DNA of 64,000 nt from Pigmentiphaga sp. Its GTDB lineage: Bacteria > Pseudomonadota > Gammaproteobacteria > Burkholderiales > Burkholderiaceae_B. The notes beneath the pieces were generated by a model. The model was not told the origin of the DNA, did no database searches, and saw nothing but the letters and a program-made list of their open reading frames with translations. Each line of letters starts with the position of its first letter. Within the stretch, counting starts at the first letter, position 1. The stretch covers positions 206,614 through 270,613 of the forward strand of contig NZ_JARYGM010000001.1 of assembly GCF_033795525.1 (NCBI RefSeq), in the 5' to 3' direction. Both the position numbers and the translations under genes were made by a program. Of the stretch, positions 1-64,000 are shown piece by piece.

Positions 1-190
1 AAACGGCCCTCCAGCGTGCGCCAATCGTAGACCAATCGGACCTCGATGTCAGCGCCGCCACACTGGGAGATCTACCTATCCCAAGCTTGGCGGAAACCCT
101 TGAGAAAATGCCTTTCCGGGGAACCGTTAAGATGCCGGTTAAGCTCGATTCGAGCCCGACAATTCCCATGAAGCCGTAGAAGGAGCCATC

Positions 191-427
191 GTGACCGACC
201 CCGAATTCCTGAAGGGACAAATCACCGCCCTGCAAAACGTGGTGAGCATGCTGATTTCCGCCCATCCCAACTCGCAGCAACTGCGCCAGGTCATGCAAGC
301 CATCGCGCAGCAGGTGGAGCCGACCCTGAACGAGGCCCACCCGTCATTCAAGAAGGGCTGGCAGAACGTGATCGCCACGCTGTGCCAGGCCGACGAGCCC
401 GCGCCCGAGGACGGCGAACGGCATTGA
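191..427 (+). CDS. hypothetical small protein (78 aa)
   Basis: GTG start 5 nt after AAGGAG (180-185). Predicted helical and soluble. No family recognised. Confidence 0.4.
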   Translation: MTDPEFLKGQITALQNVVSMLISAHPNSQQLRQVMQAIAQQVEPTLNEAHPSFKKGWQNVIATLCQADEPAPEDGERH

Positions 428-466
428 CGCCGGCCTACACGGCGCCAGCCTTGGTTTAGCCAAGCC

Positions 467-955
467 CTACCCGGCCGCGGCCAGGTCGGCGTAGTGCTGC
501 AGGCGGGCCAGCGCATAGCGCGCAGCCCGCTCGCGGACCTCGTTGCGTCCGCCGGTGAAGCGGCGCGTCTCGCTATACACCTTGGCCTCATTGTTGCGCT
601 CGAAGGCCCATGCAAAGCACTGCGTGCCGGCCGCGACGCCTGCCGCCCCGCCATCGGCCACCCCGGTGTTCGCAATCGCTGCATTAGCGCGGCTGCGAAG
701 CAGCGCGCCGCGGGCCATCGCGCGCGCCACCGGCTCGCTGGTGAGGTTATACGCTTTAAGAATCCTGGAGGGAACCCCCAACGCCTGCATTTTTGCTTCG
801 GGCGAGTAAGCCACGAAAGCGCAGTCCAGCAAAGCGCCCGCACCCTCGACGTCCGCCAGCATGGCTGCTATCAGCCCGGCGGTGCAGGATTCCGCGGTGG
901 CCAGCAACAGGCGGCGTTCCTGCATGTAGCGGGCGATGTGTTCGAGATTCTGCAC
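467..955 (-). CDS. pncC: CinA-family nicotinamide-nucleotide amidohydrolase (PncC-like)
   Basis: LLLATAESCTAGLIAAMLADVEGAGALLDCAFVAYSPEAKMQALGV matches the CinA C-terminal/PncC core (TAESCTGG...F.TYSN.AK). I trimmed the 229-aa ORF to GTG 955; ATG 925 is an alternative start. This gives about 162 aa, as in E. coli PncC. Confidence 0.75.
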   Translation of the reverse strand: MQNLEHIARYMQERRLLLATAESCTAGLIAAMLADVEGAGALLDCAFVAYSPEAKMQALGVPSRILKAYNLTSEPVARAMARGALLRSRANAAIANTGVADGGAAGVAAGTQCFAWAFERNNEAKVYSETRRFTGGRNEVRERAARYALARLQHYADLAAAG

Positions 956-1133
956 GCGCGGTCCCCGGTCGTGGCGATGACGCGCTTCAGCACGCGCCGT
1001 ACCCGGCGTGCCGGTTGCTGCGCTGCGCAAGGATGAGCAAATCTCTGGAAAGCAGTGTAAATCCTGCGCCTTCTGCCCGGGCATGCGCGACCAACCTCCC
1101 TCGCAACATGTCCCGATCCTCGTTCGGGCAGGC

Positions 1134-1148
1134 TGGCACAAGGCTTGC
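1134..1148 (+). promoter_or_regulatory. sigma54-type -24/-12 promoter candidate (TGGCAC-N5-TTGC)
   Basis: cTGGCACaaggcTTGCg is an exact match to the TGGCAC-N5-TTGC core. It lies 46 nt upstream of ATG 1194, in the correct orientation. Confidence 0.4.
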
Positions 1149-1193
1149 GATTGCACGCGTCCCCACTCGAACCATCCTTACTTGGAGGACCTC

Positions 1194-1457
1194 ATGCCTA
1201 CGCCTACCCCCCAGAAGCGCCCTCGAGGTTTTGCTGCCATGGACCCCCAGAAGCAGCGCGCCATTTCGGCAGAGGGCGGCCGGGCCGCACACCAGTCCGG
1301 CAACGCGCACGAATTCAACTCGGAAGAAGCCCGGGCCGCCGGGGCCTTGAGTCACGCCCATCGACGCCGCCGCGCGGCAGAAGCGCAAGCTCAGCAAGCC
1401 CAGGCCCAGGGCACCCCCCGGGAAGAACCGGTGCAGGCCAGCCCGGGCAGCTCGTGA
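1194..1457 (+). CDS. KGG-repeat general stress protein (YciG-like), 87 aa
   Basis: RGFAAMDPQKQRAISAEGGRAAHQSGNAHEFNSEEARAAG is the stress-induced KGG repeat motif. GGAGGA SD at 1185-1190. The 149-aa ORF was trimmed to ATG 1194. Confidence 0.8.
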   Translation: MPTPTPQKRPRGFAAMDPQKQRAISAEGGRAAHQSGNAHEFNSEEARAAGALSHAHRRRRAAEAQAQQAQAQGTPREEPVQASPGSS

Positions 1458-1465
1458 GCCCAAGC

Positions 1466-1492
1466 GCCCGGCTCGGCAACCGCCAGCCGGGC
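1466..1492. terminator. GC-rich hairpin between convergent genes
   Basis: gcccggct-N11-agccgggc forms an 8-bp stem between the KGG gene stop (1457) and the CBS gene stop (1505). No clear U tract. Confidence 0.3.
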
Positions 1493-1504
1493 CTATCCCG
1501 CGCG

Positions 1505-1936
1505 CTAGCGAAACAACTCGCCTGAAGCGCGCGCAGGCTCCGATATCCCCGCCAAGGTGTCGTCCGTGTCGCCGGCCTTGGTGGCCAAATCCCCCAACGA
1601 CACTACCCCGACCAACTCGTTGTTCTTGCCGAGGATGGGCATTCTGCGGATCTGTTCGTCGCGCATTTTGGCCTTGACCGTCTCGGCGTCTTCGTCTGCA
1701 TAGCACCAGCTCACATGGGCAGTCATCGCTTCGCGCACGCTGGCGGATGGCGATGCGCCTGCGGCTATGCAGCGTACCGCGATGTCGCGGTCGGTGACCA
1801 CGCCGATCAGGCGCCTGCCGTCGCAAACGGGCACCGCGCCGATATCCAGGTCGGCCATCAACTGTGCAGCGCGCTGTATCGACTCGTCGGCCGATAAGTA
1901 CGCCACGTCGCGGGTCATGATCTCTGCGATTTGCAT
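1505..1936 (-). CDS. CBS-domain pair protein (143 aa)
   Basis: MQIAEIMTRDVAYLSADESIQRAAQLMADLDIGAVPVCDGRRLIGVVTDRDI plus a second CBS repeat (MPILGKNNELVGVVSLGDL). AAGGAGAG SD precedes ATG 1936. The longer 186-aa ORF form was rejected. Confidence 0.85.
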   Translation of the reverse strand: MQIAEIMTRDVAYLSADESIQRAAQLMADLDIGAVPVCDGRRLIGVVTDRDIAVRCIAAGASPSASVREAMTAHVSWCYADEDAETVKAKMRDEQIRRMPILGKNNELVGVVSLGDLATKAGDTDDTLAGISEPARASGELFR

Positions 1937-1949
1937 GGGACTCTCCTTG

Positions 1950-1972
1950 AAAAAAAGCCGCAAATGCGGCTT
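1950..1972 (-). terminator. intrinsic-terminator-like hairpin plus U run in the CBS gene leader
   Basis: The minus strand reads AAGCCGC-AUUU-GCGGCUU followed by UUUUU, then immediately CAAGGAGAG and ATG. Confidence 0.55.
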
Positions 1973-1982
1973 GGGCGTGGGC

Positions 1983-1999
1983 AGCAACCGATATGCCCA
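1983..1999 (-). promoter_or_regulatory. sigma54-like -24/-12 promoter candidate
   Basis: The minus strand reads tGGGCATatcggTTGCt (GG-N10-GC spacing kept). The -12 C at 1984 puts the predicted +1 near 1972, 36 nt from ATG 1936. Confidence 0.35.
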
Positions 2000-2199
2000 T
2001 AGAGTCCCGCGCCCGCACAGGCCCAGAAGGCGACCTCGCAAGGGAAGGGAACGAGTCCACGGCAAACAAGCGCAGCAAAAGCCGGGCGAAAGGGAGCGGA
2101 AAGAAAAAGCGGGCGGGAACGAAACGTAGCCGGGCGGCTACTTTGAGATCTGCCCCGGAGGCGGACCGGATAGGCTAGCGCCTAAGCTAGGTATGCGAA

Positions 2200-2276
2200 T
2201 GGGGTGGCTGATGGGACTCGAACCCACGACAACCGGAATCACAATCCGGGACTCTACCAACTGAGCTACAGCCACC
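2200..2276 (-). tRNA. tRNA-His (anticodon GTG)
   Basis: The reverse complement is GGTGGCTGTAGCTCAGTTGGTAGAGTCCCGGATTGTGATTCCGG...GGTTCGAGTCCCATCAGCCACCCCA. It folds as a cloverleaf with anticodon loop TTGTGAT, the extra 5' G typical of tRNA-His and an encoded CCA. Confidence 0.95.
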
Positions 2277-2458
2277 ACGGTCAGCAATGCGTGCACTGCA
2301 AGGCGCAGGCACGAAAGAACGCCATTATAGCGAACTTTGCGGCCGCGTGCGCAACGCCCCGCCGGGGCGCTGCTACCCCCGGCTACCCCTGGGCGTCGCA
2401 ACCATATCCCGGTCATACGGCGTTGCTAGCTTCGTCGGCAGTCATCCAGGAGCCGCCG

Positions 2459-3490
2459 ATGAAGCTTACCCGTCTCAGTATCGCGACGTTCAACCTGTAC
2501 AACCTGAACGAGCCCGGCCGCCGCGTCTACACCGGCGAGGGCTGGAGCCAAGCCGAGTACCGCAAGAAAATCGACTGGACGGCCGGCCAGCTAACACTGC
2601 TCGATGCGGATGTATTCGGCTTTCAGGAATTGTGGCACAGGGATTCGCTTGCCCGTGCGTTGCAGGCGTCCGGCTTGGCCGGCACATACGACATGCTGGT
2701 ACCCGAAGACGCGGACGGTTCGCGGATCGTCTGCGCGGCCGTGGTCCGCAAGGGGCTGCTAGCCGGCGAGGCCGAATGGATCAGCGATTTTCCGGAGGCC
2801 TTCATGTTGCATTCGAGCGGGGACGACCCTCAGACGCCTCAGATTAGCGTCAATATCCGGGGGTTCTCCCGCCCCGTGTTGCATTTCACGATACAGCCGC
2901 GCGAGGATGGACCGCTGGTGCATGTTTATGTGTGCCATTTCAAATCCAAGGCCCCCACCCAGGTGTACAGAGAGGATTGGTACATCGACGCCAAATCCGC
3001 CTACGCGAAGCACGCCAAGAATCTGGGCGCGGCCCTCTCTACCATCCGCCGCACCGCCGAAGCGGCCGCGCTGCGCTTTTTGCTCAGCGAGCTGATGAAG
3101 GGCAACGACACGCCGGTAATCGTGCTGGGCGACATCAACGACGGCCAGCACAGCAACACCGCCAATATCCTCACCGATCAGCCCCGCTACCTGGTCGGGG
3201 ACTCCGAAGGAGGCGGCGACGTCGCGCTTTATACGGCGCAGACCCTGCAGGAATACCGGGACACGCGCGACGTGTACTACACCCACGTCTACCAGGACAT
3301 CCGGGAGTCACTCGATCACATCCTCGTCAGCCAGGAGTTCTACGACAATAGCCGCAAGCGCCTATGGATGTTCGACGGGCTGGTCATCAACAACGACCAT
3401 CTGGACTTCGACGACCACAAACGGCTAGGTGCCAACGACCATGGGATCGTCCGCGCCACGTTCAATTATCGTCCGAACAGCCAAAATTGA
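2459..3490 (+). CDS. endonuclease/exonuclease/phosphatase (EEP) family protein
   Basis: LSIATFNLYNLN..., ADVFGFQELW, VCHFKSK, VIVLGDINDG and DHILVS...NDHGIV are EEP catalytic motifs. AGGAG lies before ATG 2459. The upstream part of the 428-aa ORF overlaps the tRNA-His and was discarded. Confidence 0.8.
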   Translation: MKLTRLSIATFNLYNLNEPGRRVYTGEGWSQAEYRKKIDWTAGQLTLLDADVFGFQELWHRDSLARALQASGLAGTYDMLVPEDADGSRIVCAAVVRKGLLAGEAEWISDFPEAFMLHSSGDDPQTPQISVNIRGFSRPVLHFTIQPREDGPLVHVYVCHFKSKAPTQVYREDWYIDAKSAYAKHAKNLGAALSTIRRTAEAAALRFLLSELMKGNDTPVIVLGDINDGQHSNTANILTDQPRYLVGDSEGGGDVALYTAQTLQEYRDTRDVYYTHVYQDIRESLDHILVSQEFYDNSRKRLWMFDGLVINNDHLDFDDHKRLGANDHGIVRATFNYRPNSQN

Positions 3491-3553
3491 GCTGACGGCA
3501 CAAGCCGGGGGACCACGGTGCCAAGCCGCGGCCTCCGGCGATGCACAAAAGCA

Positions 3554-3582
3554 AAAAGCCCCTGCATGACAGGGGCTTTTTC
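3554..3582. terminator. bidirectional rho-independent terminator
   Basis: aaaaaGCCCCTGcatgaCAGGGGCttttt, with A/T runs on both sides. It sits between the EEP gene (+) and the csp gene (-). Confidence 0.75.
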
Positions 3583-3597
3583 TCGGCTGGGACCGCT

Positions 3598-3801
3598 TTA
3601 CAGCACGCGGATCTTCGAAGCCTGCGGGCCCTTGGGACCCTGGACGGCCTCGAAGCTGACCTTTTGGTTCTCGTACAGCGTCTTGCGCCCTTCCGCCTGG
3701 ATCTCGGAGAAATGAGCGAACAAATCCTTGCCTCCATCATCCGGCATGATGAAGCCGTATCCCTTGTCGTCGTTGAACCATTTAACGATGCCTGTGGCCA
3801 T
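3598..3801 (-). CDS. CspA-family cold-shock protein (67 aa)
   Basis: [34 protein letters not shown] carries the RNP1/RNP2 motifs. The ORF was trimmed to ATG 3801. Confidence 0.95.
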
Positions 3802-3934
3802 GATGCACTTCCTTCCTGAATATGTACTTGCCGCGAATACCACAAAACCGGAATCAAGGGTGGGCCGTGACCAATGGAGAGCCGACTTGCCGACCAAACC
3901 GCGTGTAGAACCCTAACCTGACACCTTGAAAATC

Positions 3935-3963
3935 ACTATGCGATGCAATGATCGCTTAGTCAA
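3935..3963 (-). promoter_or_regulatory. sigma70-type promoter candidate for the csp gene
   Basis: The minus strand reads TTGACT-17 nt-CATAGT. This would give a 5' UTR of about 125 nt, typical for cspA-type genes. Confidence 0.35.
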
Positions 3964-4183
3964 CTCGTTTTCGTTTCCGTCGGATACAACCTTATTACCC
4001 GAATACGACCGTTATTTGAATCGGGATTTTGCAAATATCGCCGGGTTAATGGCCAGATTAGGCAGGCTTGACTACAAAATGCGAAGCATAATGCGGCATA
4101 TCACCCACATAGTGGACAAAATCAACTATTTGCGCGAGGGTTTCCACGTAGATACTTGGATCTCAACCCTCTAAACCTATCGT

Positions 4184-4219
4184 TTTCCCGTATAAGGGAA
4201 ATACCTATAAAAATTTCCC
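4184..4219. promoter_or_regulatory. TTTCCC/GGGAAA repeat cluster (possible activator site)
   Basis: TTTCCCgtataaGGGAAA palindrome (4184-4201) plus a third TTTCCC (4214-4219). It lies in AT-rich DNA about 95-130 nt upstream of the -24 motif at 4314. Confidence 0.25.
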
Positions 4220-4313
4220 GACAGCCGGCGAACGGTCTAGAAGAAATTACAAGCCGATCGTCCCATATTTACATGGACAGGACAGCATAATGATTTTGGG
4301 TATGGTTCATCGC

Positions 4314-4327
4314 GGCACGCGAATTGC
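4314..4327 (+). promoter_or_regulatory. sigma54-like -24/-12 promoter candidate
   Basis: cGGCACGcgaaTTGCg matches GGCACG-N4-TTGC. It is 89 nt upstream of ATG 4416. The leader contains an 8-bp hairpin (4362-4369/4379-4386). Confidence 0.4.
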
Positions 4328-4415
4328 GGACGCATAAAGACGCGGTTTTCACGCCGCGGCAGGCCCCGCTTCATGGCTGCGGGGCCGAGCGAATGCGTCA
4401 AATAGGAGAAAGTTT

Positions 4416-4655
4416 ATGGATCAGCAGAAACAGCAGCCCGGTCAGACCCAACCCGGCCAAGGCCAGCAAAGCCCGCGGCAGAACGAGCAGCAGACCGGCA
4501 TGGACCAGCAGCAGGGTCAACGCGGTTCGCAGCAACGTCCGAACGTTCAGCCCGGACAGCAGAACCCTGGCCAGCAGCAACAGGAACAACAACAGCAGCG
4601 TGGCCAACAGCCCGGCCAACAGAACAAACAACAACAGCAAAAACCGAATCAGTAA
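4416..4655 (+). CDS. glutamine-rich low-complexity small protein (79 aa)
   Basis: TAGGAGAAAG SD 5 nt before the ATG. The protein is almost entirely Q/P/G/N, with no hydrophobic segment. Confidence 0.6.
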   Translation: MDQQKQQPGQTQPGQGQQSPRQNEQQTGMDQQQGQRGSQQRPNVQPGQQNPGQQQQEQQQQRGQQPGQQNKQQQQKPNQ

Positions 4656-4785
4656 CGGCTAGTCCGCAGCCGCCGGCCGTGCCCAGCCCCTCCAGGGCCA
4701 AGCCTGAAGTGCGAATAGTGCACCGCGCCGGCGGCGCTTCTACCAGCCTCGATCGCGCGCGGGGAACGCCCGGCACCGAGGACTA

Positions 4786-5043
4786 CTACCCTCTTTCCAG
4801 CTTGTCGATATAGCGCTTGGCCGCTCTTTCGGCGTACCGGTGAGCCTCGAACTCCGTGCCGAACACCTGGTCGTCGCCCAGATGCTGCTCGGCGGGCAGC
4901 GCGTGGAACTGTGCCGCGGGATCGAGCGAGATGGTGGCCAGTCCTTCGAACAACACCGTCATGCCGTCCCGGGGATGATTGACCGGGCGTGCCACAGTGC
5001 GGATGTAGTAGCCCTTGTAGAAGTCTCCTGCGCCGTCGGACAT
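4786..5043 (-). CDS. hypothetical protein (85 aa)
   Basis: GGAGGG SD before ATG 5043. The 134-aa ORF was trimmed. No family recognised. Confidence 0.45.
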   Translation of the reverse strand: MSDGAGDFYKGYYIRTVARPVNHPRDGMTVLFEGLATISLDPAAQFHALPAEQHLGDDQVFGTEFEAHRYAERAAKRYIDKLERG

Positions 5044-5195
5044 AGCACCCTCCTGTAGACAATACATGCGTGAGGCAAGGGGATGACCCAGAAAGTTCAA
5101 CGTCACTGCCAAGGGTATCCGTCCGATATACCGATTTCTCTTAGGAATATCACTTGCTGAACCGCGGTCTGAACAAGAACACTCCGGCAACCCGC

Positions 5196-6734
5196 ATGAC
5201 TGGTACGTACTCCGATGAAATCTGGTGGAAAAGCGCGGTGGTATATCAGATCTATCCGCGCTCCTTTGCCGACTCCAACGGCGACGGTGTGGGCGACATC
5301 CCGGGCATACTGGCGCACCTGGACCACATCTGCAGACTGGGCGCCGATACGGTATGGGTGTCGCCGGTATTCAAGTCGCCCATGGCCGATGCGGGCTACG
5401 ACATCAGCGACTATTGCGATATCGATCCCCTCTTCGGGACGCTGGACGATGTCCAGCGCCTGATCGACGAAGCACATGCACGCGGCCTGCGCCTGCTGCT
5501 CGACTTCGTACCCAACCACACGTCCGATCGCCATCCCTGGTTTATCGAATCGAGGTCGTCGCGCGCGAGCCCCAAGCGCGACTGGTACATCTGGCGCGAC
5601 GAACCGAACGACTGGCGCGCCGCGCTCGGAGCCGGCAGCGCCTGGACCTGGGATGAGAAGACCGGCCAGTACTACCTGCATTTTTTTCTGCCGCAGCAAC
5701 CCGACCTCAACTGGCGCAACCCGGAAGTAGTGGAAGCCATGCATGGCGTGCTGCGCTTCTGGCTGGACCGGGGTGTCGACGGTTTTCGTATCGACGTAGC
5801 GCACTGCACCGGCAAGGACCCCACCTTCGCCGACCACCCTCGCTGCCTGGCTGGGGAAGCGCTGGTCGACTTCAACGACCAGCCATACAGCCACGAAGTA
5901 CTGCGCGGCATACGGCGGCTGGTCGATAGCTACCCCGGCGACCGGGTGCTCGTGGGCGAAGTCAACATCCGCTCGACGGCAAGCGTGCTCCAGTACTACG
6001 GCGCGGGCGACGAACTGCACATGTCGTTCAACTTCCCGCCGCTGGACGCCCCCTGGGATCCCATCGTCTTTCGCACGTGCATACGCGAGGTGGACACCCT
6101 CATGCGGCCGGCAGATGCCTGGCCCACCTGGGTGCTGTCGAACCACGACAACGTGCGGCATCGCACGCGTTATAACGGTTCGCTGCGGCGCGCACGGGCG
6201 GCGGCGATCCTGCTGCTGTCGCTGCGAGGCACGCCCTTCCTGTTCCAGGGTGAGGAACTGGGACTGGAGGACGCCCGCATCGACCCGGACCGGCGCGTCG
6301 ACCCGGGCGGCCGCGATGGCTGCCGGGCGCCGCTGCCGTGGACCGAGCAGCCGCCGCATGGCTGGAACGGCGCCCCGCCCTGGCTACCGTTCCCCCCGAA
6401 CCCAGGTCAGCATTCGGCCGAGCGGCAATGGGCCGACTCCGGATCCATCTTCCACCTGTACCGGCATGCGCTGGAGCTCCGCAGGGCAAGTCCGGCACTG
6501 CGGCTGGGCGACTGGGAGGAAATCGATTCCCCGCCCGAAATCCTGGCCTTCCGGCGCCGCTACGGCGACGACGTCCGGCTGGTCTGCGTGAACTTCGCCG
6601 ACCGCGAACTGCAATTCACGCCTCCGGGCAAATGGCGCGCTGCCCTGTACAGCGAGGGCGGGCCGGCGGCGGGAACTCGCTTCCCCGGCAAGCTGGAACG
6701 CGAACAGGCTGTAATCCTCGAACCGGAGACATGA
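5196..6734 (+). CDS. GH13 alpha-glucosidase (oligo-1,6-glucosidase/trehalose-6-P hydrolase-like)
   Basis: WWKSAVVYQIYPRSFADSNGDGVGDIPG, the four GH13 regions LLLDFVPNHTS, GVDGFRIDVAH, VGEVN and LSNHDN. Start set at ATG 5196. Confidence 0.9.
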   Translation: MTGTYSDEIWWKSAVVYQIYPRSFADSNGDGVGDIPGILAHLDHICRLGADTVWVSPVFKSPMADAGYDISDYCDIDPLFGTLDDVQRLIDEAHARGLRLLLDFVPNHTSDRHPWFIESRSSRASPKRDWYIWRDEPNDWRAALGAGSAWTWDEKTGQYYLHFFLPQQPDLNWRNPEVVEAMHGVLRFWLDRGVDGFRIDVAHCTGKDPTFADHPRCLAGEALVDFNDQPYSHEVLRGIRRLVDSYPGDRVLVGEVNIRSTASVLQYYGAGDELHMSFNFPPLDAPWDPIVFRTCIREVDTLMRPADAWPTWVLSNHDNVRHRTRYNGSLRRARAAAILLLSLRGTPFLFQGEELGLEDARIDPDRRVDPGGRDGCRAPLPWTEQPPHGWNGAPPWLPFPPNPGQHSAERQWADSGSIFHLYRHALELRRASPALRLGDWEEIDSPPEILAFRRRYGDDVRLVCVNFADRELQFTPPGKWRAALYSEGGPAAGTRFPGKLEREQAVILEPET

Positions 6735-6737
6735 CTC

Positions 6738-8360
6738 ATGCTGCCACTTTGGTATCGAAACGCCATCATCTACCAGGTCGACCCCAGCCTCTTCCGTGAC
6801 GCCAACGGCGACGGACGAGGAGACCTGCAAGGCATCACCAACCGGCTGGAGTACCTGCGCGGCCTGGGCGTCACGTGCCTGTGGCTCATGCCCTTCTACA
6901 CGTCGCCCTTCCATGACTGGGGCTACGACGTGGCAGACCACCTGTCGGTGGATCCCCGCTTCGGCGCCCTGCCTGATGTAGTCACGCTGCTCGAAAAGGC
7001 CGAGGAACTGGGCCTGCGCGTCATCGTGGATCTCGTCGTGCAGCACACTTCGGACCGCCATCCCTGGTTCCAGGCAGCGCGCAGCGACCGGAACTCCCGC
7101 TACCGGGACTACTTCATCTGGGCCGACAAGCCCGAACCCACGGAGGTCAAGCCCATTTTTCCCACGGTCGAAGACAGCGTGTGGACCTGGGACGAAAAGG
7201 CCGGCCAATACTACCGGCACGTGTTCTATTCGCACGAACCGGACTTGAACCTGGGCAACCCCGAGGTCCGCGTCGAGATCGAACGCATCATGGACTTCTG
7301 GCTCAGGCTGGGCGTATCGGGTTTCCGCGTGGACGCCGCCTCGCACATGATAGAGAGCGCCAAGCAGGGCGACCCCACGGACGGCGGCTTCTGGCTGCTC
7401 AACCAAATGCGCCGCTTCGTTTCCCGCCGCAGGGCCGATGCCGTGCTGCTGGGTGAAGTGGACGTGCCGCCGGCCGAATACGCCCAATACTTCGGGCAAG
7501 GGGACCGGCTCACGCTGGTGCTGAACTTCTGGCTGAACAATTACCTCTATCTGTCGCTGGTACGCCAGAGCGCCGAGCCGCTGGCGCGCGCATTGGCCGA
7601 ACAGCCCGTACCGCCAGAAACGGCGCAATATGCGCTCTGGCTGCGCAATCATGACGAACTCGACCTCGAGCGCCTGAGCGAGTCAGAGCGCGAAGAAGTC
7701 ATGGCCTGCTTCGCCCCGGACCCGGAGATGCGCATCTACAACCGCGGCATCCGGCGCCGGCTCCCGCCCATGCTGGGTGGCGACCCGCGCAAGCTTGCCC
7801 TGGTGCATGCGGTGCTGTTCTCGCTGCCTGGCACGCCCATCCTGCGCTATGGCGAAGAAATCGGGATGGGGGACGATCTCTCCCTGCCCGAGCGGCTCGC
7901 GGTGCGTACGGCCATGCAGTGGTCGGACGAACACAATGCGGGGTTCTCGACGGCCGATCCGGACAAGCTCGCGGTGCCGCTGATTCGTACCGGTCCCTAC
8001 GGATATCCCAAGATCAACGTATATGCGCAATCGCTGCATGACGATTCGCTGCTGACCAAGACCGGCAAGATGATCCGCGCCAGGCTGGGCCTGCACGAGA
8101 TCGGCAGCGGCCGATGCCGGGCGGCTGACGTCAATTGCCCGCAGGTACTGGCGCTCAGGCACGAACTGGACGGCGTCGCGGTCGTGACTTTCGCCAATCT
8201 TGGCCCCGACGACGTGGAATTCGAAATCCACGACGAGGACTGCCAGCACATGACCGACGTCATGGCCGACGGCCCCTACGATCCACCCGAGGGCCATCCG
8301 GCCCATATCCGCCTGCGTGGCTACGGCTACCGCTGGCTGCGCCCGCGCGACAAGCTGTAG
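6738..8360 (+). CDS. GH13 alpha-amylase-family protein (trehalose-synthase/amylosucrase-like)
   Basis: WYRNAIIYQVDPSLFRDANGDGRGDLQG, IVDLVVQHTS, GVSGFRVDAASH, LGEVD and LRNHDELD. The start is 3 nt after the preceding stop. Confidence 0.85.
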   Translation: MLPLWYRNAIIYQVDPSLFRDANGDGRGDLQGITNRLEYLRGLGVTCLWLMPFYTSPFHDWGYDVADHLSVDPRFGALPDVVTLLEKAEELGLRVIVDLVVQHTSDRHPWFQAARSDRNSRYRDYFIWADKPEPTEVKPIFPTVEDSVWTWDEKAGQYYRHVFYSHEPDLNLGNPEVRVEIERIMDFWLRLGVSGFRVDAASHMIESAKQGDPTDGGFWLLNQMRRFVSRRRADAVLLGEVDVPPAEYAQYFGQGDRLTLVLNFWLNNYLYLSLVRQSAEPLARALAEQPVPPETAQYALWLRNHDELDLERLSESEREEVMACFAPDPEMRIYNRGIRRRLPPMLGGDPRKLALVHAVLFSLPGTPILRYGEEIGMGDDLSLPERLAVRTAMQWSDEHNAGFSTADPDKLAVPLIRTGPYGYPKINVYAQSLHDDSLLTKTGKMIRARLGLHEIGSGRCRAADVNCPQVLALRHELDGVAVVTFANLGPDDVEFEIHDEDCQHMTDVMADGPYDPPEGHPAHIRLRGYGYRWLRPRDKL

Positions 8361-8385
8361 ACCGCACATTCCGGGAGGCCATCCT

Positions 8386-8760
8386 ATGCAAGCTCTGGGT
8401 AAACGCCGCTGGGTCATTGCCGAAGGCTATCTGCCCCCGTCCAGCACGGGCGAGACACGGCAATTCGTCAGCCACGAAACCGCCTGCATGCTCAATACCG
8501 GCGATGTACCGGCCCAGGTCAGCGTGACAGTATTCTTCGCTGACCGCGAGCCCGCCGGCCCCTACCGCCTGACGGTGCCCCCGCGGCGCACGGTGCACAT
8601 GCGCTTCAACGATCTGAAAGAGCCCGAGCCCATCCCCTTGGATACCGACTACGCCAGCGTCATCGAATCCGACGTCCCCATCGTCGTCCAGCACACCCGG
8701 CTCGACTCTCGACAGGCTGCCCTGGCGCTCATGACCACCATGGCGTGGAGTGCAGAATAG
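8386..8760 (+). CDS. ASRT-family protein (Anabaena sensory rhodopsin transducer homolog, PF07100)
   Basis: WVIAEGYLPP...FVSHETACMLNTGD...EPAGPYRLTVPPRRTVHMRFNDL..PIP.DTDYASVIES.VPIVVQHTRLDSRQ is near-colinear with my recollection of Anabaena ASRT. GGGAGG SD present. Confidence 0.85.
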   Translation: MQALGKRRWVIAEGYLPPSSTGETRQFVSHETACMLNTGDVPAQVSVTVFFADREPAGPYRLTVPPRRTVHMRFNDLKEPEPIPLDTDYASVIESDVPIVVQHTRLDSRQAALALMTTMAWSAE

Positions 8761-8762
8761 CG

Positions 8763-9263
8763 CTACTGGCGCTTGATCACGCTGACGTTCCCGTCGGCTT
8801 CCAGGTAGAGCGCCTTCACTTGTGCGATGGACTCGATTCCTTGCTGGCGGACCTTGGCCTCCAGTTCTTCATCGGTAATGGATTGGCGCCGCATGTTCGC
8901 GCGCAGTTTGCGGCCGTTGCGTACCAGCAGGACTTTTTTCGGATCGACGAAGCTGCGGACCAGCGGGAAGTGGTAGGCCAGCCTGTCCAGGAACATGTTC
9001 CATGCGACCAGCGTGCAGATCAGCAGCGCCGCATCGGCGACGCTCTTGCCCTCTCCGGCCATGCCGTTCTGGGCAGCATCGGCCACGATCACGATCAGCA
9101 GGATGTCTGCGATGCCCATCGAGCCCACGTCGCGCCGCACGACAAAGCGGAACAACAGGAACAACAACCAGTAAATGGCCGTGCCCCGGACCAGGGTCTC
9201 GAGTGGGGATATGGAAAAAACGAAGATGTCGGACCACTCCAAGCTGAGCCAATCCAAGGCCAT
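8763..9263 (-). CDS. DUF421 (YetF-like) membrane protein
   Basis: Two or three N-terminal TM helices, then LLVRNGRKLRANMRRQSITDEELEAKVRQQGIESIAQVKALYLEADGNVSV, which is typical of DUF421. Confidence 0.75.
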   Translation of the reverse strand: MALDWLSLEWSDIFVFSISPLETLVRGTAIYWLLFLLFRFVVRRDVGSMGIADILLIVIVADAAQNGMAGEGKSVADAALLICTLVAWNMFLDRLAYHFPLVRSFVDPKKVLLVRNGRKLRANMRRQSITDEELEAKVRQQGIESIAQVKALYLEADGNVSVIKRQ

Positions 9264-9316
9264 CCCCTAGAGTCAGGATGAGCCGGAGTCCGCAAAAAAC
9301 GGGCCTGGCTTGGAGG

Positions 9317-9393
<77 letters not shown>

Positions 9394-9435
9394 TCCGGGG
9401 CGAAAGTTTAACACCATGCCCCCTGGGGCCTGCCG

Positions 9436-10500
9436 TCACGCCAACCCGTCCAGGAAGGCCAGCAAGCGCCGCTCGGCCGCGACCAACCCCCTCGGGCCCC
9501 GCGCCGGCCAGACCTGGGGCAGGCTCCCCTCCAGGTAAGCCTCGACGATGGCAGGATGGATGTAGCAGGTACGGCAGACCGCCGGGGTATTGCCCAGCCG
9601 CTGCGCTACCTCGCGTACAACCTCCGCGACGATCTTGCGTGCCTCATGTACGCCGGTATGCGGCATTGTCCGCAGCGACTCCAGGGCCATGACGGACCCG
9701 GCCCAGGTCCGGTAGTGCTTGGCCGTGAAATCGCCTCCCCCGGCCTCGCGCAAGTAAGCGTTGACGGCAGCCGAATCGATGCCATGAGGCTGGCCCGTCT
9801 CGTCCAGATAATGGAATAGCGTCTGTCCCGGTATTTCCATGCACTGGCGCATCACACGCGCCACGCGCCGGTCGGAAATGGTGACGTCATGCTCGACGCC
9901 GCTCTTGCCCCGAAAACGAAGGCGGATCCGCGTGCCCGACGTGGAAGCGTGCCGGCACGTGAGCGTCGTCAATCCGAAAGATCGATTCTGCCTGGCATAG
10001 GCCCGGTTGCCGACGCGGACCAGGGTGGTCTCGAGCAGCCGCACCACGGTCGCCAGCACCTTCTCCTCGCCCAGGCCCGGTGCGGCCAGCGCATGGTCGA
10101 CCCGGCGGCGGATGCGCGGCAGTGCGCGTCCGAACTCGGCCAGCTGGCCGTACTTGTCGGCATCGCGCACCTGCTGCCAAAGCGGGTGATAGCGATACTG
10201 TTTGCGGCCTCGCGCATCGCGGGCCGTGGCCTGGATGTGGCCGGCGGGGTTGGGGCAGATCCATACATCGGTATAGGCCGGCGGAATGGCCAGCGCGTCG
10301 ATACGCGCGATCTCTTCAGGATCGCGGATGCGTTCCCCCCGCTGGTCGAAGTAGACGAACCGCCCGCGCAGCACGCGGCGGCTGTACCCGGCGGTCGTGT
10401 CATCCACGTAAACCAGCGCGGGACGGCCGCCCGCTGGCAAGGAGCTCGGGCTGCGGGATGACCGGCGCGCGGCTGGCACGGAAGCGGAAACGAAATCCAT
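9436..10500 (-). CDS. bacterial type IB DNA topoisomerase
   Basis: GRFVYFDQRGERIRDPEEIARIDALAIPPAYTDVWICPNPAGHIQATARDARGRKQYRYHP and the C-terminal NTPAVCRTCYIHP (catalytic Tyr context). Trimmed to ATG 10500. Confidence 0.85.
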   Translation of the reverse strand: MDFVSASVPAARRSSRSPSSLPAGGRPALVYVDDTTAGYSRRVLRGRFVYFDQRGERIRDPEEIARIDALAIPPAYTDVWICPNPAGHIQATARDARGRKQYRYHPLWQQVRDADKYGQLAEFGRALPRIRRRVDHALAAPGLGEEKVLATVVRLLETTLVRVGNRAYARQNRSFGLTTLTCRHASTSGTRIRLRFRGKSGVEHDVTISDRRVARVMRQCMEIPGQTLFHYLDETGQPHGIDSAAVNAYLREAGGGDFTAKHYRTWAGSVMALESLRTMPHTGVHEARKIVAEVVREVAQRLGNTPAVCRTCYIHPAIVEAYLEGSLPQVWPARGPRGLVAAERRLLAFLDGLA

Positions 10501-10681
10501 GCCGGTTTCGAGCACGGTTCGTGCCAAGCCGGCCCTGCCTGCGCGCCTATGCGGACGACGTCGCGGGGCGATGAAAAAACTACCCGCCCGCCGCGCAGAA
10601 CCTTCCCGCGAGCTTGGCGCCTGCCGCCCTATCGCCGACAATGCCCGAGGGTTTCCCCACCCCATGATCCGAGGAGCAACC

Positions 10682-11620
10682 ATGTGGCAAGCATCGCAGC
10701 GCTACCCCGACCCCGCCGTCCGGGTCCTCGACCCGCGGTTCGAGCAATACCGGCTGCCATCGGCGGGCATCGAACGTCTGGCGACCGGCTGCCGGTGGAA
10801 CGAAGGGCCGGTCTGGTTCGGCGACGGCCGTTTCCTGCTGTGGAGCGACATCCCCAACGACCGCGTTATGCGCTGGGACGAGACCACAGGCTCGGTCACC
10901 GTTTTCCGCTCGCCGTCGGGACATGCGAACGGCATGACACGAGACCGACAGGGCCGGCTCATTACGTGCGAACACAGCGGTCGACGCCTGGTCCGGACCG
11001 AACACGATGGCGCCACGACGGTGCTGATGGACCGCTTCGATGGCGGGCGGCTCAACTCGCCCAATGACGTCGTAGTGCGATCCGACGGCTCGATCTGGTT
11101 CTCCGACCCGCCATTCGGCATCGCCGGGTACTACCAGGGATTGCCCGCAGAGCAGGAGCTGCCTGCCAACCTCTACCGGCTCGACCCCGCCACGGGCCGT
11201 GCCGACGTGGCGGCCGGCGACATCGCGAGCCCCAACGGCCTCGCCTTCTCGCCCGACGAATCCGTACTGTACGTCGTGGAGTCCCGGTCCAAGCCGCGCC
11301 ATATTCTGGCCTTCGACGTGACGGAGGATGGCGCGCGCCTGGCGAACCGGCGCGTCGTGATCGATGCTGGGCCTGGCACCCCCGACGGACTGCGCGTGGA
11401 CGTGGACGGCAATCTGTGGTGCGGTTGGGGCATGGGGACCGAGGAGCTGGACGGCGTGCGCGTCTTTACGCCTGCGGGCGAACCCATCGGCCACATTTCG
11501 CTTCCCGAGCGCTGCGCCAACCTCTGCTTCGGCGGCCGGCACCGGAATCGGCTGTTCATGGCGGCCAGCACTTCCATTTACGCACTCTACGTCAATACCC
11601 AGGGGGTGGCAGGCGGCTAA
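10682..11620 (+). CDS. SMP-30/gluconolactonase/LRE-family protein
   Basis: RWNEGPVWFGDGRFLLWSDIPNDRVMRW, HANGMTRDRQGRLITCEH, LNSPNDVVVRSDGSIWFSDP and SPNGLAFSPDE. GAGGAG SD present. Confidence 0.85.
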   Translation: MWQASQRYPDPAVRVLDPRFEQYRLPSAGIERLATGCRWNEGPVWFGDGRFLLWSDIPNDRVMRWDETTGSVTVFRSPSGHANGMTRDRQGRLITCEHSGRRLVRTEHDGATTVLMDRFDGGRLNSPNDVVVRSDGSIWFSDPPFGIAGYYQGLPAEQELPANLYRLDPATGRADVAAGDIASPNGLAFSPDESVLYVVESRSKPRHILAFDVTEDGARLANRRVVIDAGPGTPDGLRVDVDGNLWCGWGMGTEELDGVRVFTPAGEPIGHISLPERCANLCFGGRHRNRLFMAASTSIYALYVNTQGVAGG

Positions 11621-11628
11621 TCGCTGCT

Positions 11629-12612
11629 TCAGTCGAGCTGGAGGTTGAGTTTGCGCAACACCTTTTCCCACTTGGCCGACTCGGCGTGCACGAAGGCGGT
11701 GAACTCGGCTACCGACATGGGATTTGCCTCGGCACCCAACGCCACCATGCGTTCCTGCACCGGGGGCGTAGCGACGACCTGGTTGATGGCCTGATTCAGG
11801 CGCTGGATGATCTCCGGGGGTGTGCGTGCCGGCGCAAAGACGCCATACCATGCGCTGGCTGCGTAACCTGGAACGCCCGCCTCGGCGATGGTGGGCACGT
11901 CCGGCAGCGCCACCGAACGCTTGGCATTGGCCACTGCAATCGGCCGCAGTTTTTGCTGCTTCACATAGGGCAGCACAGTGGCCATGTCGAAGGTCATGTC
12001 TACCCGGCCGCTGAACAGATCAGGCATCGCGGGAGCGATGCCTTTATAGGGCACGTGCTGAAGCCTGATGCGCGCCATGGACTGCAGCAGTTCACCGGCC
12101 AGGTGCTGGGAAGCTCCCTGCCCGCCGGTGGCGTAGGACAGCTGGCCGGGATGGGCCTTCGCATAAGCGAGCAGTTCCTTCATGTCCCGTATGGGAAGCT
12201 GCGGATTGACGACGAGCAGCAGCGTTCCAGCGCCCGCCATGGCCACCGGCGCGAATTCCTTCTGCGGATCGAACCGGGTGTTCCGATAAACGAAAGGATT
12301 AGTGGCGTTCGTTCCTATCGAGCCCATGAGCAGCGTCAAACCGTCCGGTGCGCTACGCGCCACCGCCTCGGCCCCGATGTTGCCGCCGGCCCCGGGCCGG
12401 TTCTCGACCACGATGGTCCAGCCTTGCTCGTCACCCAGCCGTTCGGCGATCAGTCGGGCCAGGATGTCGGTCAGCCCACCCGCCTGGAAGGGCACGATTA
12501 GGCGTATCGGTCCGGCGGGATAGCTGGCCGCGCCCACTGCCGGCATGGAGACCGCCGCGCCGGCCAGGGCCAGCCAGACCCGTCGCCGCAAATTTTCCAT
12601 GATCCGCTTCAT
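11629..12612 (-). CDS. Bug-family (TctC-like) tripartite tricarboxylate transporter substrate-binding protein
   Basis: Signal peptide, then YPAGPIRLIVPFQAGGLTDILARLIAERL...VVENRPGAGGNIGAEAV, the Bug family signature. Confidence 0.9.
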   Translation of the reverse strand: MKRIMENLRRRVWLALAGAAVSMPAVGAASYPAGPIRLIVPFQAGGLTDILARLIAERLGDEQGWTIVVENRPGAGGNIGAEAVARSAPDGLTLLMGSIGTNATNPFVYRNTRFDPQKEFAPVAMAGAGTLLLVVNPQLPIRDMKELLAYAKAHPGQLSYATGGQGASQHLAGELLQSMARIRLQHVPYKGIAPAMPDLFSGRVDMTFDMATVLPYVKQQKLRPIAVANAKRSVALPDVPTIAEAGVPGYAASAWYGVFAPARTPPEIIQRLNQAINQVVATPPVQERMVALGAEANPMSVAEFTAFVHAESAKWEKVLRKLNLQLD

Positions 12613-12658
12613 TGCTGCCTCCTAGCGCTTGCCGGCCGCCGACGGGGCCGGTCTGAAT

Positions 12659-14092
12659 TCAATGCGTGCCATCGAGAATGGCGCCGGCCTCCCTGAGGCT
12701 GGCGCGCAGGTCCTGGACCGGCAGCGATCTGAACGCCCTGCCTCCTCGCGCCACCAGCATGGCGGCGGCGGTCCCCGCTGCCTCGCCCATCGCCATGCAG
12801 GGCCCCATGACCCGGACGGAACCATGCGCGGCGCGGTCAGCCGACACGCAACGCCCGGCCAGCGCGACGTTGTCCAATCCGGCCGGCAACAGACAGCCCC
12901 AAGGAATGTCGTAAGAGCCGCCATCGTCTACGGGAATGCGGATCTGCCCCGTGCCGTCCTGGTGGATGTCGACATGGTGGCTGCCCTTGCCGATGCCATC
13001 GTCGCGCTTTCTGGCACGCAGCACGTCTTCCCTCAGCAACGTGGCGTCGCCGTGCAAACGGCGCGTCTCGCGCACGCCGATGCGCGGCGCCATGCCGCTG
13101 AATGCGGACCCTTCGAATCCCGGCACGCTTTCCTGCATGAACCGCACGCAGGTTTCCACCTGGCCGGCCAGCGTCGCCAGCGCGGGACCGAGCGCGCGCG
13201 TCTGCAATGCGTTGACATTGGCGATCCGCGTCGTGTTCAGACAGACTTCGCGGCGCGTGGCCGAGGTCGGCTGGATCATGATCAACGCGGTCGGGTACAT
13301 GCGGCCCTGCTCGATGGCCTGAGCCAGCAACGGGCCATCGCCCTTGATGAAGACGGTAGGCTGCCCTTGCGCGATTAGTTCCTGCGCGATCTCGTCGTCG
13401 CTGCGTCCGCCCCGGATGGCATCGCTCTCGCCCAGCGCAAAATGCTCGGGCGCGCTGCGCAGGAATCGCAGCAGCGCCGGCGTATCGACCCCGCTCATTC
13501 TGAACATCAAGGACAAGGGCTGGAATTCGCCGCCCTCTCCGCCGATGTCAAACGAACCTCCCGCTTGGGCCACCAAGTCGCCGTCGCCCGACGCATCGAC
13601 GAACACCGGCGCACATACCCGCGTCAGCCCATGTTTGTTGTAGACGTGCACGGCTCGCACCTCGCCGGCTTCGTGCTCGACGCCGACCATGAAGCTCTGC
13701 AGCCACAGCTCGACGCCATGCCGCGCAAGCAATTGCGCCACCGCCAACTTCATGACTTCGGGGTCGAAGCAGACGTAGTGGATGAGCCGCCAGTCGTTCA
13801 AGGGGCCGATATAGCCGCCGAGCCGATTGCACGCGTCGAACAGCTTGCGGCCAACCCCGCCGAGTATCCATTCGCCGCGCGCGTTCAGTGCGCCATCGAC
13901 CGCCATACCGGTCAACAGTTCGCCGCCGGGCATGGGACCGGCGTCGATCAGAAGCGTGCGCGCGCCGCTGCCGGCTGCCGCCAGGGCCGCGCATACGCCC
14001 GCGGCGCCCGCCCCCACGACGACGACATCGGCCCGCACCTGCTCCACGTTCGCCTGCCCCAGGGCATGGCCGGCCTGTGCAAAAATGTTCAT
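12659..14092 (-). CDS. FAD-dependent oxidoreductase (PF12831-like)
   Basis: DVVVVGAGAAGVCAALAAA dinucleotide fold, plus VDASGDGDL, LMFRM, VPGFE, GVRETRR and AGRCVS. It is a paralog of the 19212-20639 gene. Confidence 0.8.
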   Translation of the reverse strand: MNIFAQAGHALGQANVEQVRADVVVVGAGAAGVCAALAAAGSGARTLLIDAGPMPGGELLTGMAVDGALNARGEWILGGVGRKLFDACNRLGGYIGPLNDWRLIHYVCFDPEVMKLAVAQLLARHGVELWLQSFMVGVEHEAGEVRAVHVYNKHGLTRVCAPVFVDASGDGDLVAQAGGSFDIGGEGGEFQPLSLMFRMSGVDTPALLRFLRSAPEHFALGESDAIRGGRSDDEIAQELIAQGQPTVFIKGDGPLLAQAIEQGRMYPTALIMIQPTSATRREVCLNTTRIANVNALQTRALGPALATLAGQVETCVRFMQESVPGFEGSAFSGMAPRIGVRETRRLHGDATLLREDVLRARKRDDGIGKGSHHVDIHQDGTGQIRIPVDDGGSYDIPWGCLLPAGLDNVALAGRCVSADRAAHGSVRVMGPCMAMGEAAGTAAAMLVARGGRAFRSLPVQDLRASLREAGAILDGTH

Positions 14093-14191
14093 GATTTAAA
14101 AAACTCTCCCGTGCCAGAATGATGCCTTTCCGGGGATTATGTATTCACAACGCCTGGCATCACGAGAACTCGCCCCCAAAATGTTTACATC

Positions 14192-15004
14192 ATGAACAAA
14201 CAGACCGCGTCCGTTGGACGCCGAACCGGCCCGCCCGCCGCCTCACCCCCTGCCGGCGCGCAATTGCTCGAACGCGCGTTCCGTATTCTTCGTGCGCTGT
14301 CCAGCCGCCGTTCGGGCTGGCGCCTGTCCGAGCTGGCCGAGTATTGCCAGCTGCACCACGCCACCGTCCACCGCATTCTGGCGGCGCTCCTGCGTGAGGA
14401 AATGGTTGCCCGGATTCCGCACACGCAGTACTACACGCTGGGACGCCTGGCTTTCGAGTTCGGCGTGGCCGCCGCCCCCCGGCACGACTGGCGGAGCATG
14501 GGCGGCCCGTCCCTCGACCGGCTGGCCGGTGAGACTGGCGATACCGCTTTTCTCAATATTCGGAGCGGCCACGAATCCGTATGCGTGGATCGCCGGGAGG
14601 GCGGCTATCCGCTCAAAGCCTTGACCGTGGAAGTGGGCGCGCGTCGTCCCTTATGCGTGTCCGCTGGCGGCGCCGCCATCCTCGCCGGATTGCCTCCCGA
14701 CGAAGTCGCGGCGGTCTTCACCGCCAGCGCCGCATATCTCGGCAGGTTCTCGCCGGATCGGCTGGCATCAATGCGGCGCATGGTGGAGACCTCGCGGGCA
14801 CTGGGCTACGGGTATAACGGCGACATGATCATCCCGGGGGTCAGCGCCGTAGGCGTAGCCGTGCGGGACTTCGCAGGAAGACCGGTGGCCGCGCTCAGCG
14901 TCGCGGCCGCCACCGAGCGGCTCTCGGGGCCGCGGCTGGAAGAGGTGGTCGATCTGCTGCGCGCGGAAGCCGCTCGCATTGACGCGCGTCTGGCGGCGCG
15001 CTAG
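14192..15004 (+). CDS. IclR-family transcriptional regulator
   Basis: LLERAFRILRALSS...WRLSELAEYCQLHHATVHRILAALLREEMV HTH plus an IclR effector domain. Confidence 0.85.
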   Translation: MNKQTASVGRRTGPPAASPPAGAQLLERAFRILRALSSRRSGWRLSELAEYCQLHHATVHRILAALLREEMVARIPHTQYYTLGRLAFEFGVAAAPRHDWRSMGGPSLDRLAGETGDTAFLNIRSGHESVCVDRREGGYPLKALTVEVGARRPLCVSAGGAAILAGLPPDEVAAVFTASAAYLGRFSPDRLASMRRMVETSRALGYGYNGDMIIPGVSAVGVAVRDFAGRPVAALSVAAATERLSGPRLEEVVDLLRAEAARIDARLAAR

Positions 15005-15927
15005 CGGCGGTGATTGACCAGCACCAGGCCGGCAACGACCAAGGCCACGGCAAGCAGAAAGAGCGGACCGATCGGCTCGCGCAGGATCAACGCCGCAAAG
15101 GCCACGCCGAACAGCGGCGACATGGAGGTGCCGGCTTGCAGCGTGCTGGCCGGATAGGCCGCGAGCAGACGCAACCATAGCAGGAAGGTGATCGCCGCGA
15201 TCCAGACGGTCTGGTAGGCCATCGCCATGGCTGGAGCAAACGCCACGGCCCCCATCGACTCGCCCGCCACCGCGGCGGCGCCCAGGCCCACGATCGCGGA
15301 TACCCCATGGTGATACAGCAGCACCTTCTCGGGCGCCACGGTAGCCAGGCTCGACGCCTTGATCGCCAGAGTGGTTGCTGCCCATAACATAGCGGCGGCG
15401 ATCATCATGAGGTCACCCCATAGCGCGTAAGGTGAGGTCGCCGCGCGGGGCACGCCCATTACGATCGCCGTGCCGCAGAAGGACAGGAACAAGCCCATCC
15501 ACTGAGGCCAGCGAAGCCGCTCGGCGGGCAGCAGCCAGGTCGCGCCCAGCGCGACGAAGAACGGCGCGGTATACAGGAACAGGGACGTCCGGCTCGCATC
15601 GGTCCATTGCAGGCCGACATAGATCAACACGAACTCGCCAGCGAACAAAAGCGCGGAGAAAATTCCCAGCCACAGCGAACCGTCGCGGGCCAACAATTTG
15701 CCCCGCCCCGTTAACACGCAATAGACCAGCAGCAGCAGGCCGGCCCCCGCGGAACGTATGCCCATCTGCAGCAAGGGCGGAAAAGCAGGCAGCGCGATCT
15801 TGACGGAAACCTGCTGCGCGCCCCAACTGGCGCAAAGCAGAACGAGCATCGCAATGGCGGGGACATCCAGGGAGCGTTTGGACACGGCGGGAGGACTGTT
15901 GTTGTTCTCAGGCGGAGTTTCGCACAT
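15001..15927 (-). CDS. EamA/DMT-family transporter
   Basis: About ten TM helices in two EamA repeats. The start is uncertain (ATG 15927 chosen; 16020 possible). The stop shares CTAG with the iclR stop. Confidence 0.75.
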   Translation of the reverse strand: MCETPPENNNSPPAVSKRSLDVPAIAMLVLLCASWGAQQVSVKIALPAFPPLLQMGIRSAGAGLLLLVYCVLTGRGKLLARDGSLWLGIFSALLFAGEFVLIYVGLQWTDASRTSLFLYTAPFFVALGATWLLPAERLRWPQWMGLFLSFCGTAIVMGVPRAATSPYALWGDLMMIAAAMLWAATTLAIKASSLATVAPEKVLLYHHGVSAIVGLGAAAVAGESMGAVAFAPAMAMAYQTVWIAAITFLLWLRLLAAYPASTLQAGTSMSPLFGVAFAALILREPIGPLFLLAVALVVAGLVLVNHRR

Positions 15928-15968
15928 GCCCGCCGCCACGGCCGGGCAAGAGCAAGAGGCGTGACCTT

Positions 15969-15983
15969 GGGCATGGGACTTGC
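15969..15983 (+). promoter_or_regulatory. sigma54-like -24/-12 promoter candidate
   Basis: tGGGCATgggacTTGCc has the same TGGGCAT-N5-TTGC form as the site at 1983-1999. It is 36 nt upstream of ATG 16019. Confidence 0.35.
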
Positions 15984-16018
15984 CGCCCGAACGCTGGTAT
16001 CGATACAAGGAGACCGTC

Positions 16019-16225
16019 ATGACGTCCCGACCTGCACCGCCAGCCGATGAAATGGTCAATCCCGAGGAAGGTGAGGCGCCTCCCGCCCCCGCCCCCAAAG
16101 AGGCGACCGAACTGCGCAACCCCGGTCTTGCCGGCTCGCCGGAATCGCCCGCTCCGCCGCCCGACGCCGACCGCTTGAAAGACGAGGGCAGCGATCCGAA
16201 CAAGACCGGCGCGCGGCGGGGCTGA
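16019..16225 (+). CDS. candidate small proline/glutamate-rich acidic protein (68 aa)
   Basis: AAGGAG (16007-16012) lies 6 nt before the ATG. Third-position G+C is about 75% by my count. A -24/-12-like motif lies upstream. No homolog recognised. Confidence 0.35.
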   Translation: MTSRPAPPADEMVNPEEGEAPPAPAPKEATELRNPGLAGSPESPAPPPDADRLKDEGSDPNKTGARRG

Positions 16226-16251
16226 TGGCCCCGTGTCGAGGGAAGACGACG

Positions 16252-17757
16252 CTAGCGGCGCTGCTCCACCGCCGTGGCGGCGACGAGCCGTACGGCTGCC
16301 AGATCCGCGCCGGTCAGGACCCCGCCGCGCCCCAGCAGGCGGCCGAATTCCCAATTGGACAGCCCCAGCTCCGGTTTGCCGAGCGCATACTGGCCGTCGA
16401 CCCAACGGGTGAAGCCGTCGCCCACGAAAGGAGCGTCGATGCGGGCGCGAAAACGACGGTGCGCCTCGCGATCCTCAGCGATCAAGCTGGCGACGAAACG
16501 CGGACTATGCCGATTGAACAGCGCGATCGCCTCGTCCACCGACTCGACCACCGCCAGCGTGAGTTCCGGCGTTTCCTCCCACTCCCATTCCTGGCCCAGC
16601 CGCTCTTCAGGCAGGGGGGTGGCGTAAGGCTCTTCGACGTCGCCCGCCGCGCGCCGCACGATGGTGGGGCGCTGGAACAGTTCCGACGGCACGAAGGGCT
16701 CGGCCGAGGGCGTGACGTGCAACCGCGGCGTGCCGCGTAGCGCACAGCCCGCCTCGTCGATGGCGCGCAGAAACCTCGGCACCAGGTCCTCCACGCGGCT
16801 ACGCACGATGCAACAGACGTTCAAGGTATTACAGACCTTGCGATCGAGAGAATGGCGCACCGAACGCTCGAACCGCTCCGCGTCCGCGCTAGGATCGGCG
16901 ACCAACCATGCCCCACCCGTCCCGTGGGCGCTGACCGGCACGCCGGCCTGGCGCGCGACGCTGCTCAATTGCATGACTGCCTCGCCGGATCCCCGCGCGA
17001 CCGCCAAAGCGAGACGGCTGTCGCTGAACATGGCCCAGCCGGCAGCGCGATCCTCGAGCTCGACGAGGCTCACGGCGCCGGACGGCAGGCCTGCCGCGGC
17101 CAGGGCCGGCTCCAGCGCGTGGCGCAGGAGCGCGGACGCGGTCCCTAGCGCGTCACTGCCGATGCGCAATACGGCGGCATTGCCGGTGGACAGCACACCG
17201 CAGGCATCGACGAGCACATTGGGACGTCCCTCGAACACGAAACCGATCACGCCCAACGGAACACGGACCACCTCCACCTGCCAATCGCCGTGGTCGACGC
17301 GATCGACCACGCGGCGATCCGCGGCCGCCAGCCCGGGCCACACGCGCAGTCCGTCTATCATCGCGGCGCGCATCTTGTCCGAGACCCGGAGCCGGGTGGT
17401 CGAGCGGCCCCGTTGCATCGCCCGCCGCACGTCCTCGTCGTTGGCCGCCATCACCCGTTCCCAGACGTCGTTACGGGCCAGCGCATCCGCGAACACATGG
17501 TAGAACCGGTCCACCGAACCGGGCGGAACCTGGGCCAGCGCCTCGAAGGCCGCCCGGGCCTCCGCCACCCGGGCTCGCACGACCTCGTCCACGCGCCCCG
17601 GAATGCGCAGCAATGCGCCGGTTTCCTGAACCACTAGCAGCCGGTCGCCAGGACCGAAGGCGTTCGCCAGCGCCTCGCCCACCCGCGTGTACCGGTTTCC
17701 ACCATAGGGAATCATCATCCCCGGTTCCAGACGATCCAGGGTTCCGTGCTCATTCAT
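16252..17757 (-). CDS. gamma-glutamyl-phosphate reductase (ProA)-like aldehyde dehydrogenase with N-terminal extension
   Basis: PLGVIGFVFEGRPNVLVDA, LRIGSDALGT, KVCNTLNVCCIV (catalytic Cys context) and SPRFVASLIAED resemble ProA. It carries about 55 extra N-terminal residues. GGAGAG SD before ATG 17757. Confidence 0.7.
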   Translation of the reverse strand: MNEHGTLDRLEPGMMIPYGGNRYTRVGEALANAFGPGDRLLVVQETGALLRIPGRVDEVVRARVAEARAAFEALAQVPPGSVDRFYHVFADALARNDVWERVMAANDEDVRRAMQRGRSTTRLRVSDKMRAAMIDGLRVWPGLAAADRRVVDRVDHGDWQVEVVRVPLGVIGFVFEGRPNVLVDACGVLSTGNAAVLRIGSDALGTASALLRHALEPALAAAGLPSGAVSLVELEDRAAGWAMFSDSRLALAVARGSGEAVMQLSSVARQAGVPVSAHGTGGAWLVADPSADAERFERSVRHSLDRKVCNTLNVCCIVRSRVEDLVPRFLRAIDEAGCALRGTPRLHVTPSAEPFVPSELFQRPTIVRRAAGDVEEPYATPLPEERLGQEWEWEETPELTLAVVESVDEAIALFNRHSPRFVASLIAEDREAHRRFRARIDAPFVGDGFTRWVDGQYALGKPELGLSNWEFGRLLGRGGVLTGADLAAVRLVAATAVEQRR

Positions 17758-18064
17758 TGAAACTCTCCTTGACCCGCCGCTACGGCGGACGCGGGCCTTG
17801 GCAACCATATTACTCCGCCAGCGGCGTTGGACGGCTTGCTCGGGCGCCCTCACTTTCGTTCAACGGACGAGTATTTTTTACCAGCGCGCCGGGAAGCAGC
17901 CCTGCTCCGCGCCCCCGCGACACCTCTTCGAGGGCTGGCGCGGAAATTGATACTGCAGGGCTTGCACCCCGGCCCAAGCGGCCACACCCGGGAGAGAACC
18001 AGCCCGGGCGGCGGATTCATCGGCCTGGAGATCGGCCGACACGGGCAATCACTACAGGACCACT

Positions 18065-19210
18065 ATGGCAAATCGTCCTTTCCGGATCGGTATTTCCGGC
18101 TCCTACGGCGGATTGAATCTTGGCGACGAAGCGATTCTCGAGAGCATCGTGTCGCAGCTGCGCGCCGGCACATCGGTCGACATCACCGTCTTTTCACGCA
18201 ACGCGCAGGACACCGAACAGCGCCATGAAGTCGACCGGGCCGTTCCGGTCCGCGAACTGTCCCGCAATGAGGCGAGACAGGAGATCGCACGGCTCGACCT
18301 GTTAGTGCTGGGTGGCGGAGGTATCCTGTTCGATGCGGAAGTCGACATCTACCTGCGCGAGGTGCTGCTTGCAAACGAGCTGGGCATTCCAGTCATGGTT
18401 TACGCGGTCAGCGCGGGGCCGCTTGCGCAGCGGTCCAGCCGCGAACTGGCCCGCCAGGCACTGATGCCTGCCGCGCTCGTCACGGTGCGAGACCGCCAGG
18501 GCGCCCGCCTGCTGGAGGAAGTCGGCCTGCAGCGGGCCATTCATGTCACCGCCGACCCTGCCTTGTTGATGAAGGCCCAGCCGCTGCCGGAAGATGCCTT
18601 GACACGCGAAGGCCTGGACCTGCCCCGCCGCCGGATCGGATTTTCGGTTCGGGAACCCGGTCCGGCGGCGCCTGGCATGAGCGCCGGCCACTATCACGAC
18701 CTGCTCGCCAACGCGGCCGACTTCATGGTGCGACGTCTCGATGCCGACGTCGTTTTCATCCCGCTGGAGCGGGGCAACAAAGACCTGCAGCACAGCCACG
18801 CGGTCGTCGCCCAGATGCAATGCGCGCAGCGCGCCACGGTCCTCAAAGGGGAGTACAGCCCCGGCCAGCTGATGACCATCATCGAGAGCTTCGAATTCTG
18901 CGTCGGCATGCGGCTGCATTTCCTCATTTTTTCCGCGCTGCAGGGCGTGCCTTTCGTGGCGCTGCCCTATGCCTCCAAAGTCACCGGCCTCCTCCAGGAC
19001 CTGGACATGGACACACCACCGCTGGACGACGTGAATCCCGGGCGGCTGCTTGCGACCATCGACCATGCGTGGGACTACCGTGCCCATATCCAGGCCCGTA
19101 TCCAGGAGCGCCTGCCTGCCCTGCAAGAGCGGGCCCGCGAAAACAACCGGCTGCTCGTCTCGTTGCTGACGCAGCTCGGCGCCCGCGCGGCCGCCAATGA
19201 AGGGGGATGA
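18065..19210 (+). CDS. polysaccharide pyruvyl transferase family protein (CsaB/WcaK-like)
   Basis: RIGISGSYGGLNLGDEAILESIV, LLVLGGGGILFD and VGMRLHFLIFSALQGVPFVALPYASKV are PS_pyruv_trans motifs. Confidence 0.75.
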   Translation: MANRPFRIGISGSYGGLNLGDEAILESIVSQLRAGTSVDITVFSRNAQDTEQRHEVDRAVPVRELSRNEARQEIARLDLLVLGGGGILFDAEVDIYLREVLLANELGIPVMVYAVSAGPLAQRSSRELARQALMPAALVTVRDRQGARLLEEVGLQRAIHVTADPALLMKAQPLPEDALTREGLDLPRRRIGFSVREPGPAAPGMSAGHYHDLLANAADFMVRRLDADVVFIPLERGNKDLQHSHAVVAQMQCAQRATVLKGEYSPGQLMTIIESFEFCVGMRLHFLIFSALQGVPFVALPYASKVTGLLQDLDMDTPPLDDVNPGRLLATIDHAWDYRAHIQARIQERLPALQERARENNRLLVSLLTQLGARAAANEGG

Positions 19211-19211
19211 A

Positions 19212-20639
19212 ATGCCCATACTGGAGAAACCTGCCGACATTACCGAGCTCACCTTGTCTCCCCGGCGCGCAAAGCTGGCGGCCGAGACCGACGTTCTCGT
19301 GGTTGGCGGCGGTCCCGCCGGGATCGGCGCCGCGCTGGGCGCCGCCCGCGCGGGCGCGGACGTGATCCTGGTGGAGCGCTACGGCTTCCTCGGCGGCAAC
19401 GCGACCGCCGCCCTGGTCATGCCGCTGATGTCTTTCCATACCCAGCGGCCGACGTTCGAGAAACTCGGCGTCAGCAACCTGCTGCCGAACGACCACGGTC
19501 CCGGCCATCCCGTCATCGCGGGCGCGCTGAAGGAGCTGCTCGAATATCTGGTACAGCGCGGCGGCGCCATTTCGCCTTCGCTCGCGACCGGCTATGTCGT
19601 TCCGTTCGACCCCGAGATCTTCAAATGGGCGGCGCTCGACCTGCTCGACAAGGCCGGCGTTCGCATCCTGTTCCATGCCTTTGCCAGCGGCGTCTACGGG
19701 GACGGTCATGCCCAAGGGGGGATATTCGAAACGAAAAGCGGCCCGCTCGTCATCAAGGCGGGCACCATCGTGGACGCCACCGGTGACGGAGATATCGCCG
19801 CCCTGGCCGGCGCCGACTGCGACATCGGCCGAGAGGAAGACGGTTTAGTGCAACCGATGACGCTCATGTTCCGCATGGCCGACTTCGAACACGCGGCCTT
19901 CCAGGCCTACGCGCAACGGCATCCAGATCAGTGGCGCGGCGTCCACGGCCTATGGGATCTCGTGCAGCAAGCCACGGCGACCGGCGAACTGGACCTGGCG
20001 CGGGAAGACATCCTGTTCTTCGCTACGCCGCACCCGCGCGAAGTCAGCGTCAACTCCACCCGGGTCACGCGAGTGCTGGGCACCGACGTCTGGGACTGGA
20101 GCTGCGCGGAATGGGAAAGCCGGCGCCAGCTCGACCAGATCGTGCGCTTCCTGCGCAAGTACGTACCTGGCTTCGAAAGAAGCTATGCGGTGCAAAGCGG
20201 CGTGCACACCGGCGTGCGCGAAACGCGCCGTATCGTCGGCGAATACCAGCTCACCGCCGAAGACCTGCTGAGCGCACGCAAGTTTCCCGACGCCATCGCA
20301 CGCGGTTCGTATCCGGTGGACATCCATAACCCGACGGGCAAGGGCACTCTGCTCAAGCGCATTCCCGCCGATGATGCCTATGACATTCCCTTGCGTGCGC
20401 TCATTCCTCAGCGCGTCGAACGGGTAGTGGTGGCTGGCCGGTGCATCTCCGGAACACATGAGGCGCATTCCTCTTATCGCGTGATGCCGATCGCCATGGC
20501 GACCGGCCAGGCAGCCGGCGTCTGCGCCGCGATGGCGGCGAGGCGCCGCATCGTGCCTCGCGACGTAGCCGCGGACGAAGTGCGACAGGAGTTGATCCGG
20601 CAGGGAGCGAACCTGGGCGAGCCGGCGAAGACGGCTTAG
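19212..20639 (+). CDS. FAD-dependent oxidoreductase (PF12831-like), paralog of 12659-14092
   Basis: DVLVVGGGPAGIGAALGAA, VDATGDGDI, LMFRM, VPGFE, GVRETRR and AGRCIS. The ATG is 1 nt after the pyruvyl-transferase stop. Confidence 0.8.
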   Translation: MPILEKPADITELTLSPRRAKLAAETDVLVVGGGPAGIGAALGAARAGADVILVERYGFLGGNATAALVMPLMSFHTQRPTFEKLGVSNLLPNDHGPGHPVIAGALKELLEYLVQRGGAISPSLATGYVVPFDPEIFKWAALDLLDKAGVRILFHAFASGVYGDGHAQGGIFETKSGPLVIKAGTIVDATGDGDIAALAGADCDIGREEDGLVQPMTLMFRMADFEHAAFQAYAQRHPDQWRGVHGLWDLVQQATATGELDLAREDILFFATPHPREVSVNSTRVTRVLGTDVWDWSCAEWESRRQLDQIVRFLRKYVPGFERSYAVQSGVHTGVRETRRIVGEYQLTAEDLLSARKFPDAIARGSYPVDIHNPTGKGTLLKRIPADDAYDIPLRALIPQRVERVVVAGRCISGTHEAHSSYRVMPIAMATGQAAGVCAAMAARRRIVPRDVAADEVRQELIRQGANLGEPAKTA

Positions 20640-20727
20640 ACGCCGTCCGTGGTGCCAACGGTACCGGCGTAGCGGCCGCCTCTTGATTCTGAACGATGAC
20701 CGAGGAGGCGATCCGCGCGGCTTGATT

Positions 20728-20747
20728 TAGATGATGATCATAATCTA
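20728..20747. promoter_or_regulatory. 20-bp near-perfect palindrome, probable TetR operator
   Basis: TAGATGATGATCATAATCTA (18/20 self-complementary). AT-rich, 33-52 nt upstream of the TetR ATG at 20780. Confidence 0.45.
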
Positions 20748-20779
20748 TCATGCGCCTGGTCAACGCACCGGAGGCATCC

Positions 20780-21382
20780 ATGCGGGTAAGCCGAGCACAA
20801 GCCGAACACAACCGCGCCAGGGTCATCGATACGGCGAGCCATCTTTTTCGCGAGCGTGGCCTCAACGGCATCGGCGTCGCCGATCTCATGAAAGCCGCAG
20901 GCCTCACCCATGGCGGCTTCTATCGACAATTCGACTCCAAGGAAGACCTGGTGGTGGCGGCCTGCCGCCACAGCGTCGCCCAAAGCCGCGAAGCTTGGAG
21001 CAAAGTACTGACGAAAGCGGCAAACAGCCGCCTTGCCGCCCTGGTCCGCTTTTACCTGTCGCGCTCCCATCGCGATCAACCGGGCGTGGGCTGCCCCTTC
21101 GCGGCCCTGGGGCCGGATGCCGCCCGCGCTGGCAACGCCGTGCGAGAGGCCTTTGCAGAAGGCATCGAGCAGCGCGTGGCCATGCTGGGCGAACTCCTGC
21201 GCTCCCGCGATGCAGGAACGCGGCGAAAACAAGCCATCGCGATGCTGTCCACCATGGTAGGCGCATTGCTGCTCTCGCGGGCGGCCGGGGACGAAGCCCT
21301 TTCCCGGGAGATCCTGGATGCCGCGGCCGATGAACTCATCACCGGCCACACCGCCGCCCCGGACACGGGAACCCATCCATGA
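20780..21382 (+). CDS. TetR/AcrR-family transcriptional regulator
   Basis: MRVSRAQAEHNRARVIDTASHLFRERGLNGIGVADLMKAAGLTHGGFYRQFDSKEDL. GGAGGC SD present. The longer form starting at 20750 is less likely. Confidence 0.85.
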   Translation: MRVSRAQAEHNRARVIDTASHLFRERGLNGIGVADLMKAAGLTHGGFYRQFDSKEDLVVAACRHSVAQSREAWSKVLTKAANSRLAALVRFYLSRSHRDQPGVGCPFAALGPDAARAGNAVREAFAEGIEQRVAMLGELLRSRDAGTRRKQAIAMLSTMVGALLLSRAAGDEALSREILDAAADELITGHTAAPDTGTHP

Positions 21383-21876
21383 CCGGGCACGGACATCCAT
21401 CGCCACCCGCTCGCCACGACCAGCCAGCCCCGCAACAGCTCGCCGGACTAGATCGCGTACGGGCCCTGGCCGACGGCCGGACGCCCGCGCCATCGATGGC
21501 GCAAACCCTGCCGGCAACGGTCCTTGCGCCCGCGCCCGGTCACGTCGAACTTCGCGCGACGCCCGATGGGCGATTTCTCAATCCCATGGGCACCGTCCAC
21601 GGCGGCTGGATGTTGACCATGCTGGACACCGCCATGGCCTTGGCCGCGCAGACGACCTTGCAAGCAGGCGAGGACGGCCCTACCCATGAAACCTCGGCAA
21701 AGTTCGTACGCCCCATTCTGCCCGATGGAAAACCCTTCCGCATTTTCGGTACGGTGGTCTCGCGCGGCCGCGGTCTCATTACCGTCGATGGACGCATTGA
21801 AGACGAAACCGGCAAACTCTATGCTCATGGAACGTCGACGTGCGTGGTCGTCCGCCGGGAGGTCGCGGGTGGATGA
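21379..21876 (+). CDS. PaaI-family (hotdog) thioesterase
   Basis: NPMGTVHGGWMLTMLDTAMALAA...TSAKFVRP...GRIEDETGKLYAHGTSTCVV. ATGA overlap with the TetR stop. Confidence 0.8.
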   Translation: MTGHGHPSPPARHDQPAPQQLAGLDRVRALADGRTPAPSMAQTLPATVLAPAPGHVELRATPDGRFLNPMGTVHGGWMLTMLDTAMALAAQTTLQAGEDGPTHETSAKFVRPILPDGKPFRIFGTVVSRGRGLITVDGRIEDETGKLYAHGTSTCVVVRREVAGG

Positions 21877-22145
21877 TCCGTCCGGCTAGCACCCGATCAG
21901 ATAGCGACGGCTTCTCGGCCATCGATCGCACTTCGCAGAGAACGACTTCGGTCCCGCTGTGGACCGCCTGCTGCGGCCGGCAATCCCTGAGTGGCCGCTG
22001 GCACGTTCGTCAGCCTGAGATTGTTGACAATTATTGAATTGACACGGCAATTTTTCCATCTTTATCCATTCCAGGTTAACCGACATCATGACGTCCGTGG
22101 TGCTACTGCACGCACTTCGTCAAAACCCTGAATGGAAAAATTGCC

Positions 22146-22472
22146 ATGAACGCGAAACTGACCCTGACCGCCTTGTGCCTGAGCCTCTCTGGACTGGCCT
22201 TCGGAGCCTCCGCTGCCGAAAGCGACAACCCCATGCCGGAGATCACCAAAGGAACATCCAGCCGCGCCGAAGTCCTGGCCGACCTGGCCTTGTGGAAGCG
22301 CGCCGGTGTGCCGGAATACATGCTGGAGTCCGGCCCGGACTTCGCCAACCCCAAGTATCGCGAAGCCTTTGCGCGCTACGAAAGCCTGCGCAACAGCGCT
22401 GAGTATGCCCGCGAGGTCGACCGCATCGCCCGGGCGCGTGGCGAGCGCCTTTCGCTGGCCAGCGGCGGCTGA
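22146..22472 (+). CDS. DUF4148-family secreted protein
   Basis: Signal peptide ending FGASAAE, then SRAEVLADLALWKRAGV, the DUF4148 motif common in Burkholderiales. Confidence 0.7.
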   Translation: MNAKLTLTALCLSLSGLAFGASAAESDNPMPEITKGTSSRAEVLADLALWKRAGVPEYMLESGPDFANPKYREAFARYESLRNSAEYAREVDRIARARGERLSLASGG

Positions 22473-22547
22473 TGTCGTGACGGTGGTGCTTCCGCCGTGG
22501 ACGCGTCCCGCGGACACCACTTTTTCTGTACGAGAGACATTCCCACC

Positions 22548-23756
22548 GTGAAAACGTCACGTAACTCGATCGTTGTCGCGTTCTGGGCGGCAGTCGGCTT
22601 GGCGGCGCTTCTGACCGCTGCAGCTTGCGCCGGCGGCGGCCAAAAGAACGGCTCGGCGCGTCCCGCCTCCTTCGATGCCTATCGGCAAGAGATGGTGCAG
22701 ATGCTGCAGCAGCGACGCGCCTTCCAAAGCTCCGACAGCATGTCCGAGCTCGCGTGGAATGCGCCGCGCGAATGGCGCCCCGAAAAGACGCCGCAGCGAG
22801 GCGTGCTGCTGGTGCACGGTTTAGGAGATTCTCCCTGGTCTTTTCACGATGTCGGCAAGCAGCTGGCCGACGATGGGTTTCTGGTCCGGGCGATACTGCT
22901 GCCAGGCCACGGAACGCGCCCTGAGGACATGCTGGACGTAACGCTTGAAGACTGGCGCCGAGTGGTGGCGGAACAGGCCGCGGCGTTGCGTCATGAGGTC
23001 GAACAAATCTATCTGGGCGGATTCTCAACAGGTGCGAACCTGGTCCTCGATTATGCGTACGCGCATGCGGACGTCGCTGGCCTGCTTCTTTTTTCGCCCG
23101 CCTTCAAGTCGAACAGTGCCTACGATTGGCTGACGCCGCTCATCGCGTGGGCTCGACCATGGCTGCTGGAACCGGACAACGTCCGGCCGATGCAAAATGC
23201 CGTGCGATACATGACGGTGCCGACGAACGGCTTTGTGCAGTTTTATCGAAGCAGCGTCCGGGCGCGCGATTCGCTGCGGAAGAATGCGTACGACAAGCCG
23301 ACCTTGATGGTTGTGGCCGAACATGATTCGGTGCTAGCCACCGCTTACCTGTCGAAAATGTTCAGCTCGCGTTTCACCCATCCCGCCAGTCGCTTGATCT
23401 GGTACGGCGATTCGCCTGGTCCGGAAAGCGGTGATCCGCGCATCGTGGTGCGCAAGGACAAGCTCCCGGAACTCCGCATCAGCCAGTTTTCCCACATGGG
23501 CCTGCTGTTTTCGCCAGACAACGAACTCTATGGAGCCGAGGGCCGGCTTCGCCTTTGCTGGAACGGACAGACCGAACCCGCACGGCTAGCCTGCGAGCAG
23601 GGCGCGCCCGTGTGGTTTTCCGAATGGGGTTATCGAGAGGCGGGAAAAATCCATGCGCGGCTGACTTTCAACCCTTATTTCAAATGGCAAAGTCGCGTCA
23701 TGAGGGAGGTGCTGGCCGCTTCCTCGGAAGTCGGCGTGGCCGTCGCAGCGCGATAA
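22548..23756 (+). CDS. alpha/beta-hydrolase lipoprotein
   Basis: Lipobox LLTAAAC, GVLLVHGLGDSPW and the nucleophile elbow GGFSTG. GTG 22548 chosen as start (uncertain). Confidence 0.7.
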   Translation: MKTSRNSIVVAFWAAVGLAALLTAAACAGGGQKNGSARPASFDAYRQEMVQMLQQRRAFQSSDSMSELAWNAPREWRPEKTPQRGVLLVHGLGDSPWSFHDVGKQLADDGFLVRAILLPGHGTRPEDMLDVTLEDWRRVVAEQAAALRHEVEQIYLGGFSTGANLVLDYAYAHADVAGLLLFSPAFKSNSAYDWLTPLIAWARPWLLEPDNVRPMQNAVRYMTVPTNGFVQFYRSSVRARDSLRKNAYDKPTLMVVAEHDSVLATAYLSKMFSSRFTHPASRLIWYGDSPGPESGDPRIVVRKDKLPELRISQFSHMGLLFSPDNELYGAEGRLRLCWNGQTEPARLACEQGAPVWFSEWGYREAGKIHARLTFNPYFKWQSRVMREVLAASSEVGVAVAAR

Positions 23757-23870
23757 CGGATGCCCTCCCAAACGTATCAAATCGCGCCATTGCCCTGCCC
23801 GCGCTGTCGGGAGCCATTTCCCGCGCGCGGAAGACGCGGGGTTATACCGTTTCAATCACGATAAGCTCTC

Positions 23871-24785
23871 ATGGACCGCCTTACCGCGTTGCAACTGTTC
23901 AACCGAATCGTTGAGCTGGGCAGCTTCACCGAAGCTGCCGAAATGCTAGCCATCCCGCGCGCGACCGCGACTCATGCCATCAAGCAGCTTGAGAACCGGT
24001 TGGGCGCGCGACTGCTCGACCGCACCACGCGGCACGTCAAGCCGACCCTGGACGGCCAGGCCTTCTACGAACGAAGCCGGCGCATTCTGGCTGAACTGGA
24101 GGATGCCGAGTCCTCGCTGAGCACCCAGATCGCCAATCCACACGGGACACTGCGGCTGGACGTCCATGGCGTACACGCCACGACAGTCATCCTGCCGCGC
24201 ATCGCCGAGTTCAGGGACCGCTATCCCCACATCGAAGTCGTCCTGAGTTGCGGCGACCGCCTGGTTGACCTGGTGAAAGAAGGCATCGACTGCGTCGTGC
24301 GCGCGGGCCAACCGCGCGATTCCTCACTCGTCGTCAGAAAACTGGTGGACCTGGAAGAGATCATCTGCGCCAGCCCGGAATACCTGGCCCGCTACGGAAC
24401 GCCGACGCATCCCTCCGAATTGGAACGGCATCATGCGGTCGGCTTTTTCTCGCGGGGCAGCGATCATCGCTATCCGTTCTCCGTCATGGTGGACGGGCAG
24501 CTGCAGGAGTTCCAGGCCCGCGGCTGGATGTCCGTCAGCGACGCGGAATGCTATACGAGTGCCGCGCTTGGCGGTTGCGGGCTGATCCAAGTGCCTCGCT
24601 TCCGCCTGGAAGACTACCTGCGCGATGGTCGCCTGGTGCGAGTCTTGGCCGATTGGCCGTGCCCGGACCTGCCGGTCAGCGTGCTCTACCCCTTTCATCG
24701 GCAACTCTCACCGCGGGTCCGCGTATTTATCGATTGGGTCCGCGAGCTGTACGGCGAAACGTTCAGGCGCCGCCCGGGCAAGTGA
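23871..24785 (+). CDS. LysR-family transcriptional regulator
   Basis: MDRLTALQLFNRIVELGSFTEAAEMLAIPRATATHAIKQLENRLGARLL. Confidence 0.9.
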   Translation: MDRLTALQLFNRIVELGSFTEAAEMLAIPRATATHAIKQLENRLGARLLDRTTRHVKPTLDGQAFYERSRRILAELEDAESSLSTQIANPHGTLRLDVHGVHATTVILPRIAEFRDRYPHIEVVLSCGDRLVDLVKEGIDCVVRAGQPRDSSLVVRKLVDLEEIICASPEYLARYGTPTHPSELERHHAVGFFSRGSDHRYPFSVMVDGQLQEFQARGWMSVSDAECYTSAALGGCGLIQVPRFRLEDYLRDGRLVRVLADWPCPDLPVSVLYPFHRQLSPRVRVFIDWVRELYGETFRRRPGK

Positions 24786-24861
24786 CGGCGGATGGGACGC
24801 AAGAGCGAGGTCTTCGCGACGGCGGGCGGACACGTGCCGGTTTAACTATCAGGCAGAGACA

Positions 24862-24903
24862 GGAAAGAGAAAGGCCTTTCGAGCAGACTGCCCGAAAGGC
24901 CTT
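24862..24903 (-). terminator. rho-independent terminator downstream of tRNA-Pro
   Basis: The minus strand reads AAGGCCTTTCG-N11-CGAAAGGCCTT followed by TCTCTTTCC. Confidence 0.6.
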
Positions 24904-24911
24904 GATTGTAT

Positions 24912-24988
24912 TGGTCGGGGCGGCGGGATTCGAACTCGCGACCCTCTGCTCCCAAAGCAGATGCGCTACCAGGCTGCGCTACGCCCCG
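24912..24988 (-). tRNA. tRNA-Pro (anticodon TGG)
   Basis: The reverse complement is CGGGGCGTAGCGCAGCCTGGTAGCGCATCTGCTTTGGGAGCAGAGGGTCGCGAGTTCGAATCCCGCCGCCCCGACCA. Anticodon loop is TTTGGGA. There is one A:C mismatch in the T stem. Confidence 0.9.
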
Positions 24989-25050
24989 ATTGGCGTCATT
25001 GTATCTCAAACCCTCTAGCGGCCCCACCGGTAAATGAGCCAAGCTATGGT

Positions 25051-25290
25051 ATGGCGCTTTACCCATTGACCCACAAGGCCATCGTCAATCAGCAGCCTCT
25101 CGCGAAGGAGGGATTCTTGAACGGTGGAGGTGGATTGTACCTGCGTCTGCGGCCCGTTGGGTCCAGACTCCGGCCTTTCCGCTTCTCCACGCCAATGGAC
25201 AAACCGGGTCCCGCGGGCAGAATCTCGACCGGCCGTTACTTGAGAATCCGCCTGCCATCCGAACGGCAGTCTGCCCCATCAGGGTGTCCA
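25051..25290 (+). pseudogene. remnant of a P4-type tyrosine integrase (N-terminal DUF4102-like part only)
   Basis: LTHKAIVNQQPLAKEGFLNGGGGLYLRLRPVGSRLRPFRF...GRYLRIRLPSERQ resembles LTD..I..L.P..K...L.DGGGLYL.V.P.GSK.W.FRY...LG.YP..SLAEAR. No catalytic domain follows. Confidence 0.55.
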
Positions 25291-25453
25291 GATTCGGAAG
25301 CGGTGTCATGCTGTGCCGGCGACTTTACGTACAAGCGTTCCGCCCCTTTAGACCGGCCCACCTGGCGTATGACTTGTCATGTGTCATGCCATAAATGGAC
25401 CATGGACTTCGGCGGCCCACTATGAGCAGCTCCCGCCCTGAAATGGACCAATG

Positions 25454-25942
25454 CTATCGGAATCTGTCATAGCGCCGGCTGATCGTCTCCGCAACACACA
25501 CAGGCTTGGTCGAACCCTCGCGCTCGATGCGAGACTCCCAAGTCAGCTCGACGACGCTGACGTCCGGCCGGTCGGGCATGGACGGTAGCCGCTGCATGTC
25601 CTTCAGCCTGATGCGGGCGCGAACCCTGCTGTCCCGAGGAACCGGCGCGGGGAACCGGACCTTGTTGAGCCCATAGTTGATGCTCATGTCGGCGGGCGGC
25701 AGCGCCAGGGCCTGGCGCATCAAATCCGGCAAGAGAGAAAGCGTCAGGTAACCGTGCGCAATCGTGGTGCCAAACGCCGACTCCTGTCGGGCCCGCTCCT
25801 GATCCACGTGTATCCATTGATGGTCCCCCGTAGCTTGCGCGAACAGGTCTATGCGTTGCTGGTCCACGCGCACCCACGGGCTGACGGCAATTTCTTTTCC
25901 GATCTGTTCATGCAGTTCATCGAGCGTCCGGATGGTCCGCAT
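25454..25942 (-). CDS. MaoC-like (R-specific) enoyl-CoA hydratase/dehydratase
   Basis: VDQQRIDLFAQATGDHQWIHVDQERARQESAFGTTIAHGYLTLSLL is the MaoC hotdog motif. Confidence 0.85.
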   Translation of the reverse strand: MRTIRTLDELHEQIGKEIAVSPWVRVDQQRIDLFAQATGDHQWIHVDQERARQESAFGTTIAHGYLTLSLLPDLMRQALALPPADMSINYGLNKVRFPAPVPRDSRVRARIRLKDMQRLPSMPDRPDVSVVELTWESRIEREGSTKPVCVAETISRRYDRFR

Positions 25943-26750
25943 TCTTGTCTCCTGGCAATGAAAAGACAGGCCATTGGTAAGACAGTGGCTCCCGCGCCAA
26001 CAGCCTTCGGGCTGCGTCGGCGTGATAACTCGTGGAGTAGGCGATGGCCTGCGAGGACGTTTCCATATCGCACATCGAACCGAGATCGGCGGACAGGGAT
26101 CTGGCGAGGGCCGCTTTGGTCATGGCGAACGCGCTGCGCGGCAGGCGAGTGAGCGCCCGTGCGATCATTTCGGCGCGCTGGTCGAGCGCATCGGGCGGAA
26201 CCACTTCGCTGGCAATGCCCAGCTGCAAAGCTTCTTCCGCGCCGATCTCGCGGTTCGAATACAGCAGCGTCTTTGCGCGCGCCCATCCCACGATGCGCGG
26301 CAGCGTAAAGAGCGAACATAGATCGGGCACCAGCCCAATGCGGAGGAACGACATGGATAACCGGACCCGGTTCGTGGCGATCACGACGTCGGCCGCCAGC
26401 ACGAGACTGCAGCCCGCGCCATAGGCGCATCCGTCGACCGCCATGATCACGGGCTTGGGAAGTTCCAGCAGGCGGCGCGCGCCGTCCGTGGCGGAAAGAA
26501 TGCGATCGCGGCCCGCTTCGGCGTCGAGCTCGCCGGGGCGCATGTCGGCGATGTCGCCACCCGCGCAGAAATGTCCGCCTTCCGCGCGCAGCAGTACCGC
26601 TCGCACATGCTCATCGTGTTCGGCGCGGCCCAAGCAGGCCCATAGTTCGTCGCGCATGGCCGAGTTCATGGCGTTGCGCTTTTCCGGCCTCGCCAACGTG
26701 ATGGATGCAAGGCGTCCTTCAACGCGATAGCGGATGAATGAGTGGCTCAC
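25917..26750 (-). CDS. enoyl-CoA hydratase/isomerase (crotonase) family protein
   Basis: ITLARPEKRNAMN, HFCAGGDIADM and VIMAVDGCAYGAGCSLVLAADV. The GTG 26750 start overlaps the LysR stop (GTGA). Confidence 0.8.
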   Translation of the reverse strand: MSHSFIRYRVEGRLASITLARPEKRNAMNSAMRDELWACLGRAEHDEHVRAVLLRAEGGHFCAGGDIADMRPGELDAEAGRDRILSATDGARRLLELPKPVIMAVDGCAYGAGCSLVLAADVVIATNRVRLSMSFLRIGLVPDLCSLFTLPRIVGWARAKTLLYSNREIGAEEALQLGIASEVVPPDALDQRAEMIARALTRLPRSAFAMTKAALARSLSADLGSMCDMETSSQAIAYSTSYHADAARRLLAREPLSYQWPVFSLPGDKNADHPDAR

Positions 26751-27664
26751 GGGCGGCCCCTCCTCGGGCCTGGCCGGGACAGCCGCTTCTTGGCGATTTC
26801 TATGAAACACTCCCGCAGCCGGGATTCGGCGCCGGCGTTCCACGCCAGCGCGAGCGTCAACGTAAGCGGGCCCGTCGGTCCGGCCAGCGGGCGGAAGGCA
26901 ACCTGTTTCATCCGGATGTTCTCCGAGGAGGAGGGCACGAGCGCCATGCCCATGCCGCTGGATACGAGCATGATCATGCTAGGTATGTCGCCCACTTCCT
27001 GGACGATGCGAGGGTGGAAGCCCGCATCGTTGCACAGGCGGGTGATGCGATGCGAGAGCGACGAGTCGAGCGAACGGTTGAATGCGATCAGCGGCTCGCC
27101 CGCCAGCCGCGCGATGTCTATTTTTTCGCGCCGGCTCAGAGGATGATCGACAGAGAGCGCCACCACCAGACGTTCCCGGGCAAAAGGCAGCAGCGCGATA
27201 TCCGACGAGGCGACGGGCGGCCGCACGATGCCCAGATCCAGCTTGCCTTGTAGGATGGCCTCCACTTGCTGGGGAGTCAGCATGCTGTCGTGCAGCTCCA
27301 GCTGCACCTCCGGATACTGGCTTCGATAATCGGCGAGCAGCCGCGGCAATTCGGAATAAATGGCCGAGTTGGTAAAGCCCAGACTGAGCCTGCCCATTTG
27401 CCCCGCGTCGGCCCGTATGGCCGTGTCGCGGGCCCGCTCGGCTGCCTTCAGGATATCCCGGGCTTCAGGCATAAAGGCCCGGCCGGCATCGGTAAGCGCC
27501 ACATGCCGTTTGGTGCGGACGAACAGGACGACGCCCAGCGATTCCTCCAGAAGCCGGATCTGCCGCGACAGCGGCGATTGGGCGATGTGCACCCGCTCGG
27601 CCGCGCGGCCGAAGTGGAGCTCTTCGGCAACGGCAAGAAAATATCGGAGTTGTTTCAGATCCAT
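26747..27664 (-). CDS. LysR-family transcriptional regulator
   Basis: MDLKQLRYFLAVAEELHFGRAAERVHIAQSPLSRQIRLLEESLGVVLF. Confidence 0.9.
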   Translation of the reverse strand: MDLKQLRYFLAVAEELHFGRAAERVHIAQSPLSRQIRLLEESLGVVLFVRTKRHVALTDAGRAFMPEARDILKAAERARDTAIRADAGQMGRLSLGFTNSAIYSELPRLLADYRSQYPEVQLELHDSMLTPQQVEAILQGKLDLGIVRPPVASSDIALLPFARERLVVALSVDHPLSRREKIDIARLAGEPLIAFNRSLDSSLSHRITRLCNDAGFHPRIVQEVGDIPSMIMLVSSGMGMALVPSSSENIRMKQVAFRPLAGPTGPLTLTLALAWNAGAESRLRECFIEIAKKRLSRPGPRRGRP

Positions 27665-27678
27665 GGTCGGGGCGGCGG
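27664..27678 (+). repeat. 15-nt copy of the 3' end of tRNA-Pro (TGGTCGGGGCGGCGG)
   Basis: Identical to 24912-24926 in the same orientation. It starts at the LysR start codon. Confidence 0.4.
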
Positions 27679-27694
27679 CTCAGGGTGGCGTTTT

Positions 27695-29143
27695 CTAAGA
27701 CCCCCAGCGAGGCAGGCTTGCTCCCAGCAGCAAGGGGGGGCTGCTCCAGAACGCCGGCGTGCCCGAAAACCGGGTGATCGGAGCAAGATAATCGAGCTTC
27801 CCGAAGGGGCTGTCCATATGCAGCACCTCCGGCTCCAGCGGCGCTGCGGGCGGGCCGGACTCCACAAGCCCCATGTCCTGGACCCACATGCAGGTGCGGG
27901 CAAGCGCGAGACTGACGCGATAGCTTCCGCCCTCGGCCGCGCGACGCCTCAATGCGGCCAGTACGCCCGCGGCGCCAAGGTAGGCCGTGGTGTAGTCCGC
28001 CACCAAGGTAGTGGGCGGCAGGCGGGGGGAGTCCGGCCCGCCCTCCACCCAGCTGATGCCCGTCGTCGATTGCGCATTGTGGTCGAATCCCACGCGGTGC
28101 GCCCATGGGCCGCCGGCATCGCCATAGGCGCTCAAATCGACGTAGACCAGGCCGGGATGTCCCGCGATCATGTTCTCCAATGACAGGCCGCGCCGAGCAA
28201 GACTGCCAGGGCTGTACGACTGGACGACGACGTCCGCCCCGGCTATCAGCTCGCGTACGGTAGCCAGATCCCGGCGCGTGTCGAAGTCGAGAAATGCGCT
28301 CCGCTTGCCGAACCCGGTATCGAGCATGAAGTTCAGCGGGTCCGTCTGGGTCGGGGCGGAAATGCGCAACACGTCGGCGCCTTGCTCGGCGAGCGTCCGG
28401 GTCAGCCCCGGGCCGGCAAGAATATGGCTAAGGTCCAGAACCCTCAGCCCCGCGAGCGGCCGCGGGCCGGTCTGGCGCCACAGCCGGGGGGCGCCCGGCG
28501 CCGCCCGTTCGATATGGATCACGGGAAGTTTGGACAGAGCCCGGCCGTGCGGGTGGCTGCGCCATTCCTCGGGCGAACGGACCAGCGAAACCGGCAGGTT
28601 GGCCGCAATGCACGCATCCTCGAGCTCCTGGCCGGACCAGGTAGCCACCGCCTTCTCAATCGCCTCCCGGTTGTTCGGGGCGCCCAGCAGCGTTAGCAGT
28701 TCGTTGCGCAATTGCGGACGGGTGAAGACCAGATAGACCCACCGCCCGTCCCGCGTCCGGAAATAGCCGTTGCCGGGCTCGTTAAAGGTGAAGTCGAACC
28801 CTATCGGATAGCCATTCTGCTTGAGGTATCGCGAAGGATGCAGCGCATGCGCCGCCCTTCCGATTTCGACGGACACGTCCTGGCCGGCATGCCCGTGTTC
28901 CCGGGCAAGACTGGCCAGCGCGGTGCCCTGCGCCGCGGCGGCAACCGCCATGGCGCCTGCCAGCCGATGCGGACTATCGATGGCCGGGTCGGCTCCCTTT
29001 ATCGATACTTCGCCGCCGGAATCCGCGCGTTTCAGCCCCAGGACTTCCAGGCATGCGTCCAGCTGCGCATTGGCAACCGGGTCGGAATCGGAATGCGCGC
29101 TTGCCGGCGCATCCGCAGCCTCTTGCCGCGATTCGCACATCAT
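27695..29143 (-). CDS. family III (CaiB/BaiF) CoA-transferase with atypical N-terminal region
   Basis: LAGLRVLDLSHILAGPGLTRTLAEQGADVLRI, GKRSAFLDF, DVVVQSYSPGSL and GFDHNAQSTTG. These motifs start only at about residue 216. Confidence 0.8.
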   Translation of the reverse strand: MMCESRQEAADAPASAHSDSDPVANAQLDACLEVLGLKRADSGGEVSIKGADPAIDSPHRLAGAMAVAAAAQGTALASLAREHGHAGQDVSVEIGRAAHALHPSRYLKQNGYPIGFDFTFNEPGNGYFRTRDGRWVYLVFTRPQLRNELLTLLGAPNNREAIEKAVATWSGQELEDACIAANLPVSLVRSPEEWRSHPHGRALSKLPVIHIERAAPGAPRLWRQTGPRPLAGLRVLDLSHILAGPGLTRTLAEQGADVLRISAPTQTDPLNFMLDTGFGKRSAFLDFDTRRDLATVRELIAGADVVVQSYSPGSLARRGLSLENMIAGHPGLVYVDLSAYGDAGGPWAHRVGFDHNAQSTTGISWVEGGPDSPRLPPTTLVADYTTAYLGAAGVLAALRRRAAEGGSYRVSLALARTCMWVQDMGLVESGPPAAPLEPEVLHMDSPFGKLDYLAPITRFSGTPAFWSSPPLLLGASLPRWGS

Positions 29144-30696
29144 TGGTTCTCCACGTGGCGATCGCTTCCATCGCCATATCGCATTTTCAGCCTCAGCTTG
29201 TCGATCTTGCCCGCCCCGTTCTTGGGCAAGTCATCCACGATGAAAATCTTCGTCGGCTGCTTGTAGCGGGCGAGCCTGCCTTGCAAGTGCGCCATGATTC
29301 GGCGTTCGTCCAGGCCGCATCCAGGAACGGGACTGACAACGGCGCAGACGGTTTCGCCCCATTTCGGATGAGGAATGCCGATAACGGCCGACTCCAGAAT
29401 TTCGGGGTTTTCGGCCAGCTTGGCTTCCACCTCGGCAGCGTAGATGTTCTCGCCGCCGCTGACGATCATTTCCTTGATGCGCCCCGCGACGGTCAGGAAC
29501 CCTTCGCCGTCCAGCCGCCCCAGGTCGCCGGTGCGCAACCACCCGTCTTCGAGCACGGCTGCCGATTCGGCCGCCTGATTCCAATAGCCGAGCATGACGT
29601 TGGGGCCGCGCATCCGGATTTCTCCGACCCCATCGCTGCCGGCAGCCGCGATGCGGACGTCGCCGAACATGGGGGCCTGACCCGCCGTCATGGCCTTGGA
29701 GGCGGCCGAGCCCGGAGCAAGGGCGGTGACCAGCGGCGCGGCCTCGGTCAGCCCGTAGCGCTGGATCACGGCGATGCCTCGGTGGTGATAGCGCTTGATC
29801 AGCGCATCAGGGACCGGGGCTCCCCCGACGATGATGCCGCGCAGGCTGGACAGATCGGCGCGGTAGAACTCGTTCTGTTCTGCAATGAACTGGTACATGG
29901 CTGGTACGCCGGCGATGATCGAAATGCGCTCCGAGGCGATACGCTCGATGATGCTGCCGGGGTCGAACGATTTTTCCAGATGGATCGTGGCGCCGCGCAG
30001 AAAGCTTTCCATGACCGTCGAGACGGGCGCGGCATGGAACAGGGGCGCCGATACGAGCACTCTGTCGGTGGGCAGCCCGCCCTGAATAAGAATCGTATTG
30101 ATGGTATTCCAGAAAATATTGCCATAGCTGAGCATGACGCCCTTGGGACGGCCGGTGCTGCCCGAGGTATAGAGCAGCCATGCCGTTTCCTCCCACCCTG
30201 CCTGCCGTAGATCGGCGAGATGGTCGGGCTCGACGGAGCAGGCCTCTTCGAATTCGTCGTTGCCGCGCCTGTCAGAGCGCAGGAAGCGACCGCAGCCGGT
30301 CCGCCGCGCCACCTCGGCCTGAATGGACGCGAACTCCGCGCCATGGATCAGCAGAGTCGCGCCGCAGTCCTGCATCATGGCCACGACCTCGGGCGCGGCC
30401 AGCCGGAAGTTCAACGGAACGAAGATCGCTCCCAGACTGGCGGCGGCAAACATCGTCACCAGAAAGCGCACGTCGTTGAAGTCCAGCAGGGCGACGCGGT
30501 CGCCTGGCCGCACCCCCGACGCCCGCATCCAGGCGGCCAAGCCTTGCGCCATCCGGTGCATGCGCCCATACGTCCAGCGTTCGGCCTCTTCTCCTTTCCT
30601 CCAATAAACCATCGACAGCGCATCGGGACTTCTTTCGGCATGCTTGGCCAGCCAGTGCTGAAGATTCGGATTGGGCATGGACCAAGGGTGCTTCAT
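29140..30696 (-). CDS. AMP-dependent acyl-CoA synthetase/ligase
   Basis: LLYTSGSTGRPKGV, YGLTEA, TGDLGRLDGEGFL and GKIDK. ATGA overlaps at both ends. Confidence 0.9.
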   Translation of the reverse strand: MKHPWSMPNPNLQHWLAKHAERSPDALSMVYWRKGEEAERWTYGRMHRMAQGLAAWMRASGVRPGDRVALLDFNDVRFLVTMFAAASLGAIFVPLNFRLAAPEVVAMMQDCGATLLIHGAEFASIQAEVARRTGCGRFLRSDRRGNDEFEEACSVEPDHLADLRQAGWEETAWLLYTSGSTGRPKGVMLSYGNIFWNTINTILIQGGLPTDRVLVSAPLFHAAPVSTVMESFLRGATIHLEKSFDPGSIIERIASERISIIAGVPAMYQFIAEQNEFYRADLSSLRGIIVGGAPVPDALIKRYHHRGIAVIQRYGLTEAAPLVTALAPGSAASKAMTAGQAPMFGDVRIAAAGSDGVGEIRMRGPNVMLGYWNQAAESAAVLEDGWLRTGDLGRLDGEGFLTVAGRIKEMIVSGGENIYAAEVEAKLAENPEILESAVIGIPHPKWGETVCAVVSPVPGCGLDERRIMAHLQGRLARYKQPTKIFIVDDLPKNGAGKIDKLRLKMRYGDGSDRHVENQ

Positions 30697-32075
30697 GCGG
30701 GGCGACCCTCCGAGGAAGTTCCAGACAGGCGACCTCCCGCCATGAGCAGGCCGTCGACCATGGCCAGCGTACTGCCCAGGTAGGATTCCGGGCCGCACAG
30801 CCGTTCGATTCCCGCTGCGCCGCCCAGCGCATCGCAGATATCCGCCTGTTCGGCCAGGACTTGCGAAAGCGGTCGAGCGTTTTCCGCAGCCTGCTTGCAG
30901 GCTTCGTAGACGCGTTCATGGGCGGCCTGGCGGCCCAGCACCGAGGCGGCCGCCATCATGATGGCCTCCGCGACGATCAAGCCGCCGGTGATGTCCAGGT
31001 TCTGGCGCATGCGCTGCTTGTCGACGGTCAGTCCCTCGAGCATGAAGACCGCGTTCGCCAAGGCCCCTGCCGTCAGCACGAAGCTCTGCGGAATGGCAAG
31101 CCATTCCGCCTGCCATGGACCGGTCGAACGTTCGAAATCGTGCACGGCCGCATCGAACATCAGGGCGGCGTTCTGGCGCACCGCCTTGGCGTTCGCAATG
31201 ATCACCTCGCACGAAATGGGATTGCGCTTTTGCGGCATCGTGCTGGACGCGCCCCTACCGGGAACGAAGGGCTCGGCCACTTCGCCGAACTCATTGGCCA
31301 TCATGAGCGATACATCGGTGGCGATCTTGGCCAGCGATCCCGTCAGCAAGGCCAGGAAGCCGACCGCTTCGGCCAGGTTGTCGCGCGCCACGTGCCAGGT
31401 GATCGCCGGAACACCAAGATCCAGCTCCTCGCACAGCGCGCGCTGGACTTGCAGTCCTTGGCTTCCCAGCGAAGCGAGCGTACCGGCCGCGCCGGAAAAG
31501 GATCCCACTAGAAGTCTGGGTTTGAGCTCCCGCAGCCTGGCCATGTGGCGGTCGAACATCGACAGCCACACCGCCGCCTTGTAGCCGAACGTGATGGGTA
31601 GCGCGTGCTGCAGATGCGTGCGGCCTGCCATCAGGGTCTCGCGATGATCCTGAGCCAGGCGCGCAAGCGTCGCCTGAAGCATGCCGGTCTGTTTCTCGAG
31701 TTCCCCTATCGCTTGCCGAAGCTGCAGCACCAGCGCGGTATCCATGATGTCTTGCGTCGTCGCGCCCCAGTGCACATATCGTCCCGCCTCTCCTGCCGCT
31801 TCGGACAGTTGCCTCACCAGGGGCAGGATGGGATAGCCGACGATCAGCGTCTCGCGCGCCAGACGATCGATATCGGCAGTAAAGGCGCCGGCGGCGCGGG
31901 CGATGTCGGTCGCGGCCTGGCCGGGAATGATGCCGACGCGGGCCTGGGCTCTGGCCAACGCCGCTTCGACTTCCACGTAGCGGTCAATCAACGCTTCGTC
32001 GCAGAAAACCTGGCGCATCTTCGCGGTACCGAACATATCGCCGAAGATCCGCGAATCGATGAGGGATGTACTCAT
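30693..32075 (-). CDS. fumarate-lyase superfamily protein (adenylosuccinate lyase / 3-carboxymuconate cycloisomerase-like)
   Basis: HWGATTQDIMDT, GRTHLQHALPITFG and the signature GASSTMPQKRNP. Confidence 0.8.
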   Translation of the reverse strand: MSTSLIDSRIFGDMFGTAKMRQVFCDEALIDRYVEVEAALARAQARVGIIPGQAATDIARAAGAFTADIDRLARETLIVGYPILPLVRQLSEAAGEAGRYVHWGATTQDIMDTALVLQLRQAIGELEKQTGMLQATLARLAQDHRETLMAGRTHLQHALPITFGYKAAVWLSMFDRHMARLRELKPRLLVGSFSGAAGTLASLGSQGLQVQRALCEELDLGVPAITWHVARDNLAEAVGFLALLTGSLAKIATDVSLMMANEFGEVAEPFVPGRGASSTMPQKRNPISCEVIIANAKAVRQNAALMFDAAVHDFERSTGPWQAEWLAIPQSFVLTAGALANAVFMLEGLTVDKQRMRQNLDITGGLIVAEAIMMAAASVLGRQAAHERVYEACKQAAENARPLSQVLAEQADICDALGGAAGIERLCGPESYLGSTLAMVDGLLMAGGRLSGTSSEGRPA

Positions 32076-32108
32076 GGTCGTTTCTCTGTACTGGTTTCGC
32101 AAGGCTGC

Positions 32109-33020
32109 TCAGACCGGATCCCAGCTGAACACGTCTGCCGAGCGGTCGAGCGCATAGAAGCTGGCGCGCATGGCCGGCATGGCGTGTTGCGCGATCGTCT
32201 CGGGCGTCCAGCCTTCGCTGCGTTGCACCGAGCGCAGCGGGCGGTTCTGGCTGATCAGGAAGAGCTCATTGGCGCGCACGGCGAACACCTGGCCGGTCAC
32301 GTCGCCGGCGGCATCCGAGGCCAGATAGACCATCATGGGCGCGATCTTCGCGGTCTCCATGGATTTGATCTTCTCGACCCGGGCTTGCTCCTCCGGCGTA
32401 TCCGCGGGAATGGACCCGATCAGCCGGCTCCAGGCGAAAGGACACACCGCATTGGCGGTGACGCCATACCGCGCCATATCCAGGGCGACCGACTTTGCCA
32501 AGGCAACGACGCCCAGCTTGGCCGCTGCGTAGTTGGCCTGCCCGAAGTTGCCCACCAGGGCCGAGGCGGATGTCATGAACAGGTAGCGGCCGCCATTGCG
32601 GGACTTGAAGTGCGGCGCAGCCGCGCGGCTGACGTAGAACGAGCCGTTAAGGTGGACGTCGACGACGGCTTTCCATTCCTCTACCGACATCTTGTGGAAG
32701 ATGCGGTCCCGCACGATGCCCGCATTGTTGACCACGATGTCGAGCTGCCCGAAGTTCCGGATCGCCGTGTCCACCATGTTTTGCGCCGCGTTCCAGTCCG
32801 ATACCGAGTCGGTATTGGCGATGGCTTGCCCTCCGGCCGCACCTATTTCGCGAACGACCTCGGCGGCCGGGCCAGCGTCGGCCCCGCTGCCGTCCAAGGA
32901 GGTGCCGAGATCGTTGACCACCACTTTCGCGCCATGCGCGGCCATGGCCAGCGCGATGTCGCGCCCGATACCCCGCCCCGCTCCTGTTACGAGCGCAACT
33001 TTTCCATCCAGCATACCCAT
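32109..33020 (-). CDS. SDR-family oxidoreductase
   Basis: GKVALVTGAGRGIGRDIA, NNAG and YAAAK. GAGGAAAAA SD before ATG 33020. Confidence 0.85.
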   Translation of the reverse strand: MGMLDGKVALVTGAGRGIGRDIALAMAAHGAKVVVNDLGTSLDGSGADAGPAAEVVREIGAAGGQAIANTDSVSDWNAAQNMVDTAIRNFGQLDIVVNNAGIVRDRIFHKMSVEEWKAVVDVHLNGSFYVSRAAAPHFKSRNGGRYLFMTSASALVGNFGQANYAAAKLGVVALAKSVALDMARYGVTANAVCPFAWSRLIGSIPADTPEEQARVEKIKSMETAKIAPMMVYLASDAAGDVTGQVFAVRANELFLISQNRPLRSVQRSEGWTPETIAQHAMPAMRASFYALDRSADVFSWDPV

Positions 33021-33058
33021 TGTTTTTCCTCGATCTTCCGATGATCTGGCAGGCGGCA

Positions 33059-34213
33059 TCAAAGCGTGCCCGCGCTGCCGAAAAGCGCCGTGCATTGGCT
33101 CGACAGCACGGCGCCGTTGCCGTGCGCCAGGCCGACGTCGCAAGAAGCGACCTGGCGCGCGCCGCATTCCCCGCGTATCTGCCGCACGATCTCTATCATG
33201 GCGAGCAGGCCGTACATCCCTGGGTGACAGTACGACAGGCCGCCGCCGTTGGTATTGACGGGCAGGCGCCCGCCCGGCGCGATCGCGCCGTCCGCGACGA
33301 ACGCGCCGCCTTCTCCCTTCCTGCAGAAGCCCAGATCTTCCAGAAACAGAATGGGCGTGATCGTGAAGGCGTCGTAGAGCCCGAGCACGTCCACGTCGGC
33401 GGGCGTGAGCCCGGCCATGGTGAAAGCACTTTGCCCGGATTGAACCGCGCAAGTCGTGGTCAGCTCGGGCATGTTCGAAATCGTGCCGTGCCCCAACGCT
33501 TCGCCCACGCCCAGCACATAGACCGGAGGCTTGCGCAATGAACTGGCGCGGGCGGCCGAGGTCAGCACCATTGCGCCTCCGCCATCCAGGACCAGGCAGC
33601 AGTCGCGCACCGTCAGCGGCTCCGAGACCATGCGCGACGACAACACCTGTTCGATGGCGAGCGGCTCTTTCTCCCACGCGCTGGGGTTCAGGAGCGCCCA
33701 TTGCCTGGCAGCCACGGCGACTTCCGCTAGATGCCTGCGAGTCGTCCCGTATTCATGCATGTGGCGCGATGCAGCCAGGGCATAGGCGCTGACCGGCAGA
33801 AGCGGCCTGAACGGATCCTCATAAGGGTTCGGGTCGGGACGCGATGCCGTAGCGCGGGATACCGACCGCTGGGTGCTGCCATAAGCGATCAAAGCGACTT
33901 GGCAAACCCCGGCCTCGATGGCCTGAACCGCATGGGCGACATGAGACATGAACGACGATCCGCCTATCTGCGTGCCGTCGAAGCAGCGCGGCGAGAGGCC
34001 CAGATACTCCGCCAGCATCATCGGTCCGAACCGGACCTGGGCGCTGGCGACGAACAGTCCGTCCACATCCCGTAGCGACAAGCCCGCGTCCGCCAGGGCT
34101 CGCGTCGTAGCCTGCGCCATCAGGTCCAGCGGCGTCGTGCCGGCCGCCATCTGGCCGAGATCGGACTCCGCGACGCCGACTACCGCCACGCGTCCGCGCA
34201 TCGATGCATTCAT
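33059..34213 (-). CDS. thiolase-like protein (SCP-x/lipid-transfer type, DUF35 partner)
   Basis: VAVVGVAESDLG..., a thiolase-fold N-terminal domain and the C-terminal NTNGGGLSYCHPG. ATGA overlap with the DUF35 gene. Confidence 0.8.
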   Translation of the reverse strand: MNASMRGRVAVVGVAESDLGQMAAGTTPLDLMAQATTRALADAGLSLRDVDGLFVASAQVRFGPMMLAEYLGLSPRCFDGTQIGGSSFMSHVAHAVQAIEAGVCQVALIAYGSTQRSVSRATASRPDPNPYEDPFRPLLPVSAYALAASRHMHEYGTTRRHLAEVAVAARQWALLNPSAWEKEPLAIEQVLSSRMVSEPLTVRDCCLVLDGGGAMVLTSAARASSLRKPPVYVLGVGEALGHGTISNMPELTTTCAVQSGQSAFTMAGLTPADVDVLGLYDAFTITPILFLEDLGFCRKGEGGAFVADGAIAPGGRLPVNTNGGGLSYCHPGMYGLLAMIEIVRQIRGECGARQVASCDVGLAHGNGAVLSSQCTALFGSAGTL

Positions 34214-34662
34214 AGCTCGTTCTCCGCACGGGACGGCAGCGCCACCGTCCGGTCGACGTCGAATACCGGATAAGGCTGACCCTCGTCGGGGCGATGGACA
34301 CGCATGCGTACGCGCGTGCCTATCCTGAGTTCCGAAGGCGGGATACCTTCCACTCGGCTCATCAGCCGGAATCCTTCGTCCATGTCGATGAGCGAGACGT
34401 TCAGCGGCACTTCTCCGCGGTAATGAACCACGGTGGTGGCATAGACCGTGCCGGTTCCGGCCGAGACTTCCCACACCAGGCCGCAGGCGCCCGTGCCGGG
34501 AGCCGCTACGCGGGGATAGAACACAGCGCGGCCCGTCTCGGGGTCGCGCTGGAACACCAGCTTCCCTTGTTCGAGAAACGCCAGGTAGCGTCCGTATGGC
34601 GATTCTTCGGCCAGGCGATTCAGGTCGCGATAGGCGCAATCGCCTGCTTCGGGCCGGCTCAT
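34210..34662 (-). CDS. DUF35 OB-fold/zinc-ribbon acyl-CoA-associated protein
   Basis: About 150 aa. FLEQGKLVFQRDPETGRAVFYPR...YATTVVHY...VSLIDMDEGFRLMSRV is typical of DUF35_N/OB_aCoA_assoc. Translationally coupled to the thiolase. Confidence 0.75.
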   Translation of the reverse strand: MSRPEAGDCAYRDLNRLAEESPYGRYLAFLEQGKLVFQRDPETGRAVFYPRVAAPGTGACGLVWEVSAGTGTVYATTVVHYRGEVPLNVSLIDMDEGFRLMSRVEGIPPSELRIGTRVRMRVHRPDEGQPYPVFDVDRTVALPSRAENEL

Positions 34663-35558
34663 GCCTGCCCCCCGGCGTTGACGTCGACCGACCGCTGCTG
34701 GCGGTCCGCCTCGGTCTGCGCCTTGATCCGCTCGCGCGATTCGCGCCATTGCTCGTCTCCCCACGCCATGTAGTGGGTAAAATACGCGCCCTGCGCCAAG
34801 TGGTAGGCGCCATCGATGGCAATGGTCTCGCCGCTCAGCCATTCGCAGCCGTCCGCCATCAGGAAGGCCGCGAGGTTCGCCAGCTCGTGCATCTGGCCGA
34901 GCCGCCCCGAAGGATTATCCGCGGTCTCGCGGGCGTGCGGATCGCTTCCCGGACGCAGCCGGGCCGTCGCGCCCTCGGTTGGAAAAATCCCGGGAGCAAT
35001 CGCATTGAAGCGAATGCCATAGCGCCCCCATTCGGTAGCCAATGACTTGGTCATGGCGTCCACCCCCGCCTTGGACATGGCCGACGGCACGACGAAGGGC
35101 GATCCCGTACGCACCCAGGTCGTGACGATGGAAAGCACCGATCCCTTGCTTTTCTGTGCGATCCAGCGCTTGCCCACCGATTGCGTCACATAGAAGGTAC
35201 CGTGCAGCACGATGTTGGCGATGGCGTCGAAGCCGTTGGCCGAAAGGTCTTCGGTGCGGCTGACGAAATTTCCGGCGGCATTGTTGACCAGGCCCGTCAG
35301 CGGACCGTCTTCCCAGATGCGCGCCACCATCGCGTCCACGGCCTGGGCATCGCGTATGTCGACGGGCAGCGGAATGACCTGCCCCCCGTAGCGCCGTTGC
35401 AGTTCATCGGCGGCATCCCGCAGCACGCTCTCGCGCCGGCCGCAGATATACAGAATGGCTCCCAGCTCCAGGAGCCGGCCGCCGATCTCCTTGCCGAGGC
35501 CGGACCCGCCGCCGGTTACGAGAATCCGATGTCCTTTGAAAATGCCAGGTGCAAACAT
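34659..35558 (-). CDS. SDR-family oxidoreductase (2,4-dienoyl-CoA reductase-like)
   Basis: ILVTGGGSGLGKEI, NNAAGNF and SAMSKAGVDAMTKSLATEW. Confidence 0.8.
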   Translation of the reverse strand: MFAPGIFKGHRILVTGGGSGLGKEIGGRLLELGAILYICGRRESVLRDAADELQRRYGGQVIPLPVDIRDAQAVDAMVARIWEDGPLTGLVNNAAGNFVSRTEDLSANGFDAIANIVLHGTFYVTQSVGKRWIAQKSKGSVLSIVTTWVRTGSPFVVPSAMSKAGVDAMTKSLATEWGRYGIRFNAIAPGIFPTEGATARLRPGSDPHARETADNPSGRLGQMHELANLAAFLMADGCEWLSGETIAIDGAYHLAQGAYFTHYMAWGDEQWRESRERIKAQTEADRQQRSVDVNAGGQA

Positions 35559-35587
35559 GTCCTATTCGTTCCTTCGCGAAGCTGAGG

Positions 35588-36544
35588 CTAGTCTTCCAAC
35601 AAACCGAGTTCCTGGATCTTCTGCCGGTAGACGGCGTCCTGTTCGGCGATGAGCCGTTCGAATTCCGGCCTGCCAGATGCGTTGAGTTCGAAGCCCGCGG
35701 CGCGCGCCGCCTGCGAGACCTCTTTGCTGGCCAGGGCCTTGTTGACGATCGCATGAAGCCGTTCGGCCGTGGCGGACGGCACGCCAGCGGGGCCGAACAA
35801 CCCGGCCCACGGCACGATGTCCAGGGCGGGAACGCCCAGTTCGGCCAGCGTAGGCGTATCCGGCAGCAGTTCCGTGCGCCGCGATCCCATAACGGCCAAG
35901 GCGCGCAATCGGCCGTTCTCTACGTGGGGAACGCCCATGGTCGTTGCAACGATGGCTTGCACGCGGCCGGCAATGATTTCCTGGATAGCCGGCGGCTCCC
36001 CCTTGAAAGGAATGCGGGTCATCTCCAGCCCCGATTTCTGGCTGAGGTGGGCAAAGGCCATCAGGTTGGTGTTGGAGCCAGTTCCATAGTTGTACTGGCC
36101 CGGCTTGCGCTTGACCTGGGCGACGAACTCCGCGTAGTTGCGTGCCGGAAAGCTGGCGCTCGTGTACAGCAGATAGGTGTAGCGCCCGATGTCGGCGATG
36201 GCGGTAAAGTCCCGGCGGGCTTCATAAGGCGGCTGACGGCGGATGTGCGGGGCAATGGACAGATTGCCCGACGTAGCGAACAACAGCCGGCAACCATCGG
36301 GTTTGGCCTTGAGCACGTCGAGCGCCGCGATCTGGCCTTCGGCGCCGGGCTTGTTCTCCACGACGACGGCCGTGGTGAGCTGCGTCCCCATGTCCTTGGC
36401 CAGCGCACGGGCGATCGTATCGGTGGTCGACCCGGCCGGGAACGGCGCAACCAGCGTGGTGACGGGGCAGTCGGCCGCTTTCGCGGCAGGGGCGGCCGCG
36501 AGCAGGGACAGGACGGCGCTGCGGGCGAATCGGGCGATAAGCAT
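35588..36544 (-). CDS. Bug-family (TctC-like) substrate-binding protein
   Basis: Signal peptide, then TLVAPFPAGSTTDTIARALAKDM...VVENKPGAEGQIAA. Confidence 0.85.
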   Translation of the reverse strand: MLIARFARSAVLSLLAAAPAAKAADCPVTTLVAPFPAGSTTDTIARALAKDMGTQLTTAVVVENKPGAEGQIAALDVLKAKPDGCRLLFATSGNLSIAPHIRRQPPYEARRDFTAIADIGRYTYLLYTSASFPARNYAEFVAQVKRKPGQYNYGTGSNTNLMAFAHLSQKSGLEMTRIPFKGEPPAIQEIIAGRVQAIVATTMGVPHVENGRLRALAVMGSRRTELLPDTPTLAELGVPALDIVPWAGLFGPAGVPSATAERLHAIVNKALASKEVSQAARAAGFELNASGRPEFERLIAEQDAVYRQKIQELGLLED

Positions 36545-36570
36545 CGAAAGGTCTCCCAATCGGTTGGCGC

Positions 36571-37566
36571 TTAGAGTTGTTCGATCTTTGCGCTCTTGAC
36601 GATGCGCGACCACAGTTCGATCTCTTCCTTCTGGCGGGCGCGGAGCGTAGCGGCTCCGCCGGTCGGGACTTCCGCGCCGCGGTCAGTGAAGAACTTGCGA
36701 GTGGCCGGGTCATCGGCGATCTTGGCGAATAACTGTTCGAGCTTGGCAAGCCGGGCCGCAGGAACCCCGGCCGGCGCAACGGCCGCGACCCAGGTAGAAG
36801 CCACGAAATCGGGAAGGCCGGCCTCGGCGGTGGTCGGCACATTGGGCAGGAGCGCCAGCCGTTCCTTGGAGGCCACAGCCAGCGCCTGAGCCGTCCCGCC
36901 TTGCACCGACCCCAGCGCGCTCGTCGCGTCGACGATCGAGAAATCGACCTCCTTGCCGATAAGCGCATTGAGCGCCGCGCCCACGCCCTTGTAGGGAATC
37001 GCGCGAGCGGTAAAGGAGGCCTTTTCCTGGAGCAGTTCGCCCATCAGCTGGTAGCTCGTCGCACCGGCGGAGTAGTTCAGCGAATCGGGTTTGGCGCGGC
37101 CCACCCTCACCAGCGTCTCGATGCTGGAACGCTCGGAGCCCGCAGGCACGGCGATGACGCTCGGCACCGAAGCCATCATGCCCAATGCCGCCAGATCCTT
37201 GAGCGGGTCGTAAGGGAGGGCGCGGTACAGCGCGACGTTGGTCGCCAGGATGGAGGTCGTTCCTATCAGGATCGTGTAGCCGTCGGGCCGCGCGTTCAGG
37301 ACGGCGCCCACACCTATGAGCCCATTCCCGCCCGCTCTGTTCTCCACGACGACCGACTGGCCGGTTTCCTCGCCCAACCGCATGGCGTAATAGCGGGCGG
37401 CAATGTCGGTGATGCTGCCCGGCACGAACGGGACGACGAACTTGATCGCATGGGAGGGAAAATCGTCGGCCGCTGCCGTACCGCTCGCGGCGCTAACCGC
37501 TATCGCGAAAGCAAGGGCCAGCATGCGAGAGGGCAAACCGGCGCGAGGGCGGTGGGAAAAGAACAT
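36571..37566 (-). CDS. Bug-family (TctC-like) substrate-binding protein
   Basis: Signal peptide, then IKFVVPFVPGSITDIAARYYAMRL...VVENRAGGNGLIG. GGAGAC SD present. Confidence 0.85.
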   Translation of the reverse strand: MFFSHRPRAGLPSRMLALAFAIAVSAASGTAAADDFPSHAIKFVVPFVPGSITDIAARYYAMRLGEETGQSVVVENRAGGNGLIGVGAVLNARPDGYTILIGTTSILATNVALYRALPYDPLKDLAALGMMASVPSVIAVPAGSERSSIETLVRVGRAKPDSLNYSAGATSYQLMGELLQEKASFTARAIPYKGVGAALNALIGKEVDFSIVDATSALGSVQGGTAQALAVASKERLALLPNVPTTAEAGLPDFVASTWVAAVAPAGVPAARLAKLEQLFAKIADDPATRKFFTDRGAEVPTGGAATLRARQKEEIELWSRIVKSAKIEQL

Positions 37567-37885
37567 GATCGTCTCCTGTGCGGCTGCCGACGCAGCCATA
37601 GCCTTGTTGTGAGGCTATGGTAGGAGGACGGTCTATGCTCGTCCAACACTTAAATTCGCACGATTGAGACCTGATGAGTCTTTATTCTGAACGACTGATA
37701 AGGACCGACGGCAGTACATCGCCCAGTTCCGACATGGCCTCCGCTAATGACAATAGTTAGTGCGCATCGCCGATAGGGAAGGAATTCGAAGCTATTCGCC
37801 TTGATGAGCGACGACCGGCTTTTGCGTGAGCTTAGCGCCTAAGGCAAACTCTGTGCGATGCAAAGCACCGCGAACGGGAGACCCC

Positions 37886-38697
37886 ATGTCCAAGCCACCG
37901 GATCTCGATGCATATTTCGGCCGTATCGGCTATGTCGGCGCCGCTACCCCTACGGCCGACACGCTGCGCAACCTCGTCCTGCACCATGTGCGGACCATCG
38001 CCTTCGAAAGCGTCGACCCTTTCCTGGGCCGGCCGGTCAGCCTGGCACTCGCCGACATCGAGCAGAAACTGGTCCACGGCCGCCGTGGCGGTTACTGCTA
38101 CGAGCACAATGGCTTGTTCGGCGCGGTGCTGCGTGCGCTGGGTTTCAAGGTGACGACGCTGTCGGCGCGAGTCTTGTGGGGGCAGCCAGAAGACGCTACC
38201 GTACCGCGCGCCCACATGCTCTTGAAGGTGGAGCTGGGCGATGCGCCGCTGATCGTGGACGTCGGGTTCGGCGGCCAGACCCCCACGTGCCCGCTAAGGC
38301 TGCACACCGATCTTCCCCAGCCCACGCCCCACGGCCATTGCCGACTGCTGTCCGACGAGCAGGGCTGGCGGCTGCAGGCCGATGTGCGAGGTGAGTGGCG
38401 CACCCTGTACCGGTTCGGCATCGAGCCGGATTTTCCGCCCGATTACGAGATAGCCAATTACTACCTGTCCACGCATCCGGAATCGCCTTTCGTATCGAAC
38501 CTGATCGCAGCACGCGCCACCGCCCAAGGCCGGCTGGCCTGCACAACCGGGACTACACGCGTTACGGCGCGGATGGCAGCGCCGTGCGCCGCAGGCTGGA
38601 AAGCGCCGCAGAGATCAGGGAAGTGCTGCGCCGCGAATTCCTGGTGGAACTGCCGCATACCGCCGAAGGCGACCGTAAACTGGACGCGCTTCCCTAG
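37886..38697 (+). pseudogene. arylamine N-acetyltransferase (NAT), frameshifted
   Basis: DLDAYFGRIGY, RGGYCYEHNGLF (catalytic Cys) and LIVDVGFGG lie in one frame up to ...ATAQGRLA at about 38539. The expected C-terminus LHNRDYTRYGADGS...LVELPH continues in the -1 frame to the TAG at 38695-38697. Confidence 0.75.
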
Positions 38698-38809
38698 GGG
38701 GCAGCGTCGCTCCCACGTCAGCCGGCCTATAATCCTACGATCGGGCGGCAGCACCCTGTGCGCCGAACACGCCGGCGCCACGCCGCCGGCCACTACCATT
38801 CAAGGCCCC

Positions 38810-39196
38810 ATGGAGACCACCCACCGGCTGCGTCGATGTCTCGCCTGGCTGGCGCTTTGCGCCATGTGCCTAGGGGTCTTCGCGCCGGTTGTTTCGCAGT
38901 GGTTGGCGAATGCGCGAACCGTCGTATGGGTCCACATCTGCAGCGAGGCCGGCGCAGCGCCGGTGGCGATCGCCGTATCGCACGGACACTCGCCGAAGGC
39001 CCCGGCCGTTGGGGATGGCTACTGCCCTTATTGCACCCTGGCGCAGCATTGGCCGTTCGCGCCGCCAATGTCCGCCGGCTCGATCCCGCCTCCCCAGGGC
39101 GCTACGCTGGCCTATGCCGGCTCGGCGCTTCCTTCCCCGTCCCTTGCTCCGCGCTGGCACGCGCACGCACCGCGCGCGCCGCCCCTTCTTTCCTGA
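38810..39196 (+). CDS. cruR: DUF2946-family CruR-like copper-responsive upstream ORF
   Basis: N-terminal hydrophobic helix, CPYC at 39023-39034, and a C-terminus ...HAPRAPPLLS* with RAPP at 39173-39184. It precedes a TonB receptor and a PepSY gene. Confidence 0.65.
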   Translation: METTHRLRRCLAWLALCAMCLGVFAPVVSQWLANARTVVWVHICSEAGAAPVAIAVSHGHSPKAPAVGDGYCPYCTLAQHWPFAPPMSAGSIPPPQGATLAYAGSALPSPSLAPRWHAHAPRAPPLLS

Positions 39197-39300
39197 TCCG
39201 TCCCGATACGCCCATGGTGCGGCCTGCGTGGCGGCCTCCATGGCGCCAGCTTGCGCGCGCGTGATGCGCGCGGGGTAGTCATTCGCTTGAGGAGGGGAAA

Positions 39301-39723
39301 GTGCATCCGGCCTGGACGGTGATGCGCGGACTCGCAGGTAGACACTGGCATTGCGCCGCCTGGTGGCTGGCGCTGGCGGTGTTCGTCCTCAAGGCCACGA
39401 TTCCGCAGGGATTCATGCCGGGCAAAGCCGACGGCCGGGAAGCGTTCGTCGTCCTGTGTTCGGCGGGTGGCCCGCTGCCGTGGCGAATAGCGCTTCCGGG
39501 CGGGGACACCGGGGACGATGGTCCGACCCCGGTGCATGTTCTGGATCTGGCTTGCCCGTTTGCAGCGGCCGCAACGCCGGGACTGCTTGCCGGCCCGGGC
39601 CCAGGTCTGACGGGCAGCCTGCGCGTCGCCTACCTGCTTCCAGCTCCAGCGTTTACGTCGCAGTGCGCCGTCCAGCCGGCCCGTGCGCCACTGGGCGCGC
39701 GGGCGCCGCCGCATTCCGCGTGA
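39301..39723 (+). CDS. second DUF2946-like ORF ending in a RAPP motif
   Basis: GTG start after GAGGAGGGG. TM helix AAWWLALAVFVLKA and the LKATIPQGFMPG...VVLCSAGG pattern. C-terminus ...GARAPPHSA* with RAPP at 39700-39711. Confidence 0.55.
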   Translation: MHPAWTVMRGLAGRHWHCAAWWLALAVFVLKATIPQGFMPGKADGREAFVVLCSAGGPLPWRIALPGGDTGDDGPTPVHVLDLACPFAAAATPGLLAGPGPGLTGSLRVAYLLPAPAFTSQCAVQPARAPLGARAPPHSA

Positions 39724-39789
39724 AGACCCGAGACCGGGCCGGGCGCGTTGCCTGGCCCTCTTCCCACGATCTTCTACCGGAATGCTGCC

Positions 39790-41940
39790 ATGAAGCTCTC
39801 TTTTCGCGCCGCGGCGCGCCGCGCGCCTTCGGTGCGCGCCTCCCTGTACTGGCTTTGCCTGCCGCCCTTGGTTCTCATTGCCCAAGCGGGCTGGGCCGAG
39901 GATACCCCTGTCACGCTCCCTTCGATTTCGGTCACGGCGGAGCCCGAAACACCGCTGGACCAGCCTGCCTCGACGGGATCGAATCTGCCGTTGACGCGGC
40001 GGGAGACGCCAGCCAGTGTCGATGCGATCACGCGTGCCCAGCTCGACGAACGCGGCGATACCCGGCTGACCGACGCCATCATCCGCGCGCCAGGCTTCAG
40101 TTCTATCGGCCACCCTGGCAACGGCGGCTCCGGGCTGTCGGTACGCGGCTTTACCGATGCAGCATCGGTAATGCAGCTCTACGACGGCATACGCCAATAC
40201 GGACAGATTGGCGTGACGTTTCCGTTCGATACGTGGGCGGTGGACCGTATCGAGGTGCTGCGCGGGCCGGCTTCGGTCATCTACGGCGAAGGCGCGATCG
40301 GCGGCGTGGTGAACGTGATTCCGAAGAAACCGCGCCGCGGACCAGTCGAGAACCAGATCCGCGCCACGCTCGGAACGGATGCGACGCGGGGGCTGGCTTT
40401 TGGCAGCGGCGGCTCGATCGACGAGCAGTTCTCGTATCGTTTCGATATCAGCGGCGACCGGTCGGCCAACTGGGTGGATCGGGGCGATTCGCGCAACCTG
40501 GCGATGTCGGGGGCGCTGCAGTGGGAGCCATCGCCCGACTTCCGCCTCAAGCTGAGCCATGCCCAGGGCTGGCAGCGGCCGATGCGGTATTTCGGCACGC
40601 CGCTGGTGGACGGGCGGCTGGATGATGCCTTGCGCGGGAAGAACTACAACGTGGATGACGCGCTGATCCGCTACAACGACCAGTGGACCGAGCTGTCGGC
40701 GGAATGGACGCCGAACGATGCGACCACGGTGCGCAGCCGCCTCTACCGGATCGGCAGCCGCCGCCACTGGCGCAATGCGGAGTACTACGATTACCTGCCG
40801 GCCACCGGCCTCGTCCAGCGCTCGTCCTACACCGAGATCCTGCATGACCAGTGGGAGATCGGCAACACCACCGATGCGACGTTCAAAGGCCGCCTGCTGG
40901 GCCTGCCCAGCCAGGTATCGGTAGGGGTATCGCTCAGCCACAGCGCGTTCCGGCACACCAACAATTCGCCTTATGCGGGCACGTCGGAGGTCGACCCTTA
41001 CGACGTCGATCCTGGCCACTTCGTGAACGTCGCGGGCACCTCTCCGCGGTATCGGAACGGGGCTTGGCAATACGCGGTTTTCGGCGAAAACCGGTTGGCG
41101 CTGACGGATAAGTGGTCGGTGCTGGCCGGGATCCGTTATGACCATGCGGAGGTCGCGCGCCGCGACCTGGTCCTGGGCCAGGAGACGCTGTCGCGTTCGT
41201 TTTCCCACGTCGGCTGGCGGGCAGGTACGGTGTACGACCTGACGCCGGACCTGGCCCTCTATGGCCAGTATGCCGAGGCCGCCGACCCTATCGGCGCGCT
41301 GTTGATGCTGTCTCCCTCCAACGGCCGCTTCGACCTGGCCAGCGGCCGGCAGGTGGAGCTGGGCATCAAGCAGACGTTCTGGGGCGGCAAGGGCGACTTC
41401 ACACTGGCGGGCTATCACATCGTCAAGAAGAATCTGGTGACCGCCGACGTGGCCGATCCCTCGGTCAGCGTTCAAGTCGGCCAACAATCGTCGCGTGGCA
41501 TCGAAGCCACCCTCGGCCTGGAATTGGCCTCCGGCTGGCGGCTGGACGCCAACGCCGCGCTGCTGCGTGCCCGCTACGACGACTTCACCGAATCGGCGGG
41601 CGGCGTTGCGGTTTCGCGCGCCGGCAACACCCCTGTCAACGTCCCGGAACGTCAGGCCAGCATGTGGCTGAGCTGGCGCTTCCTGCCTGCCTGGACTGCC
41701 AGCGCCGGCATGCGCTACGTGGGGCGGCGCTTTGCCGACCGCGCCAATACGTTGGAATTGCCGTCATACACGGTGGCGGACCTGTCGCTGCAATGGCAAC
41801 CGCGGCGCGACACGACCATCTCATTGCGCGGCTTCAACGTATTCGACCGCGACTATGTAACCACCGCCTATTACCACCCCACGCAATGGCTCTATGGCAG
41901 CGGCCGGCGCGTGGAGCTGACCGTGCTCCATCGATTCTAG
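39790..41940 (+). CDS. TonB-dependent outer-membrane receptor (copper/siderophore type, BfrG-like)
   Basis: Signal peptide, TonB-box-like TPVTLPSISVTA, plug motifs (VDAITRAQLDERGD, GLSVRGF, IEVLRGPASVIYGEGAIGGVVNVI) and a C-terminal ...VELTVLHRF. Confidence 0.9.
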   Translation: MKLSFRAAARRAPSVRASLYWLCLPPLVLIAQAGWAEDTPVTLPSISVTAEPETPLDQPASTGSNLPLTRRETPASVDAITRAQLDERGDTRLTDAIIRAPGFSSIGHPGNGGSGLSVRGFTDAASVMQLYDGIRQYGQIGVTFPFDTWAVDRIEVLRGPASVIYGEGAIGGVVNVIPKKPRRGPVENQIRATLGTDATRGLAFGSGGSIDEQFSYRFDISGDRSANWVDRGDSRNLAMSGALQWEPSPDFRLKLSHAQGWQRPMRYFGTPLVDGRLDDALRGKNYNVDDALIRYNDQWTELSAEWTPNDATTVRSRLYRIGSRRHWRNAEYYDYLPATGLVQRSSYTEILHDQWEIGNTTDATFKGRLLGLPSQVSVGVSLSHSAFRHTNNSPYAGTSEVDPYDVDPGHFVNVAGTSPRYRNGAWQYAVFGENRLALTDKWSVLAGIRYDHAEVARRDLVLGQETLSRSFSHVGWRAGTVYDLTPDLALYGQYAEAADPIGALLMLSPSNGRFDLASGRQVELGIKQTFWGGKGDFTLAGYHIVKKNLVTADVADPSVSVQVGQQSSRGIEATLGLELASGWRLDANAALLRARYDDFTESAGGVAVSRAGNTPVNVPERQASMWLSWRFLPAWTASAGMRYVGRRFADRANTLELPSYTVADLSLQWQPRRDTTISLRGFNVFDRDYVTTAYYHPTQWLYGSGRRVELTVLHRF

Positions 41941-41949
41941 GAGACGCCT

Positions 41950-43512
41950 ATGCTGACGCGATCGCGTGGCAAGCGCGCCATTTACCTGATCCACCGATGG
42001 ACCGGCATCGCCGCCTGCCTGCTGATGGTGGCTTGGTTCGCCAGCGGCATGGTCATGCTGTTCGTAGGCTACCCCAAGCTCACGCCTTGGGAACGGCTGG
42101 GACACTTGCCCGACCTGCCGGCTGGTCCATGCTGGGCGCCGGTGGAACGGGCGCTGGCCGCAAGCGCCGATCCGGCCGCCGTCACCGAAATCATGCTGAC
42201 AACGGTGCGCGGCCGGCCGACTCTGCGCCTGCGGGAAGGCGACGGCCGCTATCTCGCCGTCGATGCGCGGACGGCCTCGCCCATGCCCCCCGCGGATGCA
42301 GGCGACGCGGTCGAGAGCGCACGCGCCTATCTGCCCGGCGTAGGCGCCCGCTACCTCGGCTCGGTAGACGAGGACCGGTGGACGCATTCAGCCACGCTGA
42401 ATCCCCATCGTCCGCTGCACAAGGTCCAGATGAACGACCCTGCCAGCACGCTACTTTATGTGTCATCGGCCACGGGGGAAGTCGTGCTGGACGCGCCCCG
42501 CGCGCAACGCCTGTGGAACTACGCCGGCGCATGGCTCCATTGGCTCTATATGTTCCGAGACCGGCCCGTCGACCCGGGATGGAGCTGGCTGGTCATCTCG
42601 CTCTCCGCAATGGGGACCATGGTGTCGGTGACCGGCACGGCAGCCGGTCTTTGGCGCTGGCGTTTCCGCGGCACCTACAAGTCGGGCGCCCGCTCGCCTT
42701 ATCGCGACGCTTGGCTGAGATGGCACCACATCGCCGGCCTTGTGTTTGCGGGGATCACCTTTGCGTGGATCTTCAGCGGACTGATGTCGATGAACCCGGC
42801 CGGCCTGTTCCACCCCTCGGGCCTGCGGCCGGACCTCGCCGCCTATCGCGGTGCGACGCCCGGCCAGTCGCGGCCCACGCTGGACCTGACTGAGGTTACC
42901 GCGGCCTTGTGGGAGCAAGGGTTCGAGCCGCGCGAAATCGAATGGCGGGTATTGGGGGGCCGGCCCTACTTGTTGGCCCGCGACGGCGCCGGCCACACCC
43001 GCCTGGTCACCGGCGATGCCGGCGCAATGAGAATTCTTGGACAATGGTCGCCACCCCAGCTGAAATACGCCGCCACGCGCTTGCTTGCCGCGCCCATCGC
43101 CGCCTATCGCCGGCTCGACGACTACGATGCCTACTACTATGGCCGGGAGCCGGAAGCCATGATGGGCGCGAGCGAACGCCGGCTGCCAGTCTGGCGTGCG
43201 CAGTTTGCAGACGCCAGCAAGACCTGGGTCTATCTGGATCCGTATACCGGCGACCCGGCATTGAGCGTGGACGGGCGGCAGCGCCTGGGCCGATGGCTAT
43301 TCAATTTCCTTCACAGCTGGGACCTGCCGCCCATGCTCGCGGCCGGCGTCTGGCGGGAGGCGGTGCTGATCCTGATGAGTCTGGGCGGCCTGGCCTTGAG
43401 CGTGACCGGGACTGTCATCGCGTACCGGCGGGTACGGATGGCGGCGCGCCGCCCTGGGCGGGGCCGGACTAGCCTTGCGGCGCCGCCGGCACGGTATCCA
43501 CCGCCGCAATAA
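41950..43512 (+). CDS. PepSY-associated TM-helix protein (PiuB-like)
   Basis: IYLIHRWTGIAACLLMVAWFASGMVML, repeated HxW motifs (LHWLYMF, LRWHHIAG, NFLHSWD) and four TM segments. Confidence 0.85.
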   Translation: MLTRSRGKRAIYLIHRWTGIAACLLMVAWFASGMVMLFVGYPKLTPWERLGHLPDLPAGPCWAPVERALAASADPAAVTEIMLTTVRGRPTLRLREGDGRYLAVDARTASPMPPADAGDAVESARAYLPGVGARYLGSVDEDRWTHSATLNPHRPLHKVQMNDPASTLLYVSSATGEVVLDAPRAQRLWNYAGAWLHWLYMFRDRPVDPGWSWLVISLSAMGTMVSVTGTAAGLWRWRFRGTYKSGARSPYRDAWLRWHHIAGLVFAGITFAWIFSGLMSMNPAGLFHPSGLRPDLAAYRGATPGQSRPTLDLTEVTAALWEQGFEPREIEWRVLGGRPYLLARDGAGHTRLVTGDAGAMRILGQWSPPQLKYAATRLLAAPIAAYRRLDDYDAYYYGREPEAMMGASERRLPVWRAQFADASKTWVYLDPYTGDPALSVDGRQRLGRWLFNFLHSWDLPPMLAAGVWREAVLILMSLGGLALSVTGTVIAYRRVRMAARRPGRGRTSLAAPPARYPPPQ

Positions 43513-43981
43513 GGCCGTCCTCGGTGTGATGCACCACGAGGATGCGCGCGCTTTCCATCCGGGCCAGCAGTTCGGCCGACACGCCGAAGCCCGTGGCCAA
43601 CCGCTCTGGCTTCATGGGAGCCGGGGCGCTGCGCCGGTCCAGGCCGCGAAAGCGCCGCCAGTTGTACCAGGCCCAGGCGAATAGGATCAGCGCGTTGATG
43701 ACGGCCAGCGCGGCATACACAGCCAAGGTCCGCATCGTCGGGAATGCGCCGGACCAGAACGGCGCGTCCAGCCCCGCCATCCGCCCTTCAACGACTGCGA
43801 TCATGCCGCGCGCGAACAGATAGAGGAACACGATCCACGCGATCGCCGTCAATACGACGTCCAGAAGGTAGCGCAGCCGCGTCCGCTTGGTCGTGATGAC
43901 CATGGTCGAGGCGTCGATCGCCACCCGGGGCTCGCCGGCGGCCGGCGCATCCAGCTTGGTGGGAGGAGGAACGAGACTCAT
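43469..43981 (-). CDS. pgaD: poly-beta-1,6-N-acetylglucosamine biosynthesis protein PgaD
   Basis: Two TM helices plus a WYNWRRF motif. ATGA-coupled to pgaC. The 3' end overlaps the PepSY gene by 44 nt. Confidence 0.8.
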   Translation of the reverse strand: MSLVPPPTKLDAPAAGEPRVAIDASTMVITTKRTRLRYLLDVVLTAIAWIVFLYLFARGMIAVVEGRMAGLDAPFWSGAFPTMRTLAVYAALAVINALILFAWAWYNWRRFRGLDRRSAPAPMKPERLATGFGVSAELLARMESARILVVHHTEDGLIAAVDTVPAAPQG

Positions 43982-45234
43982 GCTTTCTCCAGCGATTTGA
44001 TACCCCGGTCAGGACTGATCCAGCGCGCGCGCCGCCGCCGGATCTTGAGCATGACCTTGGGAAAGCTGACGAGCGATGTGAAGAGGCTGAGCATCCAATA
44101 GGCCAGCGGATACCACACCACCCAGTACAGCGCGCCGGCCAGGCGAGGCTCGTAGCGCCGGTCGATGAAAATACTGAGGGCGAACTGCAGCAGGCATGCC
44201 ATGGCCAGCACCAACCCGGTGAAGGCCGGCGGCATCAAGGTCTCGATGTGGATATGCGGCGGCAACTCGATGAACTTGCCCAGGGCCCACAGGACGATGG
44301 ACATCGCGAACGCGAAGGCCCAGAACGTCGAAAGGCAGAACTCCGCGACCAGCGGCCACAACCGCCGGTGGCGCCACGTCCATATCGAACGCACGTTCTT
44401 GAGGAAGACTTCCGCCCCGCCCTGCGCCCAGCGCAGCCGCTGCTTCCACAACCCGCGCAGGGTCTCAGGCATCAGGATCCAGCACAGCGCCCGGGGCTCG
44501 TAGAAAATGGACCAGTGATCACGCTGCAGTTTCCAGCTGATGTCGATGTCCTCGGTCACCATGTCGAGGCTCCAGTACCCGACGCGGTCCAGTGCCTGCC
44601 GCCGGAACGCCGCCACCACGCCGGACACGGTGAACACCTGTCCGTACACACGCTGGGTCCGCTTGATCAGGCCGATGATGGACGAGAACTCGCCCACCTG
44701 CACGCGCCCGATCAGCGTCGACCGCGTACGCACGCGCGGATTGCCGGTGACCGCGCCGACCCGCGGATGCGCGATCAGCGGATGGACCAGATAGGACACC
44801 GCGTCCGGCGCCAGCACGGCATCCCCGTCTATGCATACCAGGTAGTCGCTGCGGGCCGCCAGCGCGTCCAGCATCGGCGCCGTCCCGTCCTTGGAGCCGT
44901 CATTGATGGCAATGACTTCGAGGTTCGGATAGTTCTGGCCCAATGCCGCCAGTACGGTTTCTTCGCCGTTCTCTTCTTCGTTGAAGCAGGGAATGAGAAT
45001 GGTGACCAGCGGATTGCCCGGCAGCTCGGGCACGGCACCCGGCTCGTCCCAACGCCAGCGCCTCTCCAGGCGCAGCCAGAAGTACAGGCCGCCCGACATC
45101 CACAGCCCCGACATGAACAGCGGGTAGAAGAAGACGAAGTCGAGCAGGAAGTCCCCGGTCACGGCAAGAGCGATACAGAACGGCAGGATCAAGACCGCGG
45201 CCAGGATGAAGGAAGCTAGGATTCGGTCTTTCAT
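43978..45234 (-). CDS. pgaC: PNAG synthase PgaC (GT2), with an internal in-frame gap of about 27 aa
   Basis: [59 protein letters not shown] and QRLRWAQGG. The segment containing the N-x-GKA-x-ALN motif is absent. Confidence 0.9.
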   Translation of the reverse strand: [418 protein letters not shown]

Positions 45235-47243
45235 CGGTAGGGATACCAGGCGTTGGACAACACGGGACGGATGGTCTCCAGGCGCGGCTGATCCTGAGAG
45301 AAATCGTCGGGGTAATAGCCGAAATGGACAGCACCACGGCGCTGCAGGCGCTTCATCCAATCGGCCAGCAATACGGAGTCGATGGGCGCGCCCGCTCCGC
45401 GCCAGTCGCGGCTCTGCAATTCGAAGACGGTCTTGCCGAGCGCGCCAGGGCGCTTGGCGACCTCATCGACCAAGCGATCGAGCCAGGCGCTGGCTTGCGA
45501 GGACGGCACTTCTTCCATGAACGGCATTGCCATGGGCGCAGTCCAGTCGTAGGCGGCGAGGAAATCGTCGAGGTTCTGCGCGAACCACGCTTCGGACTCG
45601 GGATTCAGGATGGGACCGGCGAAGATGTTCCGGGCGGTCAGCACCTGCGGTCCGCGCACCGCCCGCACGCGTGCCGTCAACTCGGCGGTGAAGTCCACGA
45701 GGTAGCGGCTCTTGAAGCGGGTCCATTTCCACAAGGTCGTGGCATCGGCGCGCAAGGCCTCGATCGAGTCCGGTAGGCCCGCAGCACGGTAAGCCGCCAG
45801 CGCCGGCGCGCTCGCATCCTCGTAGTCGGACAGGACGGCGTCGTCGTGGAACAGGATGCCGTCGAACACCGCGTAGCGCGCCAGGTCTTCATACAGTTCG
45901 CCTATCCTGGCCCGCACCTGGGGCGAGAATGGCGACAGCCGGCGGTACTGGTCCGGATCGATGGCGGCGCCTACCTGCGGATTCCATCGCGTCACCCGGG
46001 GCAGAGAGGGATCGAGGTCGAACGAGAGCACCGGCATCCAGGCGAATATCTGCACGTGGGCACGATTGCGCAGTTGCCAGGCCGCTCGGTTGAACAGGTC
46101 GGCCCGCATGGGGAGCACGCGATTGGGGAAGTACACCGATTTCACCAGCCCGTCGCCCACGGGATCGGCGTAGGCCTGCAGGAACACGGCCGAGATCTGC
46201 ATGTCGGCAATGCGTTGCACGAGCGCTCCGAGATTCCGGTCGGTCTGGGCCGGGTCGGGATCGTAGACATAGTCCAGGTCGACATGCGCGACGCGCATCT
46301 TGTCGAGCTCCTGCACGTCGACGATCGCGCTCGCAACGTTGCGCAGCGAGGCTTCTCCGGACAACAGCACGCGCGGGGTCGACATCAGGCGGTCGATGCG
46401 GCCCAGGCCGCTTTCCAGCGTGAGTGCCATGTCGTAGCCGTTATCCCCGACGATCTTCAGCGCCACGCCGCTGGCGGCGCCGTAGGGCCAGACCCACACC
46501 CGGGGCGGCTTGCCCGTCACGCGGCGGATCTTCTCGGTAATGCGCGCCGTGTCGCGGGCCATGCGCTCCTGGTACTGGGCCGGCGATTCGTATTTCGCGG
46601 CTACGGGGTCGTAGACCAACGTGGCCGCCGCAGGCTGTTCGCTGCCCTGCGGGTTGGCCTGCACCCCGTAATGCAGGTTGTCGGTATGGGCGCCGATCTC
46701 GACCACCCCGGAACGCGCAAGCTCGGCGACCTGCTCCCAGGTGAGGAATTTGTCGCGCGGCGCAGGCTGGCCGCCGAAGTTCACCTCCTGATCGGCAGGC
46801 GTATCGATCCAGGCGCCGACGGGCGCGAGCACCGCGGGCCAGCCATAGGCCTTGAGTACGGGAAACACCCGCGTATAAAAGCTGCTGTAGCCGTCATCGA
46901 AGCTCAGCAGGACCGCCCGCGGCGGCAACGGCGTCCCGCCCCGGCGGGCTTCCAGGATCTGGTCCACCGATACCGCGCGGTAGCCGTTCTCGCGCAGCCA
47001 GGCCAGCTGCGCAATGAGTTGGTCGGTACGCACCGACAGGTAGGTCTGGTCGGGCTCGCTGTCCTCGACGTCGTGATAGGCCAGGGTCAGCAGCTGGTTT
47101 TTCGGCCAGGGCTGGTCCGCGGCCGCGACCGGCCGCTCGGCAGGGGGAACGAACAGGGGAATGTCCTTGGCACAACCGGCCAGCACGGCGCAGGCCGTGA
47201 TCAGGAACCAGCCCAGTATCAGGCGGAAACGAATTCTGCACAT
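45231..47243 (-). CDS. pgaB: PNAG N-deacetylase lipoprotein PgaB
   Basis: Lipobox LAGC, LSFDDGYSSFYTRVFPVLKAYGWPAVLAPVG and GAHTDNLHYG. About 670 aa, as in E. coli PgaB. Confidence 0.9.
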   Translation of the reverse strand: MCRIRFRLILGWFLITACAVLAGCAKDIPLFVPPAERPVAAADQPWPKNQLLTLAYHDVEDSEPDQTYLSVRTDQLIAQLAWLRENGYRAVSVDQILEARRGGTPLPPRAVLLSFDDGYSSFYTRVFPVLKAYGWPAVLAPVGAWIDTPADQEVNFGGQPAPRDKFLTWEQVAELARSGVVEIGAHTDNLHYGVQANPQGSEQPAAATLVYDPVAAKYESPAQYQERMARDTARITEKIRRVTGKPPRVWVWPYGAASGVALKIVGDNGYDMALTLESGLGRIDRLMSTPRVLLSGEASLRNVASAIVDVQELDKMRVAHVDLDYVYDPDPAQTDRNLGALVQRIADMQISAVFLQAYADPVGDGLVKSVYFPNRVLPMRADLFNRAAWQLRNRAHVQIFAWMPVLSFDLDPSLPRVTRWNPQVGAAIDPDQYRRLSPFSPQVRARIGELYEDLARYAVFDGILFHDDAVLSDYEDASAPALAAYRAAGLPDSIEALRADATTLWKWTRFKSRYLVDFTAELTARVRAVRGPQVLTARNIFAGPILNPESEAWFAQNLDDFLAAYDWTAPMAMPFMEEVPSSQASAWLDRLVDEVAKRPGALGKTVFELQSRDWRGAGAPIDSVLLADWMKRLQRRGAVHFGYYPDDFSQDQPRLETIRPVLSNAWYPYR

Positions 47244-47254
47244 TGCTGCTTCTC

Positions 47255-49576
47255 TCAGAACCGGAAGATCACGTCGGCGACAATGCGCCATTCGTGTTCG
47301 CGGGTGCCGTCGTAAGGGCGCGTGATGCCCGATACGGTGGCGCCCACCTCGAAGACGTCATTGGTGCGGTAGCGCTGTCCATAGCTGATCAGCCCGACCG
47401 CCCCCGTGCCATAGTCGCGCTGGGTGTAGCTTCCCGCAGCCACGGTGGCCTCCTGTTCCCACACCGTCTCGTAGCGGCGGTGCAGGATATGGGTGACCGT
47501 CACCGACGGCAGGAACACCAGATCGCGGCTAGGGTTGAAGTACGGCGCGTCGGTCCGCGTATTGCGCGATGCCGACAGCTCCAGGCCGAGGTCGACCTTC
47601 AGATGCGGGCGGGTATAAAGACGCTCGCTTCCGGTCAGCGCGGCGGACAACCGGTTATTGCCGTCGCTGAAGCGCGAGGGCGTGAGTGCCAGCGTCCACT
47701 CGCGCCGCTCGCTCTGGCGCCATCGCACATAGCCCTGAAGCGCGTTGGACGAAATGTTGTGGCTCAGGGCGCGCAGCGGCGTATCACGCGAACGCAGGCT
47801 GGCCTCGCCGCCGATCTGCCAGTGGTCGTCGATGTCGTACGCGACCGAGGCACGTGCGCCCTGCTTGGCGCCGAAACCATAGTGGTTGACGGACAGCTCG
47901 GCTTCGGCCGTCAGGTCGCGGCCCCGATACTCGAGGCCGCCCCGCAGCCAGCGCGATGTGCCCCGGCCCTCGATGAACTTGCCGGTGGCATAGCCGCCGC
48001 CGCCGAAGGCGCGCCAGTTGTATTGCAGCGGCGCGGAGTACAGGACCGAGTCGAAGCCATAGCTGCCGCTGCCGGCCACCGGGCTGTCCGATGAGAAGCC
48101 ACGATAGGCCGAGGTTCGCCATTCCGCCTTGTTGTGGACTTGCCAGACACGCGCCAGCCGCTGCGCCCTTAGATTCTCGGGAAAACGCGCCATGGTGTCT
48201 GCGCTGAGCAATTCGGCCTGCCGCCATTCCTGCAGGTCCATCGCGGTGAATCCCTGGCCGGATTCCACGTCCAGGCCCCGCGGCGCCAGCGCCTCGGCCA
48301 GCTTGTATTCCGATTCGGCACGGCGCGGCCATCCGCGGCCCAGGTAGACCGTAGCAAGCGAGGTGCGCAGGCCTGAATTGTCGGGGGCGAGGTCGACCCA
48401 CTCGCTCAGGCGCTTTTCGGCCTCGACGGTATCGTCGCCATAGTAGTAGGCCATGGCGGCCGTCTCGTCGGCCAGCAAGCGCGGATCGTTGGGCAGACGC
48501 TCGGGATTCCCGACCAGGTAGCGCCAAGTCGAGTAGCCGGCCGGCGCACCATCGGCCGATGCCAGCGCGGGGCCAAAGGATTCTTCCTCTATGTGCGCAT
48601 ACAGCAGCCCGGTTTCATTGGCCAGGCGCATTTCCTCGTCCAGCCCCTTGCCGCCGTTCCTGACGAGCCGGTCATAGATTTCGCGGGCCGCTTCCGGACG
48701 CCGCAGGTACAGATAAGCCGAAGCCACGTCACCCAGGGCGTAATCCGGTACCTCCACGCCTTCGGCGCGCAGCGCCTCGTATTCGGCCACGACTTCGCCC
48801 ATGCGGACTCGCGCGTGCAGCGCCTGCAGGCGGTCGATGCGGGCACGCCGCACATCGGCGGCGGCCTCTTCGCCCAGCGCCTGCCAGGCAGGAATCAATT
48901 GCGCGTAACGTGCCAGGGCGCGGTCGGCCACTGCGAACCGTTCCGCTTCGCCACGCGATGGCAGCGACGAAAGGCGCGCCAGTTCCGCGGCTGCGTCGCC
49001 CTCGAGCTGCCGCATCTGCGACTCGTTCAACAACCCCGGGTGCTGCCGCGCCAGGCGCAGCGCCGGTTCGGGCATTGCGGCACGCTGCCAGGAAAGAATG
49101 CGTTCGCGCACGACGTAAGGACGCTGCGGCGCAAGTTCGTAGGCTCTGTCGACTTCGCTCAGGGCTGCATAGGGCCCCTCGGCCCGCAGGTACGCATAGC
49201 CGAGCGCAAGGTGATTGTCAGGGTCGGCCGGATTGCGCTGGACCAGGGCCCGGCCCCGGCGCACCGCTTCCTCGGCCTGGCCCGCGTCGGCCAGCGTCAT
49301 GACCTCGCCCTGTTCGAACGAAGCAACGCCGGGATAGCGCCTCGCCCCTTCGCGAAAAAGATCGAGGGCCGCATCCCAACGCTGCGCATCCCGGTGCGAA
49401 CGTGCCTGCGTCAAGAGCGGCTCGTAGGAGGCCTGCTGGGCATGGACCATGGGAGGAGCGGCCAATAGCAAGGCCAAGGAAACGCTAAGTGCGGCACGCC
49501 GAGGCAGATCAGGAAATCTGCGCGCACGACAGCCCGCCGATACAGCCGCAATGGGCTCGTCGGGTAAGAACGACAT
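47255..49576 (-). CDS. pgaA: PNAG export porin PgaA (TPR plus beta-barrel)
   Basis: Signal peptide ...PPMVHA|QQ, N-terminal TPR-like repeats, a C-terminal barrel ending ...ADVIFRF, and its position upstream of pgaBCD. Confidence 0.85.
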   Translation of the reverse strand: MSFLPDEPIAAVSAGCRARRFPDLPRRAALSVSLALLLAAPPMVHAQQASYEPLLTQARSHRDAQRWDAALDLFREGARRYPGVASFEQGEVMTLADAGQAEEAVRRGRALVQRNPADPDNHLALGYAYLRAEGPYAALSEVDRAYELAPQRPYVVRERILSWQRAAMPEPALRLARQHPGLLNESQMRQLEGDAAAELARLSSLPSRGEAERFAVADRALARYAQLIPAWQALGEEAAADVRRARIDRLQALHARVRMGEVVAEYEALRAEGVEVPDYALGDVASAYLYLRRPEAAREIYDRLVRNGGKGLDEEMRLANETGLLYAHIEEESFGPALASADGAPAGYSTWRYLVGNPERLPNDPRLLADETAAMAYYYGDDTVEAEKRLSEWVDLAPDNSGLRTSLATVYLGRGWPRRAESEYKLAEALAPRGLDVESGQGFTAMDLQEWRQAELLSADTMARFPENLRAQRLARVWQVHNKAEWRTSAYRGFSSDSPVAGSGSYGFDSVLYSAPLQYNWRAFGGGGYATGKFIEGRGTSRWLRGGLEYRGRDLTAEAELSVNHYGFGAKQGARASVAYDIDDHWQIGGEASLRSRDTPLRALSHNISSNALQGYVRWRQSERREWTLALTPSRFSDGNNRLSAALTGSERLYTRPHLKVDLGLELSASRNTRTDAPYFNPSRDLVFLPSVTVTHILHRRYETVWEQEATVAAGSYTQRDYGTGAVGLISYGQRYRTNDVFEVGATVSGITRPYDGTREHEWRIVADVIFRF

Positions 49577-49901
49577 TGAACGTCTCGTTGAAGAAATGCT
49601 CCGCCGGCCGGCGGGATGCCGACCGCTTCGCGTTGTCTTTGTTAGTCTTTAAGATGAACGCCGGCGCGGATGCCGCTCAAGCGAGCGGACGCAGTCTTCT
49701 TGTCGCCATCTCTTCCACGACTACATTCTCGACAAGCCCGGACAAAACTTGAAAGCAATGTTCAGGCTTGTTGACGATGCTGCAACCGTGCCGTGCCGCA
49801 GGACACGATACGAGGAGGCGCAAGCATAACTAAACGTATCTGGAATTGTCTACTGGAAAAGATGCCGCCCCACAACACTTGGATGCTGCGGGGGGATGAG
49901 G

Positions 49902-49925
49902 CGGCTCCTCCGGATGGAGGAGCCG
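49902..49925 (-). terminator. 10-bp GC hairpin downstream of pstB
   Basis: CGGCTCCTCC-GGAT-GGAGGAGCCG lies 23 nt beyond the pstB stop. No U tract. Confidence 0.3.
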
Positions 49926-49947
49926 ACGCAGCCGGAGCCGCGGTTTT

Positions 49948-50724
49948 TCAGCCGAAACGGCCAGTGATGTAGTCTTCGGTCGCTTTCTTGGTCGGCTTGA
50001 TGAAGATCTCATCGGTCACGCCGAACTCGACCAGCTCGCCCAGGTACATGTACGCCGTGTAGTCCGAGCAACGCGCGGCCTGCTGCATGTTGTGCGTCAC
50101 GATGACGACCGTGTAGTCGTTTTTCAGTTCGGCGATGAGCTCTTCGATCTTGGCGGTGGAGATCGGGTCCAGGGCGGAACACGGTTCATCCAGCAACAGC
50201 ACTTCCGGCTTGATCGCAATGCCCCGCGCAATGCACAGGCGCTGCTGCTGGCCACCGGACAGGCTGTGCCCGCTCTGGTGCAGCTTGGTCTTGACCTCTT
50301 CCCAAAGAGCGGCCTTGGTCAGCGCCCACTCCACCCGTTCATCCATTTCGCCCTTGCTGAGGTTCTCGAACAAGCGCACGCCGAAGGCGATGTTGTCGTA
50401 GATGCTCATCGGGAACGGCGTGGGCTTCTGGAACACCATCCCGACCTTGGCGCGGATCAGCGAGATGTCCATCTTCGAAGCCAGCAGGTTCTCGCCGTCC
50501 ATGTTGATCTGCCCTTCGGCCCGCTGCTCGGGATAGAGCTCGAACATGCGGTTGAACGTACGCAGCAGCGTCGACTTGCCGCAGCCCGATGGCCCGATGA
50601 AGGCCGTGACCTTCTTCTCGGGGATCCTCAGGTTGATATTGCGCAGGGCGTGGAACTTGCCGTAGTAGAAGTTCAGGTTCTTGACTTCCAGCTTGGGGTT
50701 CGAGATCTCGGCGATGTTTTCCAT
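49948..50724 (-). CDS. pstB: phosphate ABC transporter ATP-binding protein PstB
   Basis: [25 protein letters not shown] and [16 protein letters not shown]. Near-universal PstB sequence. Confidence 0.97.
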
Positions 50725-50760
50725 GGCGTATCCGATAGTGTCGCTTCGATGTCCGCGGGC

Positions 50761-51618
50761 TCAGGCGGCCTGCTTGCGGAACATGATTCGGGCAATGATG
50801 TTGATGGCCAGCACGAGCAGCGTGATCAGCGTCGCGCCAGCCCACGCGAGGCGCTGCCAGTCGGCGAACGGGCTCATCGCGAACTGGAAGATCGTGACGG
50901 GCAGGTTGGCCATGGGCGCGTTCATGTCGAACGACAGAAACTGGTTGTTCAGAGCGGTGAACAGCAGCGGCGCCGTTTCGCCCGCGATGCGCGCCACAGC
51001 CAGCAGGATCCCGGTGATGATGCCCGAGCGCGCTGCCCGATAGCACACCATGGTGATCATCTTCCAGTGCGGGCACCCCAGCGCGATGCAGGCTTCGCGC
51101 AGGCTGTTGGGCACGAGTTTGAGCATGTCGTCGGTGGTGCGGACGACGACCGGGATGACGATGACCGCCAGCGCCAGCGTGCCGGCCCAGCCGGAAAAGT
51201 GCTGGATGTGAGCAACGAACACAGTGTAGATGAACAGGCCGATCACGATGGACGGCGCCGACAGCAGCACGTCGTTGATGAAGCGCGTGGCCGGCGCCAG
51301 CCAGCCGCGCTGGCCGTACTCGGCAAGATAGGTCCCGGCCAGGATGCCGATGGGCGTGCCGATCATCGTACCGAGGCCGGCCATCAGGACACTGCCTACC
51401 AGCGCGTTGAGCAGGCCGCCGTCCTGGCCCGGCGGGGGCGTGATCTCGGTAAACAGCGAAAGCGAGATCGCCGCCGCGCCCTTGGACAAGAGCGTCAGGA
51501 TGATCCAGAACAGCCAGAAGAGTCCGAACAGGAGCGCTATGGCCGACAAGGTCAACATCACCTTGTTGACGACGCGGCGCCGCCGGTAGACCGAGTTCTG
51601 CATGGTAATGACGGACAT
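50761..51618 (-). CDS. pstA: phosphate ABC transporter permease PstA
   Basis: Six-TM permease with an EAA-like motif. Third position in the pstSCAB order. Confidence 0.9.
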
Positions 51619-51627
51619 CGCGGCTCC

Positions 51628-52569
51628 TTAGGTCCGTGCGCCTTCGCCCCGGGCCAGACGCAGCAGCAACAGCTTGGAGCAGGCCAGAACGATGGTGGTG
51701 ATAAGGAAGAGGATCAGGCCGAGCTCGATCAGTGCCGACAGGTGGACGTCGTCCGAAGCCTCGGCGAACTCGTTGGCCAGGGCGGAGGCGATCGAGTTGC
51801 CCGGCGCGAACAGCGAACTCGAAAGCCTATAGGCGTTGCCGATGACGAAGGTCACCGCCATGGTCTCGCCCAGTGCGCGCCCCAGGCCAAGCATGATGCC
51901 GCCGACCACGCCGACCTTGGTGAAGGGCAGCACGACGCGGGAGACCACCTCCCAGGTGGTCGCGCCGAGCCCGTAGGCCGACTCCTTCAGCAAGGCCGGC
52001 ACCAGCTCGAACACGTCGCGCATGACCGCGGTGATGAACGGGATGATCATGACGGCCAGGATGATGCCGGCGGTGAAGACACCGATACCGAAGGCCGGCC
52101 CCTGGAACAGGATGCCGGCACCCGGGATGTTGCCCAGCGTGGCGATCAGTGCGGGCTGCACGTATTGCTGGAACAGCGGGGCGAAAACGAACAGCCCCCA
52201 CATGCCGTAGATGATGGATGGGATCGCAGCCAGCATTTCGATGGCGGTCCCCAGCGGGCGGCGCAGCCATGCAGGCGACAGTTCTGTCAGGAACAAGGCG
52301 ATACCGAACGAGACCGGCACCGCGATCAAAAGCGCGATGGCCGAGGTGATCAGCGTGCCGATGATGGGCACCAGCGCGCCGTATTCATTGTTGACCGGGT
52401 CCCATTCCGAGGACCACAGGAAAGACAGGCCATACTTTTCGAGCGTGATCTGGCTGCCCAGCACCAGCGATACCAGGATCGCGGCCAGCAGGCTCAGCAC
52501 GGCAAAGGCAAAGAACCGCGTCAGGTTCTTGAACAACGCGTCCATGGCCGCGTTACGGTTTTTTTTCAT
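51628..52569 (-). CDS. pstC: phosphate ABC transporter permease PstC
   Basis: Permease with [18 protein letters not shown]. Second position in the operon. Trimmed to ATG 52569. Confidence 0.9.
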
Positions 52570-52702
52570 CGGGGGCGTATTCCCGGTAACAAGGGGATCA
52601 GAGGACGGATTTCCTCGGCGTACGCCCGAAATGTTATCAAGTACCGCGCTCATGGGTATTTCCGGAAGAGAGGGACGGGTCGGAAAGAGGGCCTGGAGAC
52701 GC

Positions 52703-52737
52703 GAAAAACGGGGCGGACGTTACTCGCCCGGCCCCGC
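52703..52737 (-). terminator. intra-operon hairpin plus U5 after pstS (attenuator)
   Basis: The minus strand reads GCGGGGCCGGGCGAGTAACGTCCGCCCCGTTTTTCGC, 24 nt beyond the pstS stop. Confidence 0.5.
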
Positions 52738-52760
52738 TTCCGGTAGCGATGCCTAGGTGC

Positions 52761-53801
52761 TTAGTACACAGCCTTGCCGCTGGCGTCCTTGATGTCGGAC
52801 TTCCACAGCGCGCGGATCTGGGTGGTCACTTCGTCGGGCAGGGCGACGTAGTCCAGCTCGGAAGCCGACTTCTTGCCGTTCTTGAACGCCCAGTCGAAGA
52901 ACTTCAGCACTTCGGCGCCTTGTTGCGGCTTGTCCTGGACTTTGTGCATCAGGATGAAGGTGGCGCTGGTGATGGGCCAGCTCTTCTCGCCCGGCTCGTC
53001 GTTCAGGATCACGCCCATGCCAGGCGCGCTCTTCCAGTCGGCGTTGGCGGCCGCCGCGGCGAAGGCAGCTTCCTCGGGCTGGACGAACTTGCCGGCCTTG
53101 TTCTGCACCTGGCCGTGCGACAGCTTGTTCTGCTTGGCGTAGGCGTACTCGACGTAGCCGATGGCGCCAGCGAACTGCTTGACGTAGTTGGCCACGCCTT
53201 CGTTGCCCTTGCCGCCCTGGCCGGTGGGCCACTTCACAGCCTTGCCTTCGCCAACCGTGGACTTCCACTCGGGGGAAACCTTGGACAGGTAGTTGGTCCA
53301 GCCGAAGGTCGTGCCCGAGCCGTCCGAACGATGGACGACGATGATGTCGGTCGACGGCAGCGTCACGCCGGGGTTCAGCTTGGCGATGGCTTCATCGTTC
53401 CACTTCTTGACCTTGCCCAGGAAGATGTCGGCCAGCAGGGGGCCGGTGAACTTGAGCTGGCCGGGCTGCACGCCCTGCAGGTTGACCACGGGCACGATGC
53501 CGCCGATCACGGCCGGGAACTGCACCAGGCCGTTCTTGGCCAGGTCGTCGCCGCCCATGGGGTCGTCCGAGGCGCCGAAGTCGACGGTCTTGGCGATGAT
53601 CTGCTTCTGGCCGCCGCCCGACCCGATGGATTGGTAGTTCACGGTGTTGCCGGTAGCGGCCTTGTAGTCGGAAGCCCACTTGGCGTAGATGGGATAGGGG
53701 AAGGAAGCGCCTGCCCCGGTGATGTCGGCGGCGTGCGCGGATAGCGCAGCTACGCCCAGCACGACGCCAACCGAAACTTGCTTGAATACGGATTTCAACA
53801 T
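52761..53801 (-). CDS. pstS: periplasmic phosphate-binding protein PstS
   Basis: Signal peptide, ITGAGASFPYPIYAKWA, YQSIGSGGG, RSDGSGTT and GAIGYVEYAYA. Confidence 0.95.
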   Translation of the reverse strand: MLKSVFKQVSVGVVLGVAALSAHAADITGAGASFPYPIYAKWASDYKAATGNTVNYQSIGSGGGQKQIIAKTVDFGASDDPMGGDDLAKNGLVQFPAVIGGIVPVVNLQGVQPGQLKFTGPLLADIFLGKVKKWNDEAIAKLNPGVTLPSTDIIVVHRSDGSGTTFGWTNYLSKVSPEWKSTVGEGKAVKWPTGQGGKGNEGVANYVKQFAGAIGYVEYAYAKQNKLSHGQVQNKAGKFVQPEEAAFAAAAANADWKSAPGMGVILNDEPGEKSWPITSATFILMHKVQDKPQQGAEVLKFFDWAFKNGKKSASELDYVALPDEVTTQIRALWKSDIKDASGKAVY

Positions 53802-53861
53802 TTGCAGGTCCTCTGCTTTGTGGAGGGGAAACTCACGACATCGACAGATTACGTATCAAAT

Positions 53862-53879
53862 ATGACATGACCATGACAG
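53862..53879 (-). promoter_or_regulatory. Pho box
   Basis: The minus strand reads CTGTCAT-GGTC-ATGTCAT (7-bp direct repeats, 11-bp period), 61-78 nt upstream of the pstS ATG. A further degenerate repeat (TGTCGAT) lies in phase downstream. Confidence 0.65.
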
Positions 53880-54000
53880 TCACACTGCCCCCGGTCCGCC
53901 TCGCTCCGCCAGGCGGCTTGCTGCGCCAATTGGTATACAAAAGTATTTCCCTGAATACCGTCAATCTCGGCCATTGCACCGGTACACGAACCTGGCCGCC

Positions 54001-56094
54001 CTACTCTCCCGGCCCCTCGAATCCGCCCAGCGTCTTCATCAAGTGCGCGTGCAAGTTGAATGGCCGGCGCCGCGAGCGCACCCGCTCGTAGTCGCCCGAG
54101 GGCAGCTGCTGCCACGCGAGGCGGTTGTCGCGCAGCGCGAAGGTGAACGACTCATCGATAACACGCTTCTGCAGCGCCTTGTCCAGGATCGGAAAGGCCA
54201 CTTCGATACGCCGGAAGAAATTGCGGTCCATCCAATCCGCCGACGAGAGATAGACCGCCTCCTGGCCGTCGTTGAGGAAATAGAACACCCGCGAATGTTC
54301 CAGGAACCGGCCCACGATGGACCGGACGGTGATGTTCTCGGACAAGCCGGGCACACCGGCCCTCAGGGTACATACGCCGCGCACGATCAGGTCGATCCGC
54401 ACCCCGGCCCGGCTCGCCTTGTAGAGTTCCTCGATGACCGAGGGCTCGAGCAGCGAGTTCATCTTGGCCATGATGCGCGCGGGCTTGCCGGCCCGGGCAT
54501 GGCGCGCCTCGCGCCGGATCAGCGCCACCATCGTCTCGTGCAGCGAAAAGGGCGCCTGCAGCAGGCATTTGAGCTGCCTGCGCGCACCCAACCCGGTCAG
54601 CTGCGAAAAGATCTGGTCCATGTCCTCGCACAGCCGCGGATGGGCGGTAAACAGGCCGAAGTCCGTGTACAGACGAGCCGTGCTCGGGTGATAGTTGCCC
54701 GTGCCCAAGTGGCCATAACGGCGGATCCGCCCCCGTTCGTGGCGCAGCACCAGCGACATCTTGGCATGCGTCTTGTGGCCCACCACGCCATAGACTACAT
54801 GGGCGCCAACCTCTTCCAGCCGGGCAGCCCAATTGATATTGGTCTGCTCGTCGAAGCGCGCCATGAGTTCCACCACCACGGTTACTTCCTTGCCCGAACG
54901 GGCAGCCGCCAGCAGCAGCTGCATCAGCTCGGAATCCTCGCCGGTACGGTAGATGGTCTGCTTGATGGCCACCACACTGGGGTCGGCCGCCGCCGCGGTC
55001 AGAAAGTCGATGACCGGCTGGAACGACTGATAGGGATGGTGCAACAGCCGGTCCTGCGCAGCGATGGCCTTGAAAAGCTGGTCTGGCGTCTGGCTGCGCT
55101 GGTCGAACGGCGCCGGGATGGGGCTCCGGAAGACCGGGAACTTCAGGTCCGGCCGGTTGACCCCGTTCACCAGTTGCATCAGCCGGCCCAGATTGACCGG
55201 CCCATCCACCCGATAGGCATCGGCCGGCGTGAGCGCAAACTGCTTGAGGAGGAAGTTCTCCAGCTCGGGCGGGATGGAATCGGCCAGCTCCAGCCGCACG
55301 CCGTCGCCGAAATGGCGCTGGGTCAGCTCGCCCTGCAGCGCCTGCCGCAGATTGGTAATTTCCTCGTCATCGACGAACAGGTCGCTGTTGCGGGTCAGCC
55401 GCCACTGGTAGCAGCCATCCACCGTCATGCCGGGAAACAGATCGCCCACGAAAGCCTGCATAAACGAAGTCAGCATCACGTAGCCATGGGGGTGTCCCGA
55501 CAGCTCGGGCGGCATCTGGGTCAGCCGCGGCAGCGCGCGGGGAGCCTGCACGATGGCGATGGCCACGTTGCGGCCGAACGCGTCGCGGCCCGACAGTTGC
55601 ACCGCGAAATTCAGGCTCTTGTTGAATACCCGGGGGAACGGGTGGGCCGGATCGAGCCCGATCGGAGTCAACAGCGGCATGACGTCGAGCCGGAAGACCT
55701 CGTGGGCCCAGGCCCGCTGCGCCGGCGTCCAGCTTTGCGCCATGTGCAGGACGATCCCTTCGGCCTGCAGGCGTGGCAGGATCTCGCGATTGAGCAAGGC
55801 ATACTGGCGATGCACCAGTTCGCGCGCCGCGGCCGACACCTGCTGCATCACCTCCGCCGGCGTCAACCCATCCTGGCCCCGGGCCTCCGGATTCTGGCGT
55901 ACCTGCTCGTGCAGGCTGGCCACCCGGATCTCGAAAAACTCGTCGAGATTCGACGCTACGATGCACAGAAAGCGCAATCGTTCGAGCAAAGGGGTATTCT
56001 CGTCTTCAGCCAGCGCCAATACCCGCTCGTTGAACTTGAGGAGCGCAAGCTCGCGATTCAGAAACAGGTCTTTGGCGGGCAATCTGGCGGCCAT
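54001..56094 (-). CDS. ppk: polyphosphate kinase 1
   Basis: LFLNRELALLKFNERVL, LDEFFEIRV, GTGNYHPSTARLYTD and RFLEHSRVFYF. Confidence 0.95.
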   Translation of the reverse strand: MAARLPAKDLFLNRELALLKFNERVLALAEDENTPLLERLRFLCIVASNLDEFFEIRVASLHEQVRQNPEARGQDGLTPAEVMQQVSAAARELVHRQYALLNREILPRLQAEGIVLHMAQSWTPAQRAWAHEVFRLDVMPLLTPIGLDPAHPFPRVFNKSLNFAVQLSGRDAFGRNVAIAIVQAPRALPRLTQMPPELSGHPHGYVMLTSFMQAFVGDLFPGMTVDGCYQWRLTRNSDLFVDDEEITNLRQALQGELTQRHFGDGVRLELADSIPPELENFLLKQFALTPADAYRVDGPVNLGRLMQLVNGVNRPDLKFPVFRSPIPAPFDQRSQTPDQLFKAIAAQDRLLHHPYQSFQPVIDFLTAAAADPSVVAIKQTIYRTGEDSELMQLLLAAARSGKEVTVVVELMARFDEQTNINWAARLEEVGAHVVYGVVGHKTHAKMSLVLRHERGRIRRYGHLGTGNYHPSTARLYTDFGLFTAHPRLCEDMDQIFSQLTGLGARRQLKCLLQAPFSLHETMVALIRREARHARAGKPARIMAKMNSLLEPSVIEELYKASRAGVRIDLIVRGVCTLRAGVPGLSENITVRSIVGRFLEHSRVFYFLNDGQEAVYLSSADWMDRNFFRRIEVAFPILDKALQKRVIDESFTFALRDNRLAWQQLPSGDYERVRSRRRPFNLHAHLMKTLGGFEGPGE

Positions 56095-56150
56095 GTCGGT
56101 ATCCCGGCGACGGGGGTAGAAGATAGGGCGCTTATTTTTGCGTCAAAATG

Positions 56151-56168
56151 ATGACTACCTTATGACAA
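56151..56168 (-). promoter_or_regulatory. Pho-box-like direct repeat upstream of ppk
   Basis: The minus strand reads TTGTCAT-AAGG-TAGTCAT, 57-74 nt upstream of the ppk ATG. An isolated CTGTCAT (56179-56185, + strand) faces ppx. Confidence 0.4.
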
Positions 56169-56238
56169 TGCAACCATTCTGTCATCGAAGCGCCTTATTC
56201 TTCCTGGCTTCCCTCCTATCCCCTTGCACGCCTTGTCC

Positions 56239-57723
56239 ATGACCCATTTGCTCGCCGCCGTAGATCTCGGCTCCAATAGTTTCCGCCTGGTAATCGGCCG
56301 GGTCGTCGACGAGGGTGGGACCATCCAGATCTATCCGGTGGACCGGCTCAAGGAGACCGTCCGCCTGGCGGCGGGGCTGCGTCCCGACAAGACGCTGGAC
56401 ACGTCCACCGCCGAATTCGCGCTGGAGGTCCTTCGTCGATTCGGCGAACGCCTGCGCAGCTTCCACCCCGAACGCGTACGAGCCGTCGCGACCAACACCT
56501 TCCGGGTGGCACGCAATGTCGCGGAGTTCCTGCCGCAGGCCGAAGCGGCCCTGGGCTTTCCTATCGAAGTCATCGCCGGCCGCGAAGAAGCGCGCCTTAT
56601 TTTCTCCGGCGTCTCGCACTCCCTGCCGCCCTCCCCGGCCAAGCGCCTGGTGGTCGACATTGGCGGCGGCTCCACCGAGTTCATCGTCGGCCGGCGTTTC
56701 GAGCCGGAATTGATGGAATCCCTCTATATGGGATGCGTCAGTTACAGCCGCGCGTATTTCCCCGGCGGCGTCGTCGACGCCCACGCAATGAAACAGGCGG
56801 AAATGGCGGCTAGGCGCGAAATCGAAGTCATTGCCCGCCAGTACCGCAAGGCGGGCTGGCAGGAAGCCTATGGCTCCTCGGGAACCAGCAAGGCGCTGGG
56901 CGCCATCCTGACCGAGTCCGGCTTCTCGGAGTACGGCATCACCCGGCGCGGCATGGACAAGCTCAAAGAGCGGCTGGTCAAGGCCGGGACGGTGGAACGC
57001 GCACAACTCGCTGGTATCAAGCCGGATCGCATATCCGTGCTGCCCGGCGGACTGGCCATCATGAGCGCCATTTTCGACGAACTCGGCATCGAGCTGATGC
57101 GCACGGCAGACGGGGCCTTGCGGGTCGGCGTGCTGTACGACCTGGCCGGGCGGGACGCCTCCCTCGACAAGCGGGACGATACCGTGCGCCAGTTCATGAA
57201 CCGCTACAAGGCGGACAGGGCGCAGGCCGCCCGCGTGCGGCAGCTGGCGCTGGGGTTGTTCCACCAGCTGGTTCCTTCGCCGGAACACGAGGAACTGGCC
57301 CGGATCCTCGGCTGGGCCGCCGATCTGCACGAGATCGGGTTGTCCATCGCGCACAACACTTATCACAAGCACTCGTCCTACATCCTGCAGCATGCCGACA
57401 TGCCCGGATTCTCGCGCCAGGACCAGAGCCTGCTGGCACTGCTGGCGCTGGGGCACCAGGGCAAGCTGGGCAAGCTGCAGACGCTGGTCACCCACGACGA
57501 GCAATGGATCGCCATCCTGTGCCTGCGCATGGCGGCCATTCTCTACCGGCGGCGCGAGGACATCGGCGAGCCGCCCCTGACGGTTTCGGTCAAGGGTACG
57601 TCCATCGTCGTCAAGACGGATGCTGCGTGGATGAGCAGCCACCCGCTCACCGATTTCACGCTCCGCGCCGAGGAGTCAGAATGGCGCAAGGTGGGTTTCA
57701 CGTTCGAGCTGCTTGAGCTCTGA
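56239..57723 (+). CDS. ppx: exopolyphosphatase / pppGpp phosphohydrolase family (Ppx/GppA)
   Basis: LAAVDLGSNSFRLVIGRV, VVDIGGGSTEF and the C-terminal HD-like region. Start is ATG 56239 or TTG 56224. Confidence 0.9.
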   Translation: MTHLLAAVDLGSNSFRLVIGRVVDEGGTIQIYPVDRLKETVRLAAGLRPDKTLDTSTAEFALEVLRRFGERLRSFHPERVRAVATNTFRVARNVAEFLPQAEAALGFPIEVIAGREEARLIFSGVSHSLPPSPAKRLVVDIGGGSTEFIVGRRFEPELMESLYMGCVSYSRAYFPGGVVDAHAMKQAEMAARREIEVIARQYRKAGWQEAYGSSGTSKALGAILTESGFSEYGITRRGMDKLKERLVKAGTVERAQLAGIKPDRISVLPGGLAIMSAIFDELGIELMRTADGALRVGVLYDLAGRDASLDKRDDTVRQFMNRYKADRAQAARVRQLALGLFHQLVPSPEHEELARILGWAADLHEIGLSIAHNTYHKHSSYILQHADMPGFSRQDQSLLALLALGHQGKLGKLQTLVTHDEQWIAILCLRMAAILYRRREDIGEPPLTVSVKGTSIVVKTDAAWMSSHPLTDFTLRAEESEWRKVGFTFELLEL

Positions 57724-57854
57724 ACGGATCCGGCGCGTCAGCCGGCGCTGCAAGCGCAGCCCGGCGCGCCGTAGCCGCCGAGCCAGCCGCAGGCGGCGCC
57801 GATGACGCGGCCGGCCCACCGGAACGACAGCCCCGCCGCCGGATGCCAGCGGGC

Positions 57855-58664
57855 TCACGAACGCCTCGAACCCTGCGACTCCAGCCCGAAGTGCCGGCGA
57901 TAACGATCGTCCAGTGCATCGATGGACAGCAGCATCGGGAAATCGGCGGTATTGAAATCGGCGTCCCAGGCCGGCTCGCCGCAGACGCGTGCCCCGACCT
58001 TCAGATAGCCTTTGATGAGCGGCGGCACGCGGGTCGGCAGGTTGCAATCCAAGCGCTCGACCGGCAGCCTGTGCAGCGGCTGCACTCGCAGGTCGCGCGC
58101 CTGTTCGATATGGGAGGCAATCGACCGGTAGACGCCGGCGGCCGTTGCGCCATCGTCGCGCAGGCTCACGCTGGCGCAGCCGAACACGTAGCGGTAGCCC
58201 GAGCGACGCAGGAATTCCGCGAGTCCCGACCACAGCAGCATGATGACCGCGCCGCTGCGGTAATCGCGATGCGTGCAGGAGCGGCCGAACTCGACCAACT
58301 CGCTCCGTATGGGGCTCAGGCCGGACAGATCGAACTCGGATTCGGAGTAATAGCTGCCGGCATGGCGGGCCTGCTCCGGCCCCAGAATGCGGTAAGTGCC
58401 CACCACGCGGTCGGTATCGAGCTCGCGGACGATCAAGTGCTCGCACCAAGCGTCGAACTTGTCTTCGTCAACGCCGTCGACCGCTGTCGGGAATACGGCC
58501 CCCATGTCTTCCGTGAAGACTTCATAGCGCAGGCGCTGGGCTTGTCGGACTTCTTCCCAGGACCGCGCTAGCCCCACAGCCAAGCCGGGGGTCTGGACAC
58601 CGTCATGAAGCTCGTCGACCAGGCCTCGACTCGCTTCGATGCGGGTGAATTCGAGCATATGCAC
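57855..58664 (-). CDS. GNAT-type N-acyltransferase, OlsB-like (ornithine lipid/N-acyl amino acid synthase family)
   Basis: QAQRLRYEVFTEDMG, CEHLIVRE...VVGTYRIL and EFGRSCTHRDYRSG match the PF13444/OlsB pattern as I recall it. Confidence 0.6.
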   Translation of the reverse strand: MHMLEFTRIEASRGLVDELHDGVQTPGLAVGLARSWEEVRQAQRLRYEVFTEDMGAVFPTAVDGVDEDKFDAWCEHLIVRELDTDRVVGTYRILGPEQARHAGSYYSESEFDLSGLSPIRSELVEFGRSCTHRDYRSGAVIMLLWSGLAEFLRRSGYRYVFGCASVSLRDDGATAAGVYRSIASHIEQARDLRVQPLHRLPVERLDCNLPTRVPPLIKGYLKVGARVCGEPAWDADFNTADFPMLLSIDALDDRYRRHFGLESQGSRRS

Positions 58665-58787
58665 ACTCCTTGACAGGTAAGGTCGAGTGTCGGCGCTTCG
58701 CGTTTCACGTCATTGACAGAATAATGACGGTACCATGACTACGACACAATACCCCTGCCCGACCGGAAACGCCTGCTTACGAATGCC

Positions 58788-59240
58788 TTACAGGAACTCC
58801 GGATTCACCACCGCCCGCACGACCACCTGGAAGTCCTCGTCGCGCTGGCGCCGGGCGAGCCACCAAAGCCCGCCCTTTTTCAGGCTCCAGGGCAGGTCCT
58901 GCCCGGCCAGCAGCGTGCTGGCCACCCGCCCCAGCGTGGGCTGGTGGCCGACAACCAGCACCGGCCGCGGCGACAGCGGCCAGCCGGTCGCGGCCAGCAC
59001 GTGGACGGGCGCAGCGTCGGGCGCCAGGTCCGGCACCACGGCATAGTCCAGGCCCAGCGCATCGGCAGTCTGGCGGGTGCGTACCGCGGGGCTCGCCATC
59101 ACCAGCAGATCGGACGGCGCATGGGCGCGCAGCCAGCCCGCGACGGCCTCCGCCTGCTTGCGGCCACGCCGCGTCAGCGCGCGCTGCAGGTCGTCCTGGC
59201 CGTCTTCGGCCTCTGCGTGGCGCCAGAGAAGTAGATTCAT
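58788..59240 (-). CDS. sixA: phosphohistidine phosphatase SixA
   Basis: LLLWRHAEA...LTRRGRKQA...SPAVRTRQTA...VVGHQP. About 150 aa. Confidence 0.8.
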   Translation of the reverse strand: MNLLLWRHAEAEDGQDDLQRALTRRGRKQAEAVAGWLRAHAPSDLLVMASPAVRTRQTADALGLDYAVVPDLAPDAAPVHVLAATGWPLSPRPVLVVGHQPTLGRVASTLLAGQDLPWSLKKGGLWWLARRQRDEDFQVVVRAVVNPEFL

Positions 59241-59329
59241 GGATGATGCTTGCATAGTCATAATCGGCGGACCCTGATTGTGCCCAAGGGGCATGACTGG
59301 CGCTTGACAAAGGGCCCGCCGCGCCGGCC

Positions 59330-60670
59330 CTAACGCAGGCTGGCGGACAGGGTTTCCAGGCAACCGTCCACCAGGGCGGCATCCGCAGCTTCGACCATCA
59401 GCCGCAGCTTGGGCTCGGTGCCGGAGGCGCGTATCAAGACGCGTCCCTTCCCGTCCAGCTGGCGTTCGACCTCTTCACGTGCCTGGTTCAACCCCTCGTG
59501 CGTGCGCCAGTCCAGCCCCGGCGCAAGCGGTACATTGACGAGTTTCTGCGGATATAGCCGCAGGCCGTCCAGCAATTCGGACAGCGGCTTGCGTTGGCGC
59601 TGCATGGCCGCCAATACCTGGAGCGCCGCCACGATGCCGTCGCCGGTGGTATGGCGATCCAGGCAGATCAGGTGGCCCGAACCTTCACCTCCATAAAGCC
59701 AGCCCTTCTGTTGCAACATCGCCAATACATAGCGGTCGCCCACCGCCGCCCGCTCGAAAGGCACGTTCAATTCCCGCATGCGATGCTCGAACGCCAGATT
59801 GGTCATCAGGGTCCCGACCACCCCCGCGACTGGGCCTCGGCGCAAGCGATCCGCCACGATGACATACAACAGCTCGTCGCCGTTATAGAGCCGGCCGGTG
59901 CCATCGACCATCAACAGCCGGTCCGCATCGCCATCCAGGGCAATGCCAAGATCGGCCTGAGCGGTCACCACCGCCTTGACCAGCGCGTCGGGCGCCGTGG
60001 CGCCCACACCGTCGTTGATGTTGAGGCCGTCGGGCGCGCATCCGATCCGGCTGACGGTAGCCCCCAGTTCTTCGAACACGCTGGGAGCAATATGGTAGGC
60101 CGCGCCATGGGCCGCATCGACCACCAGCTTCAGCCCGACCAAATCGAGGTCGGCCGGGAATCCGCTCTTGCAGAATTCAATGTAGCGGCCAGCGGCGTCG
60201 TTCAAACGCTTGGCCCGTCCGAGTTTTTCGGAAAACACGCAGCCGACCGGCTCGGCAAGCGCCTGTTCGATGCGCAGCTCGACCTCGTCGGGCAGCTTCA
60301 TGCCGTCGGATGAAAAGAACTTGATGCCGTTGTCGAAATACGGATTGTGGGACGCGCTGATCACGATCCCGGCCGACAGGCGCAGCGCGCGCGTCAAATA
60401 GGCCACCGCCGGCGTGGGCATGGGGCCGGCCAGCAGGACGTCGATGCCGGCGGCGGACAACCCGGCCTCGAGCGCCGACTCCAGCATGTACCCGGAGATC
60501 CGTGTGTCCTTGCCGATCAGCACGATGGGCCGGGCGCTCTCCCGGTGCTCGCGGGTCAGGACGCGTCCTGCGGCATAGCCCAGGCGCAAGGCGAACTCTG
60601 CATTGATGACGCTGGAACCGACCCGGCCCCTGATGCCGTCGGTCCCGAAATACTGGCGTTCTCCAACCAT
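59330..60670 (-). CDS. glmM: phosphoglucosamine mutase
   Basis: [34 protein letters not shown] and GGEGSGH. Confidence 0.95.
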
Positions 60671-60718
60671 TACGGTTGCCCTCGTTTGTTATTTGTCTAT
60701 CGAAAAAAACCTGCCGGC

Positions 60719-61660
60719 TCAATCGTCCCAGGCCTGCACGGCGCGCCAGACCTTCAATGCATCGACCGTGGCCGCGACATCGTGGACGCGGACGATGGCG
60801 GCCCCCCGGTCCACCGCGGCCAGCGCGGCCGCCACGCTGCCGGCCAACCGCTCCCCCACCGGCTTGCCGGTTACCGCGCCTATCATGGTCTTGCGCGACA
60901 CGCCGATCAGCAGCGGATACCCCAGTGCGCCCATAGCCGGCAAACTGCGCATCAGCTGGTAGTTATGGCCGGTGGTCTTGCCAAAGCCGAATCCCGGGTC
61001 GAGGCAGATGCGCTCGCGGCGCACGCCTGCAGCCGACAGGCGCTCGGCACGCCCGGCCAGGAAGGCGGAAACTTCCCCCACCACGTCGGCATAGACAGGC
61101 GCCTGCTGCATGGTGCGCGGTTCTCCCTGCATATGCATCACGCATAAGCCGCTCGTTCCCCGTGCCACCGCCTCTATTGCTCCCGGCTGCCGAAAACCAT
61201 AGATATCGTTGATCATGTCGGCGCCGGCGTCCAGCACCGCATGCATTACGCCGGGTTTGAACGTATCAACCGACAGCGGTACGCCCGTGGCGCGCAGCGC
61301 CTCGATCAAGGGCAGGAGCCGCGCGAGCTCGTCTTCCTGAGACACGGGCTGGGCGCCGGGCCGGGTCGACTCGCCGCCCAGGTCGAGAATGTCGGCGCCT
61401 TCGGCGATCAACGCGTGGGCGTGCGCGATCGCCGCGTCCAGTGCGAGATTCTTGCCGCCATCCGAGAAGGAGTCGGGCGTGACGTTGATGATGCCCATGA
61501 CCAGCGGCCGGGAAAGATCGAGCTCGAAACGGCCCAGGAGCAGGGTCCGTCCGCTGCCCGTGGGTGCGTGGTCCCCACGGGACGGCGCAGGCAGGACCGC
61601 GGACCGGACCTCACCTGTCCGCGATTGCCGCGCCTTGTCTTCGTCGATCATTTCCGCCAC
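60719..61660 (-). CDS. folP: dihydropteroate synthase
   Basis: VMGIINVTPDSFSDGG, ILDLGGESTRPGA, NDIYGF, DPGFGFGK and SRKTMIG. The N-terminal start is uncertain (about 35 extra aa versus E. coli). Confidence 0.9.
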   Translation of the reverse strand: MAEMIDEDKARQSRTGEVRSAVLPAPSRGDHAPTGSGRTLLLGRFELDLSRPLVMGIINVTPDSFSDGGKNLALDAAIAHAHALIAEGADILDLGGESTRPGAQPVSQEDELARLLPLIEALRATGVPLSVDTFKPGVMHAVLDAGADMINDIYGFRQPGAIEAVARGTSGLCVMHMQGEPRTMQQAPVYADVVGEVSAFLAGRAERLSAAGVRRERICLDPGFGFGKTTGHNYQLMRSLPAMGALGYPLLIGVSRKTMIGAVTGKPVGERLAGSVAAALAAVDRGAAIVRVHDVAATVDALKVWRAVQAWDD

Positions 61661-61750
61661 CGAAAATCAAAAGCGGCGTCGAGACGCCGCCATCGTAGAT
61701 ATCCTGCTGCCCGGCCCCGCCGCCACGCAGGGCGCGCGGCGGGGACCCCA

Positions 61751-63637
<1,887 letters not shown>

Positions 63638-63715
63638 GGTCGATCTCCTACTTGATTGCCGATCGGTCGACCTGCCGGGAAATCCCGGTCCGACCGGACA
63701 CTAAGTCCGATTCTA

Positions 63716-64000
63716 CTATTGTCCGCCGCCAGGATTCTTCAGCCCTATTCCGACCAGGAAGGTTTCCGAAGATTTGTCCCGGGACGCCTTGGGCTTGCGC
63801 TCCACCACCCGGCGGAAAGTCTGCTTGAAACTCTGCACGATCTGGGAAAAACCGCTGCCGTGGAAAGCTTTGACGATCAAGGCCCCATCCGGTTTCAGAT
63901 GGGCCTGGGCAAATTCCCGAGCAAGATCGCATACATGCTGGATCCGCGCGGCGTCTGCCGCCCCGACCCCGGATAGGTTGGGGGCCATGTCGGAAATCAC
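63716..64000 (-). CDS. rlmE: 23S rRNA (uridine2552-2'-O)-methyltransferase RlmE/FtsJ, C-terminal part (runs off the window)
   Basis: [11 protein letters not shown]...[12 protein letters not shown]...RKPKASR, and the conserved position upstream of ftsH. Confidence 0.85.

Follow-up and report, generated by a model that had tools for sequence, protein, structure and literature searches.

A conserved -24/-12 element points to a probable sigma-54-controlled stress gene set in Pigmentiphaga

In the window, the whole 64,000-nt stretch of DNA from the soil bacterium Pigmentiphaga (Alcaligenaceae) analysed here, a conserved element resembling a sigma-54 (RpoN) promoter precedes six transcription units, all of them in the first 16 kb. 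The units encode a KGG-repeat protein, a CBS-pair protein, a Gln-rich (Q-rich) protein, a pair of GH13 enzymes of which one is trehalose-synthase (TreS)-like, a topoisomerase IB and a Pro/Glu-rich (P/E-rich) protein. From its anatomy, placement and conservation, we consider it likely that the element is a promoter recognised by sigma-54 RNA polymerase, and the promoters probably belong to one stress or dormancy regulon. This points to a previously undescribed sigma-54-controlled stress gene set in Pigmentiphaga.

Placement of the element in the window

The first-pass annotation had listed four sites matching GGCAY-N5-TTGC, a pattern picked once the sites had been seen. All four were present, intergenic and oriented as the next gene (1135-1148 (+), 1997-1984 (-), 4314-4327 (+) and 15970-15983 (+)), ending 45, 47, 88 and 35 nt ahead of the ATGs of the KGG, CBS, Q-rich and P/E-rich genes, respectively, each of which has a strong Shine-Dalgarno sequence. 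A fifth match, absent from that list, lies inside a coding region (25771-25758 (-)). The features of the six units are as follows.

1134..1149, + strand: putative sigma-54-type promoter of the KGG gene, TGGCACaaggcTTGCG, 15.8 bits
1194..1457, + strand: KGG-repeat (YciG/GsiB-type) stress protein, 87 aa, Pfam PF10685
1505..1936, - strand: stand-alone CBS-pair protein, 143 aa, Pfam PF00571 (4e-26)
1948..1972, - strand: terminator-like hairpin AAGCCGC-AUUU-GCGGCUU followed by U7; stem 1972-1955, -12.4 kcal/mol, z -2.25
1983..1998, - strand: putative sigma-54-type promoter of the CBS-pair gene, GGGCATatcggTTGCT, 13.6 bits
4313..4328, + strand: putative sigma-54-type promoter of the Q-rich gene, CGGCACGcgaaTTGCG, 11.2 bits
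4416..4655, + strand: Gln/Gly/Pro-rich protein, 79 aa, no Pfam family
5143..5158, + strand: candidate sigma-54-type promoter of the GH13 pair, AGGAATatcacTTGCT, 12.1 bits, A at -23
5196..8360, + strand: two GH13 genes (Pfam PF00128), alpha-glucosidase-like (512 aa) and TreS-like (540 aa)
9436..10500, - strand: bacterial type IB topoisomerase, 354 aa, Pfam Top1B_N_bact and Topoisom_I
10511..10526, - strand: putative sigma-54-type promoter of the topoisomerase IB gene, TGGCACgaaccGTGCT, 15.6 bits
15969..15984, + strand: putative sigma-54-type promoter of the P/E-rich ORF, GGGCATgggacTTGCC, 11.9 bits
16019..16225, + strand: Pro/Glu-rich protein, 68 aa, 72% identical to a 68-aa ORF at locus L084

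Across the whole window the raw pattern count was not significant (5 matches against 1.87 expected, with at least 5 in 6 of 100 shuffles). Nor was there an excess with a sigma-54 weight matrix, an approximation of the published consensus and not a published matrix (19 matches of at least 10 bits against 19.3 expected); 5 of the 11 top matrix matches were intragenic. The excess lay instead in placement. Sites of at least 11 bits were found on the coding strand within 130 nt upstream of 6 of the 58 genes in the window, scoring 11.2-15.8 bits on the approximate matrix, while in 2000 shuffles of the upstream regions the number averaged 0.44 and peaked at 4, none of the shuffles reaching 6, and 5 of 640 intragenic control windows carried a site. 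The earlier view that four hits were unexpected holds for placement and not for the raw count, and its estimate of about 0.1 chance sites was of the right order of magnitude. Apart from the remnant of a seventh gene described below, no other promoter-placed site was found in the remaining 48 kb of the window or in its 18.5-kb flanks.

Anatomy and conservation of the element

The published sigma-54 consensus is YTGGCACGrNNNTTGCW. We compared 27 distinct sites from seven gene families and found G-25, G-24, T-14, G-13 and C-12 in every one, with the GG and GC dinucleotides exactly 10 nt apart in 27/27. Y-21 and R-20 were likewise present in all 27, A-22 in 26 and T-15 in 24, while -23 was C in 19 and A in 8, and -11 was T in 16 and G in 9. 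By sequence comparison this anatomy matches the sigma-54 consensus, the invariant positions being those that sigma-54 contacts. In every orthologous locus retrieved, the motif stood as a conserved island amid diverged intergenic DNA. Its absence upstream of orthologues had been named beforehand as grounds for abandoning the promoter reading; a phylogenetic footprint was present upstream of the orthologues of all four genes first listed, KGG, CBS, Q-rich and P/E-rich.

At the KGG locus, GGCAC..GG.TTGCGA was invariant in L001-L004 between diverged flanks, and the motif was retained behind three different upstream genes, those of the window type, P. humi and P. soli (the P. soli site, TGGCACGGCGGTTGCT, scores 18.5 bits). 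With C(-12) at 1148, the predicted +1 falls near 1160 and leaves a 34-nt leader. The protein scored 32.2 bits against PF10685 (cut-off 20.4); in the public annotation its start is placed 15 codons too far downstream (72 aa), and orthologues of 84-86 aa share its N-terminus. The motif was absent upstream of KGG genes in Ramlibacter and at three metagenome KGG loci, and the trait therefore looks specific to the genus Pigmentiphaga.

At the CBS locus, GGG[C/A]A[T/C]..GGTTGCT was conserved in L001-L004, and the protein is 88-90% identical across four Pigmentiphaga-type genomes. C(-12) at 1984 places the predicted +1 at 1972, so that the hairpin and U7 would form the extreme 5' end of the mRNA, immediately 5' of the Shine-Dalgarno sequence. 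The GCCGC/GCGGC stem and U-run were also conserved in L001-L004; so soon after a predicted start, they look awkward for a productive promoter. Beyond Pigmentiphaga, sites of at least 11 bits were found at 9 of 79 loci of CBS homologues from other lineages (0.57 expected), including four Gemmatimonadota/Longimicrobiales MAGs. At one Longimicrobiales locus, L044, a divergent gene for a PspF-like enhancer-binding protein (AAA+ domain and HTH, without a sensor domain) lies beside the sigma-54-type CBS gene. A related arrangement may exist for the CBS protein in Gemmatimonadota.

GCGG[C/A]AC...TTGCGG was conserved at the Q-rich locus in L001-L003. The predicted +1 near 4339 would give a 77-nt leader opening with a hairpin (4341-4358, fold prediction). 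Substitutions in this ORF fall at third codon positions in 35 cases against 15 and 11 at the other two, and every indel is in frame; the ORF is a real + strand coding gene. The P/E-rich gene, with a predicted +1 near 15995 and a 24-nt leader, is an orphan inserted between genes for an aldehyde dehydrogenase and an EamA protein, which abut in P. kullae and P. humi, where it is missing. Apart from the ORF at L084, no homologue was found among 5.8 billion proteins. At L084, GGCA[T/C]GG.ACTTGC was conserved although both flanks had diverged.

Three further genes or gene pairs widened the set. The GH13 site ends 38 nt ahead of the first GH13 gene and, in the intergenic alignment with L001-L003, falls in the block of highest conservation. 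It carries less weight than the others, as conservation is fairly high throughout this region and the site lacks a following Shine-Dalgarno sequence. The full-length alignment of the TreS-like protein to TIGR02456 (treS_nterm) scored 519 bits, short of the cut-off of 678. For topoisomerase IB, C(-12) is at 10512 and the predicted +1 at 10500 is the A of the ATG, therefore implying a leaderless mRNA. TGGCACGAA.C.TGCTCG and ATGGAyTTC were conserved at this locus in P. kullae (L083) and L084, and the gene calls share the start ATG in three genomes. The third, encoding a hydrophilic DUF6496 protein about 0.5 kb before the window, is decayed in this genome and intact in sister species; in L001-L004, GGGCAT/AGGCAC-N5-TTGCTG ends 31 nt before its ATG.

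We classed proteins as hydrophilins by Gly above 6% and strong hydrophilicity, with GRAVY as a proxy for the original hydrophilicity index. The KGG (Gly 8.0%, GRAVY -1.18), Q-rich (12.7%, -2.61), P/E-rich (8.8%, -1.24) and DUF6496 (6.6%, -1.19) proteins fell within this class and the CBS protein (GRAVY -0.04) outside it. The idea of -24/-12 promoters ahead of small disordered proteins was strengthened as to the promoters, by the footprints, the invariant positions, the lack of a rival promoter and the additional genes, but proved too narrow as to the set, which also takes in the folded CBS-pair protein, the GH13/TreS-like pair and topoisomerase IB. We rejected csp as a member: its promoter is sigma-70-like and its leader is of the cspA type.

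Expression, activator and alternative readings

A P. kullae-like strain supplied the RNA evidence, two RNA-seq runs of low depth in the form of assembled contigs that cannot resolve start sites. In a 6-kb stretch, assembled transcripts covered the Q-rich, KGG and DUF6496 genes, with three short pieces elsewhere; these three genes are expressed in that strain. The 5' limits of the KGG contigs, as assembled, lie 10 and 19 nt past the predicted +1, short of the motif. Metatranscriptome contigs were blurred by DNA carry-over and SNP bubbles. One of them (X15) runs 54 nt beyond the predicted KGG start and past the motif, in a run where DNA carry-over is likely.

The first-pass annotation had reported no enhancer-binding protein gene in the window; our search for the signature of such proteins (GAFTGA-type loop, ESELFGH) was likewise negative there and in the 18.5-kb flanks (82.5 kb contiguous). 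A shared upstream activator sequence, which it had proposed to seek together with a cognate activator, was not found either, among the promoters or among the three KGG contexts. Sigma-54 activators are often encoded far from their targets, and some act without binding DNA; these negative results therefore weaken the sigma-54 assignment and do not exclude it. In Bordetella, an Alcaligenaceae relative, rpoN and sigma-54 activators are present (PMC11722255).

The alternative that fares best, which we consider unlikely but plausible, accepts the sigma-54 promoters and assigns each unit its own enhancer-binding protein and signal, their clustering within 17 kb reflecting gene neighbourhood only. 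The lack of a common upstream activator sequence is consistent with this, as are the A variant at -23, which sets some sites apart, and the mixed membership, in which small hydrophilic proteins share the set with topoisomerase IB and GH13 enzymes. Against separate regulons, 4 of the 7 products are hydrophilin-like and a fifth unit carries the TreS-like enzyme, a coherent stress theme; the sites lie close together, and the remainder of the 82 kb has none so placed; and Q-rich, KGG and DUF6496 transcripts co-occur in the same low-depth RNA-seq runs.

It is improbable that the conserved 16-mer is instead the operator of another DNA-binding regulator, with transcription starting from a weak nearby sigma-70-family promoter and the -24/-12 likeness being coincidental. 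An operator would accommodate the A at -23 in 8 of the 27 sites, the missing activator site and gene, and the metatranscriptome contig that passes the KGG motif. However, the invariant positions are precisely GG-N10-GC with A-22, Y-21, R-20 and T-14, and the asymmetric element points in the direction of its gene in every case, at a distance leaving space for a short leader only. It also travels with the KGG gene into unrelated contexts. A sigma-70 consensus scan of 900-5300 found the csp promoter alone, and no conserved -35/-10 pair (16-18 nt apart) of the kind that RpoS, sigma-B or ECF/EcfG factors recognise accompanied the motif.

In Alphaproteobacteria, EcfG regulons include KGG and CBS genes, and several orthologous sites read GGAAC or GGAAT, as a -35 box would for an ECF-type sigma factor (a general stress factor like RpoE or EcfG, for example). 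We regard this reading as very improbable: most sites are GGCAC or GGCAT, TTGC follows at a fixed 5-nt spacing rather than at 16-17 nt, and the orthologous alignments held no conserved -10 element at ECF spacing downstream of TTGC. Least probable of all are chance matches in GC-rich DNA, a reading in line with the chance-level whole-window counts and the intragenic share of the best matrix matches but already contradicted by the comparative data, with the motif an island in all orthologous alignments, and by placement that no shuffle reproduced.

A possible stress programme and its relatives

Under the preferred reading of one sigma-54 regulon, RNA polymerase carrying sigma-54 would sit on GG(-24)/GC(-12) as a closed complex, unable to start alone, until an AAA+ enhancer-binding protein whose gene lies elsewhere in the genome opened it by ATP hydrolysis. 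Because of this need for an ATP-driven activator, the genes would be tightly off until the signal and then strongly induced. Transcription would begin about 12 nt past the GC. The leaders would then be short and carry strong ribosome-binding sites, those of CBS and Q-rich opening with a stem-loop, while the topoisomerase IB mRNA would have no leader. At least the six units named above would be under sigma-54, with DUF6496 as a seventh. The content of the set (four hydrophilin-like proteins, a TreS-like enzyme and a CBS sensor module) suggests starvation, osmotic stress or drying as the signal, and a role for the set like that of the RpoS, sigma-B or EcfG regulons of other bacteria. We infer sigma-54 dependence, the start sites, a single common activator and the stress function; what was observed is the motif, where it sits, its conservation and expression of three of the genes.

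The cargo is indeed that of the RpoS-dependent yciGFE genes of E. coli (YciG being a KGG protein), the sigma-B-dependent gsiB of Bacillus subtilis and the EcfG regulons of Alphaproteobacteria, namely KGG-repeat, CBS and small hydrophilic proteins and trehalose enzymes, deployed in stationary phase, osmotic stress or drying. Those regulons use sigma-70-family factors and -35/-10 promoters, whereas the conserved element of the Pigmentiphaga set is -24/-12 only; the control logic would differ because sigma-54 has an obligatory need for an ATP-dependent activator. The PspF/sigma-54 phage-shock regulon of enterobacteria (pspABCDE, pspG) is likewise a small sigma-54 regulon of small stress proteins, tightly off until stress, and PspF, which has no sensor domain and is regulated in trans, has the same build as the activator at L044. 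It differs in having defined upstream sites and membrane-stress proteins, where the Pigmentiphaga set has no detectable sites and soluble hydrophilic products. In Myxococcus xanthus, sigma-54 and enhancer-binding proteins bring cells into a resistant, dormant state of which trehalose metabolism is part, but this deltaproteobacterium uses a multi-tier cascade of many activators and forms true spores, whereas Pigmentiphaga shows no sign of differentiation. A candidate analogue of the missing activator is BP2158 of Bordetella pertussis (Alcaligenaceae), an orphan sigma-54 activator whose level is higher in the Bvg-minus (persistence) mode and which is repressed by a conserved starvation-linked sRNA (PMC11722255), although it has no reported link to KGG, CBS or DUF6496 genes.

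Taken at its fullest, and as a tentative possibility, Pigmentiphaga may run a general-stress or drying-tolerance programme through sigma-54 and one dedicated activator, perhaps one that needs no fixed upstream site, none being conserved, and not through an RpoS-, sigma-B- or EcfG-type factor. Such a programme would combine hydrophilin-like proteins, a TreS-like enzyme, a CBS sensor and topoisomerase IB, with a possible parallel for the CBS gene in Gemmatimonadota. If so, the mRNA of one of its members would be leaderless and initiated by sigma-54.

Placement of -24/-12 motifs before genes

The first-pass annotation had listed four matches to the sigma-54-like -24/-12 pattern GGCAY-N5-TTGC, and a pattern search of the window confirmed each of them as intergenic and in the same orientation as the next gene. 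These sites (KGG, CBS, Q-rich and P/E-rich) end 45, 47, 88 and 35 nt before ATGs with strong ribosome-binding sites; a fifth match, 25771-25758 (-), is within a coding region. Taken alone, the whole-window count was unremarkable (five matches compared to 1.87 expected, with five reached in 6 of 100 shuffles), and a scan of the whole window with a sigma-54 weight matrix, an approximation of the published consensus, gave no excess of hits over expectation. We then considered the 58 testable genes (those with enough upstream sequence) among 59 self-trained gene calls. Six had a site scoring 11 bits or more on the coding strand no more than 130 nt upstream, compared to 0.44 expected from region shuffles; shuffled upstream regions gave a maximum of four such genes in 2000 trials, and such a site was present in 5 of 640 intragenic control windows. 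The signal is the placement before genes rather than the overall count. All six promoter-placed sites are in the window's first 16 kb, and two, preceding the GH13 pair and a topoisomerase IB (TopIB) gene, are additional to those listed earlier.

Promoter-placed sites in the window, with leaders predicted by setting the C of TTGC at -12
1135-1148, +, before the KGG gene; leader 34 nt
1997-1984, -, before the CBS-pair gene; leader 36 nt
4314-4327, +, before the Q-rich gene; leader 77 nt, beginning with a hairpin
5143-5158, +, AGGAATatcacTTGCT, ending 38 nt before the GH13/TreS-like gene pair; leader 27 nt
10526-10511, -, TGGCACgaaccGTGCT, before the bacterial topoisomerase IB gene; leader 0 nt, the predicted +1 coinciding with the A of the ATG
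15970-15983, +, before the P/E-rich ORF; leader 24 nt

In the remaining 48 kb and the flanks (8.5 kb 5' of the window and 10 kb 3', making 82.5 kb with the window), no promoter-placed site was found except that of a DUF6496 remnant. By exact protein match, the window belongs to contig JASWJH010000010.1 of assembly GCA_034285035.1. An Rfam search found no RNA family at the motif sites; its only returns were three tRNAs and a cspA leader below threshold. Matrix hits at 25772-25757 (-), 44201-44186 (-) and 34437-34452 (+), scoring 11.4-14.7 bits, and a further high-scoring match at 21255-21270 were set aside as probable chance occurrences because they are inside genes, though sigma-54 sites within genes are known from E. 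coli. The 44201-44186 match is inside a pgaC-like gene, and four co-oriented genes at 43469-49450 (-) resemble, judged by eye from their translations, a pgaABCD-type poly-N-acetylglucosamine operon, with a glycosyltransferase, a small membrane protein downstream and deacetylase-like and large porin-like proteins upstream.

Motif anatomy and conservation

When 27 distinct sites were pooled, G-25, G-24, Y-21, R-20, T-14, G-13 and C-12 were each present in 27/27, A-22 in 26/27 and T-15 in 24/27, which is the sigma-54 consensus YTGGCACGrNNNTTGCW. The sole departure was A instead of C at -23, found in eight of the 27. An ECF or other sigma-70-family reading of the resulting GGAAC/GGAAT variants was rejected because orthologue alignments contained no conserved -10 box 16-18 nt downstream of GGnAC. 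A sigma-70 consensus scan of 900-5300 returned solely the csp promoter, TTGACT-17-CATAGT at 3963-3935 (-), and the csp leader is cspA-thermoregulator-like (64-71 bits compared to an Rfam gathering score of 78; E ~1e-14 in L081, from the window's own genome, and in L002, from a sister genome). With its own sigma-70-like promoter and cspA-type leader, the csp gene therefore falls outside the set. Gene, long leader and promoter lie at 3551-3963 (-). The AT-rich csp/Q-rich intergenic region at 4170-4290, which contains overlapping GGGAA/TTCCC inverted repeats, is more conserved than the surrounding coding genes.

Alignments showed the motif conserved among orthologues of KGG, CBS, Q-rich and P/E-rich. 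In the stretch from the divergent CinA gene to the KGG ribosome-binding site, GGCAC..GG.TTGCGA was the sole invariant block in five genomes, and the motif was kept in P. humi, where a different gene lies upstream, and in an unrelated locus of P. soli, where it reads TGGCACGGCGGTTGCT. The Ramlibacter KGG genes had no -24/-12 motif, nor did the three loci with readable upstream sequence among four returned by a metagenome scan with the KGG protein, so the link between KGG and the motif looks genus-specific. The public KGG gene call uses an internal ATG to give 72 aa (window 1194-1238); its orthologues measure 84-86 aa, and this, with the N-terminal conservation and the GGAGG before 1194, indicates a product of 87 aa.

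The CBS protein, an ordinary folded CBS pair, is 88-90% identical to syntenic proteins of Pigmentiphaga sp., P. kullae, P. daeguensis and a Burkholderiales MAG (L001-L004). GGG[C/A]A[T/C]..GGTTGCT was conserved despite unrelated DNA farther upstream, which is tRNA-His in the window compared to a divergent gene preceded by a LexA box in the sister genomes. This perfect LexA box, TACTGTATGTATATACAGTA, lies at ~5860-5880 of L001-L004 and is absent from the window, where tRNA-His and an endonuclease/exonuclease/phosphatase-family gene occupy its place. In the predicted CBS leader the very first bases form a hairpin (stem 1972-1955, -12.4 kcal/mol), after which come U7 and the ribosome-binding site. 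Both stem and U-run are conserved, and the hairpin may serve mRNA stabilisation, attenuation, Hfq or S1 binding or a read-through block. Among relatives of the CBS protein, 9 of 79 loci had an upstream site of at least 11 bits compared to 0.57 expected: four Pigmentiphaga-type, one weak in Verticiella and four in Gemmatimonadota/Longimicrobiales MAGs.

GCGG[C/A]AC...TTGCGG was conserved before the Q-rich ORF, which is a genuine plus-strand coding sequence, since substitutions favoured third codon positions (35 compared to 15 and 11 at the others) and indels stayed in frame. The P/E-rich ORF was present only in the window genome and one metagenome contig (L084), and a homology search with it matched only itself; the two copies share the motif GGCA[T/C]GG.ACTTGC with different flanks on both sides. 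In the window, the ORF and its promoter form a ~370-bp insertion in opposite orientation (15880-16252) between aldehyde dehydrogenase and EamA transporter genes whose separation in P. kullae and P. humi is only 7 nt.

The second GH13 gene aligned over its full length to a trehalose-synthase model. At TopIB, the motif and the following ATGGAyTTC were kept in P. kullae and L084, with the predicted +1 on the first base of the ATG in the window and L084 and one base earlier in P. kullae. In all three genomes the ATG follows the GC by 11-12 nt (window 10498-10526 (-)), so the TopIB mRNA would be leaderless if the motif is its promoter; leaderless transcripts dependent on sigma-54 are not known to have been described.

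A DUF6496 gene outside the window is the putative seventh unit of the motif-bearing set. It encodes a Lys/Ala-rich protein of 167 aa, intact in four sister genomes (L001 8246-8795), in which the motif, GGGCAT/AGGCAC-N5-TTGCTG, stops 31 nt short of the ATG. The window's genome retains the motif ~0.5 kb before window position 1, and the gene there is a remnant (L081 12240-12440, ~0.2-0.5 kb before the window) with its first two thirds and start codon deleted and the last third left. The KGG, Q-rich, P/E-rich and DUF6496 products are hydrophilin-like (GRAVY -1.18 to -2.61, Gly 6.6-12.7%).

Taken together, placement, orthologue conservation and the pooled consensus support the sigma-54 reading of the sites originally proposed, and we consider these motifs probable sigma-54 promoters.

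Transcripts and the search for an activator

No public RNA run holding the window sequence was found. Two low-depth RNA-seq runs from one P. kullae-like organism, available as assembled contigs only and therefore informative on expression rather than start sites, gave eight contigs across a 6-kb stretch, five of them on the Q-rich, KGG and DUF6496 genes. These show that the three genes are real and expressed in the P. kullae-like strain. At KGG, contig ends lie 27 and 18 nt upstream of the ATG, which is 10 and 19 nt within the motif-predicted transcript, and none crosses the motif; this is compatible with the predicted start and no proof of it. Metatranscriptomes yielded no start sites because their coverage was even and DNA-like, with strain bubbles; one contig extends beyond the KGG motif, and a break at 8783 of the sister locus L002 was rejected as a transcript end, being a SNP bubble. 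In two soil metatranscriptomes, unitig depth at L002 7998-8156, in a 101-aa ORF just outside the window start, was 2,400-8,000 compared to 70-240 on either side; this segment had no Rfam match and may represent a stable RNA fragment, or its sequence may be shared with an abundant organism.

The noted absence of an enhancer-binding-protein gene from the window holds, also across the 82.5 kb of contiguous sequence. A shared upstream activator site, suggested earlier as something to look for, was not found: comparison of the promoter families (8-10-mers, one mismatch) and of three KGG contexts (11-mers) returned only GC-rich noise, and a conserved TGTAAATCCTGC upstream of KGG is missing in P. humi and P. 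soli. Independent control of each sigma-54 promoter, instead of one regulon, is a reading we regard as unlikely. A single stress-type regulon is favoured, from the gene content, the clustering and the co-appearance of members in RNA data.

In one Longimicrobiales MAG (L044, 4715-6438), a 357-aa enhancer-binding protein is divergent to a CBS-pair gene with a 13.9-bit -24/-12 site. It consists of an AAA+ sigma-54 interaction domain and HTH only, resembling the sensor-less build of PspF, which prompts the notion that this activator and the CBS protein may act as a feedback pair. According to a preprint (PMC11722255), B. pertussis, of the same family (Alcaligenaceae) as Pigmentiphaga, has two sigma-54 activators; for one of them, BP2158, no regulon is known, its level is higher in the Bvg-minus mode and a conserved sRNA represses it. 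BP2158 may point to the activator of the Pigmentiphaga set, as a lead and not as evidence.

A putative sigma-54 regulon with unusual cargo

The set is, we infer, a new sigma-54 regulon, and its cargo is unusual. Sigma-54 regulons usually concern nitrogen, flagella, the cell envelope or particular catabolic pathways; textbooks assign KGG-type and other small hydrophilic stress proteins to sigma-70-family stress factors. The first-pass annotation had known of no described -24/-12 regulon of small intrinsically disordered proteins; literature searches found no reported link between RpoN and KGG, other small hydrophilic stress proteins, DUF6496 or hydrophilin genes. Sigma-54 promoters have a tight off-state, which would suit proteins needed solely when entering drying or starvation. 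Confirmation would add a gene set for stress or dormancy to the sigma-54 repertoire and place three orphan hydrophilic proteins (Q-rich, P/E-rich and DUF6496) in a regulatory context; it would also give Alcaligenaceae sigma-54 activators of unknown function, such as Bordetella BP2158, a concrete set of targets to test.

Follow-up and report, generated by a model that had tools for sequence, protein, structure and literature searches.

Twelve genes on the minus strand of Pigmentiphaga sp. from soil (positions 25454 to 37599 of the 64,000-nt stretch analyzed here, referred to as the window) constitute a real, conserved operon and a single functional unit. Judged from sequence comparisons, this operon may be a horizontally shared, LysR-controlled catabolic unit that breaks down an unsaturated di- or tricarboxylic acid via CoA esters, with a lyase in the place of an acyl-CoA dehydrogenase (ACAD), a reading that we favor tentatively and rate at a little under an even chance. 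Within it, we infer which reaction each enzyme catalyzes, in what order the steps follow, and to what class the substrate belongs; our leading guesses for the last are muconate-like dienedioates or aconitate/itaconate-like acids, and the view of the initial annotation that the substrate is not predictable from sequence is upheld.

Open reading frames (ORFs) and family searches agree on 12 co-directional genes of the families named in that annotation, listed here in the order of transcription and preceded by the upstream region.

37600 to 37825, minus strand: 226-nt intergenic gap 5′ of Bug1, divergent from an NAT/DUF2946 ORF (direct reading)
36571 to 37599, minus strand: Bug1, periplasmic binding protein of the TctC family (tripartite tricarboxylate transporter; PF03401, 194 bits; alternative start 37566)
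35588 to 36544, minus strand: Bug2, second TctC-family binding protein (PF03401, 172 bits; PDB matches of 118 to 152 bits)
34659 to 35558, minus strand: SDR1, 2,4-dienoyl-CoA-reductase-like (best PDB match human mitochondrial DECR 1w6u, 217 bits)
34210 to 34662, minus strand: DUF35 OB-fold protein (OB_ChsH2_C, 59.5 bits; start overlaps the SDR1 stop, ATGA)
33059 to 34213, minus strand: thiolase-fold protein (Thl), PRK06158 family (NF004811, 617 bits, cut-off 421)
32109 to 33020, minus strand: SDR2, MFE-2-type (3R)-hydroxyacyl-CoA-dehydrogenase-like (PDB matches 2ET6, then HSD17B4)
30693 to 32075, minus strand: lyase of the fumarase/aspartase superfamily, 3C8T/Tad1 clade (Lyase_1 and ADSL_C; longest ORF to 32102)
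29140 to 30696, minus strand: AMP-forming acyl-CoA ligase (AMP-binding and AMP-binding_C; start overlaps the lyase stop, ATGA)
27695 to 29143, minus strand: long family III CoA-transferase, 482 aa (CoA_transf_3 positions 1-209 on residues 230-428)
26747 to 27664, minus strand: LysR-type regulator inside the operon (HTH_1 and LysR_substrate)
25917 to 26750, minus strand: crotonase-fold protein (ECH_1, 166 bits)
25454 to 25942, minus strand: MaoC-type (R-specific) enoyl-CoA hydratase (MaoC_dehydratas, 89.7 bits)

The cluster is tightly packed. Direct reading placed all four ATGA overlaps (34659-34662, 34210-34213, 30693-30696, and 29140-29143) and the GTGA overlap (26747-26750) where they had been reported; 26 nt are common to the crotonase stop and the MaoC start, and the remaining intergenic gaps measure 26 to 38 nt. 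Terminator-like sites within the cluster are not in excess (10 observed versus 9.2 expected from shuffled sequence), and the sole strong site lies 3′ of a tRNA-Pro, downstream of the last cluster gene. The reported lack of an ACAD was confirmed by a profile search, which found no Acyl-CoA_dh_1 match in the whole window; the closest matches on the same contig are approximately 127 kb and 152 kb away from the cluster. The 226-nt upstream region, the only long noncoding gap adjoining the cluster, is presumed to house the promoter and the LysR operator; a consensus sigma-70 site was not detected. Both 37599 and 37566 are possible starts of Bug1, whereas Bug2 more likely starts at 36544 than at the GTG at 36613, and translation of the lyase probably begins at the ATG at 32075. 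Fifteen nucleotides of the tRNA-Pro 3′ end are repeated just upstream of the LysR start, a repeat that is absent from congeners having the same LysR-crotonase-MaoC arrangement.

The same 12 genes occur in the same order in 3 of 15 congeneric genomes (78% to 96% amino acid identity), and 11 of them are colinear in two further NCBI assemblies (L121 and L122). Piscinibacter koreensis carries the same families in a different order, distributed over three to four transcription units, and a metagenome contig (L129) carries a seven-gene core, lyase-MaoC-ligase-SDR1-DUF35-Thl-SDR2, from which the crotonase and CoA-transferase are missing, indicating that the core can do without them. It is this combination of colinearity, rearrangement, and retention of a core that identifies the 12 genes as a functional unit. 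The SDR1-DUF35-Thl-SDR2 block is the most conserved (68% to 86% identity across lineages) and also occurs in Bradyrhizobium, beside ACADs and with the lyase absent; SDR1 orthologues were found only in lyase-type clusters and in the Bradyrhizobium block. A further locus, L051, shows a lyase-TctC-Thl-DUF35 grouping.

The association of DUF35, thiolase-fold protein, and lyase recurs in independent gene orders, which ties the lyase functionally to the DUF35/thiolase-fold pair. Across approximately 90 sampled loci with such a pair, which include few independent lyase-type lineages, either a dehydrogenase or a lyase was nearby and never both together, a pattern that fits replacement of the dehydrogenase by the lyase. 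Among 80 further loci, an ACAD was nearby in approximately 28, a lyase only in the P. kullae orthologue, and both in none; two other thiolase-like paralogues of this genome lie within approximately 3 kb of an ACAD. The contexts of the pair include family I CoA-transferase subunits, a PcaD-like hydrolase together with a PcaC-like CMD and a lyase, and ACAD/ECH/SDR2 sets, and suggest, as part of the favored explanation, that the compound cleaved would be a 3-oxoacyl-CoA or a close derivative. In a second type of lyase-bearing cluster, the lyase is accompanied by a PrpD-family gene and there is no hydratase.

Thl is the probable C-C cleaving enzyme; the active site does not support its designation as an SCP-x-type thiolase. 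Its best PDB match is 4U4E (405 bits); Gly85 (IGGSSF) aligns with the nucleophilic Cys of the true thiolase 7YVY, YDAF stands at the position of the thiolase HDCF, LYDAFT is the counterpart of the YDHF motif in the Ltp2 aldolase, and SYCHPG retains the thiolase His, all of these motifs being invariant in 120 homologues. With no nucleophilic Cys and an aldolase-type Tyr, ordinary thiolysis is unlikely. Thl shares two hallmarks of the retro-aldolases Ltp2 and Sal, namely Gly at the position of the nucleophile and the YDxF Tyr, but not their second catalytic residue (Tyr344 in Ltp2, Cys304 in Sal; Ala in YDAF), and if Thl were a retro-aldolase, SDR2 would be left without a clear role. The DUF35 partner scores 21 bits with zf-ChsH2, under the cut-off, and is devoid of the four zinc-ribbon cysteines; the C-x2-C...C-x2-C motif is found in none of 9 aligned DUF35 partners of this thiolase-fold family and is kept in the more distant L051 homologue.

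PDB matches of the lyase are 3C8T (546 bits), Ustilago Tad1 (405 bits), and CMLE (357 bits). The protein keeps all 7 functional Tad1 residues, among them Thr362 and Trp369, which are missing in PcaB of the same genome (35% identity; pcaB adjoins pcaD on contig C29). It belongs to the 3C8T/Tad1 clade, in place of the earlier adenylosuccinate-lyase/CMLE-like label, and is neither an adenylosuccinate lyase nor the true CMLE (PcaB) of this genome. The nearest relatives (58% to 66% identical) reside in GntR-lyase-DctA/TctC(-FumC, -M29 peptidase) mini-operons without CoA enzymes, and the lyases of lyase-type clusters do not form one clade, being interleaved with mini-operon lyases on the tree; both observations are easier to reconcile with release of fumarate than with a muconate-type reaction. 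The lyase family and the host organism are soil- and plant-associated.

SDR1 scores 243 bits with PRK07677 (cut-off 318) and, aligned with DECR, retains Asn148, Ser210, and Lys214; DECR Tyr199 is replaced by a Trp kept in all 5 orthologues examined, so that SDR1 may not be a dienoyl-CoA reductase. SDR2 best matches the yeast (3R)-hydroxyacyl-CoA dehydrogenase 2ET6 (341 bits), scores 283 bits with PRK07791 (cut-off 373), and has a Y164-x3-K motif present in all orthologues. For the crotonase, the three best NCBIfam models, all under cut-off, include PaaG, which is an isomerase; alignment with 13 crotonases of the same genome places Ser and Phe at the canonical GGGCE and QPE glutamate sites, and the conserved Asp of GL(V/I)PD is common to the L121 and L127 orthologues. 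The protein probably belongs among the isomerases or other non-hydratases of its family. The translation of MaoC, which has orthologues in L121, L127, and L129, contains GDHQWIH, in which Asp and His of the hydratase-2 motif are kept; MaoC is the only plausible hydratase in the gene set.

The best solved relatives of Bug1 are spread over Bug27, BugE, TphC, and AdpC at 150 to 186 bits, and its ligand is therefore not assignable; orthologues are 90% (congeners), 63% (L121), and 54% (Piscinibacter) identical, the corresponding values for Bug2 being 88% to 90% (congeners) and 57% (Piscinibacter). The best NCBIfam model of the ligase, PRK06187, scored 442 bits (cut-off 476), which precludes a specific assignment. 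A profile built from 14 canonical CoA-transferase paralogues aligned its positions 4-203 with residues 228-416 and its positions 165-333, weakly but colinearly in four orthologues, with residues 37-202; the CoA-transferase is thus apparently circularly permuted. It conserves the GFD motif, which carries the catalytic Asp; among species-representative genomes, it has only five close loci. The LysR regulator, for which no NCBIfam model reached its cut-off, stays inside the operon in colinear clusters; in Piscinibacter, its orientation is divergent.

Under the favored explanation, the acid would be captured by the two TctC-family binding proteins, and the lyase would, in a cofactor-free step, make or shift a C=C bond by elimination, lactone opening, or Tad1-like decarboxylation, so that no ACAD would be needed. 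The ligase would prime CoA activation and the long CoA-transferase would recycle CoA. The resulting conjugated enoyl- or dienoyl-CoA would then enter a set mirroring peroxisomal auxiliary beta-oxidation, with SDR1 as the DECR-type reductase, the Glu-less crotonase as the double-bond isomerase, MaoC as the R-hydratase, and SDR2 as the (3R)-hydroxyacyl-CoA dehydrogenase, before the cysteine-less Thl and its zinc-less DUF35 partner split a C-C bond.

In a refinement of the idea of the initial annotation, a substituted succinate or itaconate would be degraded by a Bbs-like route, in which the lyase would turn a substituted aconitate by decarboxylation into an alkylidene- or arylidene-succinate and the CoA-transferase would yield 2-ylidene-succinyl-CoA, which BbsG makes when toluene is degraded; subsequent hydration, oxidation, and cleavage would give acyl-CoA and succinyl-CoA, the latter feeding the transferase. 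The complete set of Tad1 residues, including the two missing in PcaB, suits this route, as do the family III CoA-transferase, the DUF35/thiolase-fold pair, and the SDRs; itaconate, the Tad1 product, is the parent compound of the Bbs intermediate phenylitaconyl-CoA, a tricarboxylate would suit the TctC proteins, and the PrpD family, with a member beside the lyase in clusters of the second type, acts on aconitate-type acids. We nevertheless consider it unlikely: Bbs-specific models are far under cut-off, the crotonase cannot act as a hydratase of the BbsH type, SDR1 has no task, Thl is without the Cys that BbsB-type thiolysis is expected to need, and neighboring genes point to no natural substituted aconitate. 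Quite improbable, in our estimate, is a trans-aconitate/itaconate route, with TctC uptake, lyase conversion to itaconate, activation to itaconyl-CoA, hydration by MaoC to citramalyl-CoA, and retro-aldol cleavage by Thl/DUF35 to acetyl-CoA and pyruvate in place of the usual citramalyl-CoA lyase. It draws on the Tad1-like active site, the Ltp2- and Sal-like Gly and Tyr of Thl, and the soil and plant association of organism and lyase family; itaconate degradation in Pseudomonas aeruginosa likewise relies on a CoA-transferase of family III and a hydratase of the MaoC type, and citramalyl-CoA cleavage is formally the retro-aldol reaction of a 3-hydroxyacyl-CoA. However, SDR1, SDR2, the crotonase, and the ligase would have nothing to do, despite the conservation of the SDR1-DUF35-Thl-SDR2 block, Thl lacks the second retro-aldolase residue, and the second cluster type has no hydratase.

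That the lyase instead releases fumarate from an acid N-, O-, or S-linked to C2 of succinate, the freed acid being CoA-activated and shortened, seems rather unlikely to us. Enzymes of this superfamily most often catalyze elimination to fumarate, and the closest lyase relatives, with which the cluster lyases interleave, sit beside GntR, DctA-type C4-dicarboxylate carriers, TctC, class II fumarase-like proteins, and M29 aminopeptidases in mini-operons without further catabolic enzymes; yet the active-site residues are as in Tad1, which releases no fumarate, the cluster contains no amine-, alcohol-, or thiol-handling enzyme, and the missing dehydrogenase and DECR-type reductase are left unexplained. 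Very improbable is the absence of any single pathway, with independent Bug/CoA-transferase/hydratase cassettes adjacent and co-directional by accident. Such cassettes are numerous in Alcaligenaceae and in this genome (for example, IclR | Bug-CoA-transferase-DUF35-thiolase-like on contig C29), which holds the 14 canonical CoA-transferase paralogues and 14 crotonases, and the mid-cluster regulator and the tRNA-Pro repeat point the same way; against this, the set moves together through differing genomic surroundings and orders, starts and stops overlap at five junctions, and congeners with the same arrangement lack the repeat.

Compared with known systems, the resemblance to Bbs noted previously holds at the family level and finds no Bbs-specific support beyond it. 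The BbsB model matches Thl with 157 bits (cut-off 750), and BbsD and BbsE/F are weak PDB matches to cluster proteins. BbsEF is a heterodimer, whereas the Pigmentiphaga CoA-transferase proposed to mirror it is a single long, permuted-looking polypeptide; the crotonase, without both hydratase glutamates, is not BbsH-like, and of the two SDRs paired with BbsC/D, SDR1 is of the C=C-reductase type. The favored explanation draws a parallel with peroxisomal auxiliary beta-oxidation, in which SDR1 would correspond to DECR, SDR2 to the MFE-2 (3R)-hydroxyacyl-CoA dehydrogenase, MaoC to hydratase 2, and the crotonase to the isomerase.

The cluster lies in a 4.46-Mb assembly of the genus Pigmentiphaga, with P. 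kullae K24 among its congeners, that is 91% complete (window, C11:206614-270613, C11 being the contig) and comprises 12 ORFs, all on the minus strand at 25454-37599 of the window.

Genes of the cluster in gene order, assigned with Pfam and NCBIfam models; all lie within 25454-37599
minus strand: two TctC/Bug binding proteins (Bug1, Bug2)
minus strand: SDR1, nearest to 2,4-dienoyl-CoA reductase
minus strand: DUF35 OB-fold protein
minus strand: Thl, thiolase-fold protein, above the PRK06158 cut-off
minus strand: SDR2, nearest to MFE-2 dehydrogenases
minus strand: lyase, Lyase_1/ADSL_C
minus strand: AMP-forming ligase
27695-29143, minus strand: family III CoA-transferase, 482 aa
minus strand: LysR regulator
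minus strand: crotonase-fold protein
minus strand: MaoC hydratase

All five overlaps reported in the initial annotation (four ATGA, one GTGA) were recovered at exactly the same positions; the crotonase and MaoC genes overlap by 26 nt, and the remaining gaps within the cluster measure 26-38 nt. Terminator-like sites occur in the cluster at the level expected from shuffled sequence, and the sole strong one comes after tRNA-Pro (24912-24988), shortly past the end of the cluster. Upstream, a gap of 226 nt is followed by a NAT/DUF2946 ORF in divergent orientation and by a TonB-receptor operon; the product of that ORF (456 aa, 37826-39196) joins an arylamine N-acetyltransferase domain to DUF2946. 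The 465 nt between tRNA-Pro and the MaoC stop codon (24989-25453) are devoid of a convincing ORF. The 3' end of tRNA-Pro (24912-24926) recurs as an exact 15-nt direct repeat at 27664-27678, directly upstream of the LysR start codon. A genomic island bounded by this repeat was considered and rejected, because the repeat is missing in congeners with identical gene order and is located on the 5', that is the wrong, side of the tRNA. For Bug1 and Bug2, the related PDB entries all stand at roughly the same distance, so that no ligand can be assigned from them.

Three of 15 congeneric genomes carry all 12 genes in the same order, at 78-96% identity, and the operon is thus accessory within the genus. 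Eleven genes with a single TctC are likewise colinear, at 56-86% identity, in GCA_001482255.1 and GCA_001482235.1, where the flanks differ (glcDEF on one side, mnmA on the other). In Piscinibacter koreensis, the order is TctC-MaoC-ECH (crotonase)-SDR1-DUF35-Thl-SDR2, with a divergent LysR, ligase-lyase and, on the opposite strand, esterase-CoA-transferase-TctC; this locus (L127) has genes for SSB, DUF932, and a relaxase beside it (L127:1854-4803), a setting suggestive of carriage on a conjugative element. A metagenome contig (L129) has GntR divergent from lyase-MaoC-ligase-ABC binding protein-SDR1-DUF35-Thl-SDR2, and a betaproteobacterial MAG (L051) has GntR divergent from lyase-TctC-Thl-DUF35, with SDRs and a CoA-transferase close by. 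Retention of the same gene set through such rearrangement is strong evidence for a single function. The loci compared, from beta- and alphaproteobacteria, have 68-86% identity over the SDR1-DUF35-Thl-SDR2 block. The CoA-transferase, when used as the comparative-genomics anchor, yielded only five loci, the single distant one (L110) being in an unrelated context.

Two metagenome sister clusters (L123:3464-14867 and L126:5806-13294) encode an alpha/beta-hydrolase, a PcaC-like CMD, an AMP ligase, DUF35, a thiolase-like protein, a lyase, and MmgE/PrpD; their thiolase-like proteins are 79-82% and their lyases, of the same 3C8T clade as that of the window, 56-57% identical to the window proteins. L123 additionally has TctC genes and a long CoA-transferase, and a phage-type integrase is encoded downstream of the L126 cluster. 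The source genome also holds a paralogous minimal module on another contig (C29:501075-504954; L120:7076-10954), in which a divergent IclR is followed by a Bug protein, a family III CoA-transferase of canonical type (441 aa), a DUF35 of the zinc-less kind, and a thiolase-like protein that is 68% identical to Thl and carries GGCSF in place of GGSSF.

The central proposal of the initial annotation, that a lyase stands in place of an acyl-CoA dehydrogenase (ACAD), is supported by the distribution of the two enzymes, albeit in a sample with a small number of independent lyase-type lineages. No match to PF00441 was found across the 64-kb window, and no ACAD was seen at the other lyase-type loci (L121 from the GCA_001482255.1/GCA_001482235.1 pair, L127, L129, L123, and L126). 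Among 80 species-representative Thl/DUF35 loci, an ACAD lies within 9 kb in approximately 28 and the lyase is present in one (the Pigmentiphaga kullae orthologue); the two occur together in none. Bradyrhizobium has the SDR1-DUF35-Thl-SDR2 block with two ACADs and no lyase, and two further thiolase-like paralogues of the source genome have an ACAD within ~3 kb.

The closest PDB match of the lyase is the uncharacterised "fumarate lyase" 3C8T (546 bits), ahead of Ustilago Tad1 (405 bits) and the CMLEs (357 bits). Tad1 is the trans-aconitate decarboxylase of Ustilago maydis, for which the residues that matter have been named (PMC11880804), and a homology-modelling comparison gave up to 46% identity between 3C8T and Tad1 (PMC6789909). 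In a phmmer alignment to 9H4H, all functional residues of Tad1 are kept in the lyase (Gln152, Ser320, Ser321, Arg360, Thr362, Trp365, and Trp369), whereas PcaB of the source genome departs at Thr362 and Trp369, and elsewhere. The lyase also falls below the cut-offs of the PcaB models (TIGR02426, 354 versus 355.75 bits; PRK09053, 490 versus 595 bits) and is 35% identical to the genome's own PcaB, with a differing active-site loop. A housekeeping role as PcaB or PurB was ruled out, pcaB-pcaD, pcaHG, and catB being located elsewhere in the genome: the true pcaB (C29:379729-381852; L118), directly followed by pcaD, is flanked by genes for a Zn-dependent dehydrogenase and malic enzyme, apart from pcaHG (C11:781866-783145). 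Neither the literature nor the library searched yielded a characterised bacterial member of the 3C8T clade.

Relatives of the lyase at 58-66% identity are widespread, for instance in Pseudomonas and Bradyrhizobium, in small operons with GntR, a DctA-type or TctC carrier, and often a class II fumarase-like gene or M29 peptidase, and with no CoA enzymes. Such 3C8T-clade mini-operons (loci L028-L106, e.g., L030:10001-12744 and L033:10001-15167), with a divergent GntR/UTRA regulator, were also observed in Bosea and Belnapia. In the lyase tree, the window, congener, L121, and L129 sequences group weakly (SH-aLRT 80) and the Piscinibacter lyase is placed elsewhere, amid the GntR-DctA lyases; the chemistry of the clade is therefore probably common to the CoA-cluster and mini-operon contexts.

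Thl belongs to the PRK06158 family (617 bits versus a cut-off of 421; 405 bits to the solved protein 4U4E) and is without the nucleophilic Cys expected at the N-terminus of the active-site helix of SCP2/SCPx-type thiolases. In phmmer alignments with five solved proteins, its Gly85 (IGGSSF) aligns with the nucleophilic Cys of 7YVY (AACASG), a true thiolase, the match to 7YVY being gap-free to the helix end. At the position of the SCP2-thiolase HDCF motif, which denotes a His and an acid/base Cys (PMC12329534), Thl has LYDAFT; among the aldolases, YDHF is found there in Ltp2 and YDCY in Sal. Thl thus resembles these aldolases in having Gly at the nucleophile position and Tyr280 aligned with Ltp2 Tyr294. 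Their second catalytic residue (Tyr344 or Cys304) is absent, Ala282 occupying the Sal Cys304 position and His330 that of Ltp2 Tyr344. The thiolase His is kept (SYCHPG), and Tyr328 and Cys329 adjoin His330. These motifs, including G84, G85, S87, and YDAF, are invariant in 120 homologues (74-96% identity). The DUF35 gene lies directly upstream of that for Thl, with an ATGA overlap; its product has the C-terminal OB fold (PF01796, 59.5 bits) and is devoid of the Cys pairs of a Cys4/Cys3His zinc ribbon, zf-ChsH2 scoring under the cut-off. All four zinc-ribbon cysteines are also lost in eight other DUF35 partners of the Thl family. Given the missing nucleophilic Cys, YDAF rather than HDCF, and the zinc-less DUF35, textbook thiolysis by Thl is unlikely. 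The neighbour genes of the family, which include family I CoA-transferase subunits, a combination of PcaD-like hydrolase, PcaC-like CMD, and lyase, and, in Bordetella, Achromobacter, and Variovorax, ACAD/ECH/SDR2 sets, argue for a 3-oxoacyl-CoA or closely related substrate. This tension between active site and neighbourhood is the most interesting biochemical point of the cluster.

The remaining enzymes combine canonical and altered active sites. Over its full length, SDR1 can be aligned with human DECR, and it keeps Asn148, Ser210, and Lys214; all five orthologues have Trp at the position of DECR Tyr199, leaving the DECR1 active-site set incomplete, and the PRK07677 score is 243 bits against a cut-off of 318. 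SDR2 is nearest to the yeast MFE-2 (3R)-hydroxyacyl-CoA dehydrogenase (2ET6, 341 bits), has Y164-x3-K, and can be assigned to the MFE-2-type dehydrogenases by its SDR Ser-Tyr-Lys residues and closest similarity. The crotonase, like its orthologues, has Ser and Phe in place of the two hydratase glutamates and keeps the Asp in GL(V/I)PD; PaaG is among its top three models, and the residue pattern recalls isomerase-type members such as PaaG. The hydratase-2 motif of MaoC is intact at its Asp and His. The CoA-transferase belongs to family III (PF02515, 205 bits), with GFD aligned to the GYD of formyl-CoA transferase, which carries the catalytic Asp. Its canonical N-terminal half is found at residues 228-416, and the later part of the CoA_transf_3 fold gives weak colinear matches to residues 37-202 in four orthologues; the reversed order of the half-domains fits circular permutation, and the protein is probably permuted. 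The long form in the sister clusters measures 465-483 aa.

We tentatively favour, at somewhat short of an even chance, one pathway whose lyase, with no flavoprotein involved, supplies a C=C bond or shifts its position. In such a pathway, the ligase and CoA-transferase would form the CoA ester, the DECR-like reductase, isomerase-like crotonase, MaoC, and SDR2 would turn a conjugated enoyl- or dienoyl-CoA into a 3-oxoacyl- or 3-hydroxyacyl-CoA, and Thl with DUF35 would split the latter. A muconate-like dienedioate would fit as the substrate in view of the DECR/isomerase logic and of sister clusters that resemble PcaBCD. An aconitate- or itaconate-like acid would fit too, given an active site like that of Tad1, the presence of TctC proteins, and the PrpD gene found in the sister clusters.

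Four other explanations were weighed, each of which leaves some of the genes unexplained. A route through ylidene-succinyl-CoA, as in the benzylsuccinate (Bbs) beta-oxidation module to which the cluster had initially been likened, is unlikely. The likeness itself finds partial support: its pathway logic holds, but membership of the module does not. Thl scores 157 bits against the BbsB model NF053628 (cut-off 750) and 150 bits to 7PXP_C, aligned only from residue 95; a BbsG counterpart is missing, as is PF00441 from the window; the crotonase is without the BbsH catalytic glutamates; and a single 482-aa gene stands in place of two-subunit BbsEF, with 31-43 bits to the 9FN0 chains. The superfamily of the lyase, fumarase/aspartase, is in keeping with release of fumarate from an adduct, a reading that we regard as rather improbable and that leaves other members of the gene set unaccounted for. 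A sequence from trans-aconitate through itaconate to citramalyl-CoA, finished by an aldolase, would draw on the Tad1 residues of the lyase and the aldolase-like Gly and Tyr of Thl; it too leaves genes over, and we consider it distinctly improbable. That unrelated cassettes merely lie side by side is very improbable in light of the gene set retained across rearranged loci.

What the initial annotation observed is confirmed, and we regard the cluster as a so far uncharacterised form of CoA-dependent acid catabolism in which several enzymes are non-canonical. Literature searches on bacterial Tad1 homologues, DUF35/itaconate, Pigmentiphaga clusters, and carboxymuconate cycloisomerase homologues returned no paper on this cluster, and the GapMind/RB-TnSeq paper does not mention its families. 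A more ambitious claim, that this is a widespread, horizontally shared, undescribed CoA pathway with a lyase for the ACAD step, cleavage by a Thl without either catalytic Cys and a zinc-free DUF35, and a permuted CoA-transferase, is possible but doubtful; if true, it would imply new C-C cleavage chemistry, either a thiolysis that involves no acyl-enzyme intermediate or a retro-aldolase of a third type. Thl has thousands of homologues at at least 74% identity, and the operon puts the SDR1-DUF35-Thl-SDR2 block in a defined context, in which a Tad1-like lyase is present and a dehydrogenase is not. The operon is present in a named isolate, P. kullae K24, so that the chemistry would be directly testable there; the substrate, once named, would annotate many "acetyl-CoA acetyltransferase," "adenylosuccinate lyase," and "CaiB/BaiF" genes of soil Burkholderiales, and bacterial use of Tad1-type chemistry could come to light.

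Several known systems share parts of this arrangement. Tad1 belongs to an itaconate-producing cluster, whereas the window lyase sits in a catabolic operon and its Tad1-type activity is a prediction. Thl has GGSSF, YDxF, and SY(C/T)HPG in common with the cysteine-less PRK06158/4U4E family, from which it does not differ at family level; we found no assayed member of that family. The steroid side-chain aldolases Ltp2-ChsH2(DUF35) and Sal-Shy(DUF35) (PMC12329534) resemble the window cluster in the Gly, the YDxF Tyr, a DUF35 partner, and a MaoC hydratase. The window system differs in retaining the thiolase His, in having its DUF35 as a separate protein without zinc ligands, and in the absence of steroid genes, and Thl is distant (169 bits to Ltp2). 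The lyase is of the same superfamily branch as PcaB of the beta-ketoadipate pathway, and the sister clusters L123 and L126 resemble that pathway in layout, in that PcaC-like and PcaD-like genes and a ligase accompany the lyase and the cleavage pair, although they are built from non-orthologous parts; the window cluster itself is without the CMD and enol-lactonase of the pathway.

The Bbs module (BbsEF, G, H, CD, and AB; Thauera/Aromatoleum) and the window cluster both comprise a family III CoA-transferase, SDRs, a crotonase-fold protein, and a DUF35/thiolase-fold pair, and both are put as acting on a dicarboxylate via CoA esters, in the case of the window by prediction. The window cluster has no BbsG dehydrogenase and has a lyase, ligase, and MaoC in addition; its crotonase, unlike BbsH, is without hydratase glutamates, one of its SDRs is, unlike those of Bbs, of the reductase type, and its cleavage pair, unlike that of Bbs, is devoid of the nucleophile Cys and the zinc ligands. 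The nearest solved relatives of SDR1, SDR2, and MaoC come from the peroxisomal/mitochondrial auxiliary beta-oxidation system (DECR, enoyl-CoA isomerase, MFE-2 hydratase 2 and (3R)-HADH, and SCPx thiolase); Thl also matches SCP2-type solved proteins, and the isomerase-like crotonase rounds off a peroxisome-like set. The window enzymes differ from that set in being separate bacterial polypeptides, in the Trp at DECR Tyr199, and in the absence of both SCP2-thiolase cysteines from Thl, and whereas the peroxisomal set serves fatty acids, that of the window is linked to a lyase and carboxylate uptake.

Follow-up and report, generated by a model that had tools for sequence, protein, structure and literature searches.

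Which leader peptide, or which pair of them, controls the copper receptor operon of this Pigmentiphaga sp., and what would a second peptide add? The window analyzed here (the whole 64-kb stretch of DNA) carries the operon on one strand in the order uORF1, uORF2, TonB-dependent receptor (TBDT), and PepSY_TM, with spacers of 104 nt from uORF1 to uORF2 and 593 nt from uORF1 to the receptor gene.

38810..39196, + strand: uORF1, CruR-type DUF2946 leader peptide with a hydrophobic helix, the semi-conserved Cys44, CPYC, and RAPP followed by LLS
39301..39723, + strand: uORF2, single-Cys (CPFA-type) DUF2946 leader peptide of 140 aa with a GTG start, assigned by homology and conservation
39790..41940, + strand: putative CrtA/BfrG-type TonB-dependent copper transporter of 716 aa, with Pfam Plug and beta-barrel matches
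41950..43512, + strand: probable CrpH-type PepSY_TM protein of 520 aa, with a Pfam PepSY_TM match of 54.7 bits

The CruR family has already been published, as have its mechanism and its association with CrtA and CrpH, and Pigmentiphaga entries are present in the published census. The new element is the natural tandem, in which a CXXC sensor and a single-Cys sensor lie on one leader ahead of the same downstream gene. The cruR-crtA(bfrG)-crpH(bp2921) operon of B. pertussis has been described by Roy et al. (2022; PMC9426467) and Hachmi et al. (2026; PMC12914433, PMC13038864). In the product of bp2923 (cruR), which precedes bfrG and bp2921, the CXXC occupies residues 90-93 and RAPP residues 139-142, three residues from the end, with 45 residues between the two motifs (PMC9426467). 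Copper sensed through the CXXC relieves the arrest at RAPP, and Rho termination takes place in the intergenic region, which has a C>G bubble; the copper response needs the CXXC pair, and the semi-conserved Cys is dispensable (PMC9426467). Arrest at RAPP, at the two Pro codons, was seen in vitro in the PURE system (PMC12992588), and the geometry of the RAPP stall is known from published work. The first-pass annotation of this stretch had described the B. pertussis mechanism accurately (PMC9426467). Its parallel between the two gene layouts held for the CruR-type uORF, the CrtA/BfrG homologue, and the PepSY_TM gene, but not for the region directly before the receptor gene, where uORF2, which has no CXXC, is interposed.

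The receptor operon and its first leader peptide

The coordinates proposed earlier for the receptor and PepSY_TM genes were correct, as were the families named for their products. The best PDB match of the receptor was 9rvq_A (CrtA_Bp), with an E value of 3.5e-102 compared to 1.3e-40 for FhuA, and its His352 (40843-40845) aligned in a gap-free block with His358 of CrtA_Bp, which is essential in that protein. The product of 39790-41940 is nearer to CrtA_Bp than to siderophore receptors, and this homology points to a role in copper transport. The PepSY_TM gene begins 9 nt past the receptor gene, and its Pfam match together with its operon position suggests that it is of the CrpH type; the PepSY_TM proteins from CrtA-orthologue operons all fall within the CrpH cluster (PMC13038864).

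As read from the sequence and its translation, uORF1 encodes 128 aa from an ATG at 38810 to a TGA at 39194-39196 and contains the following motifs.

39023..39034, + strand: CPYC (CXXC), putative Cu-binding motif of uORF1, aa 72-75
39173..39184, + strand: RAPP of uORF1 (aa 122-125), its arrest motif, with LLS between it and the stop codon

The ORF, its helix, and both motifs lie where they were first reported. A basic N-terminus is followed by the hydrophobic run LAWLALCAMCLGVFAPVV (aa 11-28), as read from the translation. The HMM search that had been suggested as a check was positive, with PF11162 (DUF2946) matching uORF1 at 57.4 bits (cut-off, 23.7; E, 3.1e-15) over profile positions 1-117 of 117. 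The conservation of both motifs was also borne out, as C72, C75, R122, P124, and P125 were invariant in an alignment of 24 uORF1 orthologues at CrtA-type loci, and the spacing from Cys motif to RAPP was kept at 42-46 residues across CrtA-locus orthologues (46 in uORF1 and 45 in CruR_Bp). Compared to its orthologue in Pigmentiphaga sp. NML080357, uORF1 had a dN/dS of 0.27, which indicates purifying selection. When all six-frame stop-to-stop ORFs of at least 60 aa within the window were considered (564 ORFs), R[AG]PP occurred within the last ~10 residues of just two, uORF1 and its immediate downstream neighbor uORF2. Word-indexed homologue searches, with either uORF1 or the CXXC alignment as the query, gave few matches, and BP2923 was not among them; the comparison of uORF1 with CruR drew on PF11162, the residue numbering in the literature, and the 24 orthologues instead of a direct alignment to BP2923. 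These sequence comparisons support uORF1 as a genuine member of the known CruR family and its reading as a CruR-type attenuator. By analogy with B. pertussis, uORF1 would respond to copper, arrest the ribosome, and depend on Rho.

Automatic gene callers report a 436-aa "Acetyltransf_2 + DUF2946" fusion in place of the 128-aa uORF1. The frame is open from 37826 to 39196, and the fusion is called because no stop codon parts the frameshifted N-acetyltransferase frame from uORF1; for the same reason, an exact look-up of uORF1 gave no match. The called 436-aa protein, the open frame, and the lack of a Pfam family for the 140-aa ORF could be taken to mean that DUF2946 is simply the C-terminus of an N-acetyltransferase fusion and that 39301-39723 is a spurious GC-rich ORF. 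That reading is refuted. The acetyltransferase is split over two frames, with Pfam positions 3-200 in one and positions 196-236 in another that ends at 38697. In NML080357, the uORF1 orthologue sits behind an unrelated AraC-type gene with the same ATG and the same -10 box, and because these two elements are conserved while the upstream gene is unrelated, the 128-aa ORF is the real unit. The supposedly spurious ORF has orthologues, is under purifying selection, and belongs to a family of more than 100 members. The locus illustrates an annotation trap, in which the leader peptides of GC-rich genomes are fused to upstream pseudogenes or given no family name.

uORF2 and the single-Cys subfamily

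The 593-nt interval 39197-39789 before the receptor gene had been treated as empty in the first-pass annotation. It contains a second ORF, 39301-39723, that ends in RAPP plus three residues, and the elements of this ORF are listed below.

39289..39297, + strand: Shine-Dalgarno (SD) sequence GAGGAGGGG of uORF2, conserved in NML080357 together with the GTGCAT start
39553..39564, + strand: CPFA of uORF2, where CXXC would be, 45 residues before RAPP
39700..39711, + strand: RAPP of uORF2 (aa 134-137), its arrest motif, with the three codons for HSA between it and the stop

The uORF2 peptide has a TM helix, P35-x-G37-x-M39, Cys53, Cys85-Pro-Phe-Ala, and RAPP+HSA. It is 56% identical to its NML080357 orthologue, with a dN/dS of 0.41, and the start, stop, length, and motifs are kept. 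By itself, uORF2 reaches no Pfam threshold; PF11162 gave no match to it at E<=1 and none to the NML080357 orthologue at E<=10. A library-wide search with a profile built from uORF2 and this orthologue found 203 proteins, and C-x-[FY]-[AGS] and R[AG]PP were common to 115 of the top 152. PF11162 matched 74 of the 80 uORF2 relatives that were aligned. Across these 80 diverse single-Cys members, P35, G37, M39, C53, C85, R134, P136, and P137 were invariant; the consensus of the subfamily at the CXXC position was C-[PA]-[FY]-[AGS], its Cys-to-RAPP spacing was 42-47 residues (mode, 45), and its usual tail was 3 residues. When the uORF2-type alignment was compared to the CXXC-type alignment with hhalign, the two matched over 126 columns (97.7% probability; E, 1.4e-12), and the helix, Cys, CXXC/CPFA, and RAPP of the two types corresponded. 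These results demonstrate that the leader encodes two conserved members of the DUF2946 family, each under purifying selection. Because CPFA replaces CXXC, uORF2 is a DUF2946 relative rather than a canonical CruR. A recent duplication of uORF1 was considered as the origin of uORF2 and rejected, the pair being 26% identical and each member belonging to a separate broad subfamily. An AF2 model of uORF2 (pLDDT, 70; pTM, 0.36) was too low in confidence to place Cys53, Cys85, and Met39 together.

The single-Cys type is the sole uORF ahead of CrtA or PepSY_TM genes in B. petrii, B. tumulicola, Verticiella, and the Burkholderia cepacia complex, which suggests that it regulates alone in these species. 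Both leader types were found in series at 2 of 81 CrtA loci. A metagenome scan for further tandem loci found the same Pigmentiphaga lineage only, along with two distant single-Cys ORFs. A third close relative of uORF2 (P0004) lies on a 558-nt contig, too short for gene context. Since CruR_Bp needs the CXXC pair for its copper response and uORF2 keeps only the first Cys of the pair, uORF2 may sense copper otherwise than CruR, or not at all.

The conservation pattern of the two subfamilies also bears on whether the DUF2946 products are regulators in the first place. They could instead be stable periplasmic or membrane copper-handling (chaperone-like) proteins, as each peptide carries a putative export or TM segment at its N-terminus, a chaperone function was the original conjecture for CutF, and fitness data from Pseudomonas show DUF2946 to be cofit with a copper receptor. 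We regard a primarily chaperone-like role as very improbable. In both subfamilies, the Cys motif and the terminal RAPP lie a strict distance apart, which is characteristic of a device that acts as a nascent chain and not of a folded protein, and the residues between the motifs are poorly conserved. CruR_Bp, moreover, is barely translated and undetectable, acts only in cis, is not complemented in trans, and has a dispensable signal peptide (PMC9426467).

Leader RNA and proposed control of the receptor gene

The RNA-level features of the leader, together with its -10 box, are as follows.

38728..38733, + strand: TATAAT, -10 box of the operon leader, without a matching -35; CTATAATC is kept in NML080357 despite different upstream genes
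38960..39260, + strand: C>G bubble 1, candidate rut region by base composition, extending over the 3' half of uORF1 into the beginning of the spacer
39560..39900, + strand: C>G bubble 2, by base composition, running from the 3' part of uORF2 across the 66-nt spacer into the 5' end of the receptor gene
39711..39726, + strand: 5' arm of a helix predicted in the MFE fold, formed by the last codons and stop of uORF2
39769..39785, + strand: 3' arm of the predicted helix, with the likely receptor SD GGAA at 39779-39782; CGATCTTCTAYCGGAAYGCT is kept in NML080357

The TATAAT noted previously is present, and its conservation is its sole support. A consensus scan of the leader found no complete sigma-70 promoter and no intrinsic terminator, the leader has no operator-like palindrome, and an Rfam scan of it gave only a sub-threshold match to a viral frameshift element, which was taken as chance. 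In bubble 1, C rose to 49% with G at 24% (78-nt windows), and the peak C-G value of +0.26 exceeded the 99th percentile of the 64-kb window (0.205); the corresponding peak in NML080357 was +0.27. Bubble 2 was modest here (C-G to about +0.13) and strong in NML080357 (+0.23). Both species thus have one C>G bubble per uORF.

The predicted duplex between the uORF2 tail and the receptor SD had an energy of -23.1 kcal/mol and was the best pairing for the tail within 330 nt. The same helix was predicted in NML080357, with one compensatory change from A-U to G-C. Set against background windows (6/573 and 39/574), this helix was moderately better, and less so with a longer arm. At other single-Cys loci, comparable pairing was found in Verticiella and not in B. 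petrii or B. tumulicola. We therefore treat masking of the receptor SD by the uORF2 tail as a hypothesis only, one that finds support in two lineages. A ribosome arrested at the RAPP of uORF2 would cover the 5' arm of the helix. A second candidate, masking of the uORF2 SD by the codons of the uORF1 stall site, appeared in MFE folds, but with values of 85/567 and 62/566 it did not exceed background and was dropped.

We consider it likely that this copper acquisition operon is governed by serial arrest at uORF1 and uORF2 and by Rho attenuation. As for cruR-crtA-crpH of B. pertussis, control would most likely be exerted once transcription has started, through arrest of the ribosome by the nascent peptide. 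The arrested ribosome would shield the C-rich rut region, and RNA polymerase would continue; copper bound to the nascent CPYC, just outside the exit tunnel, would release the arrest, after which the ribosome would terminate and Rho would stop transcription. With uORF2 in between, uORF1 is not directly before the receptor gene, and a Rho event after uORF1 would act upstream of uORF2. uORF2 would be a second arrest module in series, with a strong SD of its own, a RAPP that is separated from a Cys by the same distance, and Cys53/Cys85/Met39 in place of CXXC. Its arrest would again protect the transcript and would probably also open the helix that pairs its last codons with the receptor ribosome-binding site (RBS). 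The receptor would be made only if both arrests hold, giving a tighter or two-input OFF switch. We infer the arrests, copper sensing by each peptide, the dependence on Rho, and the unmasking of the SD from the comparisons given above.

It is possible, although we think it unlikely, that the two peptides form a serial nascent-chain relay in which they differ in ligand specificity, affinity, or compartment, with the second arrest serving both to block Rho and to unmask the receptor RBS. If so, the leader would make a two-input, ultrasensitive decision that copper is really scarce, wholly by stalled ribosomes, and the large CPFA-type subfamily would be evidence that metal-responsive arrest release does not require the "invariant" CXXC of CruR.

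A different reading, to which we give a similarly low probability, is that the leader contains one working sensor only. Either uORF2 would control crtA, with uORF1 redundant or decaying, or uORF1 would be the switch and uORF2 a signal-blind, constitutive arrest that relays readthrough and translation initiation. The position of uORF2 directly before the receptor gene fits the first version, as does the use of its type as sole leader in B. petrii, B. tumulicola, Verticiella, and Burkholderia; also in favor of a single sensor, uORF2 lacks the CXXC pair that CruR_Bp needs for copper sensing, and the tandem is rare (2/81 loci). Conversely, uORF1 and uORF2 both retain all of the residues invariant in their families, they are under similar purifying selection (dN/dS, 0.27 and 0.41) over ~45% protein divergence, and each has a separate C>G bubble in both species. 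The whole single-Cys subfamily, in addition, has C53, C85, and M39 without variation, an argument for ligand binding and against a signal-blind peptide.

Two peptides might also mean two signals, such as Cu(I) in the cytoplasm as opposed to copper in the periplasm or membrane, copper as opposed to a different metal, or redox state. The ligand sets do differ, with CXXC in one peptide and, in the other, Cys-Cys-Met plus a PxGFM motif where the membrane helix ends; DUF2946/CutF-like clusters differ in their Cys/His motifs, some with non-copper neighbors; and sensing by CruR is independent of export, whereas CutF needs export. We nevertheless hold this to be improbable as well, since in different species either type can stand first in a CrtA/PepSY_TM operon, which fits a common signal, copper. 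The tandem locus is suited to finding out if copper-triggered release of the arrest truly requires the CXXC pair. It could also reveal what the widespread CPFA-type peptides sense and could show whether serial arrest peptides sharpen or gate a response.

Comparison with known systems

Like CruR, uORF1 belongs to the DUF2946 family and has a putative export-like helix at the N-terminus, a semi-conserved Cys, a CXXC, and RAPP three residues from the end at a spacing of 45-46. Its 3' end likewise has a C>G bubble and no intrinsic terminator, and it is the first gene in an operon with a CrtA-type receptor, in which the essential His is kept, and a probable CrpH-type PepSY_TM protein. The two systems differ in the length of the peptide (128 aa, compared to 145 aa for CruR) and in the distance to the receptor gene, which is 593 nt instead of 162 nt and holds a second RAPP uORF without CXXC. 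Unlike at the CruR locus, the likely SD of the receptor gene is predicted to pair with the tail of uORF2.

The uORF2-receptor junction resembles that of CutF from the cutFOG operon of Rhodobacter capsulatus (Ozturk et al., 2023, PMC9973294; bioRxiv 10.1101/2025.02.05.636593). Also a DUF2946-like leader peptide, CutF contains a Cys motif, and its C-terminal proline stall melts a stem-loop over the RBS of the next gene, as is predicted here. CutF has CXXXC and PPP where uORF2 has CPFA and RAPP; its stalling is copper induced rather than copper relieved and requires export and EF-P; and it controls a detoxifying oxidase, whereas the leader described here precedes an importer.

Monitoring substrates of the ApdA, ApdP, and SecM type are small exported or membrane peptides that are encoded ahead of the gene they regulate and have the same R-A-P-P module near the C-terminus (PMC7897499, PMC10951233, PMC12992588). 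Their role is to monitor Sec/YidC activity, and pulling by the translocon releases them, whereas the release proposed here is by metal binding. uORF1 and uORF2 are not of the ApdA/ApdP type, as the genes downstream encode a TBDT and a PepSY_TM protein rather than Sec/YidC components, and the arrest motif alone is shared, with no homology outside it. In their serial arrangement, the two uORFs recall tandem T-boxes and tandem riboswitches, which are serial cis-acting switches of premature termination that give multiplicative (sharper, less leaky) or two-input responses. The sensors in tandem T-boxes and riboswitches are RNAs, whereas both of the switches proposed here would be nascent peptides.

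The leader ORF uORF1 and its receptor operon

In Bordetella pertussis, cruR (bp2923) is a DUF2946 uORF with CXXC at residues 90-93 and RAPP at residues 139-142, the two being separated by 45 residues and RAPP lying three residues from the end (PMC9426467). Mutation of RAPP led to constitutive termination, mutation of CXXC abolished the copper response, with the Cys53 equivalent being dispensable, and altering the spacing by five residues impaired regulation; Rho terminates within the 162-nt spacer, and the cruR 3' end forms a C>G bubble that contains rut (PMC9426467). The first-pass annotation described this mechanism for bp2923-bfrG-bp2921 accurately when compared to Roy et al. 2022 (PMC9426467). 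The receptor, a copper importer for which His358 is essential, has been renamed CrtA (PDB 9RVQ; PMC12914433, PMC13038864), and the PepSY_TM protein has been named CrpH (PMC13038864). CruR has been shown to arrest in the PURE system while its two Pro codons occupy the P and A sites (PMC12992588), a geometry that agrees with the structural mechanism of RAPP peptides.

Features of the Pigmentiphaga locus (window positions)
38728-38733, plus strand: TATAAT upstream of uORF1, read in the sequence
38810 (ATG) to 39194-39196 (TGA), plus strand: uORF1, 128 aa, from sequence and translation
39023-39034, plus strand: CPYC of uORF1, aa 72-75
39173-39184, plus strand: RAPP of uORF1, aa 122-125, followed by Leu-Leu-Ser and stop
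39790-41940, plus strand: TonB-dependent receptor, Pfam Plug and beta-barrel
41950-43512, plus strand: PepSY_TM protein, Pfam

The positions originally assigned to the 128-aa ORF, CPYC, RAPP, and TATAAT were all reproduced from the sequence and its translation, as were those of the receptor and PepSY_TM genes, whose domains were found by Pfam. The proposed DUF2946 membership was confirmed by a PF11162 match across the whole profile at 57.4 bits (cut-off, 23.7 bits). Six-frame translation of the 64-kb window gave 564 stop-to-stop ORFs with a length of 60 aa or more, of which only uORF1 and its downstream neighbour, uORF2, carried R[AG]PP within the last ~10 residues; the features of uORF1 are not due to chance. 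Its CXXC and RAPP are 46 residues apart, and the expected conservation was observed: C72, C75, R122, P124, and P125 were invariant in all 24 orthologues drawn from the CrtA-type loci of 80 species-representative genomes, and C44 was almost so. The orthologue in Pigmentiphaga sp. NML080357 was 55% identical, with a dN/dS of 0.27. A C>G bubble at 38960-39260 peaked at a C-G of +0.26, compared to a window 99th percentile of 0.205, and was also present in the NML080357 locus (+0.27). Scans of the leader found no intrinsic terminator, complete sigma-70 consensus, or Rfam family, and a search for operators gave no operator-like palindrome. The 5' leader at 38700-38830 is also strongly C-over-G skewed (up to +0.23) and could give Rho an additional point of entry if uORF1 is untranslated.

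The closest solved relative of the receptor was by far B. pertussis CrtA (E 3.5e-102, versus 1e-40 for FhuA), and its His352 aligned to CrtA His358 in a block without gaps. Together with the uORF1 results, this match indicates that the CruR-CrtA-CrpH assignment of the locus holds at the sequence level. The flagged uORF1 is real and correctly interpreted, a further member of the known, recently characterised CruR family; its function is one we infer from homology, which leads us to expect that it acts as in B. pertussis. At its 3' end, the PepSY_TM gene shares 44 nt with the convergent pgaD (43469-43512), and the minus-strand pgaD-pgaC-pgaB (poly-N-acetylglucosamine) cluster follows at 43469-47291; the PepSY_TM/pgaD junction is kept in NML080357.

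Upstream boundary of uORF1

The arylamine N-acetyltransferase gene at 37886-38697 is frameshifted near 38535 (38530-38545), with Pfam positions 3-200 in one frame and 196-236 in another that ends at 38697; the gene is a pseudogene, or the shift is a sequencing error at a homopolymer. Because of this frameshift, the uORF1 reading frame is open from 37826, continuous with the N-acetyltransferase frame, and gene callers fuse the two: GCA_034285035.1, which has an identical uORF2 copy and the same gene layout, carries a 436-aa 'Acetyltransf_2 + DUF2946' call. We rejected this fusion as an artefact, as the NML080357 locus has an unrelated AraC-type gene upstream. There, the uORF1 ATG and the CTATAATC box are kept despite the different upstream gene, so the real unit is the 128-aa ORF. 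On a Pigmentiphaga-like metagenome contig (L002, 1-5215), a phage-type integrase and AlpA region replaces the usual upstream genes, and identity to the reference locus restarts ~295 nt before the uORF1 ATG; the leader is thus intact, and the predicted regulatory unit is delimited by this boundary. Further upstream, two neighbouring TctC/Bug-family periplasmic receptor genes typical of Alcaligenaceae (35588-37599, minus strand) agree with a Pigmentiphaga-like origin of the window.

A second leader ORF and the distribution of leader types

uORF1 does head the receptor operon, as first described, but the 593 nt between it and the receptor hold another leader ORF that had been overlooked.

39301-39723, plus strand: uORF2, 140 aa, GTG start, GAGGAGGGG before the start

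This ORF ends in GARAPPHSA, placing RAPP three residues from the stop, and Cys85-Pro-Phe-Ala takes the CXXC position exactly 45 residues before RAPP. A Pfam scan found no match of uORF2 itself. NML080357 carries a 141-aa orthologue at the equivalent position whose start, stop, and motifs agree with those of uORF2 (56% identity; dN/dS, 0.41), and profile searching across the whole library recovered 203 relatives. In a set of 152 proteins, nearly all from these matches, 115 had both C-x-[FY]-[AGS] and R[AG]PP, with a spacing of 42 to 47 residues (mode, 45) and a tail of mostly 3 residues. In an alignment of 80 diverse members, 74 of which matched PF11162, P35, G37, M39, C53, C85, R134, P136, and P137 were invariant. 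Profile-profile comparison with the CXXC type gave 97.7% probability and brought together the membrane helix, first Cys, CXXC/CPFA position, and RAPP. The orthologue, relatives, invariant residues, and profile match indicate that uORF2, a real ORF by these measures despite lacking its own Pfam match, belongs as a divergent representative to a large subfamily of single-Cys DUF2946 proteins. Recent duplication of uORF1 was ruled out, the two being only 26% identical. Invariant Cys53, Cys85, and Met39 would make plausible candidate ligands for Cu(I), although B. pertussis CruR needs CXXC and not the Cys53 equivalent.

In B. petrii, B. tumulicola, and Verticiella, the single-Cys type is the sole leader ORF ahead of a CrtA-type receptor, and in the Burkholderia cepacia complex it is the sole one ahead of a PepSY_TM-TBDT pair; on metagenome contigs it stands in front of a PepSY_TM gene alone or of a TBDT. 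The Burkholderia loci (L038-L053, L069) run single-Cys uORF, PepSY_TM, TBDT (in L038, 1792-2277, 2520-3983, and about 4001 onward), with the TBDT/PepSY_TM order inverted relative to Bordetella and Pigmentiphaga. The nearest receptor homologues (71-72% identity), from Bordetella sp. LUAb4, Achromobacter sp. HZ34, and A. aloeverae, follow a third leader type, HCCSGGC...RGPP (LPHCCSGGCAMAG; RPRGPP plus two residues).

Third-type leaders (own locus coordinates)
L011: about 3200-3639
L012: about 3220-3673
L013: about 2960-3375

Such different leaders before the closest homologues indicate that sensor peptides are modules swapped freely upstream of the same, near-identical transporters. In the window plus 80 CrtA loci, 56 had one uORF of this kind, 23 had none, and only the window and NML080357 had two. 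Metagenome contig L096 has same-strand single-Cys DUF2946 ORFs at 263-748 (CAFS...RGPP) and 1107-1511 (CAFA...RGPP), with an 80-aa ORF between them and a DUF2244 gene after, so paired DUF2946 leaders recur, also outside this lineage. In the literature searched, we found no account of DUF2946 or RAPP uORFs arranged in series. What is new here is the second, CXXC-less predicted arrest uORF in series with uORF1.

Proposed regulation by tandem leaders

By analogy with CruR, arrest of uORF1 at RAPP would shield the rut region when copper is scarce, and copper on the nascent CXXC would release the ribosome and allow Rho to terminate. uORF2 would add a second checkpoint with its own strong SD, arrest motif, and C>G bubble, the last being of modest strength in the window and strong in NML080357. 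Folding predicts a helix between the end of uORF2, its last codons plus stop (39711-39726), and 39769-39785, a segment that includes GGAA, the likely SD of the receptor, 7 nt upstream of the ATG. At -23.1 kcal/mol, this duplex was the most stable pairing available within 330 nt, and only 6 of 573 background windows equalled it. The helix is also predicted in NML080357, with a compensatory change from A-U to G-C at one pair, and 39 of 574 background windows there were equally good; it is comparable to a tail/SD helix found in Verticiella, and none was found in B. petrii or B. tumulicola. A ribosome arrested at uORF2 with Pro136/Pro137 in the P/A sites would occupy the 5' arm of the helix, leaving the receptor SD accessible. 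Such unmasking is, on this pairing model, a tentative and rather doubtful proposal. The tandem locus offers a convenient natural test bed, and the logic proposed for the uORF2-receptor junction, arrest-driven unmasking, is that of SecM and CutF.
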